A DNA stretch of 61,953 nucleotides, counting the filler. It is 12 parts of 12 records of this genome, joined end to end, with 100 filler letters (N's around TTAATTAATTAA, not from the genome) between each part and the next. Parts side by side here need not be neighbours in the genome. Positions count along the whole stretch, not along the records: positions 25,445 to 29,109 come from SRR7504441_63985; 11 more parts are not named here. The stretch is one strand, 5' to 3'. Every line of letters begins with the position of its first letter. Position 1 is the stretch's first letter. The translations under genes were made by a program, and so were the position numbers. Below, piece after piece: positions 1-61,953 of this stretch. The notes under the pieces were generated by a model. The model ran no database searches. It was not told the origin of the DNA and saw only the letters and a list, made by a program, of their open reading frames with translations.

Positions 1-221
1 CCCGCCCCCCCCCCCCCCGCCAGCGAGGCCGGACCGAGCAGCGCGGCGAAGCAGCTCCCAGGAACCCCGCCGCCGACCACGAGCACGTCAAACTCCGCGG
101 CCGAGCCGGCGCACACACCCCGTCGGCCAAGCCTGTTCCCCACCAGGCCTGCTCCCCGCACGAGTCGCCGCATGCTTGTTGGAAGATTTATAACGGAATT
201 TTTGGCTTCCCGACCTACGGG

Positions 222-2673
222 ATGGAGCTCGACTGGGGTGCCGAGCCGCAGCTCGAGCGGCAGCCGCCAGACCCAGTAGAGCTGGCGCTGGCGCTAGAGG
301 CGTACGCCCCGCCGCCCACGCCACCACCCTCGCCGCCCGCGGAGAGCGAGCGCCCAGCCAAGCGCCGGCGGACAGCACGCCAAGCCGAGCGCACCGGCCG
401 GCAGCCCGGGCCGATGACCCAACTGGCCGGCCTACTGCTCGCAGACGGCCCCAGGCCGGGACCACTTCCCGTACCCGTCAGATTCGCCAGCGTAGCCGGA
501 TACTACGCTGCCTGGCTGGCCCCGCTGGCCGCTGAGGCCCGGGCAGTAACAGGCGCTCCCGCCGGCAAGGTGCAGGCCCAGACGGAAGTGTCTGGGCCGG
601 CGGCTGCTGTCGGGAATGGGGTATATCGAGTCACGCTGCGGCTGACTGCGGCTCATGGGTGGAACACCGGGCAGCGCCGAGCCCTGCGACGGGCCGGGGT
701 GTTGCTGCTGGAGGGCCGGGCGCGCGGTTTGGTGTCCGGGCGCTCAGGGGACCTGGTCACGGTGCTGACCCGCCAGCCGCCCAACGGGCCTGACTGCCGT
801 ATCCAGCCGGTGGGGGCGCTGGTGGCGCTTGTCCGGATGGTAGAGACCTGCCTGAGAGCTAGGCCAGCCCGAGTGGTCTCAGCGGTGCTTGGCCCTCCGC
901 CGCAGCGGCTGGTATGGGTGGACGGGAAGCCCGAGCCGGCTGCCAGGCCGGATATTCGGGCAGCCGTGCTCAATGGCCATGCGGGGGCAGTGTATGCAGG
1001 GCTGAATGGCAGCCAGCGGAGTGTGGTGGATGCGGCGGAGGCGCTGGGCAGAGGAAGCTTGCTCATGCTTCAAGGCCCGCCTGGGACCGGCAAAACCCGA
1101 GTCGTCGCCGCACTGGCGCATGCCACTGTGTCGCACGGCGGACAAGCCGTGCTCTGCGCTGCTTCAAACAAGGCCGTCGCCGCCATGGCAGCAGCCGTCT
1201 CAGCCGGAGATGCAGTCTGCGTGGCTGCTTGCACTGATGAGCAGCTACAAGAGCACCCTGAGCTGAGCCGCATCGCCACCCAGAAATTTCAGCCAGAGCT
1301 CTGCATTAGCATAAACCGCCTAGCCGAGTCGAGCAGCCGACGGCAGCGGCGGTCCATGCTGGCTCAGATCAAGCACAACGCAGGTTCGAGGGTGAGCGTG
1401 CTGTGGCAGCGCCAGCTCGCCGCGCCGCTCGCTCAACTCGCCGAGTGTCGATCTAGTACCGCGCGCCGCAGCCAGGGCATTGCGCTGCAGGAGCGTGTTC
1501 AGGCCCTGAGCACCAGCCAGGCGAGCCGGGGCGCTGCTGCCAGCTCAGTCGGGCTCCAGGTGGCTGCAGCGCTGCTGTCTTCCGCTGACATTGTTCTGTG
1601 CACGCTAGCCACCGCAGGGAACCCCTGTGCGCTGCTCGCAGTGACTGTTGCGGCAGGGCCAAGCTGGTGCGTGCCGCCGTTGTCCGGCCTGCGCTGCTAG
1701 CCATAGACGAAGCCGGTCAGGCGATCGAGCCAGAAGTGCTCCCTCCGGCTGCTGCCTGCTGAGAGCCGTGCAGGTGCTGCTGGCGCTGGGTCTCGACCCG
1801 GATCGGACGGTGCTCGTGGGTGACCCAATGCAGCTGGCAGCCACTGTGGGCGCACTTGAGGCACGGGAGGCTCTGCTCGAACGCTCGATGATGCAGGCGA
1901 CCTGCTCTCGCCTGGTTTCGTGAGTTGAGTGCTGCAGCGACTAGTAGAATGCGGACGCCCGATGATGCAACTCACCGTGCAGTATCGGATGCACCCGCAC
2001 ATCGCACGCTTCCCGGTGGCACGGTATGCGTGTGTGGATGACTGCTGTTGAGTACTCAATCGCAGGTTCTATGGAGGCTTGCTCTCTGATGCCCCCGGGC
2101 TAGACAGGACCCGGCCGTGGCACAGGCATCCGTTGGTGCCGTGCAGCACCCAGGCCTTGCTGACAGAATGGGCTGCAGCTCCGTCCATTTGTGGTGCTAG
2201 ACGTGCAGGGGTCGGAGGAACAGCAGGGTGGCCGGGGGAGCTACGCCAACCGAGCCGAGCTCGATGTTGCTGTGCAGCTGCTCCAACTGCTTGCTCACGA
2301 GAGCCCCGAGGTGCTCAGCAGTACTGTGCTAATCAGCTTCTACAATGCGCAAGTTCAGCTCGCCCGTGCGACTCTGGCGGCGGCCGGGCTGCCGATGGTG
2401 GCGGTACATTCCGTCGACTCGTTCCAGGGCAGCGAAGCGGAGGTAGTGATCCTCTCGTGCGTGAGAGCCAACAGCCGGCGGAGGCTCGGGTTTGTGACAG
2501 ACAGTCGGCGGCTGAACGTTAGTTTGACACGGGCAAAGGGCTCGTGCATTGTGCTGATGAACGCCGCGACCATCGGCAGCGGCTGCAGCGGCGGCGTTCA
2601 CCTCGCTGCGCTACTTGAAGATGCGCGCTCGAGGGGTGTGCTTTGCACGCCGGCGAGCCTCAAACCGGCTTGA
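222..2673 (+). CDS. Superfamily 1B RNA helicase, UPF1/SEN1/DNA2-like (5 short introns)
   Basis: Spliced model has GPPGTGKT, DEAGQ, GDPMQL, QYRMHP, FYGG, VDSFQGSE and RRLNVSLTRAK. Introns at 1619-1656 (GA-AG, inferred), 1736-1773, 1897-1937 (GC-AG), 2024-2065 and 2136-2178. Confidence 0.9.
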
Positions 2674-2874
2674 GCGGCTTGAGTAGCGAAATATTGATCA
2701 TTTTAAATATCTGTAAGATTTCATGATCTCGCTATAATCCGCATCGGCCGAGTCACCGGTCATGCACACAATACCTGTACTGAGCTCAGTAGGCATCAAC
2801 AGTATATCAGTGATGCCGTTATGAGCTGTCATTGGTCGTTTGCCCGCATCCTTCCACGAACACTCGCATCTCTC

Positions 2875-4719
2875 ATGCAGGCTACAGCTCTCCAGGTGCC
2901 TGCTGGGCGTCGGCCAAGGGCTGAGCGCGGGCAGGTGTTCAGCGCCACGGTATTCGGGCTGCTCGGGGTCAACTGGTTCGGCTCCGGGCCCTCCCCGTCC
3001 CCGCCCCCGACCTTCACGGCAGCCCCTGGCCTTGGCCGGCGGTTGAGCCGCCCGGCAGGCCCCGCTCCTGCATCTGACTGAGTTCAGCCCCAAGCTGGGC
3101 CCGGCCGGCCCGTGGAAGGCGCCAGACTGGCTCAACCCTTCCGACGACCAGCTCACCGAGATCAAGGAGCAGGCAAGAGAGCTCTCGGAGCGGGCCTCGG
3201 CCTCGGCCCAGTCCTTCATGCACGCCGCCGGTGCTCGGCCGGGCCCGGGCTCGGGTGACCGGCCGGCCAGAGTCCAAGATCGGGCTGATGCCGATCGTGG
3301 CGCTCATGCTGCTGGTGGCAACGGTCTACTTTGGGACTGTTCACGGGTCGGCTTGCGGTCTGGTAGGCAGGCAGGGCAAGACAATCCGGCAACTCGCGGC
3401 CGAGATCGAGGCCGCCAGCCCCGACGACGTCCGGAAGGCCCGGTGCGCGGCGGCCTGGGCCTGTGCGGACGGGCGGGCAGCATGCATGATAAGCGCCAGT
3501 GGGGCTGGATAAAGAAACACGTCCAAGCGCGCGACCACCTCAAGATTCTGTTCCGACGTGCCGACAGCGATGGTGGCCGGGTGAGCCGAAGCGGGCTGGA
3601 GCGGGGGGCAGGGGATGGCCGGCTGACGGGCTCGGAGCTCAAACGGTTCCTGGCGAACGACATGTCAGCCGAGGCTGCCCCGGGCTGGGCTTTGCTGGCC
3701 AACCTGGGGGGCAACGGGTCAGGAGTGCAAGAGTATCTCGCGGTGCGCCGGGCCCGGGGGTCGAGGCCTATCTCGGGGGGCAGGGAGTGGACAGCGTAGA
3801 CCTGGCGCAGTTCCTGCGGGCGGTGGATTTCGAAGCTGCTATGGTCCAGGTGTTCGATGCTGCCGACGTGGACTCAAGTGGCGACCTGGACCGAGCGGAG
3901 CTGGAGACCTATCTGGCGGCCAATCTGGAGATTGTAGGGCTGCTGCAGGAGGCCGGGGTGGAGGTTGAGACCCTGTTTGAGACTTTGGACCGGAATGATG
4001 ACGGGATTGTCAGCCTGGATGAATTCATGCGGTTCGCATGCGTTCGGATCAAAAAGCGCCAGCAGGCCGAGCCCCACGACGCCCGATGGGGTGCGAGCCA
4101 GCTGGCGGCTGGGCCGAGCTTGGGGGCAGCGGCTGACAAGCCAGTTCGGACTCAACGTAGCAGCGAAGTAGAGGAGAAGTGGCAGCAGCGGGCATCAAAC
4201 ATGTCAAACTCGCCCAAATCTTCCTCCAAGACCAGGGCTGCCACCCGCGTGTCGCCCGGGATGTCGCCTGCCTGTCCGGAGGTGCTGGCGTCTCCGATGC
4301 CCCGTGCTAGGACGGTCGCCAGCCCGCCTGACAAGTACCGCGACGACATTCTGTTCAGCACCGCGACTCCCTCCAAGCACCGCAAGGACATACTCTTCGG
4401 GTCGCCGTCTCCCCCGCGTCAAGCGGCCAGTCCCACACCGCCAAGGTCAAGCCCGGCCCGCGCGATGCGCGAGGAGCCCAACAGAAAGCTCTCTAGCCAG
4501 CCTAGCAGTCCGCCGACTGGGGGCGACCCAGCGATGGCTGAGAGGGAGCGCAAGGCCCGCGAGAACAACGAGGCCTGGAAGGAGAAGATGTTCCAGGAAC
4601 TCGAGAGCGGCGCCGCAAGTCCCCCGCCGAAGCGTGGCTCACGCTCGCCAGTCAAGTCACCCAAGTCGCCTGCAAGGACAACCAAACCAAGCAGCAGCCG
4701 ACCGTGGCTGGACAAGTGA
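2875..4719 (+). CDS. EF-hand calcium-binding protein with a hydrophobic segment and a Ser/Pro-rich tail (multi-exon)
   Basis: EF-hand loops DVDSSGDLDRAEL and DRNDDGIVSLDEF. Upstream exons can be joined through ~39-nt introns to an ATG at 2875. TM-like segment MPIVALMLLVATVYF. The 5' structure is tentative. Confidence 0.65.
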
Positions 4720-5248
4720 GTGCTCCCAGGCGGGAATGCGTGCGAGTGGGCACACCAGCCATGCACATGTCAAGTATGCAGCAGAGGGCGATATTTGGCT
4801 GAGCGCCAACGAGCGGCTCAATGGGAGTTACGAATACTACAATCGAACAACTCGTGCAACTGCCAAAGTACTCGTAGATTAGTAGCTCGGTGTTACGTGG
4901 TGCATGGTTGTTTGATTATAGTTTGATTGCGTACATTGATTCCATTCGCATGATTGCAAGAGCGTTGCAACGCGAGGAGCGGCCGATTCGGCGATACTCG
5001 TACTAACATTAGATCCAAATAACGCAATCACGGAACGGCTGAACTCAAAAATGCACCTTACGTACAAGTTTATAGAACCTGCCCTCGTAGGCTACCCATA
5101 GGACGCGATGCTTCTACCCCGCTTCTGATTCGGAATCATTGCGGCACCAGCTCGGCGCCGCATTGCTTCGAAATCAAAACTGGGTTTAGTTCCGAGCTAA
5201 GCGACCCGAGGAGCTCACAGCAAGGTGCAGCACCCAGGCTCCCGGTAT

Positions 5249-5348
5249 NNNNNNNNNNNNNNNNNNNNNNNNNNNNNNNNNNNNNNNNNNNNTTAATTAA
5301 TTAANNNNNNNNNNNNNNNNNNNNNNNNNNNNNNNNNNNNNNNNNNNN
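5249..5348. other. Artificial contig-joining linker (first of 11)
   Basis: 100-nt N-TTAATTAATTAA-N spacer with stops in all six frames. Others at 11151-11250, 14747-14846, 17896-17995, 25345-25444, 29110-29209, 33655-33754, 37586-37685, 41439-41538, 44698-44797 and 54716-54815. Confidence 0.98.
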
Positions 5349-7351
5349 GAGGACGAGGAGGAGGACGAGGACGAGGACGAGGAGGACGACGAGGAGCTGG
5401 AGATCGAGCGCGAGGCGCGCGAGCTGGAGCGGGAGCGGGAGAAGGAGGTGGCCCCGGGCCTGGCGCAGCGCCCAGTGCGGCGGGGCAGCAACAAGAGGCC
5501 GAGCGTGAGCTCGAGGAGGAGCTGCGGGAGCAGGCGGCCGGCGTGCTGCCGGAGCCGGGCGAGGAGCCCGAGGAAGGCCCAGCCAGCCAAGGACCGCAAG
5601 ACGTGACGGGGGTCAAGGATCGGATCCAGAACATCGTCAACATCCTCGGCGATTTCAAAAAGGTGCTGCCCGCCGCTGGGCTCGGTGCTGAGTTGTGGGG
5701 CAGCTGAGGGCTGAAGGCCGCAGTCGGCAGGACTACATGTCGCAGCTGTCGAAGGACCTCTGCTTGTACTACAGGCAGTGAGCTGGTGCTGGGTTGGGCT
5801 GACGGTGCTCTGGCAGCTATTCGAACCTGTTGGTTGACGCCATCCTCAGCCTGTTCTCCGCAGCCGAGGCGCTAGAGCTGTTTGAGGCCAACGAGGTGCC
5901 TCCAGCACAGCCCGCGGCCCAGCCGAGTGCAGACCGAACGGCCGCTGACCATCCGGGTCAACTCGCTCAAGGCGCGGCGGCGGGATGTGGCGCAGGTTCG
6001 GGTGGGATAAGCTCGCGGGTTGAGACCGGACAGGCGCTAATCAACCGCGGCGTCAACCTCGATCCTCTCGCCAAGTGGAGCAAGGTAGCCCACCGGGCCA
6101 GGCCGGGCTGAGTCGAGCGCAGGTGGGGCTCCGGGTGGTGGACGCGCCGGTGCCGATCGGGGCCACGCCAGAGTACTTGGCTGGGCATTACATTCTGCAG
6201 TCGGCCTCGTCATTCTTGCCGTGCATTGCACTCGAGCCGCAGGCCGGCGAGAAGGTGCTTGATATGGCCGCGGCCCCGGGCGGCAAGACCTGCTACCTGG
6301 CCGCACTGATGAAGAACTCCGGGATCCTGTTTGCCAACGACTTCAAGAAGGAGCGAATCACGGTGCCTCTCGAATCAAAAGCCCGGCACTGAACGCTCGC
6401 AGGGGCTCGTCGCGAATATCCACCGGCTCGGCGTGCGCAACACGGTGGTGCTCAACCACGACGGCCGCCAGTTCCCCAAGGCGCGCCGGCTGGCGAGTGG
6501 CCGGTTGAGCGTGCGCAGGTGATGGGAGGTTTCGACCGGATCCTGCTCGATGCGCCTTGCACTGGGACGGGAGTGATTGCCAAGGCATCCGTCGGGGCCT
6601 GCAGCCGCGAGTGCGGAGCGGCAGGATCAGTCGGCCAAGCAGAAGCTCGAGGTGGAGGTCAAGCGCTGCTCACACCTGCAGGTTTGCCGGCCCGATTCCT
6701 GCCCGGCTCACCCGCTCGACTGCAGCGTGAGCTGCTGCTGGCGGCAATCGACAGCATAGACGTCGGGTCAGCCACGGGCGGTGCGCGCGGGCGGTGTGCA
6801 GGCCCGAGTCGGGCGGCAGGATACGTGGTGTACTCGACCTGCAGCATCCTTGTCGAGGAGAACGAGGCTGTGCTCGACTATGTCCTTAAGAACCGGTTAG
6901 CCAGCCCGGCTCGAGTGCGGCCCAGCCAGGCCAGGTGTGTCAAACTGGTCGAGACTGGGCTCGAGTTTGGCGTGACCGGCCGGACCAAGTACAAGGACAA
7001 GCGGTTCCACCCGTCCGGTGCGTGCTAGCTGAGCGAGTCGATGAGCCGGGCACAGTGTCGCTCTCGCGGAGGTTCTACCCTCACGTGCACAACATGGACG
7101 GGTTCTTCGTGTCAAAGCTCAAAAAGTACGCCAACGGCAAGCCCAAGGTGGTCGGCCAAGCCCAGGAGGCTGAAGAGGCCCCTCCTAGTAAAAAAGCAAA
7201 GAAGACGAAGGGAGAGAAGTCAGAGGCTGTCAAAGAGAGCAAGCCAGGGAAACAGAAGGCCGGGGCAAAGAAGAAGGAGGGAAAGGCTCCAGTCAAGAAA
7301 CCAGCCAATAAGCCGGGTAAGGCAAAGAAGCCCAAGCGCAAAAATCAGTAG
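5349..7351 (+). CDS. NOP2: rRNA m5C methyltransferase NOP2/NSUN1 (5' truncated by contig edge, 12 introns visible)
   Basis: Acidic N-terminus, [71 protein letters not shown] and a Lys-rich tail. Removing the 12 introns of 37-44 nt restores one frame. Confidence 0.95.
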
Positions 7352-7655
7352 CCGAACGAGTGTACACTGCCTAGACTAAGTGCCTAACTCGACCGCGACT
7401 TTATCGTCGTCGAGTTAATCGATCGATCAATGTGCTTGTGAGAATCATACATGTACGGAGTACTATGATGAGCACTAAGTCTTGTATACGTTAAATCGTG
7501 CATTCATTTCGAAAGTATTTCAGTACTTAAATAGTAGAGTATGGAACTGCGTGCCCTGGACACTAAGCTTGGACTAAACTAACAGTGACTACATGTAACT
7601 AATTACTTGCACTGACGGCTCTAATCCACTGCACGCGAGCTCAAGAGCCGTGAGA

Positions 7656-8723
7656 TCACGCCAGCTTCTTGGCCGAGGTGGCATTGAGGAAGGCGGCGTA
7701 GCCCTCCGCGGTGAGCGGGGTCTGCTGGTCGTTGATAGCCTGCTTGACAAACTTGCCGTCCGCCACATACAGGATCCGGTCCGCATAGCACTCGAGGTGC
7801 GGATTGTGCGTCACCTGCTACGGCTCCCGCCGCGCTCGCTGGCGGGAGCACCATTAGCATGGTGACTTGGCGCTCCTGGTTGAGCTGGAGCAGCAGGTTC
7901 ATCACCTCGACCGTGTTGACACTGTCCAAGTCACCAGTCGGCTCATCCAACAATACGAGCTGCCCCGGGCTCCCAACCGGCCGTGCCCCGCAGCACCTCG
8001 GGCCGATTCCCGAGCGATCGGGCGATGGTCACACGCTGCTGCTCGCCCCCGGACAGCTCGCACGGCAGGTGGCCCATCCGGTCACCCAGACCGACTAAAC
8101 CCAGAAGCTCGGTCGCGCGCGCAGTCACCTCATCACTCGAGATCTCGCCGAGCATGGTCATCGGGAGCTCCACGTTCTCGAGCGCCGAGGCCGAGGCCAG
8201 CAGGTTGAACGTCTGGAACACGAAGCCTGCCCACCGGCTCCGAACAGCGCGGGGTGTAGGGCGGGACCGATCTTGCTAAGCCGGAGTTGGCTTAGTCTTT
8301 TGTCGGTGGAGTCCTGGTCGATCTCCTCGCCGAGCAGCCCTGTTCCTCCAGCTCGGACAGGCCGGCGGGACCGACCCACGCAGCGTGCCGTCGGTGGGGC
8401 TGTCGATGGTACCGATAAGGTTGAGCAGCGTGGTTTTGCCCCCACCCGACGGCCCCCGGATCATAACGAACTCGCCCCTGCCGCCGGTCAGCTCGGGTTC
8501 GGCTCAGAATGGCACCGCTTGATCGGGCCGGCTGGGCAGTCGTCGGCCAGGGTGATGTCCCGCAGGGCCCAGACCTTCTCCTCGCGGTCGGCCAGGTCGT
8601 AGGCTGCCGGCCGCTCGGGCGCGCCAGGGAGGGGCGGGCGCCTTTGGAGACGTGCCTGAGCTCGATCATCGTCTCGGCCTCGTGTAGGCCCGGCTTGCCC
8701 GCCGAGTATATCGAGGCCGACAT
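7656..8723 (-). CDS. Stand-alone ABC ATP-binding protein, LolD/MacB-like (intron-containing)
   Basis: Walker [10 protein letters not shown]-loop FQTFNLL, signature LSGGEQQRV, Walker [11 protein letters not shown] and a VTH switch. Several ~37-38 nt introns. Start codon tentative. Confidence 0.85.
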
Positions 8724-8846
8724 CAGTCCAAGCCGCCTTACCACATCAGCAAGTGCAACCCGATCACTCTGCGCTGCTTTGTCCGTTAGAGCCGGCCCGG
8801 GAGCTGCGCTGGGCGTGGGAAAACGCACCCGGTGGCCACGAGTGGG

Positions 8847-9374
8847 ATGGCCTCCAGCGGCAGCTTTGTCTCTTACGCTCTAGACCCGTTCCGATTGCGG
8901 GGCTGCGTGGGCCTGAGGGAGATCGGCACGCGCCATCGGCTCTTTCCCGACGTCTTCCTCTGCGCGTGCCTCGGGATCCCGGGCTGCGTCATGTACGCTA
9001 CGCACGGAGACGACACCGTGCCCTGGGCTCTCCGCCTCTGGGTCTTCCTCGAAAGCGTCGTTGTCGGCACGGCCTCCGTGGTCGCGGATGGACTCCTTCA
9101 CGAGCATCTGCTCTGGATTGACAAAAGGACGTCGGTGATTCATATCCTCACCTGGCTCTACCTCCTTGTCCGGCTCTACCCTCTCATCTCCACACCCGTC
9201 TCTATTGCCCTCGCCCTCGGGGGCGCCGCGTCCCTCGCCACGTTCCATCGGCGACTCCACGAGACGTATGTGCGGAAAGAGTGGCGGAACGCGCGCACCT
9301 GCGCACGCCTGTGGCACATTGGCGGAACTCTATCGACCCTGGGTCTCGTGGTAGCGACGATGCCAGGCACATGA
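8847..9374 (+). CDS. Hypothetical multi-pass membrane protein (intronless)
   Basis: Open frame with several hydrophobic segments; no family recognised. Confidence 0.5.
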   Translation: MASSGSFVSYALDPFRLRGCVGLREIGTRHRLFPDVFLCACLGIPGCVMYATHGDDTVPWALRLWVFLESVVVGTASVVADGLLHEHLLWIDKRTSVIHILTWLYLLVRLYPLISTPVSIALALGGAASLATFHRRLHETYVRKEWRNARTCARLWHIGGTLSTLGLVVATMPGT

Positions 9375-9856
9375 TGCGAGGACTATGAGGCTAGGACCGG
9401 CCCCCACGTGATAACTAGAGGTTCTAAGTGCCCGAATGCCTTGCTCCCGGCTCTGGGTCGCGTTCGTGCCGCGGGTCTGGGTCCTTCAAGGGTCCTCGGT
9501 TGATTCGAGGGTGGAGGCGGGAAGGGGGACAGCGAGGCTAGGCAGCCTCGAGCTCCTTCTAGATGCGTGTTGTTTTCACCCGTCCGGTCGTGCCAGGGGA
9601 GCGTTTTTCAAAGGTCTGCGTCATGATTTAATATAACGATTAGCTTTTAATCCCAATACGAAGAGCGAGTGCCTTGCCGCGATCGTTCTCATAAGTATGC
9701 AGGAGTAGTCTGAACCACCGCCACCATAGCCGCCACCACGGCTGTAGTAGCGGCTGTGTAGCGCTTAGACATGTCGTTACAGTTCAGATTTCCGTTGTTG
9801 TGAGTGACTCATCGGTCAGCGGGTTGCCGCGTCACTCCGCAAAGAAGTGCAGCTCC

Positions 9857-10943
9857 ATGCCGGACGGTCTCAAGGTTGCCGTCGGTGCGGCCTAGGCCCA
9901 GCTAGCGGCTGACCAGCGGGGGTAGTCGGTGCCGCCGGTGGGATCGGTCAGCCCTTATCATGCTTTCTCAAGATGTCGAGCCGGGTCTCGGACCTGCGGC
10001 TCTACGATGTGGTCGGGGCGCACGGAGTGGCCGCGGACCTGTCGCACATCCCGTCCAGCGCCCGGATCAGCTCGTTCGTGGGCACTTTCGATCCGCAGGT
10101 CCAAGCGATCGAGCTGGCCAAGGCGTTCGCCGGGGCCGATTTGGTGATCATCTCAGCCGGGATCCCTCGCAAGCCCGGGATGACTCGCCAGGACTTGTTC
10201 AACGTCAACGCCGGGATCATGCGTGGGATCATCCAAAGCGTGCTGGGCAGCTGCCCGACCGCGTTTGTGGCTGTCATTTCCAACCCGGTCAACTCTCTGG
10301 TCCCACTCGCCGCGGGGGTGCTCCGGGCCGGCGACGCCTACAACCCGTCCAAGCTGTGCGGGATCACCTTGCTGGACGTGCTCCGCTCCCGGACCTTCTT
10401 GGCCGAAAAGTACGGCTGCGACGTCGGCGCGGTGGACGTGCCAGTGATTGGAGGGCACGCGGGGGCGACCATAGTGCCACTGTTCTCCAAGGCGACCGTG
10501 CCAGTCCCCGAGGAGGACAGGCCTGAGCTCACCACCCGAGTGCAGAACGCCGGCACCGAGGTGGTGAACGCCAAGGAGGGCAAGGGCTCCGCAACGCTCT
10601 CGATGGCTGTCGCGGCGCACCAGTTTGCTGAGGTGGTGATGGCTGGGCTTCAGGGCGAGCAGGGCGAGGCTTGCGCGTACGTGGATAACGGCAACGGCGG
10701 CTTCTTCGCTGGCGTGTGCGGGTGGCTACTGGCCAGTGGGCTGGAGTGAGATGGCGGGGCAGGTTCGGACCCAACGGGCACACCGGGCTGCAGGCAGTAG
10801 AGGGCCTAACTGAGGCCGAGCAGGCAGCAGTCGCGGCGATGCAACAGGAGCTTGACGGGAGCATCTCGGCGGCCCAGGAGTTCCTCGCGTCGGAGCCAGG
10901 ATACTATGGAAAGGAGTCAGCTCCCCCTGACCCCTTTGCATAA
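9857..10943 (+). CDS. MDH: NAD-dependent malate dehydrogenase (mitochondrial/glyoxysomal-type sequence family)
   Basis: KVAVVGAAGGIGQPL after removing intron 9885-9925, plus AGIPRKPGMTRQDLFNVNAGI, ISNPVNS, VIGGHAG and GSATLSMA. Second intron near 10722-10762. No obvious presequence. Confidence 0.93.
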
Positions 10944-11256
10944 TGTCTCGGCACTGATACAACTCCGAAGCGAGGCAACGCGAGGTTGGGTACCGCTTTG
11001 TCTTTAGTTTCGTTAGTTTTGTCTTGGTAGAAGTTTGTACACTTGCAGATCGCCATAGATGCTTGCATTGCGCCTACCTCAATGCATCTTCAAATTGAGT
11101 ATGAATACTCAGCCTATATAAATCAACCATGTAATAACTTGTCAGTGAAANNNNNNNNNNNNNNNNNNNNNNNNNNNNNNNNNNNNNNNNNNNNTTAATT
11201 AATTAANNNNNNNNNNNNNNNNNNNNNNNNNNNNNNNNNNNNNNNNNNNNGGTGAG

Positions 11257-12062
11257 ATGGCGGGCGTCGAGACTCTGGCGGACGTGGAGGCCTTCGAGCG
11301 GGCCACCGACGGGCACTGCCTGGTGCACTTTTTCGCCGGGTGGTACGAGCCGTGCGCCGACATGGACGCGCTGCTCTCGGGCCTCACCGCCAACGCCGGC
11401 AGCCTCAAGCTGGCTAGGGTGGGTGGTTCGGGGCCCGCACGGCCGAGTTCGGAGGGCCAGATGGACTCGGAGGCGGTGCAGGCGGTGGCGGTGGCGCACA
11501 AGATAGAGTCGGTCCCGACCTTCGTGGTGTACAAGGCCGGTGGCCAGCACTGGGCCTGGCGGTGAGCCTGTCGGCACAGGCGGGGGAGGAAGTGGAGCGG
11601 CTTGCTGGGGTGGACCCGGCGGCGCTCGCGGGCCTGGTGAGCAAGCACGCGGCGGTGGCCGAGGACCACGCTGCCAACCTCAACGCGCGGATCAAGGAGC
11701 TGGTGAGTGGGGGGCTGGCGGGCGATGCGAGCTGTGGCCAGATTAATAAGGCCAAGGTGGTACTCTTTATGAAAGGCGAGCCCGGCGCCGAGAAGTGCGG
11801 GTTCTCCCGGACGATCGTGGGCCTGCTCCAGGAGCAGAAGGTGCCGTTCGATACGTTTGACATCCTGGGCGACGAGGAGGTGCAAGGCCTCCCGTGCGGC
11901 CCGGCTGAGCGAGCCCGCCAGGTGCGGCAGGGGATCAAAAAGTACTCGGATTGGCCCACATTCCCGCAGCTGTACGCCGGCGGCGAGCTTGTGGGCGGGT
12001 TGGATGTGGTGAGGGAACTGGCGGAGGAGGGCGAGTTAAACGAGGCGCTTGGGCTAGAATAG
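11257..12062 (+). CDS. GLRX3: Monothiol glutaredoxin GLRX3/PICOT type (thioredoxin-like plus Grx domain)
   Basis: N-terminal Trx-like [10 protein letters not shown]...IESVPTF. C-terminal LFMKG...[19 protein letters not shown]. Short introns, one GC-AG. Confidence 0.9.
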
Positions 12063-12283
12063 ACTGGCCGGCGTCATGCGGCCACTATTTCCCTATCTAT
12101 GTACATGCGATTGTGGAGAGCTTGCGAGATGATTACACCATCAGATAGTAAACGTACTGTACATGTACACGGAATCAATTCATGTATGTACATACTGACT
12201 ATTACTAGACTAAAGTATAAAGTAGTGTACAAGCATGTGCAATACGTACGAGTACGTGCCCCATCTTTTACGATTTTCACCAA

Positions 12284-14746
12284 TCAAAACTCAACGCCAT
12301 ACTTGGCCAAAGTCGCCGCGTACTCCGACTCATTGTACTTGGAATCGCTATCTGGTGCATCCTTGTTCCCATCATCACGCATAGCTGTTTCGCGTGTCCC
12401 GGGCTTGTTTAGTGAACAAGGGGCTGTTGGCATGCTCAGATTTAAACTCCCAATGCCGTGTTGAGGCAAAGAACTTGCATGACTAGTACCACGCGGCTGA
12501 CCACCTGGCCGGTTCATTCGTGGATCGCGATTAGCAGGCACCAAAGCGTGCCTCAGGCTCGGGCTGATGAAACTGCCAATGGCGCTCACATCAGTGCCTC
12601 TGGGGGCAGGTGGGGGCATGCTGGAAATAGGCAGCTTGCACCGCTGAGAAAGGGACGGTTTAGTTTCTATCTCAGCACTTGGTGCGCTTGGATCACTCTG
12701 AGAGCCGTTGGGGCCAAGAGCAATAATTTTGAACGAGTACTTTGAGCCTGGTTCGAGTCCAGAGACGGCGTGACAGGTAGCGCTGCTCTCAGAGTTTTGA
12801 CACTGTAACTGGAACGCTGACTCGTTTGAGCTGGATTTGCGCATCAGAATCTTATAACCTACTATCGGCTGCCCGCCTGCTGACGGCGGCTCCCAGGACA
12901 GGAACAGCTGAGTCTCGCCTTGCTGTGCCCCAGGCATCAACCGCGGGGCCGAAGGGCGCCTAGGTGGCGAGCTATCAGCGGTAAGCTCAGACGGGTCAAG
13001 CTTGGATGTGGGATGGAGCCGTTGCTTCGGTCGCTTCTGGAGTTGTGAGTTGACCTGTACGGTTCTTCGCGCCATCTGTGGCGGATTGGAGCTCTGCTTG
13101 ACCTCGAGTCTGGGTTTCTTGCTGCCCACGAGCGTTTTGTTCCTCTGGGACGAGCTGAGTGCATGCCGCGGAGCCGGGTCATTCGCGTCATCGTGCGAGT
13201 CTACAGGCAATGTCCGCTTGGCCGGGCGCTGCTTGCTGGCCGGAGCGGAGGGCGGCAGGAGAATGCACCGCCCGGCAGGGAGACTAGTGTGCAGTGTCAC
13301 GCTTAGAAACCGGTTGGCCTCAAGCAGCTGTTGACGGTCGAGCCCGAGGTTGTCAGCGATCTGCGCGAGCGTTTCGAGTCGGGGCAGCTTGTAAGCCTTT
13401 TGCTGTTCGCCTACGGACTGCGGAGCGGCTGGTCTCTGGGGCTCGCTTGCCTGCGAGATGGCTGCGACGGCTGGTTCGCGTGGCTTGCTCACAGGTTGCG
13501 ATGGTTGGACTGGAAGACTGCTGCGTTGCTTTCGGAACTGTATGAGCGCCGCACAGGTGCCCTGGCTGTTCTCGAGATTGCCAGCTGGCTCCCAGCTGGG
13601 CGTGCTGTAGCCCTCCCAGGCGACAAGGTACTCTAGCGAGCCACCGGGTGTTTGCCGCTGATCGTGAACGCTCTGCACAATGTACTCTTCCAGAGCAGCT
13701 GCTGGACAGCTCTGCGCCTCAGCAACGGCACTGCTGCTGCGGTGACTCTTGAGCATGGGCAGCCCGAGGTCATCGAGGCGCTGCTTGCGCTCGCGCGGCG
13801 CAGCTGCAGCACAGCTCAGAGCGGGGCCTGCCGAGGCACACACCATCTGCAGGCTTCGGGGCTCTGGTCTGGCTCGACTTGGCTGTGCGTTGCGGGGCTC
13901 TGGCGCCTCCGAGTCGTGCCTGTCCCAAAGGTTAACACTTTAGCGCCGGGCTGCGGCGGCTGCCTGGACCAGCGCAATGTTCCGTTCAGCTTCTTTTGCG
14001 GCCGCCTTTTCCTCAAGGTACTGCGCGGGTGGCTTGCCCATCCGTTGCTCAAAAGAACGCTCGAACCGCATGGCTTTGAGAACAGTCGCTAGTTTTGTGC
14101 TCTCGGGAGCGAGCCTGTAGTCCTGGCATTTGGCACTCAGCTTAGTCATCCCGTTGCCCCCTCCATACTCGCTGCTGCACAATTCTTTGGCTCTAGCCAT
14201 ATCTTCCTCGGACAGTTGCACATCTAAGAACTCCTTGCTGCTAAAAGCCAGCTCCGCTTCATCGACAGGCTCCTCCTCCCGTTTCAATTCCTCTGCTGGC
14301 GCGCTACCCTTGGCCCGGCTCCGTCGCTGCTTGGCCCGCTTGGGCGGTGCGAGCTCCGCCAACGAGCCCAGAGGATGTTGCGCCCAGTCGCCCGTGGCAA
14401 ACTCCCCGGATTGGCAGCTAGCCTTATGCGTACTCAGTGAGGCCTCGATCGTCTCCAGCTGCGAGATCGCTTCATCCACCAGCCCCGGCGGCCACGACAT
14501 CTTGGATTTGCCCGGAGAATCGCGGTAGGCCTCTATCGCAGCTACACAGCCAGCCCGCGATTCCGCCGTGTTGGGCTTGGCTGCGAAACTCTTGTGGCTG
14601 TACGTCTGTTCGGCCAGATAGACCAGCATCCCGTCCACGTCGGCTGGGTCCTTGTGTCCCACGTTGTGCAGCTGGACAGCCGGCCAGAAGACCCCGTCCG
14701 ATTGCTTGTTCTTGGCCTGGACAACCGGTCAGGCCAGGCCGTTCGC
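12284..14746 (-). CDS. Chromodomain + LysM + fibronectin type III protein (5' end near or beyond contig edge)
   Basis: Chromo EEYIVQSV...LEYLVAWEGYSTPSWEPAGNL, LysM ETLAQIADNLGLDRQQLLEAN, FN3 LSWEPPSAGGQPIVGY...GLEPGSKYSFKIIA. ORF 13940-14662 joins ORF 12284-13846 via a GC-AG and a GT-AG intron. Confidence 0.75.
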
Positions 14747-14854
14747 NNNNNNNNNNNNNNNNNNNNNNNNNNNNNNNNNNNNNNNNNNNNTTAATTAATT
14801 AANNNNNNNNNNNNNNNNNNNNNNNNNNNNNNNNNNNNNNNNNNNNTTGAGGGA

Positions 14855-15448
14855 TTGGTTCGACACCCTCCTTATCAGCTGACGAATGCAACGAATAACT
14901 TGCGGAGAACAAACGGACTACCGCCGACTACTGATAATGTACAAAAGCTGAACCTTATTAAGGAAGCAGAGGCAAACGTAACTGAACGGAAACGCGCAGT
15001 AGCAAAAGCAGAGGCAAACCAAAAGGCCGCGGAAGCGCGTGAAGTCCTCTCAAGAACCCAATTTGTGTATTCTGCTGCCACCGAACTGACAGCACTGTTG
15101 AACGCTAAACGGTTGCAGACCAAGTCGAGCTTTTATGAAGCGTACTTATCCAACGAACAGGTCGATTCAGAAGGAGTGAAGTCGTATCCTTATTTCGAAG
15201 GCCTTAAACCCAAACTTGATACCCATCAGAATTTACGTAATTTGCGTGAATTGCTGGATCGTTACGAAAAGGAGTGCAAGGAACCTCTAGATATTCAGAA
15301 ACCATCTCATGATGCAGGGCATTGCCACAGAACAGAATCACCCGTTTGGCTCCGCCTCGCAGCCTGCGCAGCTCTGCCGGCTTGCACGCAACAGGGCTGT
15401 AAAACACGCAGCAGGTGTCCAGCTTGTCTCGAATGCATAGCCCAGTGA
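14855..15448 (+). CDS. Hypothetical protein fragment (coiled-coil-like, lower GC)
   Basis: Open frame running from the contig edge; no family recognised. Confidence 0.3.
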   Translation: MVRHPPYQLTNATNNLRRTNGLPPTTDNVQKLNLIKEAEANVTERKRAVAKAEANQKAAEAREVLSRTQFVYSAATELTALLNAKRLQTKSSFYEAYLSNEQVDSEGVKSYPYFEGLKPKLDTHQNLRNLRELLDRYEKECKEPLDIQKPSHDAGHCHRTESPVWLRLAACAALPACTQQGCKTRSRCPACLECIAQ

Positions 15449-15502
15449 GGTTTCCGGTAGGTCTGGGCTCGCCAGCTTTGTGATATACCGATTCCATTAG
15501 GG

Positions 15503-15967
15503 TCACACCCGACGCGAGGAGCTGCCCGCCCTCATGAGGAGATCCGCCCATTCATATGTTACCCGTAGCCGTGTGGCCGCCGCCATCCGTTCCCTGTCGG
15601 CTGGCGTCGGTGAAGGAAGATGCGGCATGACGACCACGTAAAACAGCCAGCCAAACGCCTGGGCGAAGCCCCGGCCGAACAGCGGAGCCCGGTAGATCAC
15701 GGCCTGGCAGTCGAGGATGAAGCACATCCAGTTGCCCATCAAGAAGCTCAGGCTATAGTCCGAGCGGCCAGATGCCGCGAGCAGCGCGGCGGTGAGCAGT
15801 GCGAGGACACCGCTGCCGCACCGAATGTGAGTGAGTGGGCAGCGCGGCCACCTGCTCAGCGCGTACACAATCAGCAGAGCCAAACAGACCGGTGCGGCCA
15901 GCGGGAGCAGCACGATGCCCAACGCACCGAACGGGCGGCCCTTGCCGCGCAGGTGCCTGTCGCCCAT
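15503..15967 (-). CDS. Hypothetical small membrane protein
   Basis: ATG at 15967, several hydrophobic segments, and an in-frame 39-nt GT-AG intron matching the genome pattern. 3' end uncertain. Confidence 0.5.
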   Translation of the reverse strand: MGDRHLRGKGRPFGALGIVLLPLAAPVCLALLIVYALSRWPRCPLTHIRCGSGVLALLTAALLAASGRSDYSLSFLMGNWMCFILDCQAVIYRAPLFGRGFAQAFGWLFYVVVMPHLPSPTPADRERMAAATRLRVTYEWADLLMRAGSSSRRV

Positions 15968-16000
15968 CCTCAACCGCTCATTCCGTTGCCGGAGCCAGGG

Positions 16001-17895
16001 GTGCGATCACGTGCTCGCGAGGGCAAAGGCCCCAAGTTCTACGCGGTGCAGCGTGGCCGGCGGCCGGGGGTGTACGCCAGCTGGTCAGAGTGCGAGGCCC
16101 AGGTGAACGGCTTTCCGGGCGCTGTGCACAAGAGCTTCCCCACCCAGGCCGCTGCCGACGCCTTCGCCGCCCCGCCAGCTGACGCCCCAACAGTCGCCGC
16201 ACCGCCGGCAGCAGCGCCGCCGCGCCGGCTGCCCTTTGGCTGGGGCGCGGTACACCCGCAGCCCAGTCGGCGGCAGCCCAGCCCGGTCCGGAGCCCTGCT
16301 GCGACCCCTACCAGCCCGGCCGCCCGCCGGCTCCCGGCTAGTTGGGCCGCGCGCAGCCCGGGGCGCTCTCCGGGGCTGGCCGACACGCCCGAGCCACCGG
16401 AGGAGGAGCGAGTGGAGGTGGGGGATAGTCTGGAGGAGCTGACGGCCGGGGCCGAGCCGCCAGTCCCGGACACAGTGCGTGGACAGTTCCCGGAGAGGCT
16501 TCGTCGGGGGCTGATGCCGTTCCAGCGGCGGGGGGTGCAGTGGATGCTCCAGCACGGCGGCCGGGGGCTGATAGGGGACGACATGGGGCTGGGCAAGACC
16601 ATCCAGGCGATTGCGGTGTGCTGCCTGCTAAGGGACGACTGGCCGGTGCTGGTTGTGGTGCCCAACTGTATGCGGCTGGTCTGGGCCGACGAGCTAGAGA
16701 AGTGGGTCCCCGACCTGCCCCCGGGCGCGGTGAGTGTCCCGATGCACGGGCGGGACACTGGCTCGTTCACAGACCCGGGCGTGAGTTTCGTGGTTGTGAG
16801 CTATGGCCTGCTCACAAAGAGCACGCCAGTGGCCCAGGCGGCCCAGGCTGCCAAGTTCCAGGTGGTGGTGGCCGACGAGTCCCATTACATTAAGAACCGC
16901 CAGGCCCAGAGGACCAGGGCGGTGCTTGGATTGCTCGCAGCAGCCAGTCGCCGGGTGCTACTCACTGGCACGCCCGCGCTGGGCCGACCGTGCGAGCTGT
17001 TCACTCAAGTGGACGCGATATCCCCAGGGCTGCTCGGCTCCTGGAACGCGTACACCACCCAGTTCTGTGCGGCCTACCAGGCGGCGTGGGGTTGGGACGT
17101 GTCCGGGGCTTCAAATCTGCCGCAGCTGCACGGCCTGTTGAAGAAGGTGATGATCCGGAGGAAGAAGAGCCAGGTTCTCTCTCAGCTCCCGGCCAAGCGC
17201 CGGCAGCTGATCAATCTCGAGCTCACTCCCGGCCAACTGGACGAGCTTTGCCAGATTCGGTGCGCCGGGTGCGGAGCTCAGGCTGACGGTGGGCAGCACG
17301 AGGCTGGATGAGTGTGCTGATGACCAGCCGGCCGAAAAGTTTGCTGTGTTCAGCGAGTACCATACCGCCTCGTCCAAGGCCAAGCTGGGGCCGGTGGGCG
17401 AGTACGTGGCCGGGCTGATCGCCGGGCTGCCGCCGCGTGGTAAGATCATCCTGTTTGGACACCACCTCGTCATGCTCGACTGCCTGGCCCAGGCGGCCAC
17501 CAAGGCCAAGGTGACTCTCAAACGAGCTTACCACCTCACAGCCGGCAGGTCGGGTTCATCCGAATCGATGGCAGCACTGCGGCCGAGGCCCGCCGCGACA
17601 ACGTGGAGCGGTTCCAGTCCGACCCTTCGGTGAAGGTGGCTGTGCTCTCCATCCTGGCGGCTGGGGTCGGGATAACTCTCACTGCGGCCTCGCTGGTGGT
17701 CTTCGGCGAGATGCACTGGACCCCAGGCGTGCTCGAGCAGGCCGAGGACCGGGCGCACCGGATAGGGCAGCAGAGCGCGGTGCAGGTGCAGTACCTGTGT
17801 GCGCCGGGCTCGATTGACGACTTGATATGGCCCACGTTGAGCAAGAAGGTCACTGTGCTCTCGCAGGCGCTCGACGGGATGGACGAGTGGTACGG
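16001..17895 (+). CDS. SMARCAL1/ZRANB3-like SNF2 translocase with N-terminal RNase H1 hybrid-binding (caulimovirus viroplasmin-like) domain; 3' truncated, start unresolved
   Basis: KFYAVQRGRRPGVYASWSECEAQVNGFPGAVHKSF is in one uninterrupted frame with LMPFQ, GDDMGLGKTIQA, VADESHYIK, LTGTPAL and MIRRKKSQVLSQLPAKRRQ. After two introns come KIILFGHH, RIDGST and EQAEDRAHRIGQ. Confidence 0.88.
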
Positions 17896-18335
17896 NNNNN
17901 NNNNNNNNNNNNNNNNNNNNNNNNNNNNNNNNNNNNNNNTTAATTAATTAANNNNNNNNNNNNNNNNNNNNNNNNNNNNNNNNNNNNNNNNNNNNAATGG
18001 CATTTGTTTGGTTCGCGCAGCGCTGACGGAGTCCTCTGGGCAAGGCGACGTGAGTATCAACAAATTCATCGAGGCCGTGTCGAGTCATCAGCACGGCATC
18101 GAGAGGATCGAGTCGACGCTCAACCAGTTGTTGGTCAACCATCCGAACCTGCTGGCAACCCCGCAAACAAATGCCATTACGCCTAAAAATGGCAAGAAGA
18201 AGCCCATGAGCACTGTGTAAATCAAGAGCTTGTGAACCATCACCTGTGTTGCACTCTTAGCTGCACCTTTAAAATCTAATCCAAAGCACGGGCGGGTTAC
18301 CATTTCCATGGTACTCAAAAACGGCGAGGAAGCCG

Positions 18336-18923
18336 ATGGACCTGCTCTCGATTTCTAAAAGAGGGAGCCACGGACTGCAAGAAATGGAGAGGAAAGCCAA
18401 TACTATCATCACTCAGGCGAATAAGGATACCACCGGCAAAATGCTGAGAGCTGCAGGGCGCGCGCTCGAGGCAGTTCTAAAGCAGCGCGAGCACGAAGCC
18501 ACCCAGTTTAAGAAGATCGAACAGGCATCGAACGAGCGGGACAAGAAGCGGTACTCAAAGAAGCTTTACCGGAAGTGGTCAAACGAAAAGGCGGCAACAG
18601 AAGGGATCCAGAGTGCGGATATGCTTGTCAATGCAAAGGAGAAAACAGCCAAGGATAACGCTAAGGAGATCAAATTTAAGGCACAGTCCGACCAGGAATC
18701 TGAGGCGACCGCAGACACAGATGCAGTGATCGCAAAGGAAACAGCGAACTTCGAGAAAGAGGAAGCCGTTGCTGCTGCGAGTAAAGCAGCTGGAGTTTTC
18801 GATGTGGACAGAGACCATGCCGAAAAAATGAAGCAGAATCCGGGACGACCTGTGTTCCATCTCAAGAATAAGAACGCAGAGCCAAGCGACGATGAAGGAG
18901 ATAAAGATCCAGCTGCGCTTTAG
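18336..18923 (+). CDS. Hypothetical charged helical protein (intronless)
   Basis: 195-aa Lys/Glu/Ala-rich ORF followed by AT-rich sequence. Confidence 0.4.
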   Translation: MDLLSISKRGSHGLQEMERKANTIITQANKDTTGKMLRAAGRALEAVLKQREHEATQFKKIEQASNERDKKRYSKKLYRKWSNEKAATEGIQSADMLVNAKEKTAKDNAKEIKFKAQSDQESEATADTDAVIAKETANFEKEEAVAAASKAAGVFDVDRDHAEKMKQNPGRPVFHLKNKNAEPSDDEGDKDPAAL

Positions 18924-19079
18924 GAAATCTAAAGGGCGATACAACATTGTATGATGTAATTTCCTAATTTATTTCTATTCAAATAAAGGATTCTAGCGAA
19001 TTCAGTAAGGCAAATGTTACTAGAGCTCTGTACCTATACTTGTACATTGCGAGAAAGCATAACATAGCATTATGTTTTA

Positions 19080-21509
19080 TTAATCATAGAGCGATGTGCG
19101 CTTACTAGCCTCAAGCTCAAACCTCTCTGGCTTCACGACAAGTAGTGTGATGATTGCAATAGCAGCATATGGTAAAAACAGCATCCACTTGAGAAGCTTG
19201 TAGAAGTGTACGTTGAATGATAGAGCATAGGAGTCTTCAAATACCTGACCGTGCTCGTTTCGCATGTTTACAACGACCATGCCAGAGCCACGGTACTCGG
19301 GGCTTGGTACCACTTCTGTATAAATGCCAGGCTTCGTGTACATCTTGGTCAGCAGTAACACAGACCCACCGATTGAAATTGTCACATTGTAGCTCCCATG
19401 ATACGAGGCCGCCATCGCCGCTGGGCGGCGGTCATGGATTTCGAACTGGACGACAAAAGAGCTCCCATGCACGTCTCGGTGAGTTCTCGAGCCTGCCAGG
19501 ACAAAGATGCTCTGCCATAGCTTGCTTGTGTGCATGGATGCGCCAAGCCCAACCGACGACCAACCGATCGTCGGGTGGAAGCGCCGCGACGTGCCAAACG
19601 CATACAGGTTGCCTGCCATGGTGCCGACGACAAGATCCAGCTGCCCATCGCCAGTGACATCCCCCGCAAGTACCATGCCATATGCCGATTCGCCAATGTC
19701 GACTCTATGCATACAAGATCCCTTGCCATCGATTACGTAGATGCCACCGTCAAAGCTCGGCACGACCAACTGCATCACACCACCGCCGCTGCTCCCATGC
19801 GGAGGCGGCTTGATCTGAGTCAGGAGAACTGGGGCAATCAGCTTGCCCTCAGTCTTAACTGGAAATCCCTCCAGCGGCTCGCCGGTCTTACCATGCAGTG
19901 CCCACACATGGCCGGCAGTGGTCGCTACTACGACATCAAGCACCCCATCCCCATTCACGTCGCCGATCGTGGCCCCCTGTGATGCAAATCCAGATATCCG
20001 ACGCGTCCAGTGCTGTCTGCCTGAGCCAGCAAAACAGACAACATTCCCTGAGGCATCTGCTGCTATCAGGTCGAGTGCACCATCTGCAGTGACATCCTCC
20101 ACCGCCACGGACCCCTGGATCTCGCCGATCTGAAGAGGAAACCCGGAGTGTGTCTTGCCATCCTCATCCAGCACGTATATGAAACCTACAGAGGTGCCCA
20201 CCACCACATCAAGCCTGCCGTCACCGTCAACGTCAGCAGCAGTTGGAGTAGTATAGATGTAGGCTCTAAGCATTGTTGTGTCAGTAGTCAGGTCCAGATG
20301 CTGGCTCCACTTGACAGTCTTGGTGTCCAATTGAAACACCACCACGCCCCCTGCCACATACTTGGATACCTGCACGTCTGGTGGAATCGGCGCACGAGTC
20401 CCGTCGTCCCCTAGCTCTTCCCTATCAAAATAGTAGCTCACCGACACGATCAGCTCCGGCCGGCCGTCATTGTCCAAGTCCGCAATCGTTGGAGTGGCCA
20501 TGATGTGTCCGTCCACCAGCACGTGCTCATCATCGTCCTCGCCACGTGCATGCAGCTTGGCCAAGTGCTCCAAGTACTCTGGCGCTCTGAGCGGGTCCAT
20601 CTGCTGCTGTGCAGCGGTCTCGTGCTCCAGCTCACTCAACTGCGCCTCGGGCGGCCGGAGCAGGTCGAGCGAGGCCATCCCAGCCTTGGTGAGGGTACCA
20701 CCCCACGCGCCCTGTACCGGGCCTTGCTTCTTTGGGTCGATCTTCACGTAGTCTTCACGCTGTGCCTGCACGCTCAGCAACCGGCGTGTGGTGTGCTCCT
20801 CGTCCAGGCCCACGTACCACTTCTTCCTCACCACCAGGGGCGGCACCTGCCTCTGCAGTCACACCCAACCCGCGTGCCTGCACCTTGAGAGTCCACCCGA
20901 CCAGCGGTATGCCTGTCTCTCGCAAGAACACGATCTCGCCGTCGTTTGTGGCCACGACTACTTCGCGCACCCCATCTCGGTCGACGTCGTACAGCAGCGG
21001 GGAGGCGTGGAACGAGGACTTGCTGAATGTGAACGGCCAGCCAGCGGCGGTGTGCCCATTCTCGCCCTCAGTGACCTCGATGTAGCTGGCACACCGGGTC
21101 AGAACCGCTCACCCCTGGGCCCGACCGAGTAAAGCTGGCGCTCAGCACCTCGGCCGATCCGTCGGCGTGCAGGTCCGCGATCACCGGCGTCGAGTAGAGG
21201 CCGGACCCAGCCTGCCGCCGGCTGGCCGCCAGTCTGACTCGGCCGGACCTCGGACATCCAGCGGAGCCGGAGGTCCATCTCGCAGCCAGCGGAGCCGTTT
21301 CCGTGCCGAGCCCCGAAGATCACCTGGTCCGGCTCGGACGCGGCCGCGGGCGGCGGGCGCACGTCCTCGATGGCGAGCGGACTGCTCTCGCGGTACGGAT
21401 TGGGGTCCAGGTCGGCGTCCTTGGCCACCGGGTTGGACAGCTGGCCTGCCGCAGGGCCGACGGCTAGCACAACCAGCAGGCCCGATAGAAGCTGGCCGTG
21501 GCGGTGCAT
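19080..21509 (-). CDS. DEX1: DEX1-like FG-GAP/VCBS repeat beta-propeller type I membrane protein
   Basis: Signal peptide MHRHGQLLSGLLVVLAV, repeated DxxGDGxLD motifs, VDGHIMATPTIADL, VSVSYYFD, KYVAGGVVVF, RAYIYTTPT, and C-terminal TM HFYKLLKWMLFLP. Short introns in the 5' part. Confidence 0.85.
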
Positions 21510-21810
21510 TGGGCTCCCACTCGGCCGCACTGCCTGCCTTGGCTCGGCTGACAACTCGCGTGTTCTCGCGTGTTTTCTTTGAGCCGTCCGTGGCGTGGAT
21601 CAGAGCAAGATTCATGATTGTATACAGTACAGCTGCTACTCGTACGAGTATACCGGTATATTATCGATGTCTATACAAACGCGTAATGATGCCTGTAGGG
21701 CTGTATATGCGTGCTTAAATGCTCCCACCTCATCAATCTGCATCCTATAGGTAGGCATCATGACTTGTATAATTAAACAATGATTGATGTGTCTGAGCAT
21801 GTTGCACGCG

Positions 21811-22708
21811 CTACACTTGGCTCTCAATGACGCGAGCCTCCTCCGCAGTCGGCCCATCCGCAGCCCCGATGGCGATCGCGGGCTTCTCGAGGATCACCTG
21901 TGGCTCACAAGATCGTTCCTCCCGGGCGAGCGGGCTCACCGTCGAGGCTTGCAGGCTGGCTGGGATGGCCGGCCGCAGGTCCGGGGCATGCCCGCGCAAG
22001 ATGGCCAACTCAACGAAATTATTGCACTGGCCATCCCGCTTGTACGGGTTAGCTCGGGCCTGTAGCAGCAGCTGGCATATCTGGCCGGAACCATTGGCCG
22101 CCGCGCGGTGCAGCACGAGCCCCTTGCACTTATTGGGGTCTGCCTTGCTCTCGAGCAGCAGACCCACCAGCTCCGAACTCTTGGCCCGCACCGCCAGCTC
22201 GAGCGCCCGCCCGGCTTGTAGCGGGCTCGGCTTGGCCGCCTGGCGCATCAGCAGCGCCAGCAACCCGACGTCCCCGCTCTGTACCGCCAAGTCAATCGCG
22301 CTCCGTCGCCCAGCCCCGTCGGCGCACACGCAGTTCGGGTCGGCCTGGGCCTCGAGCAACGGCCGGATCAGCCAACGACAGTCGGCCTGCCCGCAATCGG
22401 CCGGCGGTCGGCCGTGCGCTCGCCTGGATTGCTAGCCCCATCGACGTCATCCCACTGGTGTCCGCCCGGTTGGGATCGGCCCCGCGCCGGAGGAGCGCCA
22501 GGCAGGTCCGCAGGCACGGCAGTCGGACTGCGGCGTGCAGCAGCGTGTCTTCCGCCGAGCAGCGCGCCGCGGAGGTCTCCGCCGGAGATAACGTCTCGAT
22601 CCGGCCGAGCCAGGCCTCGGGCCGATAGCCGGCCGGGGCGCACAGGGCGGCGTAAAGCTGCTCGGCCCAATCCGGGCTCGACCGCGGCGAGCACAGGCTT
22701 GCGCCCAT
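21811..22708 (-). CDS. Ankyrin repeat protein
   Basis: TLLHAAV...LLRRGADPN, LLESKADPN and VLHRAAANG...LLQARANP across two ORF segments. Confidence 0.75.
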
Positions 22709-22903
22709 GTCGGGTGCCGTGCGAGTTCATTCGCCAGGAGCACGTGATGTGTGCTCGACGGGAGTTCGGCTTCCCGCCAAATTTTTGTTGCCAGTGCTCG
22801 CACGCGGGGCACGGGCGCACGGTGCGTCCCTCGCCGCTCAGAGTACCAGTCCGGGGGTTGGCGAGCAAATCAGCCGGACGGGCAGCGGGGCACTGAGCGG
22901 ACG

Positions 22904-25000
22904 ATGGGCTCCAAGCGTAAGTCGTCCACCACCACCCTGTTGCTCTCGCGGGTCCGGTCACACGCGGCGCACCACGACGTGAGCGACCCGCAGGCTGTGG
23001 CCGATCAGCTGCGGGCGATCTACCCAGACTACACCCGGCTGCCGCGGAACGTGTTTGTGGCCAACGTGCAGAGGGCGATCCAGCAGTACACTGTGGCGAT
23101 GGTGCCTCCGGCTGACCCGCCAGCAGCCCAGGAGGAGGAGGAGCAGGACGACGGCCCGGAGCTCGAAGCCAACCATCAGGAGTTGGGCGGCAACGCAATG
23201 AACGCGGCGGTCAGGCAGATGTACCAACCTAAGCCTCAGGAGCGCCGGCCCGAGGAGACTGCTGACCGCAGGCCCAAGCGCAAGGCGCCGGCTGGCCCAG
23301 CAGGCGAGGCCAAGCGGGCCCGGGCGGCCAGCCAGCGGCCCACTGCGCGGTATGCAGACCTGGGCGGGATGGACAGCTGCCTCCAGGAGGTGCGTGAGTT
23401 GATCGAGTACCCGCTCAGGCACCCTGAGATCTACCTGCACCTCGGTGTGGACCCGCCGCGCGGTATTCTGCTGCACGGCCCACCTGGCTGCGGCAAGACG
23501 CTGCTGGCCAACGCGGTTGCAGGCGAGATCGGCGTGCCCTTCCTCAGGGTGTCGGCCCCTGAGCTGGTCTCCGGCATGTCGGGGGAGTCCGAGAAACAAG
23601 TCCGTGAACTGTTTGAATCGGCTGCTGCGTCGGCGCCTGCAATTGTTTTTATAGACGAGATCGACGCTGTGGCCCCCAAGCGCGAGACCGCCCAGAAGGA
23701 CATGGAGCGGCGGATCGTGGCTCAGATGCTCACCTGCATGGACGATTTGAGCTTAGAGAAGACCAACAACCAGCCTGTTTTAGTGATCGGAGCTACCAAC
23801 CGGCCCGATGCGCTCGACGCTGCCCTCAGGCGGGCCGGCCGGTTCGATAGAGAGATTTCGATCGGGATACCCAACGGAGAGTCGCGCGCCCGGATCATGA
23901 AGGTGATCACGAGCAAGATCCGGCTCAGCGGTGACTTTGATTTCGACCAAATAGCCAGCATGACGCCCGGATTCGTGGGAGCTGACCTTAGTGCGCTCGC
24001 AAAGGAGGCGGCCGTGCTGGCAGTTAACCGGATATTCGCCGAGATCTTGCCCTCCGGCCCTGCCACTGGGCAGGACGAGCCCCAGAGCGCCCCAACGGCG
24101 CTGGCCAACTGGCAGGAGCCATTCTCGCAGGAGCAGTTGGCGCCTCTCTCAATCACGATGGCGGACTTTGAGCTGGCTGTTACCAAGGTGCAGCCTTCCT
24201 CCAAGCGGGAAGGTTTCACCACCGTACCGGACGTGACCTGGTCAGCGATTGGTGCGCTGGATGCAGTGCGGGCTGAGCTGGATATGACCATCTGCCAGCC
24301 GATTCGTAACCCGGATCGGTTCAAGCGGCTAGGGATCTCGAGTCCGGCCGGGGTGCTGCTGTACGGCCCACCCGGCTGCGGCAAGACCTTGGTGGCTAAG
24401 GCCGTGGCCAACGAGTCTGGGGCCAATTTCATCTCAGTCAAGGGGCCGGAGTTGCTTAATAAGTACGTCGGCGAGAGTGAGCGCGCTGTGAGGCAGCTTT
24501 TCTCGCGGGCGCAGGCCTCTGCCCCGTGCATCGTGTTCTTTGATGAGATGGATGCGCTGTGTCCCAACCGCGGCTCAGACTCGAATCAGGCGACTGAGAG
24601 GGTGGTGAACCAGCTTCTGACAGAGCTGGACGGAATTCACACACGCGAGCAAGTCTTTGTAGTGGCGGCCACCAACAGGCCGGAGCTAATAGACTCAGCA
24701 ATGAAGCGGCCGGGGCGTCTCGACAAGCTGCTCGAGGTCGGGCTCCCCGACTGCGATGGAAGGGTGTCGATCCTCAAGGCTGTCGCTCGCAAAACTCCAA
24801 TTACTGACAAGGTGGACTTAGCTGCTGTGGCCGCCGATCCCCGCTGCAACGGCTTCTCAGGCGCCGATCTGGCTGCTCTGGTCCGCGAAGCGGCAATATG
24901 CGCATTGCGCGCCGGGGCTGAGGGAGCGGTGGCGCCGGAGCATTTCGAGTCAGCACTCGGCGTAATGAAAGCTTCGGTCGGCCGCAAGTTTGCCTATTGA
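22904..25000 (+). CDS. NVL: Nuclear VCP-like type II AAA+ ATPase (Rix7/NVL2), intronless
   Basis: Two AAA modules (GPPGCGKT twice, FIDEID, FFDEMD), [18 protein letters not shown] and an NVL-type N-terminal YPDYTR motif. Confidence 0.93.
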
Positions 25001-25793
25001 CGAGCTATTGACGAGCAATGATTAAAGACATTTATTATTTTACGTGCTCGTCTGCATTGAACATTCGTACGAGTAGCAGCAACGCATGCATCACGCAGTT
25101 TACACGCAGTTCTGAGTTGAAGAGGCTGTGGACAAGTGACTGTGCTATTGATATCCACTGGCATCGAATGCAAATTTTGGTTGTAAATTTTGTATATAAA
25201 GAAATATATAGTCTAGCCTTTGCAGACCTTTGCCTTATGTAGACCTTTGGGACCTTGGCAACTGACATTTTCGTAGACCTTTAATTAATTAACCGTTTTA
25301 TATCCCGGGCGCGCGGGCGCTTCTTTCTATTATTATTTAGTAACNNNNNNNNNNNNNNNNNNNNNNNNNNNNNNNNNNNNNNNNNNNNTTAATTAATTAA
25401 NNNNNNNNNNNNNNNNNNNNNNNNNNNNNNNNNNNNNNNNNNNNGGGCTCGGCGACTGCGGCGGGCTCGGCGGCTGGAGGTTCGCCGGTGATGAGCCCAA
25501 TTCGCTGCTCGCCGGCTGCGGCACCAGTCAGCACTGCCCCAGGGTTGGCTCGCCTGCCAAGATCCTGGCCTTTCTCCGTTCTCGCGCGGTGGCCATTGAT
25601 GCCGGTTGATGCTACTTTAGATTGATGGTACTACCTACCAACACATCAGAGCGCCGTCGCCTCCCCAACCCACCCGGCAAGCCAGAGTGTCCTGATAGCT
25701 TGTCCAGACAGAGGCTGATTCCGGCCTCCAACGGAAAAAAACGGCACCGCCGCCCCACAAGCACGGTCACAGTGGCCACTACTAGTGCGTACA

Positions 25794-28700
25794 ATGCGCA
25801 GTTCGCTGGGTGGCTACCTTGGTGACGCCGACCGGCGGGGGGGCGGCCATGCTGTGCTACCGGCAGCGGTGCAGAGCCAGTTGCTATCGGTGTGGCAGCA
25901 CCTGGACTGGGACGCCGACGGTGCGCTGCAGACCGAGGAGCTGGTCCGTTGGTTCAGCGACACCAGCCTGCTCACCGCTGGTATAGACACCAACCAAGAC
26001 AGCGCGCTGAGTCTGCCCGAGTTCGCCGGCTGGCTGGCTGGGCTGGTCGCCGAGTCCGGGCCTGGCGCGGTCAAAGACTTGCTGGGCCTGATCCACGGCC
26101 GGTGCCCGATGCTTGGGGAGCAGGCCGAGGCTGGTCCGGAGGGCGTAGAGGCATACGGAGAGGAGCGGGCGGTCGAAGCGCTCCGGCTGCTGCCTCTGGA
26201 GTGCACGCCTGGCTGGATGCTGACGGACAGCCAGCCGGGGCACTTTGAGTTGTGGCGGGGGCTATCGCAGCTGCCTGAACTGCCCGTGACGGTCACACTG
26301 TGCGGGCTTATCTGTGACGCGGTGCTGGCGGCGGAGACTGCAGTGAGGGCTGGGGCGACCGGCTGGGAGGATGGTTGGACCGGGGAGTATGACGATCAGT
26401 TGGTGCTAGCGCTCCAGTGGGCTGCGGGTATTATTCTGCTGGTTAATCCCGTTGATTGCTGACTGATCTGGGCAGGTCAAGCAGAGGCAGGACTGGCGCC
26501 ACTCACCCTCCCGGTGACCCTCCGGACCGCCAGCGGGGTTGTGACCGGCTCCAGGATTTGCCTTGCCCGGATGCACACTGGCTGTTCCGGTGGGCTGGGT
26601 TCGCGCCGCTACCGGACGGGAGTTGGGTGAGTCGGATGCCTGTCCCTGGCCAGATCCACGGGGCTGTCAAGTGGGTCAGCCAGGCCCTCCACACTAGCAC
26701 GCCTCTTGCCAGCCAGCCGCGGCCCGGGCGTCCTATTGAGTCAGACCTAATCAATCTCCTCGTGGACGCGGCCTCCAGATACGTCCTCCCGGCGCTCAGC
26801 TCCACCGAGGCCGAGCCAGTCCGCAAGGCCGTCTCACTCAAAGTGTGGGGCTTTCTGACAGCGTTCGAGGGCCCCGGGGAACCGTGGCGATGGGCCGCTT
26901 ACGACATGTGGGCTGAGTCCTGTGATGACGAGGCGGCTGACCAGCTGCTCAGCAGAGCGCTCGAGCCAGGCACTTCTCCGGAGGAGGTGTTGGATACACC
27001 GTGGCCGGGTCAGCTTGGGCTGATCACTCGGCTATTTGCACAGGCGCGCTATCTAACACCCAGCCCAGGCTGATCACTAACCCCAGCCCCTAACTCCTAC
27101 TATTTTGCACAGATTGGCTGTTGTTGTTAATCACGCTGATCATGTGACTGCAGGCTGACCAGTCCGAGCCGGCCAGTAGACTCCTTGCCCTGGCGGCCCA
27201 GTCGGCGCCTGGGAGGGACCTGGTCGAGTACGCTGCAGCTCGGGCTGGCGTGGCTCCACCAGGCTCGGATCGGCCGGCAGAGCCTGTCCAGACCGAGGCT
27301 CGGAGCATGCCGACTGAGCTGCTCCGGACCAGCAGACCTGCCCTGGTAGCCGCCTCGCGAGCCTCAGTGTTGATCGACTTGCCCGCAGGACGCTGACGGC
27401 GACGGGCGGGTGAGTGCAGGGGAGCTAGGAGGGGCATTCGTGGAACAGATGAAGCGGGCCGGGCGGGATGCTGGGTTCGCCCAGTGGGATGTGGACGGTG
27501 ATGGTGTGTTGGATGAGGCGGAGATGGCGCGAGCGGCGGCCGCGGGGGTCTCAGTGGCCGGTGCGGATGCGGACGGCGACATGAGAGTCACGCACGATGA
27601 GTGGCAGCGTTACGTGGAGGATGACTTGGATGCGGATGAGATACTTGTGCTAGACGTGGGTTCGTACGCAGTTAAAGTTGCCCCGACTGGTGACGGGGAA
27701 GTGGCGGCAGTCTGGCCGTATGTAGGTAAACCGCACAATAAAAAGCTGATGCTCGGACACAACGACAAGCAGCTGTTCATAGGGAGCCAGGCGCACCAGA
27801 TGCGAGCCGTGTGCAAGCTAGAGAGCCCGGCCGCCGCTGCCAACGGCTCAGCCAGTCCAGCTCAATTCCAATCATCTCAGGTCGATGTTCTCTGGAGACA
27901 TCTGTTTGAGCAGTTCCTGCCCAGATTCGGTCAGGCTGATCGTTGGGATGGATGCACCGGGCTGATGCTGTCTCAAGACATGGGCGCCTCGGTCAGGGGC
28001 CAAGGGATGGTGCTCGAGGCGATGCTCGAAGAGTTTGAACCTCCCAGAGTGGCGCTTCATCGGGCGCCGGTGCTCGCATTCTACTCCTCAGGACGGACCA
28101 CCGGAGTGGGCTGTCACATGGGACACTCGTACACCGACATAATCAACGGTGCCCAATTGACTAGAGATGCAGTGTAATTGTGCAAGTACTATTATCAGCA
28201 GCCAGGGTTGACGGCTGGCTGGTCTCAGTTTATGACGGCGCTCTCTTAGCATTCAACAGCTTCCGCTCGCAGGTGAGGCTTAGCTGCCAGCTCCCGGCTT
28301 GGCTTCACGCGTGCGGGCAGCTGGCCGGAAACACATTAACAAACTATATGGCCCGCTTGCTCCCGCTTGCTGCATCAACGTCTGGCAAGGTCGGCCAGCC
28401 TGCAAGCCCTGCCGAGCCTAGACCAGGTGCTGCCGTGGGATAGAGAAGACTATGCTAATCAGATCGAAGCGATCAAAGCCTTCTCGATCTCGTTTGCTGA
28501 GCCCGGCGACGGGGCTCTTTTTGACCTCCCAGATGGCGAACAGGTGCAGCTGGGGGACATTGGCAGGCAGTGTGCCGAGCTGTTCTTTGATCCTGCTCCT
28601 GTCAACGAGGAACCTGACATGGCGCTGCATCGGCTGCTCCATAGCTGCATTCAGGACAACGACCTGGACCTGCGCAGTCAAATGTATCGCAACGTGGTGC

Positions 28701-29026
28701 TGTCGGGCGGCTGTGCGATGGCTAATGGGCTCGATGCGAGGCTGACAACTGAGCTGGAGCAGCTTCAGCCGTCGTCTGTCAAGATTGTCAACAACTGTTG
28801 CCCGATGCAGTGGCAGCCGAGCAAGCACGCTCCAGTGGAGAATACCTGCAGGCAAGTCACCCTCCTCGCAGCCTGCTTGCCGATAGACTGACGGTGGTTT
28901 AATTGAAGGTCGGTAATTGACGGAGGAAAGATCTTTGGAGGTCTGTCGACATCGAGTGGCTGGATCACGAAGCAGATGTTGAACGAGCAAGGCGCAACCC
29001 GCTTGATTCAATCATTTTGTCCATAA
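25794..29026 (+). CDS. Multi-EF-hand protein fused to a divergent actin-fold domain
   Basis: About five EF-hand loops, then VLDVGSYAVK, VLAFYSSGRTTG, FDLPDG, AELFFDP and NVVLSGG. In-frame splicing links the segments (e.g. introns 27044-27153 GC-AG and 27346-27388). Confidence 0.75.
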
Positions 29027-29544
29027 GTTGCTTGTTACCGACGTGACTTGGGCTCGACCTAGGCTCGACCTGAGGGGGATGCCAAACAAAAGAAGGACAA
29101 TGGACCTTGNNNNNNNNNNNNNNNNNNNNNNNNNNNNNNNNNNNNNNNNNNNNTTAATTAATTAANNNNNNNNNNNNNNNNNNNNNNNNNNNNNNNNNNN
29201 NNNNNNNNNGGGTTTTCTAACATTTAATTTTTATCTATGTATCATGGTCTATACATAATTATACATGATTGTACAGTACTAACAGTTAACTAACAATAGT
29301 CTCGTGTTCAGTGACGATAATTATGCATATGCATAATGATCCATGGCGTTGCTTCATGTACTCGTAATGTACTCGTATAATTATGCACCATTCTGGACAT
29401 TCCGATTCCTCTGGAGTGAGTGAGCATCGTGAGCATCCTTGAGAATATAAGTGCGCGCTCAAAGTTGCGCATGAGTCGGTGCCAAACTGTGGCCGTGGTA
29501 AGTCTCTACAGTAACTAAAGTCTAATATGGTAATTTTAGGCGAA

Positions 29545-32500
29545 TTACCCGACTCCAGTCTTTTGACCAAAGATGCGTAGGTCGTCTTCATCTGATGAAT
29601 CCTCCTCGAACTGCGACATGAACGGCCGCTTCTTCACCAACACAGGCTCTGCCACCGGCTCGCCCAGGAGGATTCCAGCGTCGCCCCGATCCACACTGCC
29701 ACAGCGTCAACATGCATGTCAGGGGAAAGTTACTTACTTGAAGGCAGTGCCCTTTTTCGCTTCTTCTTCGTCTTCCTTGCAGCAGCACTGTTGCAGCATG
29801 AGATCAACCAGGCGCAGCGGCGCAATCTCACCCGAATGATGAAAATGATGATGATCAGGAGAAGAATACCACCTACAACAGCTGCAGCAATGATCTGCAA
29901 AACACATTGCTCATTCAACAGGCCCACAGCAAGTACGTACGATCCATATGTTGAGACTGTCGCTGCTGTCGCCGCTGTCGCTGCCGGTCTCGCATGCCCC
30001 AGTACACGGGTTGCACTGCAGCAGCTGCGACGAATCCGCTCCATTGCAACTCTCGTCGCACTCGATGTATTGTGGGCAGTCTACATATCCAGCGACGTGC
30101 TGGAGGTAAAAGTACGGATTCGAACTCCGGCGTGCTGAGGTGCTCATGACGTACTGAGGCTCGTTGTTAGCGGTGCTCAGGTAGCTGATTGAATTGGCCT
30201 TGAGAACAGATGAGTCTGCACATGTGCCTCCAGCCAGCACCACGCCCAGCACTGTTTGGCCGCCATTGCTGCTTGCCCACAGACCTGTCACTTCCACTTG
30301 CGCCGCGCATGCCGCCTTGACTCCCAGGAGCTGGACGAGCTCGGCTTCAACTGCTGTCGCCACTGTGGCCACCGAAGAAGAGACAGAGGTGAAGAGTAGT
30401 GCGAGGTAAATCTGGATGGCCACCTTTGTGACATCGGTTCCAGAGGCCCTGCTGACTTCGAACCTGTAGTTCGTAATCTGGCAGGTTGAATCCGTGTCAG
30501 TGCAGGGGGTATCACAGGATGTTCCCGAGGTACACTGTGCGGCTGTCGTGCCTAGTTGGAGGTTTGCTGGATGCAAGGAAGTCACGGTAAATGTAACCAG
30601 GCTGGTCCCAGTAGCCAGGGTGGGTGTGGTTTTTGCAGCGGCCGAAGTCACATCTTCCGTAGCTAGCGTTGTTGCTCCGCTGACGGCCCACTTCATAGAT
30701 GATGGCGTTGCCGCGTTAATACTCGAAGCCTGGGGCGTCAAGGTTGGCGTGAACGTCAATGTTGACACACTCGCTTCAACAAGAATCTTGTAGTTGAATG
30801 ATGCCGGCGAAAACGTGGCTGGCCCCATTGTTGCGATGGCGGTGCCTCCTGCATCTGTGATCGGCATTGTTGCGATGGTGGAAAAGCGATTCACAGCGCC
30901 ACAGACCTGTGCGCACGCAAGCCTTATCATCCGCCTACTAGCAAGTGGCGAATCGCACCTGCTGGTCACTTGGATTTGGGCAGGTGAGTTCCCCACTGAA
31001 GGCTAAGAGGGTCTGTGCACCGGCACCAGTGCAAAGCACTGGGAAAAACAGATTTTCAGCTTGCTTGACAAAAACCAAAAGCTGTGTAGTGGACAAGCAG
31101 AACGACTTGTAGCACCTGCAAGCGTCAACTCACTAAGCATGCCGTAGGTGAGCCGGAGCTGCTCACATTGCGTTCCTTGACGCTTGTGAGCTCGACTTCG
31201 AGATCAGCGTACTGGACAACGCCATGGAGTAGAGCCCGCTGGCATAGCTTGTTGTGCCCAGTGTGTCTGTGAATTGCAGGGCCTCACCAAACTCTCCACC
31301 AGACTCCTCGGTGGGCCAGTTGGTTGCATGTGACGATTCAGAGCAGACCGCATTGGCGTATGGCTGCCAAATCCACAGTGAACCAGGACAGGCAGGGGAA
31401 AGGGGGCACCAGGACTATCGGGCAGTAGTCGGGCCAGTAGTCTCCCCCTAGCAACAGCAGAGTAAGCACAGACAACTGCCCGTACACAGCACCTGAGATC
31501 GACGAGGATGCGGTGCCTGGGCCCAGATATAACCATGCATCCGTAGGCAGGGTACCAGTGTAGGCATCCGTCGTGCAATACCTAATAACGACAGGCTCAG
31601 CGCACCGCACCGCATACTCCTAGCCGCCAGAGTGTACCCCAGTGCGCCGTGGTTGCTTGCAGGAGCGAGATTGGCACTTCCTCCGTCAGTATCAGTGCAG
31701 AAGAACGCTGCGTTAGCTGAAGCGCCGGCAGCAGTCTTGGTGCCGCTGTTGCATTTGTTTGTAACGCCACCGTCGCACCTGCACCAGTTGTGAATAGCCG
31801 AGCCAGGGGTACAATACGCACGTTGCACCGCCCAACCAGGTGTAAGTAGATTCGATCTGGTCAACCGCTGCGGAGCAGGTCCAGGTGCTGGTCCCGCTGG
31901 TAATTGTTTTAGGGGCATCCCATGTGAAAGTGGTGGTGGGCGTCCAGCTGTTGTCTACACACATGGCGCCCCCCGTCTCACTCGTACAAGCCTCCGTCTC
32001 ATAATCGGCATCATTGCCAGGATTCCGCTTTGGGTCACACAAGAAGACTATGCTGGCCAGATCGTAGTTTGTCTCGCGCACTTTCCACCACCCCATGAAT
32101 TCGAGCATCCCCAGAGTCATCTTCGAAGTGGGGTGGTCAGCCACGCTTCCGCTGATGACCGCAGTCATCAACTCATCGCCAAACGTCCGCGCCTCCCAGT
32201 GGCTGTATGCACTGCCTTGGATGCCCTGCTGCTCAATCTTGACGCCAGGTGTGGCCAGCACGGCATCGGCAGTACCGTCTGCGGGACCGAGAGAAGTGCA
32301 GCCATAATGCGTCTCGGCCTGCGTCACAATTTCGCTCTCCAGCGCCGCTCGAGTACCACCAGTCCCTGTAGGGACTCCAACGAACTGGTAGGTGTCGTAT
32401 CCGAGAGTGGTGTCGGTCTGCTTGTTGAAATAGCAGGGGCTCGGCACGTAGTATGACACCGTTGTAGCTGCAGGTGTGAGAGTAGTGGTCCCACCATACT

Positions 32501-33654
32501 GGGTCAGGGGGTACTGGAAAGTCTGCGCACCACCACCTGTAGCCGCCGAGCATATCTGTGTGCATGCGGATCCGAAGTACGAGGATGCAGCTGTAACCGC
32601 CAGGGTGCAGTCCGGAAGATTGCCGGTGCGCATGGTGCGCGGGAGCCAGGGCCGGGGTGTATCCGTATTAGCACCGCCATTCCGGAACCAGGCATAATAT
32701 TGCAAGCTCATTCCGAGAGCATGCATCATTTCGTGGCGCACTGCGGCCACACACACACACTGCTCAGAGCGGCTCGGGGCTAATCGATTCACTTGTTGCA
32801 ATCATGAGTCGATGGGACTTGTCTGTAGTCAAAGGGGCTGTTGGGATGTGCAGGGAACAGAAGTGGATACAGCCTGCCCACCGCAACCTTAACCCGGCCG
32901 GCCGACCGGGCGGGTGCCACCGATGACAGGGCGATTGCAATTGTTCATTTCGAGGGGATTAGCGTATGCGATAGTATCGACATTGGCTTGGCACGTAGCA
33001 GAATTGGTCGCCGCGTAGTAAAGCAGGTAGTTGATAGACTTGCCAGCTCCCTGTTCCGCGGCCGGCGTAGCAAAAGTGCTCCCCTCGCAGGCTCCACTGG
33101 TCTGGAGTCCAGTTGTAGCAGGTGTGATACCTTCAGTACCGGCTATGTCTTGTGTCTGTCAGAAGATCAAAAGGTCTGGGGTCGAGGGCGGACCGATATC
33201 GTCATCTCGTACCACTTGAGGACAGAAGGCACCACTATCTCTGCCCGCCAATGGCTCAGGACCTGACGGCCGCGAGCGGCGTACGATGCATATACGTTAT
33301 CTGTGCTGAGCTCAGAGCGGCCCCTCCTGCGCCAGTCATCGCTCCCATCTGGTAGCCAATCTTCAGGGCCGTATCCGTATCAGCTCCCCATTGAGCAGCA
33401 TTGCCACAAGCTCCAGGATCAGTTGTTCCAGTTCCGTCGTTCGCGATGCCGGTGTCGCGGCGGTTAGAGCGGCGGGTAGAGTTGTGGTTCCCTCGGTTGA
33501 AGATCACCTCGGGCTTGGCGATCTGACCGCCGGTCGACAGACGTTTCGCCGGGCCCGGGGCACCTTGTCGTGGATGCAGACGTGCTTCTTGCCGTCGACA
33601 CCGACGTGCTCGTGCTCGTGCTCATGGTGGTGGTGGTGGTGGTGGTGGTGGTGC
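29545..33654 (-). CDS. Leishmanolysin-like (M8) zinc metalloprotease with Cys-rich/Ig-like stalk and C-terminal TM (5' truncated)
   Basis: His-rich start with CIHD propeptide motif, HEMMHALG, SHWEARTFGDELMT and MTLGMLEFMGW. A cadherin-like beta-sandwich (FSPASFNY) precedes TM IIAAAVVGGILLLIIIIFII. Exon joins only partly resolved. Confidence 0.8.
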
Positions 33655-33988
33655 NNNNNNNNNNNNNNNNNNNNNNNNNNNNNNNNNNNNNNNNNNNNTT
33701 AATTAATTAANNNNNNNNNNNNNNNNNNNNNNNNNNNNNNNNNNNNNNNNNNNNGAGAGAGCCAGCTTTGCTCTACTCATTACAAAATGGATTCAGCGTG
33801 GTCGATTTACGGATTTAGTCATATAGACATCCCTCCTAAGCATGAATCCTAACACTCGATCTAGGCACCCTGGTGCACGCACGACAAGTTCCTGTAATTA
33901 CTTTTCAAGGGTGCATCCGCGGTACATGCAGACAAAATCTGGTGTGAAATCCTGGGCCGAGAGCTACTAGATCTTCTTCATCAATACC

Positions 33989-36900
33989 CTAATCGGTACG
34001 CCGCAGCAGGTCGCAAAGCATGAGGTGCTGCCCGTCAAACGCATAGTGGATCGGTGTCAAGTCGTCTGCATCCTGCAGTGGTTGCTGATCAGTGTGAGGA
34101 GGTTAATCAAGGGCTACCGTTGCGTGCGGGTCTGCCTTGTTCTTGAGCAGGCTCTCAGCTAGCGGCTTGTGCCCAGTTGAGGCTGCCAAGTGCAGTGGAG
34201 TTCGATGGTTGGCATCGGTGCACTTGACACCCTCAGGGTTGCACGACAGCTGCAGCCTGATCACCAGCTGGCCTACCCGCCGACAGCACCAGATACTCGA
34301 CGCACTCAAGCCAGCCGCCGGCTGCGGCAAAGTGGACTGGGGTGTGCCGATCCTCAGACTCCGACGGGTCAACCACCAGCCGGGAGCGATCAGCAGGGTC
34401 GGGGTGGCTCTCGATCAGCGCCACCTGGCTCAAGATCAGGCTCGACAGTAAGGTGGCCGGACCAGGTTGTCGAGCCGGCCGTGCTTGGCAGCCAGGTGGA
34501 CCGGGAGCTCGCCTTGCCACCGAGCTACCTGGAAAGGGCAGGCTGAGACGGATTGATAATTCACAGCTGGGTGCCTTTGCAGCTTGAGGTTTGTGCTCTA
34601 TCATTGTGCGTACGATCCTGCCGGCATAGTCACACTCAACGCTACAGACTGGTCAGATACTGGCTGGTTGGCATCTTGGCCGCCAGGTGGAGGCAATGCT
34701 CGCCAAACCACGGCTCGGCCCCAGCCTCAAGCAGCACTATCCCACTTTTCTCGAGCTGATTCATCAGTGCCACATGCAGCGGTGTCAGTCCACCTTCTGA
34801 CCTGCCCAGCACCACTGTCGGCTATTAATGACTGGGCAAACCTCTGGTTGACCAGCGAGATGCGAGCCTCGCTGTCCAACTCGGACAGCCGCACCTGCAA
34901 ACGCTCCGAGCTCTCCTGCACCCGAGCTGAGCCAGACAGCCCACCACAAGCTGGCAGGCACTTTGACCACAAGCCTATGGATTTGCTCCCGCAGGTCGGG
35001 CTGACTGTCTGGGCTTGAGTCCGGTCTTAGGATGTTCAGCCCGTTGCCCGCAGCCAGAAAGCCTGCCCAAGGGTGCATTAGCTGGGCCAAGCGCGGGGCT
35101 AGGTCAAGGCTGGGACGTCTCCAGCTATCGCGGGTCCAGACCTTCGACTGAGATGTTGCGCAGTTCCTCGCTGTTCAGCGAAGAAGTCTTGCGCTGGAGC
35201 ATCAATAGAGCCCCATCCGGGGCAGGGGCCGGGGCCATCTCAGGTGGAACCAGCACCAGCTTGCCATCTAGGCTGTTGGTCCGTGAGAAAGTGAGAGTGG
35301 TCGGGCAGTGGGCTTCCATGCTGTTGGTCCTGCCTGGACGGTCAGCCACCGCTCGCCGCTGCCCACCTGCCTCGAGAACGTGAGCACTCCCCCTGCCAGG
35401 CTGCTGTTCCGTGACAAGCTGCCACACCGAATCATCCCACTCTAGCTCGCCAGCTCGCCTTTTCTCGCGTTTGACTGCAGTCTCGAGCGAGTCGATCCGG
35501 CACATATCCAGGATCGAATCTCTTGCCTCCAGCTGTCCCACAGTGAGCGTACTAGCAGCATGCCGCACCGAGCTGGCTTCAGGGCCTAGCTGCTCCAGCT
35601 GGGCCAGAACGTGCGGCCCGCTCGGCACTTGAATTTCATCCGGCTCGTCTGCCTGCAAGTGGCTTACCGATGGATGCTGTCGACTTGCCTGTGAGGTCGG
35701 CATTAGCGTCAGCTGGTCATCGAGGACGGTGGCCAGCACGAGTAGCGGCCTGGGCTCTGAGTCGGCGTAACGCTGCTGCTGCAGGTCGGCGCAACGCATC
35801 TAGCGCCTGGATTCAGGCCGACAGCATACTGACACACCGTGAGCTGGTATTGCCCCGGCTGGGCGTCCAACGGTATCCGGGTAACAAACAGCTTTGGGTT
35901 CTCCTGCTGTCCAGTCAGCCAGCTCTCAAAAGCTGGCTGCCTGGTATCTAAGCATCTTGAACGGCTCGGCTGGCCGCCCGACCGCCTGGAGCTCGCAGTA
36001 CACGTTGGTGTGCTCGTGCCTGCCTGTCCGTCAACCAAACGGACCTGTTTGCCCACCCGATGTTCTCGCCGACACACACGCAGAGCGTTCCGGGTCGAGC
36101 GTCAGTGATGGCCTCGTCCAGGCCGAGCTTGATCACAGTCTTGTGTGGCGGTGGCCGGGGCAGGTACAGGAACGGCGGGGTGTGGGCCACCCTTTCGACT
36201 GGGCCGCTTTGGCCCTCAAGTAGGCCGGTCAGCTGCAGGAGCTCACAAAGCCACCTCGGCGTGGGTGCACCTTGAGTGCAGCTTGCCAACAAAATTTTCT
36301 CTTGCCGTGCGTGCGCGAGGTAATATTGGTCGAGAACTTGAGCTTGAACTGTGCGCAGCTCAGCCGGGCTCGATGGTGCACAGCACCGTCACCAGCTGTG
36401 GCGACTCACGCTGCCTGCATACCTCCACATACTCTCTCAGCACGAAGTATTGGGGCATCTGCCATGGTTGGTCGTGTTGCTGCCGGTTGTACCCACACTG
36501 GGCGTGTGGAGTGCCCAAGTGCGAGTGCATCTGCTGCTGGGTGAGCCACTGGCGCGGGGCGAGCAATCACCACAAACTTTGCAACTCCGATGATCGGGAT
36601 GGTGCTCTCCGCCTTGGACGACATGTAGCGCATGATCACCTCCACCTTGTCGTCGTGCTTCCCAGGCTTTTCGCATGCCACCGCCGCCTGAGCAAACAGC
36701 CAATAACAGCCGACCCCCCTCACCTTCCCACCTGTGACCGATCCGCATAAATCAGCTCATATGCAATTTCCACAGCCCCGGGACCCTTGCCCTCTGCCGC
36801 CGCCGCCAGCTGATCGGCCTCCGTAGCACTGCTGCACTCGACAGCCAGATGCGCCCACGCGCTCCGGCCGTTGCTGCCCCCGAGTAAGCCTTCTTAGAGC

Positions 36901-37368
36901 CAGGGGGGTGCACCTGCGGATCCAGCCGGCCCCTTGCGGTCCAGCTCGATCAGTGGCCCCTTGGGTCAAGCACAGCTCCACCAGCGGGCGCCCCGCGCTA
37001 GTCGGAGTGGGTGGGATCCAGCCGCCCACCGAGATGGCTGTGGCCTTATGGCCTGGCCCCACACTCAATGTGCTCCTGGCGTGAAGGGCACTGCTGTTGG
37101 TGCGTGGCTTTTTAGCTGGCGGAGCCGCGAGCACCATGCTCTGCGCCACGTCGGTAAAGGGGTCGTGGGCGGCCGGGTCGTCGGTGCCATGGTACACAGC
37201 GTCCCAAAGCGCCTGTAGCTCCTCGTACGATCGAGTCCGGCTCATCACCGCCGCCGGCTCAACTGGCTCCGGCGGCGAAGCTAGTGGCGGGGGTTCGCCC
37301 TCGGCGGTCTGGGCTGTCGTCTCAGTCTCCTGCTCGGTCTTGCCTCTTCTCCGGGTACTCGGCGGCAT
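33989..37368 (-). CDS. Multi-exon protein with putative Ig-fold domain, IPT/TIG-like domain and C-terminal ankyrin repeats
   Basis: Ankyrin HTPVHFAAAGG, RTPLHLAASTG and LTPIHYA. IPT-like PGTLCVCVGENI...LFVTRIPLDAQPGQYQLT. Exons from 37368 to ~35840 splice in frame; the middle part was not fully traced. Confidence 0.55.
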
Positions 37369-37685
37369 CTGGCTACGTCTGTCCAGGTATCCTAGATCTA
37401 CCGGTACCTCCTCTTGGAACCGGCAACGGAATCGGGGCATCTCTCTTTTTTTTTACGAAAACATTAGTTTAATTTCAAAGACTAAACTAGTAAGCACGGA
37501 CTAAAGAAACGGCTTATTTCCGGTATCCCCCTATCTATCTATCTATCTTGTTGGGTTTCGGAGTGGCGAGTTTAAGCGATTAGTTNNNNNNNNNNNNNNN
37601 NNNNNNNNNNNNNNNNNNNNNNNNNNNNNTTAATTAATTAANNNNNNNNNNNNNNNNNNNNNNNNNNNNNNNNNNNNNNNNNNNN

Positions 37686-38454
37686 GAGAGCCTGCAGCAG
37701 TGGTGCGAGACTACGGCCGGCGCGGCCGCAGCCAGGGCCGAGGAGCTGGAAAGACACAACGCCGAGCTGGCGCGACAGCTCGAAGTGAGCCGGGCAGAGC
37801 ACGAGCGGGCACAGCAGTGGTGCGCCGAAGCGGCCGGGAAGGCGCAGCTGGACGCGGAGGAGATTAAGCAGGAGAACATAGCGCTCAGGAAACGAAACGC
37901 CCAGCTCCAGCAGGAGAACGCTCAGCTGAATTCTGAGGCGGCCGCCAGGAAGTGGCCGAACGCCTCGTCGATTAGCCCAAAGAGTGGCAGCCCGAAGACC
38001 AGCCCGCCGGAGTGGAAGAGGGTGAAGACGGACTGGCCGGGCGGCGAGGGAGAGATCAATATGCGGCTGGAGAAGGCTCGGCTAGAGCTGGAGAAGAACG
38101 ATTTGCAGCACGATCTGCAGCAGGCCCAAGCCCAGGCCGAGCGGCAGCAGCAGCTCCGGTTGGCGGATCGGTCCGAGGCGGTGGAGGCGGCGGCAATGGC
38201 TCGATCGGAGGTGGAGGGGCTGCAGCTCGAGAACTTGGACTTGTGCCGGCGGCTGGAGGAGGCCGAGGTGAGAGCGTGGCCGGCGGTTGCTGACGGGTGG
38301 GCAGTTGCTGATTGCTGAGCTGGGAGGGCTAGCCTCTCAGCTGGAGGAGGCGCAAGAGGTACTGGAGACGGCGCACGAGCCGGCCGAGCCAACGGCAAGC
38401 GAGCCTGAGTACTCCGTCAAGTTTTCTGATGAGCTAATAGAGCCTGGCTACTAG
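37686..38454 (+). CDS. Coiled-coil protein, 3' fragment
   Basis: Heptad-rich E/Q/A/L frame from the contig edge, with a short intron near 38267. Confidence 0.55.
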
Positions 38455-38635
38455 ATGAGGCCGATTGATGCTACGGGAGCTGGAGGCGGGTCTGTGGTGC
38501 TTAGACGTCGCAGTCTTTGCAATCTAGAGCTAATGATTCTCGAGATAAATTAAATTGTTAATCCGGATATCCATTGCTTTCAAGCACTTGGCGTAAGAAT
38601 TGTGCAAGTGTGAATCAATCGTACGCAGTAAAGTT

Positions 38636-39172
38636 CTAATGGACACTTCTACGCGTGCAATAGTACGTACTTGCGATGGTTAAGTACATGTATACATTTA
38701 CTTGAGTACAAACCCATGCTATTATTAAATGCTTTATAGTCGGAGACTGCCAGCGCTGCCGTAGCTCCTTAGCCAACCAACGCGGCCCCCTCCCGGTGGC
38801 CCCAGGCCCATCCAGCGCCACTGCTCAGGCGTGGAGCAACGCCAGTGCCACAGGGCCTGGGGTTCAGGGCTTACCCTGTCCAGGACCGTCTGCCGTGAGG
38901 GCTTGGTTCTGCTGGACCTCATGCGGCTGACGCCCCGGCTCGGCCCGGCCCGGCTGCTGGCGCACCTGCATGCCCCACTCGGGATTGCTGAAGTTGGTGT
39001 TCCGCCGGAGAGCATCGATTGAGTTTGGGCCGTTAGCAGAATTTGCTCTCTTCAGGTCCTCGTCTATATCTATGGTGCCGTCGCTCACGTCGTTGTCGTT
39101 AGAGTTGCTGCACGCCTCAGCTCAGCCCGGCCCGGCCGCTGGCGCTCACCAGCAGCCCAATTTACTGCCCAT
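38636..39172 (-). CDS. Small hypothetical protein with N-terminal MGSKLGCC acylation-like motif
   Basis: ATG at 39172 and short introns. 3' end uncertain. Confidence 0.35.
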
Positions 39173-39292
39173 GGTGCCGAAGACCACCCCAAAGACGTGT
39201 GGCGGTGACCCCAGCGCCCAACAACGGCCTCAGTAACGGACGGCATCCAAAATGCGGAGAAGTTGTGTGAGGGACTAATGTGAAGCGCCAAG

Positions 39293-41184
39293 ATGCCCCT
39301 GGCCTCCGAACTGCAAGCGGCGCAGCAGCTCATCGCCCAGTGCGAGCAGGTCAAAAGCCAGGCCGAGCTCGCCGCCCTCAAGGTCCGCCCCCCCGCTTGC
39401 CCCAAGCATCGGGTCGCAGGCCGGAGTCTCCCTCTCACCGGAGCGGCGGTCCCCGGCCCCCGGGCTAGACTTGGCCCAGGCGGAGGCCGCGGTCGCCCGG
39501 AGCATCGAGCTCATCGAACACCGCGTCCGCCAGGTGGCCGGCCTAGCCCCCCACTCGGGTTTATGGGGTATGGTGGCGCCCTCGCGGGTGTGGGGTGCTC
39601 GACTTGGTAATCTGGTCGCCGTGCACGAGACGGCCCAGTAGTGTCCCCACGCCACCCTTGGGTCGGCTGGAACCCACCGGGGGGGGGGCAGGTGTCTGGG
39701 CACCCCAAGAAATGGAGTAGAGAGCGACAGCCGGCTGAGGCCGCGCGCAACTATAGCCTCTCTCAGTAGGCCCGGCGCCCGGGCAATCTCACAGCGTGCC
39801 TAGGTCCGGGTCGCCGGGCCTGGCGGTGGCCGATTTGGCTCTCTCCGCCAGCCCGGCCCGCCGTCGCGGCCGGCAGCCGGAGATGCTAGTACGGGCGATG
39901 CACACGTGTGAGCGGCGGATGCGCGTGCTGCATAGCCACTTCCCGACCACCGTGCTGCTCGAGAGAGCGGTCCAGACAGAGCCGCCAGTCCAGGATGTCT
40001 CGATACAGGTGGCCAGGCCCTGACGGGTCTGAGCTAACCGTGGCCAACAGGTGGGAGCTTCCAGCGACGCCAGATACGCTGAGGCCGCAAACCAGGCAGC
40101 CGATATGTGTGCGTGGCATGAGCCCGGTGGCAGACGCCCATGCTGCTCCGGGGCACCAAGGTCGGCCCGAGCGTGGCGAATGAGATTGTACCTCCAGACG
40201 ACAGGCGGAGGATCGGCGGTGCAGGCGGCCAGCCCGGCCGACAGACTGCTGAGCGGCCCGGCAGAGCTCGATGCGCTGCTCCGGTCGTGCTTTGGTGCCG
40301 GGAAAGATAAGCTTGGGGCGTTCGAGGTCGGGTCCGCGGTCATAGCGACCCTAAAGCTGCCTGAAACCACATGCTGGCCAGCAGCGAGGGTGCGATGATT
40401 CAATCCCAGCCGGGTGCGCTCACTGCATGGCAGATCAAGGCGGTTGCGGCCGCCAGGGCCCGGCAGCACCTCCGGAAACGCACCTCTTACGCCGAATGGC
40501 TCTGGCTGCTTGCTGGCCGCCCGTTTTGCAGCCTGCTTCCGGTCTCCCAGCCGGCAGCTACCCTCAGCCAAATGGCTAGCAACGCGTCGCAGCTCGAGCC
40601 GCGGTGCGCCTCGCCCCGCCGGCCGCTCAGTTGCGGGCAGGTTGGAGCCCAGGAAGCCTCAGCCGCCCCCGGCGGTGCGCGCCGACCCACTCAAGCTCGG
40701 GCTGCTCGACTTGGATTCCTCCGACTCGCCCAGCGGGCATTTGACAGCCCGGCTGGAGGCAATGGCTGGTGGGACGGTCCCTCCGATCCTGGCCTCCCAG
40801 CTCTGGAGCACAGGCGAGCCTGCCAGCCGGCCGGGATGAGTGTGGTCAGATTTGATGCGGAGCTCCCCCCGCCCCGAGTCTCGAGCCCCAACCTCCCCCG
40901 GCTCACCGGCCGGGCCCCAGCAAGCCGTGCAGTCGGAGCTTGGCCAGGCAGTCGTCGAGCCGCCGGCGCAGATCCCGTCGGTTGTCGAGCTGAGGCCGGT
41001 GGAGCAGCCATTGGACGACAAACGTGCCGAGCTGGAGCGAGTGGTGGCCGCACAACGGGCCGAGATGGCCGCACTCCGGGATCGGATTAGGCCCGTCGGT
41101 CCGTCACGGGCTGAGCGGATTAAGCGTGAACTGGCCGCGCAGGCAGAGGAGATTGCAAGGCTTCAGGCGCAATTGCCCCAGTGA
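39293..41184 (+). CDS. Hypothetical multi-exon protein with coiled-coil termini
   Basis: Coiled-coil-like N-terminal (ELQAAQQLIAQ) and C-terminal (ELERVVAAQRAEM) exons with several short intron-like interruptions. Confidence 0.4.
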
Positions 41185-41596
41185 GTTAACAGTGAGTAGT
41201 GGACCGAGCGCTGTGAGCTTCAATGTCAGATTAATTAAGTACGGAAAGAGAGAGATGTACGTGTACACGCTTTTGGATGAAGTATTCAGTAAACATTAGA
41301 TTAGGACTTCCATCTTTTAACACATCATATACAAGCCATTTACTGGCGCGGTTAGATAGACTACTGTTAAGAGGTAGTAGTTAGCTATGGTGGGTTGAGA
41401 TTTGAGAAGGCGAGTTGAGGGGGGTAGAGATGGATTTTNNNNNNNNNNNNNNNNNNNNNNNNNNNNNNNNNNNNNNNNNNNNTTAATTAATTAANNNNNN
41501 NNNNNNNNNNNNNNNNNNNNNNNNNNNNNNNNNNNNNNGAAAAGTGTCAAGCGGCTGAGCGAGGAGGCGTTCGTCCTCTGCCCACGAGCTAAGTAA

Positions 41597-42352
41597 TTAT
41601 AAGCTCTCGATGGCGTGATTCCGATTATTCCGGCTCGCTGCAGGCCGCCGCTTGGGTGTCGGCAACAGCGTTGCATTGCGCAGCATGTTCCGTACCGCAT
41701 TCTTCAGCTGAAGAGAGCGACTACGGAACATGTTCCGCAGCATGTTCCGCACCGCATTCTTCAGCTTGGAGCGACTGCTCGCCGCCTTGGACAGCGCTAG
41801 CAGCACTATCCCCCTCAACTTATCGTGCCGGGCGCAGCAGCCCATCCCAGACGCCCCGCACAGCGCCTGTCTGCTCCTAGCCGTCGGCTCCGGCCTCCTC
41901 TCGTTCACCTGCACGTGCCACTGCCCGTCCGTCTCATAGTAAGACTCATAAAACCCGGAGCCGGACCGAGCCCTGGCCGCCGCTGCCGCCCGGACCGCCT
42001 CGATCCAGTGCCGGCACTGTGAGGCGTTGGGGTGGCACACGGGCCGCGCGTGATCATAGAGCGCCGAGCTCGGGGACAGGCTGTGTGAGCGGGCCGGGCT
42101 GCGCGATCGCCGCTCCATTTCGTCCGACGGCACCTCTTCCCACACAGCCGCCGCAGCCGTTGCCAGCGCTGCGTCCCGGCTGGCTTCGGCCTGGCGCCAA
42201 CCTCGCCGAGTTTGGGCTGAAGGCCTGAAGCCAACCCAACCGGCGTCTATTGGCCGCGCCAAGCGCGCTTGGTAGCTGGCCAGTCCGGGGGAAGCTCCGG
42301 CAGGCATGGACTTGATCCCGTCCATGCTTGCAGCAATCGGCTCCGTCGCCAT
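41597..42352 (-). CDS. Hypothetical protein with duplicated LKNAVRNMLR motif
   Basis: Open frame from ATG 42352, divergent from the adjacent protease gene. Confidence 0.35.
   Translation of the reverse strand: MATEPIAASMDGIKSMPAGASPGLASYQARLARPIDAGWVGFRPSAQTRRGWRQAEASRDAALATAAAAVWEEVPSDEMERRSRSPARSHSLSPSSALYDHARPVCHPNASQCRHWIEAVRAAAAARARSGSGFYESYYETDGQWHVQVNERRPEPTARSRQALCGASGMGCCARHDKLRGIVLLALSKAASSRSKLKNAVRNMLRNMFRSRSLQLKNAVRNMLRNATLLPTPKRRPAASRNNRNHAIESL
41679..41766. repeat. 31-bp direct repeat pair
   Basis: CGCAGCATGTTCCG(T/C)ACCGCATTCTTCAGCT at 41679-41709 and 41736-41766. Confidence 0.85.
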
Positions 42353-42503
42353 GGATGTGTCCCTGCACAGATAAATGGTCTGCGCCGTGGTCTGCGCATC
42401 TCTATGCTGTGTGCAGTCGGTTAGGATTCTGTGAGGTCCGAATGAATTGGAATAAAAATGCTCGAAAGATTGAGCGTGCACGCTGTCTCGGTGCTGAGTC
42501 GAC

Positions 42504-44697
42504 ATGAGGGCTCTTCTACTCTGTGCTGCAGCAGCAGCCGCGCTCGCCAGCAGCGCGGACTCGTGGCACGAGAGCACCGCCATTGAGCCCCTCGGGGACG
42601 AGCTAGGGGGCAACTCCGCGACCGAGGTGCCTCAACCCCCGTGCGGCCCGCTATCCCTGGCCTGCCTGCACTTTGGGGCTGATCGTGCCGTCGCAGATAC
42701 CTCACGACTCCAAGCGCGCCGCCTGGCTCCACAAGAAGCTGGACGAAGTGCGCTCCAAGTGCAAGACACCGCTTGAAAAGATCAGCAACTTCACGGTGAG
42801 ATCCGCCTCCTCCGGGCTGCAGCTCTCTCGTCCGGCCGCCAATCGACCCTAGTTGGCACCGGGCGCCGGCCGCTGATACGAGGCCGTCTGTCGGCAGGTG
42901 GGCAGGACCACCAAGCAAACTGTCGAGGGCACCGAATACCGCGCCACAGTGAGCGCAGGTGCATCCCCCAGCTATCGGCCCGATCTGACGACACGTCTGT
43001 GGATCGCAGACGGTGTCGACAGGAACATCACATTCGTCCGTTCGCTTCCGAACGAGCAGCAGATCCACCACTTCACCAAGGGCAAGGGGGCGGGCGACGT
43101 CAAGGACCTTTTTCACCTCAAGGCTATCCATCCACACCCATGCGGTGCCGACACAGCAGTCCTATCAGAGGAGAGCGAGGAAACAGACGCCGAGCTCGCC
43201 GCCAAGTATAAGACCGGGCTGGTCATGCCGGAGCGGCTGGAGTATGCCGACGTGACCGTGAGTGCGGAGGAGCTCGCAAGACTGCCAACCGACTTTGACT
43301 GGCGCGACGAGATCCAGAGGCGGTACGGGGAGGCGGCTAAGGCTGCGACGGCGCTCAATCAGGGCTCGTGCGGCTCGTGCTGGGCGTTCGGGGCTGCCAC
43401 TGCGGCTGGCTACAGATCGGTGATTGAGTCGGAGGGGCACTACAATGTGGTGCCTTCGACTCAGGTGGGTATGAGCTGCGCCAAGCCTCCGCCAGGCAAT
43501 CCATGCGGCGGCGGGTGGTTTAATAACTTCTACGACGCCATGAAGGACCACGATGTCCCTGCCAACTGGGCTGTACCCTACACTCAGGAGGGCGGCGATT
43601 GCGTTGTGTCCTCTGACTCGATTCCCATCAAGGGTGGCACATCGCCGAGTATTAGAGGCGTGGACGCTATGATGGTCGAACTACACAATAACGGACCCTT
43701 CGGCTTAGCGATTGATGCGAACCAGTGCTTTCAGCGCTACAGAAGTGGTGTTGCTGATTGCACAGGCGGCCGCGTCACACATGCCGTAGTGGCAGTGGGC
43801 TTTGGCACCGAAAATGGCAAACCCTACTGGCTAGTCCAAAACTCGTGGGGTGCTGGCTGGGGCGACAATGGTTTTATCAAGGTCGCTCGAGGGAACAATG
43901 CCCTGAATATGGAGCATGCCGGAGCTCAACCAAACTACATCTCCGAAGAGAGCATGGCCTGCCGGAACCAGCCAGCCTGCAAGAATGGTGAGCCGCCCTT
44001 CCCCAGGCCGCGGTGCTGGTAGCTGACAGGCGGCTGTCTGTCGACAGGCGGTGCCTTCAAGAAGGACTGCTCCTGCAACTGCCGCTCGGGTTATTCTGGT
44101 CCGACGTGCGATTCTTGCGAGAAGAGCTGCAGTGGCAACCAGTTCACAGGCCAAGCCGCAATCACTGCCGGGAAATGTGCATGCAAGTGCAAGGCTGGGT
44201 ACATCAGTCCGGCCAACCTGCTTGGGTACTCGGATTGTGCGCTGCAGATGCAAGTAGGCAGCTCCTCCTCTTCTATGGTGAGTGTGGCCCGCAACGCCCA
44301 AGTGAGCGTGGCCTACTCTGTTGTGGGCAGTGCCCCTTCTGATCCGATCCAGAACGTTAAGAAAGGCGACATGCTTGTGGCTGTCGCAGCTGGAACCGCA
44401 CCGTGGACTGCCGAGGGCGGGTGGACAACTGACATCAAGGCCGACGTGTGTGGGCCCAAGGCTTGGCCGGCTGAGGTATGTGCCTCCAGCACACCCAAGC
44501 TAACATTCAGCAACGACGGCGTGTATGAGGTCTTCTTCGTCAAGTACCTGGGCAAGTCCGAGTTTGGAACAGACAAGGGATACGGCAGCGACTTCATGGC
44601 TCTACCCCAGCGAATCTGTGTGGGGAGCGCCGACTGCGATGCTGGATCCGGATCGGGCTCTGGATCCGGCTCGGGCTCTGGATCTGGCTCGGGCTCT
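42504..44697 (+). CDS. Secreted papain-family (C1A) cysteine protease with EGF-like and C-terminal extension (3' truncated)
   Basis: Signal peptide MRALLLCAAAAALASS, LPTDFDWR, NQGSCGSCWAF, THAVVAVGFG and YWLVQNSWG. Cys-rich EGF-like segment, then a (GS)n linker at the contig end. Confidence 0.88.
44644..44697 (+). repeat. Gly-Ser coding tandem repeat
   Basis: GGNTCN hexamer array at the contig end; probable cause of the assembly break. Confidence 0.8.
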
Positions 44698-47008
44698 NNN
44701 NNNNNNNNNNNNNNNNNNNNNNNNNNNNNNNNNNNNNNNNNTTAATTAATTAANNNNNNNNNNNNNNNNNNNNNNNNNNNNNNNNNNNNNNNNNNNNACT
44801 GGGCTGCAAACCTCAGCGAGGAAAATCATCCGGCTATTGTGCTGTTTTCCGGCGTTTCGCTCAAGGTGACGGCATATGGGGTTCCGAGCTCGTGGGCGCC
44901 ACTGTGCTACGTGGCCCGGGGTCTTTTAAAAGAGTCAGATCTCCTGGCTCTACTGTAGTTTGACGAAGCTCCTCTTCGCCGAATACGCAGACGCGTACAG
45001 GCAAGCAGCAGCCGGCAGACACACCCTAACTGATTCGTGCACACAGGGACAAGCCACTAGAGCCATACCGCCAGAACGCGCTGCGGAGTATTCCAGCTAG
45101 GGAGTTTGCCGGCGAGCGCAACTTTAAAAAGATTCCCAACTACAGGAATCAATCACAAATCTCGTGAGTTGGCTGTTTAATTAATGGTTCCAAGTTAGGG
45201 AGCAGGTTTCACGGCATGGACGGCCACTCATTCGTTGACAACACAAAGCTGCGGTATTCTACAATAACTGGCCTCGCTCATGACTGTGAAGCGGTCACAA
45301 AATTTGTTACGGATAATCCATGCATCACATCGGGGTTGTCGTCAAAGATGCATAAAAAGGTATTCAAGTGATCAAGCCCGTAACAAAACTATCGGAACAA
45401 ATTGCAACATCAAGATGATAATTATCATAGTACGAGTAAGTAAAACCATACTCTAGTATTCATTATTGATTGACATCAATTGAACTTGTTGAACTCCATT
45501 ATTACATTATGGATTGACACAGGATGGACAATCGGTCAAACTCTATTGTAGTCACACTTGCGATTACAAGCGTACACTAACGTACACTCGCACTTTCCGC
45601 CAGACTGCGTTAGGCATGGCACTGGCGACGACAATCAGTTGTCTGGTAATAGCATTAATCAAGTATTCTCGCTGTCTTGGCCGTGCTGAGTGTAGGCCAA
45701 ACGCCAGTGCAACGTGTAAATCTTTCATCCTGCACGTGCCCAAGATATGTTTGCGGGTGTAGCTGCTTTGCTGATGCCGCATCCTGCCGCACATTCAGCT
45801 CTTGTGAGGCGGAAAGCAGCAGATCTCGGGAGGCTGAGGGCAGTTGTTAAAGGCGTCAGCAACTTGAGCTGATTACATGTCGGCTACGGTACGGCCAGAG
45901 CCCCCCGACAGCCAGGAGGGTCTTAAGCTCCATTCAAGAACACGGACCAAGTACAAAATCATCACACGCCATAAGCAAGCAAGTGCTGGGTGGGCTCACC
46001 AGCAGCAATTGATTCAGTTCAGCTTGAGAGAGCGGCGGCCCATCGAGCCTGGCCACCTGGCACAACCATCGCTTTGAGAAATCAGAAGCGATGGATCGAG
46101 CTTGGCGGGCTCTGGGCAAGACTCATTCTCAATCACGTTTCAGGCTGCGGTGCGAGCGCAGATCAATTCTAGTGCAGATATGGTTCGATCCTCGTCTAGG
46201 TGCACAGCCGGGCTCTTTGAGTGCGGTACACACCTCGCAGCCGCGTCCCGGCGTTGTGCTCGGGTAGCTGTCGGTCGATCCACCTGGAGCCGGTCAGTGT
46301 GGTACGATGGCACAACTCTCAGGCACACAGTCAGCGATAGAGGCTGTAAAATCGTTCGGCCCGTCCTAAAGGCTGCAGCTTGGCTGCACTTTTCTCTATG
46401 CGTTTTGATAATGCGGCCAGCCGGGAGGAGCCGACAGGCCACAGGGTAAAACGCACACTCGGACTGGGCGGGTGTGGGGGGGGCACCTAGCCCATCATTT
46501 GCGTGTCATTCGGCTGCTGGAGGACGATAAGTCGCGGCGACGCCACAGGGCGCGTTCACACCGACGTCGCAGCACACCTGCGACACGAACTTGGGTGAGC
46601 CCGCGGCTGTGACTGACGATCGACGCGGCCGGACGGCTACGACTGGCCTCAGCCCTATCGATCAGGGCACACGTGGCGAGCGCAATCGCAGCTAGCTCAG
46701 CCGCCACCGACCCGAGGCATTTCGGCCGCGGATCGTTGGAGGCAAGCCCGCTGCAGCCGCGCTCACGGATTCACGGCCTGGGTGTGAAGCCAGGCGCTGC
46801 ATATTTCATAATCACAGGCCAACCGGGGCACAAGCGCGCGCGGGCACGGACACACCTGCGTCGCAGCTGCTTGCCGGCCCGTTCATCGTCGCTGGCACCG
46901 CGCGCCGCCATAGGTACTGACGCCTCGAGCGCTGGCAAAGGCTGGCAAAGCACTCCGCCTCGACGCTCGAGCTTCCGTTATTCCCCGGGACCGTATTTGA
47001 ACGGGCCG

Positions 47009-48351
47009 ATGGCGGCAGCTTCATTGGGCTCTCGGGCTGGACGGTCGCTCCTCGGGCTGGGCGGTCGCTCGGTGCTCGGGGTCCGGGCCTTCTCGATCGC
47101 TCCGCACGTCCACCAGCCGAACGGGACCAGCCAGGAGTTCGCCCGCCCGGCGCCGGAGGAGGCGGCGAGCCGGGGCGAGGTAGTTGTGGTCACCTCCGGG
47201 AAAGGTGAGCCCGAGCCCGGCTGTACCCACACCAGGCTTTGCAGGCGGCGTCGGGAAGACCACCACAGCGGCAAGCTTCGGTTTCGGTCTGGCTGAACAA
47301 GGATACAAGACTTGCTTAATAGACTTCGACATAGGTGGGCACCGGGCCCGCGGGCGTGACTCGGGGGCAGGGCTGCGGAATCTGGACATTCATCTGGGGA
47401 TGGAGCGGCGGGTGGTGTACGACTTCGTCAACTGCATCCTCGAGGAGTGTCGGATCGACCAGGTCTAACGGCCCATCCGACCGGCCAGCGGCTGCAGGCG
47501 CTCATCAAAGACCGGCGCCAGTCCAACCTGCATCTGCTCGCGGCCTCTCAGGTGGGATGCGGGATTGGCCGGTGTGGAGCCGCTGGCAGACTCGGGACAA
47601 GTCGGTGCTCTCAGAGGAGGGCGTCCAGCGGGTGCTCGACCAGCTCACCGCTTCGTTCGATTACGTGGTCTGTGACTCTCCGGCCGGTGCCCCGGCTCGG
47701 CGCTCCGGGCTGTATGTGCGGAGGCAGGCATCGAGCACGGGGCGATGCATGCCATGTACTTTGCCGATTCGGCGCTGATCTGCACCAATCCTGAGCTCTC
47801 CTCGGTGGGCGGGCTCAGCCGGCGGCTCAGCGAGGAGCAGGTGCGCGACTCGGACCGAATGATCGGGATCATACAGAGCAAATCGCGCCGGGCCGTCACG
47901 GTAGCCGCTCCCCGTCCGGCGGGTTGAGGGCGGCGCAGGGTGCTGCTCCAGTCAGACAGATGATGGTCATCACTAGATATCAGGTGCCTGCCAGCTCTCC
48001 AGCTCCCGACCTCTGACAGCCCGACCGCGTTGCCAATGACAATATGATCTCGGTCAATGATATCGAGGAGATGTTGGGAGTGGATGTATCTGGTGCAACT
48101 GCCCGCTGAACAATCGCTGACCACTGCAGGTGTGATTCCTGAGAGCGAAGGAGTGCTGAATCACAGCAACATGGGCCAGCCAGTGGTGCTCGGAGAGTGC
48201 GCGGCGGCTGACTGCTACCGCGACCTGGTCCAGCGGTAAGCCAGCCGGCAAGCCCAGCCCGAGCAGCGGTCGCAGGTTCCTCGGGAACGAGCAGGAGTTC
48301 CGGCATCTGGAGCCGGCGCCCAAGGGCTTCTTTGGCCGGTTCTTCAAGTGA
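47009..48351 (+). CDS. minD: Nucleus-encoded MinD of proteobacterial (mitochondrial) type, 10 introns
   Basis: TSGKGGVGKTT, DFDIGLRNLD, ERRVVYDFVN, ASQTRDK, DSPAGIE, NPELSSVRDSDR, GVIPES and amphipathic C-terminus KGFFGRFFK. Arg/Ser/Leu-rich N-terminal extension. Introns of 35-41 nt. Confidence 0.95.
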
Positions 48352-48573
48352 GCTGGTCCATGTACGTCTGGTTTCGCTGCGTCACTCACACTCTCAACAC
48401 AAGTACTTGTTTCAGTTGTTTGACAATTCTTGAAGCTTTTAGCGCGACATCGAATGGTGCAATTGTTTAATTTCAATATATCAATGTTTTTTATGTACAC
48501 TGTAGTTCGCCCTGCTCGTAGTAGAGGACCAAACATGTTTAGCAAGCTTGTACACATTCCGCACGCTCGTCAA

Positions 48574-49737
48574 CTACATTGACGGCCGATATCTCTTGGC
48601 AATCACATCATTGTGAGCAGAGAAGCCCGTTCCTCCCGTCCTCAGCTCTATAACATCGCTATCCGTGAAGCTCTTTCCTGTGACTGGACACTTCATTTCT
48701 GGCTTGGCGAGCTCGTCAAAGCACTTTTTCAACATAACCTGGCCAGAGCTGCCCAAGCACATGTGACGGTCAGACAGCACGAATAGCGAGACCTTCTAAT
48801 CAACACAACTTTTTGGTGCTTCAGTTCTTTCTTGGAGACCGCACACAAGAATTCGGCCTGTCACCCGGCGTCAGGCGCTGGCCAGCCCGAGGCTCACCTC
48901 GCCAGAGTCGTTCTCTAACTTGAGTATATCTAACGGAATCAGATCCTTGAGTTTGAGCGGCTCTCCTGACATTGGGCTCCGGGGTCGCTTCTCGGGCTGC
49001 GCACACTCAACACCCGAGCCGGCCAGCGCCCGGCACCTTCTGGATGGCGGTCGAGACGTTGTCCGGAGTCGAGTCGGGCACCCAGAAGGTCGAATTGAGG
49101 AACTTTTTCCTCTTCTCCGTCAGCTCGCCAGACACGCCGTCGCGCTTGCCTCCGATCATCTGCTTGAGCAGCTCCTTCCCGTCCCCCGCCACCCGCTGCG
49201 CCGACCTGTCTGTAATGCTCTCCTGCGCACACACTTGGGCCGGCCGCCTGCACTCAGCCTCACCTGGCAGTCGATGAAGTCCTGCAGGCTGTTCTCGCGC
49301 GCGGTCTCGGCCTCCACCGTTTTATCGGCAGCTAACTTGGCCTGCTGCGCATCGTACAGCTTGGTCTGGCGCTGGATGTCCTTTTTCTTGGCGAGCAGGT
49401 ACTGGGCCCAGGGGGTGAGCCGGGGCCCAGGGCAGGCCGGGCACCTCCATGATGTACTCGCGGCTGTACATGTGCCCCGACGGCCTGAGCCAACCACTCA
49501 GCGCGCACCACGGGCCGCTGCTCACGTCGCCATCGGGTCCACGCACTGCTGCAGAGAGAGCGAGCAGTATCCGAAAGGCATGTGCGCGTCGCTGCCCAGC
49601 CGCTGCTCGAGGGTGCCTTGCCAGCCATCGTGCCACGAGCCAAACTGCGATCCGTACCCACCCTCTCTGGCGTACTGGAACTCCCGCCGGTGGAACTTTG
49701 AGCTCGAATTGGCGTTCTTGGAGTGCTTCTGCGGCAT
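48574..49737 (-). CDS. NOSIP: Nitric oxide synthase-interacting protein (U-box/RING-like)
   Basis: MPQKHSKN, QRLGSD..PFGYCSLSL, PSGHMYSREYIMEYLL, FWVP, LKLKDLIP, CPVTGK and LRTGGTGFSAH. Confidence 0.9.
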
Positions 49738-50329
49738 TGTCCGGCCCGGCTCAGCCGCTTCAACGGACGAACACCAGCCGAATAAAAATTTGTAATTTTA
49801 AATAAGTATTTTAAGCCGCTAAACAATAATACATTGGCACCAACACTGCTTGGACGTTGCTTCACTTGCTTGCTTGCCTGTGCTTGTTACCGAGGTGGAC
49901 GTAGCAGGTTCGGTTTTGCTCTCATAGTTTGAAGCACCGAAGCACCCCCATGATCGTCTGCTAAACTGGAGAGTGAACCGGAGGCACCAGGTACATGTAG
50001 CAGATTGTGGGAATCTGACTTGAGCTCAAACAGCTTTGATTAATTTTGCCTTTGAGGATCTCAAGGGAGCTACTGCGAAAGATATGGCGCATTTGATCAA
50101 GGAGTATGCCGATGAGCTCCAGAGCGAGGCGGTAAACAATGCCCAAAGTGGCATGCTGGGAGCTTTGCTTGCAGGAAGGATGCCAGCAGCAGAGTGAAAA
50201 TGTTAAGCTTCCCCCCATTGCGCCACGGTCTTGCCTCGCGCCAATCAAACGTGTGCATCGCTGAGTTATTTGTGTTGCCAGCAAACGTGCCAAGGACAAA
50301 AGTCTTGCAGAGCAAAGCAAACACAAGGC

Positions 50330-50932
<603 letters not shown>

Positions 50933-51214
50933 TCAACCAGCGGAGTGTAGGCAAGTACATCACAGCGTACGATGACACCCCAGAGCACACCTGCCTGCTC
51001 TCGTTCGACGCGCACGGGAACGGTGTAGCGTGCAGAGGAAGCAGCGGGCGGTGAGCGGCGCTGACTGGCCGGACTGATCAGGTGCGGCAGGCCATGGTTT
51101 ACTCTCGACGACACGGCGGCAGCCATGTACGTTGCCTAGGACCAAAAACTTGGCCCTGGCGCGCTCGCCCACCAAATTGGCTGCCTCCAGACACTTGGAC
51201 GGCTGGTTGACCAC

Positions 51215-51781
51215 ATGCTTACCTCGCTCAAACCCGGCATGAATCACCCCCTCGCTCTCGTCTGTGTATCGGTTCTCTCGTCTGGGGGCGCCGACCTCGT
51301 ACTTGAATTCCCCTTCGCAAAAGAAGATCGCCGAAGGCCGCTACCTGCCATAGTTGATAAGGTGTATGATGAGGTGATCTCAATGTGCGCTGATGCTGAG
51401 CAGCTTCTGTGCGTCTGCTTGGTTGGTTCGTGGATCCCGGAATCAACTCGGATGGAGAGGGCCTGTGAAGAGGCAAACGGGATTCTCTACAAGGTCTACG
51501 AGAATCAGAAATCCACTCCAACACAGAAATCTCCGCCATTGACAGGGAATTCTGCAGTAGATAAAGGATTGAAATTGCCATATCGGCTGGCACGTTACGA
51601 CTCTACAAAGCAGAAGCTGATCCAACAGCGACATGGGATCAAAACAGTACCGGCATTCCTATTTTACTACAACAATAAGCTATTGGCGGTCACCAAGTAC
51701 TGGAACACTTCAGGAAGGACGCGAAGAGATCTCTTCATTGAACTGGACAAACACAAAGTGAATGGAACCAGGATGAAGTAG
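51215..51781 (+). CDS. Thioredoxin-like fold protein lacking CxxC (possibly partial)
   Basis: HGIKTVPAFLFYYNNKLL cis-Pro-like motif; intronless, lower GC. Confidence 0.45.
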   Translation: MLTSLKPGMNHPLALVCVSVLSSGGADLVLEFPFAKEDRRRPLPAIVDKVYDEVISMCADAEQLLCVCLVGSWIPESTRMERACEEANGILYKVYENQKSTPTQKSPPLTGNSAVDKGLKLPYRLARYDSTKQKLIQQRHGIKTVPAFLFYYNNKLLAVTKYWNTSGRTRRDLFIELDKHKVNGTRMK

Positions 51782-52513
51782 ACTTGTTGGACTTGTAATG
51801 TTCTCAATCAATCAAAGGTCTTTGATCAGTCTTCCTTGGATTGATTGAACAGTACACAGAGACCTAACACAGACCTAATTTAACAAAGACATATTAATAT
51901 GTCTGTATTGTGCACACCCTATGAGGGCTTACAATAGGTTTACAATGCTGCCCGCATTATGCTTTGAACAAAATTAATTAATAATTATTAATAGTTGAGC
52001 ACCACCCGGTCCGGGGTCTGGCCCTTTGTTGTGACCGTGCAGGAGACGCACTCGACCCAGCAGCCCAGGCGCTCATCCATCCCGGGGTTATCACGCATGG
52101 GACTACATGTATGAAAATTAAATGATGGAACTAATAAGTCACTTCTTAGTTACTTCTCTTGAAAGTGGAGAGCAGAGATGAGCTCGTAACTGCTCGTTAT
52201 TGATATTGTCGATCGTGACGGTTGTGGATAATTATGCTTAAATTATGCTAACGCCGAGGTTAAGAACTTTAATTAAATAAAATACTGAAGGTTGCGGACG
52301 CGGTGTAGATTCTTTAATTACTATTCACAGAAGTGACAAAAGCAATTTCAAGAAACTAATAAGTACTTGAAGAACGTAGGTACGCAGTAAGTAGAAGGTT
52401 CCACACTTCTTGTATATAAAGTACATGTGAGGAGCTTGGTGTCAAAATTAAAGAACTCATATCGTAGCTGCAGCCTCATTCCTGTTGTGATGACCAGTTG
52501 CATCCCAATGAAG

Positions 52514-54715
52514 TCACTCTGCAATCGTAACTGCACCGAGGATCTTGTCCTCTGGTATTAGGCTCTCGTCTCCAAAGAGAATGTCAACTTGTCTGCCACC
52601 GTTGTTGTCAAGTTAAAATCGGAGCCAGTCAGGGAAGGATACCCAGTGGTGGCTTGGACCAAATTCAAGGTCTCCTGGAAGCTGAGGGCAGGGCACCAGG
52701 TGCCGTTGACTGTGAGCACCACCATTCCGATTTTCACCTTGCCCTTCAAAGCCTCCTCACCTTTGATCATTATCACCCTCGCCAACCTGCACAAGTTGAT
52801 TGAGTCACAATTAAATCGGCCGATCACGCACTTATCGTTGGCAGTCTTGAAATTGGCGGGCTCGAATGAGATGCCAAGATCCGAAGTCTTGAACCCAACG
52901 CAGCTGTACTGGGCGCATCCGACACGAGACCGCTGCTTGTCCTGTCACCGGATCATTCAAGCCAGCCACGCGCAGCCACTCACCGTTTCCGGGTTGTCTA
53001 CGACTGGAGCAGGAGCTTGCACAACGCCAGCTGCATTAGGCAACATCTCAACCGTTTGCGAGCGTGCTTGAAGCACTAGTTGCAACTTACCACCATACTG
53101 TACTGCTTCGAGCAGCCGCTGAGCGTAGGCAGCTTCTGTCATTCCGCTGCTCTCAACACGAGCACGGAGGTGCGCGTTCCAGCGGTTCCGAACACTGAGC
53201 TCAGTTCTGCCATTGATGCCTTTGGCAATCGTGGACCAGCAGTTGCCAAGCTCTGCATGCTTTGAGAGGAGCAGACCTGCACAAAGCTCAGAAGCGCACT
53301 AGAACTCGACAGACCGTCTTCCTCGAGCGAAAAGGGCAATTTGCGCACGTTGGGGTCCAGATGTGTGTACCAGCGGGCGCGGCACTGCTTGCCGTTCTTG
53401 AAAGGGAAGGAGAGCGCGATCTTGGACCAGGCTCGAGGCCCGCGCCGCTCGACCAGCTGCGCCAGCAGCATGTCTTCTTGCTGGGTGAAGAAGCAAGGCG
53501 AGTTGCGCTTCCGGCTGCTGTTGGGTTTTTCGTCCTGCAAGCCGGGATTGTTTTCAGCAATCAAATAGCGACTGCACCTTTGGCAAGCCGCCCTGACTGG
53601 CCATCGCAAGCATCGCTTCTGCAACCTGGGCAGATAGCCAACTCAGATGCGAGCGGCCCGTGGTTTAGACTCACATCGCCGACAGCTTTGGCAAGCTGCT
53701 CAGAGGTCTGCGGCGGAGCCTCGGGGTCATCAGCCGCCCCAGACTGCAAGTGCGTGAGCTGAGAGCCCGATGGGCAAGCACCTGGGCTGGCGGCGCCCCA
53801 TTCGTCTCGGTGCCGTTCGGCTGCTCCTTGCCATCCTGTCACGCCCCAGATTACATGCATGCATGCATGGCTGCGCTAACTCGTCAATCGACACAATGCA
53901 CTCACAAACGACCGATACAGAGCGATAGGGTTGATGCTACTAGCAGCCCGATCCCAACACCAGGGCGTGCCGAGCCAGGAACGGCTCCCAAGGGCCCTGA
54001 ACCTCCTCTTGTTTGTGTTAATGGGTAAACAAAGCTCCAACACCGACCAAGGCAAGGGGATTCGGACAGTCCTATCTGAGTGCGGCCCACCTGAGACGCG
54101 CCGTTGGCCTGGATCCCATTCTGATCCAACTCGTCCCCGGCGAGCCGTTGGAGCGGGCTGGGCTGGTGCCGAACCCTCTTGTTGGGGTACACCTGTCCCG
54201 GAGCAAAGCGCTCAAGAGCTGACTGAGCCCATCCCCCTAAACCAGGACTAGGAAATAAGCTCGGCCGGTACCGGGCTCATCCGGGAGCCGGCGGCCATCT
54301 CGTACTGCTCGAATTCCTCGGGCTGGATGTCCGCTTCGCCGTTGTTGAGAGTACCCGGCGAGTTCTCCTTGGCGAGCGGGGAGCGCTTCCGGCTGGCCTT
54401 GGCGCCTGGCCATTTCAGGTGAGGCGCATGATGCCCGATCACGAGGCCCAGAGGCGGCGGCACCTCGCGGAGATTGAGACTTGTCCTGACGGAGGTCCTT
54501 GTCAATCTTCCAATGGGACGCGACTGCGTTCTTGCACGATGGATGCAACGAAAGCCTCATGGCTTTGTCCAACTCCTCGAAACTATCCTCTCCGAAGCAA
54601 GCCGTCTGCCGCGCCGAGCCCACGCTGACAGGCTCCATTGGTCTCTGCAACCGTTCGACCCCCTTGCCACGGGCGACGACGCGAGCGAAACGGATTATCT
54701 ACGGACAATACACAC
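52514..54715 (-). CDS. Two-repeat Myb protein with C-terminal PDZ-like domain (5' end uncertain)
   Basis: FTQQEDMLL...WSKIA...GKQCRARWYTHLDP and FSLEED..LLLSKHAELGNCWSTIA...GRTELSVRNRWN. Spliced in frame to FKTSDLGISF...VKIGMVVLTVNG...LSFQETLNLV. Confidence 0.75.
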
Positions 54716-54819
54716 NNNNNNNNNNNNNNNNNNNNNNNNNNNNNNNNNNNNNNNNNNNNTTAATTAATTAANNNNNNNNNNNNNNNNNNNNNNNNNNNNN
54801 NNNNNNNNNNNNNNNGAAC

Positions 54820-55942
54820 ATGGAGCACGAGCGGTGCGGTCTGTGCCTGTCACTGCTGCCGGACCAGCTGACCAGCTGTCGGATCCCCTCGGACCAGCGG
54901 GAGGCCTCGGCCCACGCGCTGCTCAGGCTGCTGCTGTTCGAGTCGGAACGGCGCGACCGGTTCTTCAGTTACTGCGAGACGGTGCGCCGCCCGCTGGCGG
55001 TGTTCAGGCCGGCGGCAGGCCGGGGAGGTGTCGCTCGTGCTTGATGACAAGGACCTGGCCCAGCTCCGGCCCGGGGCGGTCCAGATCGACGAGGGGGGGC
55101 ACTGGCGGGCGCTGCGGGTGGCGGACGGCGCACTCGGCGGCCAGGCGGTGGTGCAAGCCATCTCGGCCCCGCTGGCTCGAGAGCGGGTCTCGGTGCTGTA
55201 CGTGTCCACCTTTGAGGCCGACTACATTCTGGTCCGGGCGGCCAGCCTGGGCCACACGCTGAGCACGCTCCGGGCGCACTTTGAGCTTCTGAATGACGAG
55301 GAGCTGGAGGGTTTGGACTCCCCCGGCCCGTCAGAAGCCGCCCCGGCCGGCGAGCTGCTGCCACACTCACACCCGGTGCTAGTACCCAGCCGGCCGCACA
55401 CGCTGAGTCAGATAGAGCGGGACTCCCTGGCCAACCATGCGTACATGTTGCTCCGCCTGCTGCTTCTGGACAGCTGCACCGACCAAATGAAGCTCCTCTC
55501 GATCACAATCACCGAGGACGAAGTCTCGATCGTCCATCCGACCGAGGCGCTCGCTGGGGTCGGGTTGAGCCGCAGCTCGCTCGACAACACGCTCTCTGTG
55601 AGCGACGGGGAGTGGACTTGTGCTCAGATTGGGACATCGCCGCTCGGCTTCCTCGAGACGGGCATTGTGGCCAGCACGTCGGCCCAGCTGGCGGCCGCGG
55701 ACGTGTCCATGTGCTACACATCCTCCTACTCGTTTGACTACGTGCTGATTGCGCCCGGTCACGCCGAGCGCGCTATTCCAGCTCTGGAGTCACAATGGCG
55801 AGTGATAGACGAGGCTCAGTACGAGCCGCCGGAGCCGCCCGGGGAGCAGGAACAGCTGGCAGCAGAGCCAGAGTGCCCGGCCGAAACAGATACCGAGCCA
55901 GCCGAACCGGAGGCCGAGCCAGCGAGCTCCCCGCCAAGCTAG
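54820..55942 (+). CDS. CASTOR/GATS-like four-ACT-domain amino-acid sensor
   Basis: RFFSYCET, ISAPLARERVSVLYVSTFEADYILV and PLGFLETGIVASTSAQLAAADVSMCYTSSYSFDYVLI. One 37-nt intron. Confidence 0.85.
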
Positions 55943-56151
55943 CATACACATCGTGATTAATTTTGAAGTTAAACATTAATTTGGGTCATTGTATACTTTA
56001 TTGTTTAGACTCTTTGCTCTACTGAATAGTTCTCTCACGAGCATAATGGCTCGTTAATTCAAGTATAATAATCTTGCATAGGGGCGCAAGGTCACGGGTC
56101 ATCGGTGGCTGGATTCAGTGTGTCCACTGGAATACAATCCTCGATGCAAAA

Positions 56152-57722
56152 CTACAAGCAATCAATCAAAGCCTCCACATCGAGCACGCAGGCCTGCACA
56201 CGGCACGTCGGGCAGCTCGTTTGGCCATCTTCTCGCAACCACTTGGACAAGCACTCGAGGCACCTGTACCCTCCGGGCTAACCGGTCGGGCCCGCAAGCC
56301 ACGCACATGCTAGGCGCGCAGAGGCACTCGCGCCCTTGCGAGCCTCGAATCTTAACTTGCGCCCCACTCCCACACACTGCGCCAAGAGCTCAGCGCACCG
56401 CGCCGCCCGCCCGCGTACTGGTCATGCACTCTAGACCGGGCTCCGCCAAATAGACCTGCCCTGCGGCCCTGGCTGCAGCCATCTGGGTCCGGAGCTGCCC
56501 GAGCAGCATCTGCTGGACCCCCCGCTGCTGCACCTATTCCAGATTTCAATGCTCGGCCGGCTCGGGCTGCCGGCCTGCAGCCAGGCCTGCTGCCGCCGCT
56601 CGAGCACTTCTTGCACGGAGGCGAACTGTTCAGTCGTGATCCTCACCACCAGCGACTGCCCTCGCCGGACTACAAACTGCGATCGGGCTCAGCGGCCAGG
56701 TCGGGCCCTGAGCGTGCCTGGACCCCGAAGATCTGCGCGTGCTGCTCCGGGTGTGCCAGCAGCTGCACGCTAACCACATCCGACAGGTGGATCACCTGGG
56801 ATGGGGGCGTCAGGCAGGCTCGTCGCACACTCGCGCCTGCATTGCAGCACTCGACAGATTTATCACCCAACTCCTGGTGACGTACAGTGCGCTTTCGGCG
56901 GCCACGGCCTCGGCGGCGGCGTGCTCACCCCGAGCTAGCATGTCGTCATTGATGGAGCGGATCACAGCCTGGGGGCTCCGGTTGTACACTGCAAGCGATT
57001 GGACAAACTCTGACGTCCCCGGGAATTTGAGCGCGAGGCAGTGCCGATGGCACCGAACCAGGCAGAAGCCACACAGCCCCATGAAGACTAGCCCAGCCAG
57101 TACGCTAGGCAGGGCCCTCTGGGGTGGCCAACTGCCCTCGGCCTCGAGTAGCCATTCAGAGAACTCCGGGTTGTCGCTGAAGTCGTACCCGGCGTTGCTC
57201 GCAGACACGACCAGCCCGCGGACCGGCCGGGACTCAGTGTCCTTGGTCCGGCTGCGCACGAGCATCCTAGACCCACTGTCCCGCACCAGCCGGGCCTGGA
57301 ACAGGCTGCCCGACACCGGCGCCGAACTCAGCTTGAACAGGTGGAAAAACTCGTCCCGCCTGCGCGCGGCTCGGCCGGGGCCATCGGGCGGGGGACCAGC
57401 CGGTGTTGAGGTCGCGCAGCTGCCCCAGCTCCAGCTCGGCGTACCAGCAGCTGCCCAGCTCGGCTACCGAAGACACCGGGGTGGGCCCGGTGATTAGCAC
57501 CGCGCGCATCAACGGGGCCTGCAGGCCGAACAGCCCGGCCGCGAGCAGCCCGGCCAGGGCCCACTTGGCGGCGACCTGCAGGCTGATGCGGGCGATCTGC
57601 CACTGTGCGAATTGAGGGCGCGGGACCAGCCAGCTGAGCAGCGGGTCTCGGTAGCTCTGGTAGAGCCAGCACAGCCCGCCGAGCCCGAAGCAGAGCGCAC
57701 AAAACCCGGCCCCGGACACCAT
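56152..57722 (-). CDS. TMEM129: TMEM129-like ER membrane E3 ubiquitin ligase
   Basis: N-terminal TM segments, LYVTRSWVI, and C-terminal C.CAPSM...CLECLSKW...CPTCRVQACVLDV RING after splicing. Confidence 0.75.
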
Positions 57723-58777
57723 ACTGGGTGGAGAATCCTCGCAGGCGTGGCAGTCAGCCCTAAGGGCAGGGCGTCAGCCGTTATGTCCGGCGACTGAGAT
57801 CTCTGCAGGTGTCGTTGAGAGATGACGCCGTGAACGCGGTTTGCGACTGCTGCAACATACGCGCTGCAGCCATGTGAGTGTTTCCTGGCAGCTCCGGCTC
57901 GTGGGCGTTGTGCCTGCTCCCTCAGGCCATCCCCATAGCCGGCTCTCCCTCATGTGCCTCGCCTCTGCCGCGGCTCGATGGTCTGGCGCCGCGGGCCCTG
58001 CCCCTGGCCGCTCCGCCCTCAGACTGGCGCCCTAACCCTATTCCCCCGTTATCGGCGAGCACCTCTGCGTCTGCGGCCGAGTTTGTGCGGCGCCTGTAGG
58101 TTTATGAGCTGCTTGGCCATATAGGACCACGATCGTGATTGATTGCTCTTTGCATTGCAGAATGGTGTTCGCGACGACCACTCAGATGTGGAACGGCCCC
58201 ATGTACCCGACGGCGATGGGGCCGCGCCCCGGTCACCGTACTAGCAGTGCTCCGCCTAAAAGAGAGTGCGGTGGTCCGGGTCAACCGAAGTGCCCGCCGC
58301 CAAAGATGCCAAAGACCTTCCGTGGCACGTGCACTTACACAGACAAAGCCCCCGGCTCTGATATTGTGCGGCCGGACAACAAATTTGTCATCACGTGTGA
58401 CAAGCCCGCCGCGTAGGCAGGTCTAAACCTGTTAGAGCATTGATCAGCACCTGCGCCATCCCGGCACGGCCCTCGTCAGCGGTCCGCATCAGTGAACAAA
58501 TGATTAACACGTATGGTACGTACGTAAACAAATCAAGCCGTTAACAAAATAGCAAATAAACTTGTAAGTAAGTATATTTAGTACAAGAAGAAGAAGAAGA
58601 AGCGAGATGAGGCCGGTGAGGCCACGCAACGTTGTGACTAATCCTACTACAGCTGTCGCTCTTAAGCTCATCTAACAAAACTAACATTAGTTACTCGTAT
58701 TAAGGTCTGCGTCTGTTGGCCAGCGGGGTCCCGAGGTGTTGAATATAATAATTGAGTGCCCGAACCCTATAAAAGTT

Positions 58778-59712
58778 TTAATGTCCCGTTGTGATGCTCG
58801 AAAAGGGAACCCGGAGGTACCTGGCACTCACATGTCCCGATTCCGCTCCGGAGGGGCCGAGCCCTGTGCGGTACACCATGTGAAGCGCCTTTGTGGCATT
58901 GTCCGCAAACGCCGACACGTAGCTAAGCTGCTTGTCACGGCCCGTACCATCGAGCTGCCGGTAGCCCCGCCACGTCATCGCCCCATCGCTTGACACCATC
59001 ATCGCCACCAGTTGCCTCTGTCTGTTAGGTTGCGCTCTTCAGACCATGTGACCCCGCCGTTGTTTGATTTGCGCCATACTCGAAGGGCCTGTGCACGGCT
59101 AACTCCTACAAAGTAGGTGAGCACGATCCAGCCGTCATCCAGCACTGCAGCCCCAGGATTCGCTCGGGATGGCGCTTTGGAACCTGGCGGTATCGCAATC
59201 GGGGTGCTCCAGCAGTCTCCTCCATCTGAGGATCGCTGAATGGTGATGTTCGAGGCGCCGACATCGCCGCTCTGGGACTGTCTCGAGAGGAAGAGGAGGA
59301 GTTCGGCACCCCAACGCACCATCGTGCCTTCACTGATGCGAGGGTAGGAGCTGTTGGCCGCCTGGATAATGCTGCCTGTGGGGGTGGGGCTCCAGGGATG
59401 CGTGGTGACGGTGACGATGTTGGAGCAGCTGGTGCTGAACTCCACGCACACCTTGTGACGGTATGACGACCCGTTTCCCAGCATACCAGCTGACTCCCAG
59501 CTGCTGGCGCGTGTCCAGCCCAGCACCATCCATCGCTGGGCGTCCTGGCCATCCAGCGTCCGCCACACCTCCCAGCGCGTGTGTTTGGGGTAGGTGTGCT
59601 GCCACTGCAGCACCGCGCCCGAGACATCGATACGGGTGACATTCAGTATCACTGAGGCGCCACACAGCACAGTGCAGCATAGGATGAGGTGAATCAACGC
59701 GGCGAGGGGCAT
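58778..59712 (-). pseudogene. Secreted FN3 + Asp-box (BNR/sialidase-like) protein, frameshifted or internally deleted
   Basis: Signal peptide, FN3-like segment, and Asp-boxes SSDGGDCW and SNNGGVTW. A third Asp-box SSDGAMTW lies in a different frame near 59000. Confidence 0.55.
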
Positions 59713-60033
59713 TTCGCCCAAACAGCCAACGGCAATGCAGTCGACGCGCAGAGCACTGCGTCGCCGGCGGGCACACTGAGGGACGTTCACACTCCCGACA
59801 CTCCACGGGCTAGGCACGGGCGGACGGGTCCCGCTACCTGCTCCTGGGTCCGCTTTTTTTTTTGTCGGCCCGACTGCAGTCACTGCACAGGCTTATTTCC
59901 ACAACGTGGCCACCTGTCCACCACGCGTTGATTCACTTCCGCGTGCCTTCAGGAATTAATATCAAAATAGAATAAACAGTTTGATGAACAGATTTTATCA
60001 AATACGATCTGAGCCTGAACGCTCGGATAATGC

Positions 60034-61083
60034 TCAGAAGCATGCCATGGCTGGTTTGGTAGCCAGCGCTTGCACGTGCGTGGGTGAGCAAATCCCGACT
60101 AGCACCTGTGAGCTCGATGAAGCGAGTCGGAGGACAGCTGGAGCTGGTAACCGCAACACGATGGCGGTAAAAGTCTCCTGGGGCAGTCTGAGAAGAGGCG
60201 CGGTCTGATCCGGACCTTGACCAGCATTCACACACCACTCCATCGCAGCTAGCGTCGCGCAATAAGGTCGCGTGATGGCTCTATCAGAGAGCTGCTGAGT
60301 GAAGGCGCAGAGCAGATCCTTCACTCCCTTTCGCAGCGCGGGGTATCTTTGTATCGCGATACTCAAATCAGATCCCAGCTGCTGAAGGAGCTCTTCGCTG
60401 AAAATTCGTGGGAAGCAGCTCTGGTCAATGAAGTAGTTTGATAGCACCGGCCAGTGCTTTTCAAAGGATAGAGGGTCGCAAAGGGCAGTGAACGCAGAGC
60501 CACCCAAGACCGGCTTGTCAAGGGCTCTGAGGCCTTCGGAAGGCAGTTGGGTCATATCCTGGCCATGCAGGTCGAGGATCACCTTTTTAAAAGGCAACGG
60601 CGTGAGCGTCTGCTCATGTTCGCTGAAACACTGCCAGGTGGTCACAACTGCGTGAGCTCGGTTAAGTGCTGTCTTCCGGCCATCAAAAAGTGCAGTCTCC
60701 AGCTGAGCGAACCGGACGAGCTCCCTGGCCCATTTGGCTGCTGTCTCGCGGCAGCAGGTGATGACCAGAAACTGCCCCCTTACGCCCTTGCGGGCTAGGT
60801 AGGACAGAAAGCCCACGACCGGCCAGAAGCCATTCTGCCACGAGGAGACGTACGCCGAGCACAAGGCATTCTCGAATGAGGACACGTGAAACACGGTGGC
60901 CTCCAGCCTGTGCGCGGAAGGGGCGAATCCACGCTCCCGGAGCGTTTCGGCGCCGCACCCCCGCTCATCCAGGACCTGTCCACCGGGATGTGTTTCTTCG
61001 GTCTTGTGGATGAAGCCGGCGTACAACCCGGCGAGCTGGGCCAGCCGCGCATTCACAGGCCCTATCCACTCGGGATCCGCCAT
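60034..61083 (-). CDS. Degenerate SNF2-N-like domain with C-terminal F-box-like motif (intronless)
   Basis: FLSYLARKGVRGQFLVI...WARELVRFA...VVTTW...FKKVILDLHG, then LLRLPQETFTAIVLRLPAPAVLRLAS. Confidence 0.55.
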   Translation of the reverse strand: MADPEWIGPVNARLAQLAGLYAGFIHKTEETHPGGQVLDERGCGAETLRERGFAPSAHRLEATVFHVSSFENALCSAYVSSWQNGFWPVVGFLSYLARKGVRGQFLVITCCRETAAKWARELVRFAQLETALFDGRKTALNRAHAVVTTWQCFSEHEQTLTPLPFKKVILDLHGQDMTQLPSEGLRALDKPVLGGSAFTALCDPLSFEKHWPVLSNYFIDQSCFPRIFSEELLQQLGSDLSIAIQRYPALRKGVKDLLCAFTQQLSDRAITRPYCATLAAMEWCVNAGQGPDQTAPLLRLPQETFTAIVLRLPAPAVLRLASSSSQVLVGICSPTHVQALATKPAMACF

Positions 61084-61233
61084 TCGGTCCTGCGCAGGTG
61101 CTGGGCGTCGTACGTGCCCGCTGGGCTCGGGGAGGGTGCGGCCGACTGCTGTCTCTCGCCCTACTTGCAGCGGGGCTCTCCGCGATCCTCAGTGGCGGGG
61201 CGAGATTTCAATTCTTCCGTTAGATCTAGATCG

Positions 61234-61853
61234 ATGTCCGCGGATCAGTCCTCTCCCGGGAGCTACGACGTCTACCCATACCTGCCGCTGGCTGGGGTGC
61301 TGCGGCCGGCCCGGCGGGCTCATACGGCGGGCAGGTGGACCGGGCGCTGGCGGCCCTCACTCCGACTCCGGCCCAGATGTGGGCTCACCCAACTCGGCTG
61401 CTGCTGGTGCGCGTCCCGCCCGACCGCACGACCGGCCGGCAGGTGTACGCGCTCGGCTTGGGGATCGGGGCGGTCGGGTTCCGTTGGGTGCCGTCGGCCG
61501 GGCTGGTCCGGTGCCGGGCCGGGTGGGCAGACCGGGCGCAGGTGTTGTCTGTGGCGGCGGGGGCGGTGTTGGGCCTCACACGGTGGCGCTTGGTGCGCCG
61601 GCTGACCGAGTTCAACGGCCAGGCTGCACCTGTGCGGAGTGCTCGGGCTGGCAGCTGTCACGGGGTTTGGGTTGGAGGCGCGGCGAGGCTAGCGGCCGGG
61701 GCGACTGCGGCCGCAGGTGGGTCGGCGGCCCAGTCTGGGAAAGCTGGGCTACCAAGCGATGTCCGGGAGCGTAGGGTTGATGACGGGGCTGCTCTGGATG
61801 CGGGTGGGCCCTGGCCCGAGGGCGGGCTGACCGGGCGGGCCAGGTGTACTTGA
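61234..61853 (+). CDS. Hypothetical small membrane protein (multi-exon)
   Basis: ATG at 61234, hydrophobic exons separated by intron-like segments of about 38 nt. Confidence 0.4.
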
Positions 61854-61953
61854 TGTTCTCGCTTGGGTTGCCGCTTTATCACGACATGTTGATCAGTTTG
61901 CCTCGTTGGATGGTGCAAGCACTTCCGCTATGGGCGGTCGAACGATAGAAGCT

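Follow-up and report, generated by a model that had tools for sequence, protein, structure and literature searches.

The window analysed here is a stretch of 61,953 nucleotides in which 13 contigs are joined by N/TTAATTAATTAA spacers. The candidate gene lies on the plus strand of a single 3-kb metagenomic contig from a marine eukaryote (14847–17895). An N spacer follows from 17896, and the end of the feature at 17895 is simply that of the contig. Once two short introns are removed, the gene model runs for 606 amino acids and contains no stop codon. Its features and those of a divergent neighbour are collected in Table 1. The left end of the contig gives no match to E. coli genomes, the dinoflagellate spliced-leader motif has no match in the window and a comparison with Rfam returned none either.

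Table 1. Coordinates of the candidate gene and its divergent neighbour, in positions of the window.
Feature	Position	Strand	Basis
Divergent ORF, 154 aa, with hydrophobic stretches	15506–15967	−	Third-position GC, uninterrupted frame
In-frame lead-in to the domain, beginning with GTG at 16001, without ATG	16001–16033	+	Sequence
RNase H1-type hybrid-binding domain (Pfam PF01693 Cauli_VI), complete	16034–16165	+	Pfam profile and solved-structure alignment
Linker of 107 residues, Pro/Ala/Arg-rich (aa 56–162)	16166–16486	+	Composition, motif coordinates
SNF2 motor N-lobe, still exon 1	16487–17259	+	SNF2-rel_dom, alignment to P0001, motifs
Intron 1, 37 nt, GTGCGC...GGGCAG, frame-shifting	17260–17296	+	Homologue alignment, intron scan
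Exon 2, inter-lobe region and start of the C-lobe	17297–17510	+	Alignment to P0001 aa 359–429, codon GC
Intron 2, 38 nt, GTGACT...CGGCAG, phase 0	17511–17548	+	Homologue alignment, intron scan
Exon 3, motor C-lobe (Helicase_C), cut by the contig end	17549–17895	+	Pfam, homologue alignment, motifs

The hybrid-binding domains of RNase H1 are selective for RNA:DNA hybrids. When the 436-residue translation of window:16001-17311:+ was compared with Pfam, residues 12–55 matched the Cauli_VI profile from end to end (1–44 of 44, E = 2.7e-21) with 76 bits, the curated cut-off being 21 bits. The RNase H1 N-terminal domain that a preliminary description of this DNA had placed at about 16034–16165 is thus present in full. 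It also aligns with the solved hybrid-binding domains of human RNase H1 (3BSU, E = 1.8e-11) and yeast RNase H1 (1QHK, E = 8.6e-11), as well as with entry 6VRD (E = 1.6e-10). Among the residues of the human binding surface, Trp (W43) and Lys (K59) are kept, while F58 is replaced by His and K60 by Ser. Excerpts of PMC6846478 describe the roles of W43, K59, K60 and F58 (the last through an FKK deletion) in the human hybrid-binding surface.

Further along the same ORF, residues 174–412 match SNF2-rel_dom (E = 2.5e-35). The motor opens with the conserved lead-in FPERLRRGLMPFQ (16487–16525) and its N-lobe motifs I (GDDMGLGKT, 16574–16600), II (DESH, 16874–16885) and III (TGTP, 16964–16975) are intact. 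Across 16439–17260 it is 59% identical to its relative P0001, with no insertion. The alignment to homologues falls into three pieces (16439–17260, 17301–17525 in another frame, and 17546–17878), which is explained by two GT–AG introns of 37 and 38 nt. A homology-free intron scan was noisy (89 candidates) and only those candidates that agreed with the homologue alignments were kept. With intron 1 removed, the stretch from KRRQ to SKAK counts 43 residues, equal to the number counted in the sequence of P0121. The FGHH motif of exon 2 is found at 17454–17465, and third-position GC in the frame of this exon is 0.82–0.84. Downstream of both introns, Helicase_C is matched with E = 1.5e-12, and exon 3 contains IRIDGS (17558–17575) and an intact motif VI (QAEDRAHRIGQ, 17738–17770), about 40 residues before the contig stops.

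The two Pfam matches, motifs I, II, III and VI and the named best matches, ZRANB3 and SMARCAL1, agree with the assignment of the ATPase to the SMARCAL1/ZRANB3 subfamily in the preliminary description. Its observation that no HARP domain stands upstream of the motor is borne out too: PF07443 has no match in the 436-residue ORF at E ≤ 0.01. The proposal that everything lies in one stop-free frame stands up to 17311 and fails beyond it, given the stop at 17309–17311 and then the two introns. AlphaFold2, run on the 436-residue ORF without an alignment, gave a mean pLDDT of 36.5, too low for the model to be of use.

The hybrid-binding domain and the start of the motor therefore share one ORF and one coding exon, as the two Pfam matches attest, and the Pro-rich linker that had been noted between them keeps to the same exon and frame. 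This linker contains 24 Pro and 20 Ala among its 107 residues and is presumably disordered. The short motif RRLPxxWxA occurs in it twice (16223–16249 and 16325–16351), and in the frame shared by domain and motor the copies diverge by synonymous changes at the third position of Leu and Pro codons. It also harbours a low-complexity tandem array, CGCCGCGC, at 16195–16227. When the linker DNA was shuffled 20,000 times the frame stayed open in 32% of cases, so an open frame across the linker is by itself weak evidence of coding.

An assembly chimera could produce the same picture in two ways. A join within the GC-rich, low-complexity linker (about 16166–16440) would have brought together a domain and a motor from different loci or organisms, while a join just upstream of the domain (about 15968–16030) would leave the fusion real and its true 5' exon lost. 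The CGCCGCGC array and the fact that everything rests on a single short metagenomic contig speak for such a join, as do the lack of a visible start codon, the unusual 66-nt high-GC spacer that separates the domain from the divergent ORF and the failure of the searches to find the architecture anywhere else. Against it, domain and motor stand in one frame with alike third-position GC (about 0.8 in each), the linker would make a credible disordered peptide, in which a motif is repeated and its copies differ synonymously, and an independent contig from an RNA library reproduces 16192–16342 with one mismatch. In addition, this position is taken up by a nucleic-acid-binding domain and a long linker in the nearest relatives as well. 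We consider a chimera distinctly unlikely.

The RNA-library contig comes from a read-based coverage check, in which four runs yielded short contigs only and all eight listed runs contained at most 0.10 of the sampled words. These contigs cover 16192–16342 (RNA), 16486–16674, 16811–17207 and 17682–17832. Positions 14847–16191 are uncovered and the junction between domain and motor is unbridged in the four low-coverage runs, where a lack of coverage speaks neither for nor against the fusion. The contig that matches the linker is 151 nt long, stems from a poly-A RNA library and gives a weak hint of expression.

At the 5' end, no ATG is found in any plus-strand frame across 15916–16513. The sole in-frame ATG upstream is at 15620, where the codon-position GC fits the minus-strand ORF instead. 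This pattern turns to the frame of the domain at about 15970–16000 and fits it from about 16000 onward. Over the divergent ORF the minus frame is uninterrupted, plus frame 0 has several stops and minus-strand third-position GC is 0.76–0.88 in windows starting at 15597–15897; its product matches no Pfam family and has no usable Atlas match. This ORF sets the 5' limit of the candidate gene. From the ATG of this ORF to the first codon of the domain there are 66 nt with about 69% GC, whereas the spacers of other genes in the window measure 300–1400 nt with GC below 52%. The short GC-rich spacer is thus atypical and could reflect a misjoin at the 5' end. Formally, 133 combinations of an upstream ATG and one GT–AG intron reach the frame of the domain (for example ATG 15915 with a 44-nt intron at 15985–16028), and all of them overlap the minus-strand ORF.

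The ATG at about 16514 that the preliminary description had pointed out does exist and is the first on the plus strand after 15915. It sits inside the conserved lead-in ...FP..L...LMPFQR.GV, and the part of this lead-in upstream of the Met is common to P0001 and P0121. Since 15916–16513 is free of ATG and 16514 falls within the conserved lead-in, the coding sequence cannot start between domain and motor. This bears on a reading in which the assembly is correct and the locus makes two products, the motor being translated from ATG 16514 or from a transcript that starts downstream of the domain, which would leave the domain as a small gene of its own, a relic that is not translated, or an alternative 5' exon. 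Such a reading would make use of the first available ATG; P0001, the nearest relative, has no recognisable domain before its motor, and in the relative P0003 the called protein begins with a Met that precedes the MPFQ motif by 11 residues. Yet a start at 16514 drops the FP..L...L lead-in, and the interval 16166–16513 offers neither an ATG nor room for a second promoter and start. As the frame of the domain has no stop before 17309, only an intron that shifts the frame would allow the domain a gene of its own. A decayed relic is hard to reconcile with a full-length Pfam match of 76 bits and a GC periodicity of the coding type. We therefore judge two separate products to be very improbable.

The motor was placed among its relatives by a quick IQ-TREE search on 93 rows, and the domains of the relatives were labelled with local profiles seeded on Pfam-defined segments. 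It groups with P0001 (NZF, a RanBP2-type zinc finger) and P0121 (HRDC, NZF and HNH) with an SH-aLRT of 98, and next with P0002, P0122 and P0123 (SH-aLRT 99), whose cluster mates carry RQC, NZF and HNH. P0001 and P0121 are metagenomic; the others come from dinoflagellates, P0122 and P0258 from Polarella glacialis and P0002, P0123 and P0261 from Biecheleria cincta. In the tree, the motor and these relatives stand apart from the HARP clades, and by this placement the motor is ZRANB3-type rather than SMARCAL1-type.

In the nearest relatives, a nucleic-acid-binding domain and a long linker precede the motor. This N-terminal module is HRDC in P0121 and RQC in P0002, P0004, P0005, P0123, P0258 and P0261; no recognisable domain was found before the motor in P0001, nor in P0122, which is partial and truncated at its N-terminus. 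A nucleic-acid-binding add-on before the motor is thus normal among the nearest relatives, because members of the clade carry HRDC or RQC there. At the C-terminus, P0121, P0258 and P0261 have HNH and a substrate-recognition domain. The parts of P0121 and P0001 beyond the motor find no match elsewhere in the window. According to excerpts of PMC12841045, ZRANB3 has its substrate-recognition domain, NZF and HNH on the C-terminal side of the motor, where the human protein also has its PCNA-interaction motifs (PIP box and APIM).

The preliminary description had the domain replace the substrate-recognition module, which is not supported: the ZRANB3 counterpart of that module lies behind the motor and hence off the contig, and the relatives carry HRDC or RQC N-terminally in addition to NZF and HNH behind the motor. 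As HRDC or RQC occupies the same position in the closest relatives and NZF and HNH follow the motor, it is more likely that the hybrid-binding domain was swapped into an interchangeable N-terminal add-on slot.

The preliminary description had also called this architecture new to characterised proteins, and a second fusion of domain and motor was found in none of 252 motor relatives, 240 related loci and 289 phage records. The 30 nearest named Atlas clusters are SNF2-only, none with the fusion. When only the domain served as query against longer proteins (764–2180 aa), which is a weak form of evidence, 20 candidates came up and none was significant. Nothing turned up in a literature search that joins 'hybrid binding domain' with 'annealing helicase' or 'ZRANB3' with 'dinoflagellate'; as far as their excerpts indicate, papers that join 'hybrid binding domain', 'SNF2' and 'RNase H1' look like R-loop reviews, and those on 'Cauli_VI' look unrelated. 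Comparative support is accordingly absent, the fusion being a singleton on one 3-kb metagenomic contig.

Taken together, we favour with moderate confidence one plus-strand gene for a ZRANB3-type SNF2 annealing translocase with an N-terminal hybrid-binding domain and putative targeting to hybrids or R-loops. The fusion is probably a real variant of a known family, and the hybrid or R-loop targeting is what we infer from its domain. The likeness to ZRANB3, also called annealing helicase 2, lies in the SNF2 motor, which is 58–59% identical to P0001, has intact motifs and groups with NZF- and HNH-bearing proteins. The difference is at the N-terminus, where ZRANB3-type relatives have HRDC, RQC or nothing and the present protein has the RNase H1 hybrid-binding domain. 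SMARCAL1 belongs to the same SNF2 subfamily, and the HARP-bearing matches are 37–44% identical to the motor. It shares the logic of an annealing motor with an accessory targeting module. However, SMARCAL1 has HARP before its motor, whereas here there is no HARP and the motor falls outside the HARP clades. RNase H1 has the homologous N-terminal domain, and there too a flexible linker connects it to an enzyme. In RNase H1 the tethered enzyme is an RNA-degrading nuclease, while here it is an ATP-driven translocase. Any hybrid removal would therefore proceed by strand displacement and not by hydrolysis.

R-loop or hybrid remodelling by the candidate protein is a reasonable inference. Excerpts of PMC12841045 (in vitro, citing Hodson et al. 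2022) and PMC10641170 credit human ZRANB3 and SMARCAL1 with remodelling or removing R-loops. The fusion could also be real and have another target. The domain would then recognise Okazaki fragments at their RNA-primed ends, or duplexes that are dsRNA-like or of another kind, and would thereby position a fork-reversal enzyme where forks have stalled. In the sister proteins, HRDC and RQC may have a comparable role. These DNA-structure-binding modules of RecQ helicases stand at the same position, which suggests a general slot for the recognition of forks or junctions. The exchange of two human binding-surface residues points the same way, as does fork reversal, described as the main role of ZRANB3 in excerpts of PMC12841045. 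Against this, the closest solved relatives of the domain are RNase H1 domains, and excerpts of the same review already have human ZRANB3 acting on R-loops in vitro. We regard another target as rather unlikely, and tentatively prefer the targeting of hybrids or R-loops.

In a mechanism based on this targeting, the domain would bind an RNA:DNA hybrid and tether the motor beside R-loops or hybrid-containing forks. The motor would translocate on the flanking duplex and re-zip both DNA strands, so that the RNA would be expelled by migration of the branch point or a fork stalled at the hybrid would be reversed. Beyond the contig end the protein probably continues, as in the nearest relatives, with an NZF zinc finger and an HNH nuclease. 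A bolder version, which we put forward tentatively and hold at somewhat less than even, is an R-loop-targeted annealing helicase, in which a ZRANB3 orthologue is aimed by the domain of RNase H1. It would clear hybrids by ATP-driven re-zipping of DNA, possibly with HNH cleavage, rather than by hydrolysis of the RNA, and would belong to an alveolate-related clade that swaps HRDC, RQC and the hybrid-binding domain as N-terminal selector.

Excerpts of PMC12841045 state that the molecular details of R-loop action by the fork remodellers ZRANB3 and SMARCAL1 are unknown, and the excerpted evolution section of this review does not describe a slot for interchangeable N-terminal selectors in protist ZRANB3 proteins. 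The alternation of HRDC, RQC and the hybrid-binding domain suggests that protist ZRANB3 proteins may possess such a slot. If the present reading is true, the fusion would be a natural test of whether tethering to a hybrid suffices to make an annealing helicase an R-loop remover, and engineered R-loop tools could be modelled on it. For the family, it would be a natural demonstration that plug-in substrate selectors re-aim fork remodellers.

The 436-residue open frame translated from positions 16001–17311 (+) contains a complete RNase H1-type hybrid-binding domain close to its N-terminus (Pfam PF01693, Cauli_VI; residues 12–55, 44 of 44 profile positions, 76 bits, E = 2.7e-21). The solved human (PDB entry 3BSU, E = 1.8e-11) and yeast (1QHK, E = 8.6e-11) domains align to it as well, and the peptide reported in the preliminary description, with its coordinates, is thus real and far beyond chance. 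The proline-rich linker proposed there is confirmed as a segment of 107 residues (24 Pro, 20 Ala and 11 Arg), after which an SNF2-related domain at residues 174–412 (E = 2.5e-35) confirms the motor. Pfam reports no HARP domain in the 436-residue frame, in agreement with its described absence ahead of the motor.

The gene is located on the 3049-nucleotide contig 14847–17895. The window of 61,953 bases is composed of 13 such contigs of 3.0–9.9 kb, joined by spacers, and contigs adjacent in it are not necessarily adjacent in the genome. Other contigs carry eukaryotic genes, namely DEX1-type, NVL-like and papain-type genes (see the table) and a leishmanolysin-like piece. A share of at most 0.10 of the 31-mers of the fusion gene is found in marine and estuary metagenomes. 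The sequence is accordingly taken to derive from a marine eukaryote, through a draft or binned genome. Coding regions of the window have a GC of about 0.65, rising to 0.8–0.9 at third positions, and alternate with low-GC stretches (<0.52, 300–1400 nucleotides; for example 14847–15446, 17996–19395, 44898–45797 and 51298–52897). These stretches are not repeats of one another and probably represent intergenic or UTR sequence.

Features of the window and their coordinates
Feature	Position	Strand	Basis or remarks
Spacers	5249–5348, 11151–11250, 14747–14846, 17896–17995, further ones likewise		N runs around TTAATTAATTAA
Short-intron candidate	8497–8539	+	Noisy frame-joining scan
Divergent ORF	15967 down to 15506	−	154 residues, hydrophobic; strong third-position GC bias
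Hybrid-binding domain	16034–16165	+	Pfam
RRLPxxWxA, copy 1	16223–16249	+	Linker
RRLPxxWxA, copy 2	16325–16351	+	Linker
Intron 1	17260–17296	+	GT–AG, 37 nt; homologue alignment
Intron 2	17511–17548	+	GT–AG, 38 nt; homologue alignment
DEX1-type FG-GAP/beta-sandwich protein	19080–20858	−	Long unbroken frame
Short-intron candidate	20847–20883	−	Noisy frame-joining scan
NVL-like double-AAA ATPase with nucleolin-binding domain	22748–25000	+	Long unbroken frame
Short-intron candidate	40390–40433	+	Noisy frame-joining scan
Papain-family protease	42877–44022	+	Long unbroken frame
Short-intron candidate	49223–49263	−	Noisy frame-joining scan
Short-intron candidate	57360–57396	−	Noisy frame-joining scan
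Short-intron candidate	61624–61661	−	Noisy frame-joining scan

The single stop-free frame claimed for 16001–17895 does not exist, as a stop is present at 17309–17311. The closest homologues align (tblastn) as three collinear pieces, 16439–17260, 17301–17525 in another frame and 17546–17878 again in the first frame, with gaps that are due to two GT–AG introns. Removal of both yields a model of 606 residues without stops, in which the stretch from KRRQ to SKAK, counted by hand, measures 43 residues, the same as in the metagenomic relative P0121. Third-position GC (0.8–0.9) tracks exactly the three exon frames. The last exon encodes Helicase_C (E = 1.5e-12) and motif VI. The contig end truncates the gene about 40 residues past motif VI. 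The region behind the motor, where the substrate-recognition domain, NZF and HNH of ZRANB3 are situated, lies beyond this end and is not found elsewhere within the window. Introns of this organism seem to be very short (37–44 nucleotides), mostly with a GTG start and a GCAG end, and homologue alignment confirms only the two of the motor gene.

An open frame over the linker carries little weight by itself, because the frame also stays open in 32% of shuffled linkers. That domain and motor form a single coding sequence is supported by three other arguments. No ATG occurs in any plus-strand frame from 15916 to 16513. The first ATG past the domain, at 16514, lies within the conserved lead-in FP..L...LMPFQR.GV, of which the part upstream of this methionine is common to the closest relatives, and coding must therefore reach further upstream; a separate motor gene would have as its sole start codon one that truncates a conserved element. 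Finally, the frame of the domain has no stop ahead of the first intron, so that a separate domain gene would require a frame-shifting intron. Within the linker the motif RRLPxxWxA, which may be a short interaction motif, occurs twice. Between the copies, Leu and Pro codons read in the frame of the domain have synonymous third-position changes, which hints slightly at selection acting on the peptide. A 151-nucleotide contig from a poly-A RNA library matches 16192–16342 with one mismatch, a hint that the linker is expressed; it reaches neither domain nor motor.

At the 5' end of the gene, upstream of about 15970, codon-position GC fits the divergent minus-strand ORF, which has no Pfam or Atlas match, and not the plus-strand frame of the domain. 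Only 66 nucleotides of about 69% GC separate the ATG of this ORF from the first codon of the domain, whereas other genes of the window are set apart by stretches of 300–1400 nucleotides with GC below 52%. As a start for the frame of the domain, near-cognate codons (GTG at 16001 and others) are available, but no ATG. An upstream ATG can formally be joined to the frame of the domain through one GT–AG intron in 133 ways, all of which overlap the minus-strand ORF. Non-canonical initiation, a lost 5' exon or a contig misjoin just upstream of the domain are the possibilities; none of them breaks the link between domain and motor, but the contig as a whole becomes less trustworthy.

The preliminary description had called the motor SMARCAL1/ZRANB3-type. 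The subfamily stands, and from its position in the tree the protein is best called ZRANB3-type rather than SMARCAL1-type. Its named best matches are ZRANB3 (44–49% identity) and SMARCAL1 (37–44%). Accessory domains were labelled in 257 proteins by local profiles seeded on Pfam-defined segments, and both motor lobes were matched in 183 of these. In a quick-search tree with SH-aLRT support alone and an arbitrary root (92 rows plus the window, keeping all rows with rarer labels and at most 22 each of the HARP and no-label classes), the motor clusters with the metagenomic proteins P0001 (NZF) and P0121 (HRDC, NZF and HNH; SH-aLRT 98) and next with P0002, P0122 and P0123 (SH-aLRT 99) from the dinoflagellates Polarella glacialis and Biecheleria cincta. 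All of these fall within the NZF/HNH region of the tree, apart from the HARP clades. Fuller cluster mates are P0258 (RQC–motor–HNH) and P0261 (RQC–motor–NZF–HNH).

RecQ-type modules precede the motor in protist ZRANB3-type proteins (HRDC in P0121; RQC in P0004, P0005 and the Polarella and Biecheleria proteins P0002, P0123, P0258 and P0261), and no mention of them was found in the evolution section of a ZRANB3 review (PMC12841045). GRF zinc fingers occur in another group of the same SNF2 subfamily.

In the nearest relatives the motor is preceded, across a long linker, by an HRDC or RQC module that binds nucleic acid; here this position is taken by the hybrid-binding domain. ZRANB3 has its substrate-recognition domain, NZF and HNH behind the motor (PMC12841045). 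Replacement of the substrate-recognition module by the domain, as first proposed, is less likely than the domain filling an interchangeable N-terminal slot.

No second example of the fusion was obtained in searches centred on close motor relatives; fusions of the domain to other SNF2 subfamilies may exist. PF01693 is absent from the best 120 of 2831 matches, and none of the best 150 of 52 857 representative matches aligns to the domain. Against 252 motor relatives the domain gives a best phmmer E of 0.69, and none of 11 matches scored on residues 1–215 has both families. A search with the domain alone among longer proteins returned no fusion, which is weak evidence. The domain is not found within 3–4 kb in 240 related loci (80 each of metagenomic, prokaryotic and viral origin), is covered by none of 289 phage records and PF01693 is absent from 30 Atlas clusters. 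No publication on a fusion of a hybrid-binding domain with a ZRANB3-type motor was found.

When aligned with the solved structures, the domain retains two residues of the surface by which the human domain binds, the Trp and one Lys (residue roles from PMC6846478); F58 is replaced by His and K60 by Ser. Hybrid binding is plausible from these residues, though of uncertain affinity and selectivity. Two reviews (PMC12841045 and PMC10641170, citing Hodson et al., 2022) credit human ZRANB3 and SMARCAL1 with remodelling or removing R-loops, in vitro according to PMC12841045. In the simplest mechanism that we infer, the domain would dock onto an RNA:DNA hybrid and the long linker would allow the motor onto the adjacent duplex, where ATP-driven translocation would re-anneal the DNA strands and extrude the RNA or, as a variant, reverse a fork stalled at the hybrid. 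Further downstream the protein probably carries an HNH nuclease as well. As a live alternative, the domain would recognise RNA-primed Okazaki ends and in this way orient fork remodelling.

There is one instance of the fusion, on a contig that is short, truncated and of metagenomic origin and on which no start codon is visible. We lean towards the full reading of a real gene for a ZRANB3-type motor with an N-terminal hybrid-binding domain, and hold the bare domain–motor fusion with greater confidence. This fusion probably adds a new variant to a known family.

Follow-up and report, generated by a model that had tools for sequence, protein, structure and literature searches.

A protist-type gene in the DNA analysed here joins EF-hand motifs directly to a complete and very divergent actin fold. 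We consider it probable that this is one intact multi-exon eukaryotic gene, whose product may serve as an EF-hand-fused actin-like scaffold or capping subunit that is switched by calcium in cis. The window, by which we mean the whole analysed stretch of 61,953 bases, consists of short pieces joined by linkers (44 N, TTAATTAATTAA, 44 N), and the gene sits alone on its own 3,665-base piece (25445-29109). Because the pieces are joined in this way, neighbouring genes provide no evidence of synteny.

Gene model and domain order

The best predicted model comprises eight exons and 899 residues (about 875-899 depending on the end of intron 1), running from a start ATG at 25794-25796 to a TAA stop at 29024-29026. 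The predicted protein is acidic, with a calculated pI of 4.6, and contains from N- to C-terminus a pair of EF loops, ~370 residues of no known family, three further EF loops, and the actin fold. All splice junctions are predictions based on junction-by-junction phase checks and on codon scoring with a table derived from the window's other pieces. The exons, each with the evidence that places it, are as follows:

25794..26427, + strand: exon 1, residues 1-211; opens with the start codon and holds EF loops 1 and 2, then a region without family (open frame, codon score, EF pattern)
26487..26986, + strand: exon 2, residues about 212-378; rich in Trp and Pro, no known family, 5′ boundary uncertain (codon score)
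27154..27345, + strand: exon 3, residues 379-442; Ala/Pro/Arg-rich linker with the only alternative start codon, at 27307 (splice phase, codon score)
27389..28148, + strand: exon 4, residues 443-695; EF loops 3-5, followed from about 27623 by the N-terminal half of the actin fold (single ORF, Pfam)
28229..28272, + strand: exon 5, residues about 696-710; the actin strand and helix that follow phosphate loop 2 (with splice pair 28149/28228 the actin alignment returns to register)
28321..28389, + strand: exon 6, residues 711-733; conserved LAG segment of actin subdomain 4 (actin alignment continuous across the preceding intron)
28427..28809, + strand: exon 7, residues 734-860; actin subdomains 4 and 3, adenosine loop, and altered "hydrophobic plug" (Pfam, structure matches)
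28909..29026, + strand: exon 8, residues 861-899 and the TAA stop; C-terminal actin helices (splice pair 28810/28908, register with references)

The frame of exon 1 is open from 25719, with its first ATG at 25794, and the exon scores 0.219 bits per codon, which is typical of in-frame coding sequence. Its best match among solved structures is the EF pair of a CDPK, a weak hit (E 0.016). Exon 2 scores 0.157 and is positive in the chosen frame from about 26525; intron 1 could end at any of several in-phase acceptors (e.g., after 26475, 26486, or 26554). A frame-0 exon at 26476-26626, which would use the acceptor after 26475, was rejected for its negative codon score (-0.088 per codon). Searches of Pfam, the PDB, and homologues (word index, "near" mode) with exon 2 returned no match, and no paralogue of the N-terminal 442 residues was found within the window. 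Rfam, run on the whole window, reported no family. Separately, a neighbouring AAA ATPase has protein matches described as "eukaryote, NVL-like", with no finer lineage.

The connection between the N-terminal exons and the EF-actin exon was examined at each boundary. A single phase-compatible GT..AG pair (27346/27388) leads from exon 3 to exon 4. Ahead of its sole Met, exon 3 has 51 codons that together score 0.214 bits per codon, and of the 499 stop-free wrong-frame windows used as the null, only 3 score at least as high; since these codons score as coding, exon 3 is internal and not a first exon. In addition, EF loop 3 begins at the first codon past the only usable acceptor, upstream of the first Met of exon 4, and therefore exon 4 must be spliced to upstream coding sequence.

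These boundaries bear on a different reading of the locus, in which two genes lie on the same strand: an upstream EF-hand protein ending at 27071-27073, and a downstream protein of ~470 residues starting from the Met at 27307. With the donor at 26987 unused, the exon 2 frame does read on to the stop at 27071, and the one Met of exon 3 lies 13 codons before the donor. However, the coding score upstream of that Met argues against a start there, just 234 bases would have to accommodate a 3′ end, an intergenic spacer, and a promoter, and a phase-compatible GT..AG pair (26987/27153) connects the exons. We regard two genes as unlikely; even so, the fusion would still be real under that reading, with three EF loops instead of five.

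Four short predicted introns after the start of the EF-actin ORF complete the actin domain. The intron before exon 6 is 48 bases long and in frame (28273-28320), and the intron after exon 6, only 37 bases, is the weakest point of the model. Other splice pairs for the last intron were rejected, as they keep extra residues but lose the conserved C-terminal strand of actin.

EF-hand loops and their junction with the actin fold

Five EF loops had been named in the original prediction, and all five are present in predicted coding frames as matches to the EF-loop pattern:

25905-25940, + strand: EF loop 1 (EF-loop pattern in the predicted coding frame)
25986-26021, + strand: EF loop 2 (EF-loop pattern in the predicted coding frame)
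27389-27424, + strand: EF loop 3 (EF-loop pattern; Pfam above cut-off)
27488-27523, + strand: EF loop 4 (EF-loop pattern; Pfam above cut-off)
27566-27601, + strand: EF loop 5 (EF-loop pattern; no separate Pfam report)

A loose EF-loop pattern has eight matches in a six-frame translation of the whole 61,953-base window. With five of the eight falling in this one gene, the cluster is not due to chance; two of the remaining three lie in an ORF at 3493-4719 with a Pfam-confirmed EF-hand, and one lies elsewhere. Loops 3 and 4 score above the Pfam cut-offs for EF-hand_1 (35.6 vs 25.4 bits), EF-hand_5 (31.2 vs 25.9), and EF-hand_6 (30.2 vs 25), and loops 1 and 2 fall under the Pfam EF-hand cut-off (18.8 bits, E 0.0011). 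All five loops have the canonical calcium-ligand positions 1, 3, 5, and 12, with Glu at position 12 and a hydrophobic residue at position 8, and position 6 is occupied by Gly in loops 1, 3, and 4, by Ser in loop 2, and by Met in loop 5. The spacers between loops 1 and 2 and between loops 4 and 5 (14-15 residues) are shorter than those of classical EF pairs. The EF region resembles the C-lobe pair of calmodulin (E 1.7e-4), and the EF part of exon 4 was modelled at low confidence (AlphaFold2 pLDDT 46-75). From the canonical loop residues, it is reasonable to infer that the protein would be Ca2+-responsive.

The fusion itself is contained in one uninterrupted ORF (27389-28148), which encodes three EF loops and the start of the actin domain. 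The sharing of an exon by EF-hands and the actin start was thus correctly anticipated, although the count of shared loops is three and not two as originally proposed. Pfam reports both EF-hand_1 (E 4.7e-9) and Actin (E 5.2e-10) above cut-off on the translation of exon 4. Between EF loops 3-5 and the actin fold lies an acidic link of 12 residues resembling the N-terminal tail of actin, and codon usage is uniform across the junction.

A complete actin fold with an altered nucleotide site

After predicted splicing, the actin domain spans 379 residues and forms a complete four-subdomain fold. The complete but divergent fold originally proposed is borne out by the uninterrupted ORF, by Pfam, by end-to-end alignment, and by structure prediction. 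On two exons Pfam Actin (PF00022) exceeds its cut-off of 27 bits, with 38.9 and 64.3 bits, and these exons cover profile positions 5-156 and then 252-359 in colinear order; the second of these hits, on exon 7 (positions 252-359), has an E-value of 1e-17. Residues 7-378 of the 379 in the spliced domain align with the full-length protein P0031 (E 2.5e-41), and 104 of 151 compared proteins match the domain at E up to 1e-5. Identity to a vertebrate alpha-cardiac actin domain is 29.5% (107 of 363 aligned positions) with small indels only, and the best identity to any match is about 30% (range across actins about 28-30%).

The two large exon pieces were folded separately, as unspliced translations, with AlphaFold2 and then searched with Foldseek, and both gave the actin fold. 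The actin part of exon 4 was modelled with a pLDDT of mostly 82-94, with dips to 66-75, and the top Foldseek matches to the exon 4 model are actins (E 3.9e-8, probability 1.00). For exon 7, the mean pLDDT is 77.8 and the top matches are likewise actins, again at probability 1.00, with an rmsd of 1.7-1.9 over 97-98 columns. Among solved structures, those closest in sequence are conventional actins. The top solved-structure sequence matches of exon 7 are actins and Arp1 (E 4e-15 to 7e-14), with Arp1 among the best such matches for the C-terminal half only. The domain has no large or Arp-type insertions, and the length of the D-loop is retained.

The nucleotide loops had also been described as altered; they were located, together with a changed "hydrophobic plug", at the following positions:

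27653-27676, + strand: phosphate loop 1, altered (in exon 4)
28115-28138, + strand: phosphate loop 2, altered (in exon 4)
28598-28618, + strand: "hydrophobic plug", altered to an acidic, Pro-containing stretch (in exon 7)
28700-28720, + strand: adenosine loop, altered (in exon 7)

Several residues are indeed replaced in the alignment, in which numbering follows vertebrate actin: G15 to Y, H73 to A, Q137 to A, D154 to H, D157 to H, G158 to S, H161 to D, K213 to I, K336 to M, and Y337 to Q. Residues D11, G13, S14, K18, G156, E214, G301, and G302 are kept. Q137, H161, D154, G15, G158, and K213 are catalytic and nucleotide-site residues of conventional actin, and K213 is a Lys in 55 of 58 homologues. 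Each nucleotide-site substitution is also found in a few other divergent members of the family, and therefore the substitutions do not prove a loss of nucleotide binding. As judged from the alignment, the degenerate catalytic residues nevertheless argue against an ordinary ATP-hydrolysing, filament-forming actin.

Divergence is high across the domain as a whole. At columns conserved in at least 85% of 58 homologues, the protein keeps 41 of 54 residues, the lowest count among 59 sequences (the next lowest keep 43). In a quick tree of 59 rows, which are mostly unnamed and include no named Arp2-11 references, its end branch is the longest (2.88 vs a median of 0.61) and falls in no supported clade. 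Conventional actins are usually above about 70% identical to other eukaryotic actins; here, identity is ~29% and catalytic and nucleotide-site residues are replaced, which sets the domain apart from that class. We class the domain as an apparent lineage-specific orphan.

Such divergence could also be produced by decay. A recent chimera, in which an actin paralogue captured EF-hand exons and is now drifting without function, would be consistent with the longest branch in the tree, the fewest conserved columns among the 59 sequences, the replaced catalytic residues, and the absence of an orthologue among the proteins searched (see below). We give this explanation little weight, as the coding sequence, about 2.7 kb in eight exons, is open throughout, the actin domain contains no stop or frameshift, and codon usage fits the coding pattern of the genome in every large exon. 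Moreover, 41 of 54 family-conserved positions are kept, canonical ligand positions are present in all five EF loops, and the predicted fold is intact.

Alternatively, the protein could be a polymerising actin isoform under calcium gating, still able to bind and hydrolyse ATP and to build filaments or enter them. Its normal actin length without Arp-type insertions, its retained D-loop length, the kept residues D11, G13, S14, K18, G156, E214, and G301/G302, and the proximity of conventional actins among solved structures all fit such an isoform. However, Q137 to A, H161 to D, D154 to H, and K213 to I, together with an acidic, Pro-containing hydrophobic plug and an identity to actin of only about 29%, make it a highly improbable one. 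An assembly artefact joining fragments of an EF-hand gene and an actin-like gene is extremely improbable: the assembly is fragmented and the piece has a length of just 3,665 bases, but the artificial join would fall within a seamless ORF, inside the actin-tail-like 12-residue acidic link, with uniform codon usage on both sides.

Relatives, known systems, and a possible calcium switch

When 1.84 billion representative proteins, among them broad eukaryote transcriptome sets, were scanned in full with HMMER, no orthologue was recovered, and no combination of EF-hand and actin was seen among the inspected matches. An EF loop adjoining the actin domain was found in 0 of 53 screened actin-type matches, a Pfam EF-hand was found in 0 of 10 N-extended actin matches, and the literature searched yielded no EF-hand/actin-fold fusion; as far as these matches and papers go, this agrees with the original statement that conventional actins and Arps carry no EF-hands. 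A metagenome scan with the EF-actin exon produced 105 pattern matches, none of which was confirmed. With the same exon, a word-index search in "longer" mode returned one EF-hand repeat protein only, and a protein atlas gave no usable match; the C-terminal actin exon returned no homologue in a word-index search in "longer" mode.

Other protist actin folds are likewise fused to additional sequence. P0179, from a stramenopile transcriptome set, is 852 residues long with a ~480-residue N-terminal extension before its actin domain, and in P0152 and P0153 the actin domain is paired with a von Willebrand A domain. Unlike the protein described here, all three are without an EF loop or Pfam EF-hand, and they are 27-28% identical to it in the actin part only. 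The protein can be assigned to a known kind, orphan actin-like proteins with an N-terminal extension; among the proteins examined, EF-hands in such an extension were seen here only.

Characterised proteins offer partial parallels. The extension of Dictyostelium filactin contains filamin-type repeats and is not known to carry EF-hands, and alpha-actinin and plastin/fimbrin are EF-hand-regulated actin-binding proteins. As outlined in an excerpt of PMC2441452, filactin similarly places a C-terminal actin domain after several hundred residues of other sequence in one polypeptide, but that domain has extremely high homology with conventional actin, being near-identical to it, compared with ~29% identity here. 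The apicomplexan orphan ALPs are characterised in an excerpt of PMC1334187 as lineage- or organism-specific proteins with about 20-27% identity to actin and no Arp clade, a pattern that the long, unplaced branch of our protein matches when compared by description only; an EF-hand or other calcium-binding module does not appear in that excerpt's description of them (PMC1334187). On the calcium side, the excerpted account of EFhd2/swiprosin has its EF-hands coupling calcium to the actin cytoskeleton (PMC5156911). In proteins of the EFhd2/alpha-actinin/plastin type, EF-hands are fused to actin-binding or bundling domains, whereas here they are fused to the actin fold itself.

In the reading we favour, a single gene for an EF-hand-fused actin-like subunit, the actin-like domain would act as an Arp- or actin-like scaffold or capping subunit and not as a dynamic, ATP-hydrolysing filament former. 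The N-terminus of actin lies on the outer face of subdomain 1, and the EF-hand module would be positioned at this site. Upon calcium binding, the module would alter the binding properties of the actin-like domain or free an intramolecular contact, acting in cis by analogy with the calmodulin-like domains fused to kinases in CDPKs. The likeness to CDPKs is one of layout, a calmodulin-like domain in cis with its effector, and serves as a "works like" analogy; the CDPK effector is a kinase, whereas the effector here would be an actin fold, and no autoinhibitory junction was identified. A self-contained calcium switch, in which the EF module would gate capping, nucleating, or filament joining by the actin-like domain, is a doubtful extension of this scheme, and the contractile or feeding-structure role originally suggested is speculation.

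The value of the finding is limited for now by the absence of a relative with the same fusion among the sequences searched. Control of actin-family proteins normally lies with separate calcium-sensing partners, and an actin fold with its own EF-hands would be a new wiring of calcium to the cytoskeleton. If the proposed switch is correct, the protein would be a calcium-controlled actin-family element in one polypeptide, without separate troponin-, gelsolin-, or alpha-actinin-type regulators. It would also provide a compact test case for the effect of an N-terminal calcium sensor on binding or assembly by an actin fold, and a further example of protists remodelling the actin fold via domain fusion.

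A predicted gene joining EF-hands to an actin fold

The EF-actin gene (25794-29026, plus strand) was modelled on splice phase, homology and codon statistics. Its ATG (25794) and TAA (29024-29026) are in place as claimed in the original prediction, and each of the five EF loops cited there was found in coding frames. For the actin part, phase-compatible GT..AG pairs restoring register with actins were chosen, and the predicted splicing gives five exons that jointly encode 457 residues.

Predicted exons of the actin part
27389-28148, plus strand, exon with EF loops 3-5 and the start of the actin fold
28229-28272, plus strand, exon
28321-28389, plus strand, exon
28427-28809, plus strand, exon
28909-29026, plus strand, exon ending in the stop codon

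Within the last 379 residues, positions 7-378 align with a full-length actin-family protein (E 2.5e-41, 28% identity), and because this match runs end to end it supports all four introns, the shortest of which, at 37 bases, is the weakest point of the gene model. Upstream, a codon log-likelihood table was trained on seven ORFs with Pfam support located in other pieces of the window. Three plus-strand stretches score as coding with it: 25794-26427 (which holds EF loops 1 and 2), ~26525-26986 and 27154-27345. A frame-0 exon from the most obvious acceptor (after 26475) was rejected by the same table. Exon 27389-28148 cannot be a first exon, because EF loop 3 opens at the first codon past its sole usable acceptor (27388), upstream of the exon's first Met. 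Exon 27154-27345 has one Met, and the 51 codons ahead of it average 0.214 bits per codon, as is typical for true coding windows; of 499 wrong-frame windows free of stops, 3 score as high. In a two-gene reading, the downstream gene would start at 27307 and would still fuse three EF loops to the actin fold. Since the upstream exons score as coding and exon 27389-28148 is not the first, the reading favoured by the sequence is a single gene of 8 exons, predicted to encode 899 residues (calculated pI 4.6); an alternative end of intron 1 could reduce the protein to ~875 residues.

The clustering of EF loops is not due to chance, because a loose EF-loop pattern has just 8 matches in the six-frame translation of the entire window, 5 of them in the EF-actin gene; 2 of the 8 fall in a Pfam-confirmed EF-hand ORF. 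A single translation, that of ORF 27374-28177, matches both Pfam EF-hand_1 (E 4.7e-9, 35.6 bits against a cut-off of 25.4) and Pfam Actin (E 5.2e-10, 38.9 bits against a cut-off of 27). In all five loops, positions 1, 3 and 5 hold acidic or polar ligands, position 8 is hydrophobic and position 12 is Glu; at position 6, three loops have Gly, loop 2 has Ser and loop 5 has Met. Loops 3 and 4 align with the C-lobe pair of calmodulin (E 1.7e-4); loops 1 and 2 reach 18.8 bits in Pfam, under the cut-off, and have a CDPK EF pair as their best solved-structure match (E 0.016). The spacers between loops 1 and 2 and between loops 4 and 5 (14-15 residues) are short relative to those of classical EF pairs, and the EF region of the structure model is of low confidence (pLDDT 46-75). 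After loop 5, a 12-residue acidic stretch resembling the N-terminal tail of actin runs directly into the first actin strand, and thus the fusion point is the original actin N-terminus.

Layout of the window

Eleven identical linkers of 100 bases (44 N, TTAATTAATTAA, 44 N), whose 12-mer is a six-frame stop, divide the window into 12 short pieces, and the order of these need not match that in the genome. At 25281-25292 the 12-mer occurs a twelfth time, there lacking flanking N and looking like native AT-rich sequence. The EF-actin gene occupies nearly all of its own piece (25445-29109), and neighbouring genes are therefore uninformative on its context. The other pieces hold ordinary eukaryotic genes, including an NVL-type AAA ATPase that falls among eukaryotic NVL clusters in a protein atlas, a SNF2 helicase, a papain-type protease, a leishmanolysin-like protein and a second EF-hand protein, whose gene was not matched by the N-terminal 442 residues of the EF-actin protein (tblastn, E up to 10).

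Linkers and other features of the window
5249-5348, 11151-11250, 14747-14846, 17896-17995, 25345-25444, 29110-29209, 33655-33754, 37586-37685, 41439-41538, 44698-44797, 54716-54815, linkers
3493-4719, plus strand, second EF-hand gene (Pfam EF-hand_7, E 8.8e-10; two canonical loops, at 3865 and 3988)
12284-13939, minus strand, fibronectin type III protein (Pfam-supported ORF)
15614-17311, plus strand, RNase H1 N-terminal (Cauli_VI) and SNF2-related helicase domains in a single ORF, an unusual pairing
19080-20858, minus strand, DEX1-like protein with FG-GAP repeats and a beta-sandwich (Pfam-supported ORF)
22748-25000, plus strand, NVL/Rix7-type nuclear AAA ATPase, intronless ORF of ~700-750 residues with two AAA domains and a nucleolin-binding domain
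29911-31002, minus strand, Ser/Thr/Ala-rich ORF of 363 residues with Cys-rich ends, without Pfam match; may encode a surface or wall protein
31713-32801, minus strand, leishmanolysin (M8) fragment (Pfam-supported ORF)
42877-44022, plus strand, papain-family protease (Pfam-supported ORF)
54872-55942, plus strand, ACT_7 domain protein (Pfam-supported ORF)

Identity of the actin domain and its nucleotide site

The actin fold expected behind the EF-hands was recovered by Pfam in two ORFs, by end-to-end alignment and by Foldseek. The Pfam Actin match in a later ORF (E 1e-17) is colinear with the first, because profile positions 5-156 come before 252-359. AlphaFold2 was run on the two large exon pieces separately. 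Most of the N-terminal actin half is modelled at pLDDT 82-94, falling to 66-75 in places, and the C-terminal piece has a mean pLDDT of 77.8; in Foldseek, both match actins best (probability 1.00), the C-terminal piece superposing with rmsd 1.7-1.9 over 97-98 columns. Conventional actins, with apicomplexan actins at the top, are the best solved-structure matches for both halves (E 2.7e-11 and 4e-15), and Arp1 comes close for the C-terminal half only. Against vertebrate alpha-cardiac actin, 107 of 363 aligned positions are identical (29.5%), and indels are small: six residues are inserted in subdomain 2, and the D-loop has its normal length.

A quick tree was built from the actin domain of the EF-actin protein and the 58 matches covering at least 330 of its residues (46 of 104 matches were left out). 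The domain has the longest end branch of the 59 rows (2.88, median 0.61), joins no supported clade, and keeps 41 of the 54 columns in which the 58 homologues show at least 85% conservation, the lowest count, closely followed by 43. Given these three features, it is by sequence an orphan actin-like protein, a known kind. Its best named matches are labelled merely 'actin' or 'actin-related protein', and the most divergent come from scattered protist transcriptome sets. PMC1334187 describes ALPs that are lineage-specific and share 20-27% identity with actin.

Residue numbering follows vertebrate actin in the alignment. At positions with roles in the actin nucleotide site, D11, G13, S14, K18, G156, E214, G301 and G302 are kept, and the predicted alteration of the nucleotide loops appears as substitutions: G15 to Y, H73 to A, Q137 to A, D154 to H, D157 to H, G158 to S, H161 to D, K213 to I, T303 to C, K336 to M and Y337 to Q. 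Each change recurs in a few homologues among the 58, although position 213 is K in 55 of them, and the hydrophobic plug is swapped for an acidic, Pro-containing stretch. The substitutions and altered plug count against a normal actin that hydrolyses ATP and forms filaments, but do not prove loss of nucleotide binding.

Occurrence of the combination and a possible regulatory role

HMMER against 1.84 billion representatives, a library taking in broad eukaryote sets, returned 264 proteins with E of 0.001 or less; none of these reached 1e-30, and so no orthologue was found among them. Matches were then inspected one by one. No EF loop adjoins the actin domain in any of 53 actin-type matches picked from 150 listed (two have one loose, misplaced EF-pattern match each), and ten N-extended matches all hit Pfam Actin and none an EF-hand. 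Full-text literature searches revealed no EF-hand-actin fusion. The protist actin fusions found in public collections carry other modules and no EF-hands: P0179 (852 residues, from a stramenopile transcriptome set) has an N-terminal extension of ~480 residues with a weak RelA/SpoT-like match, and P0152 and P0153 (~1,130 residues) have a von Willebrand A domain after the actin domain.

The fusion, the actin fold and the altered nucleotide loops of the original prediction stand, while its suggested role in contraction or feeding finds no support. As its catalytic residues are degenerate, the actin fold most likely serves as a scaffold or capping-type subunit. Subdomain 1 of actin has the N-terminus on its outer face, and the EF module would be located there. 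Ca2+ binding would open the EF-hands, which may then alter either how partners bind or a contact made within the molecule to the Trp-rich middle region. By analogy with kinases regulated in cis by fused calmodulin-like domains, the EF module would act in cis on the actin fold to which it is joined.
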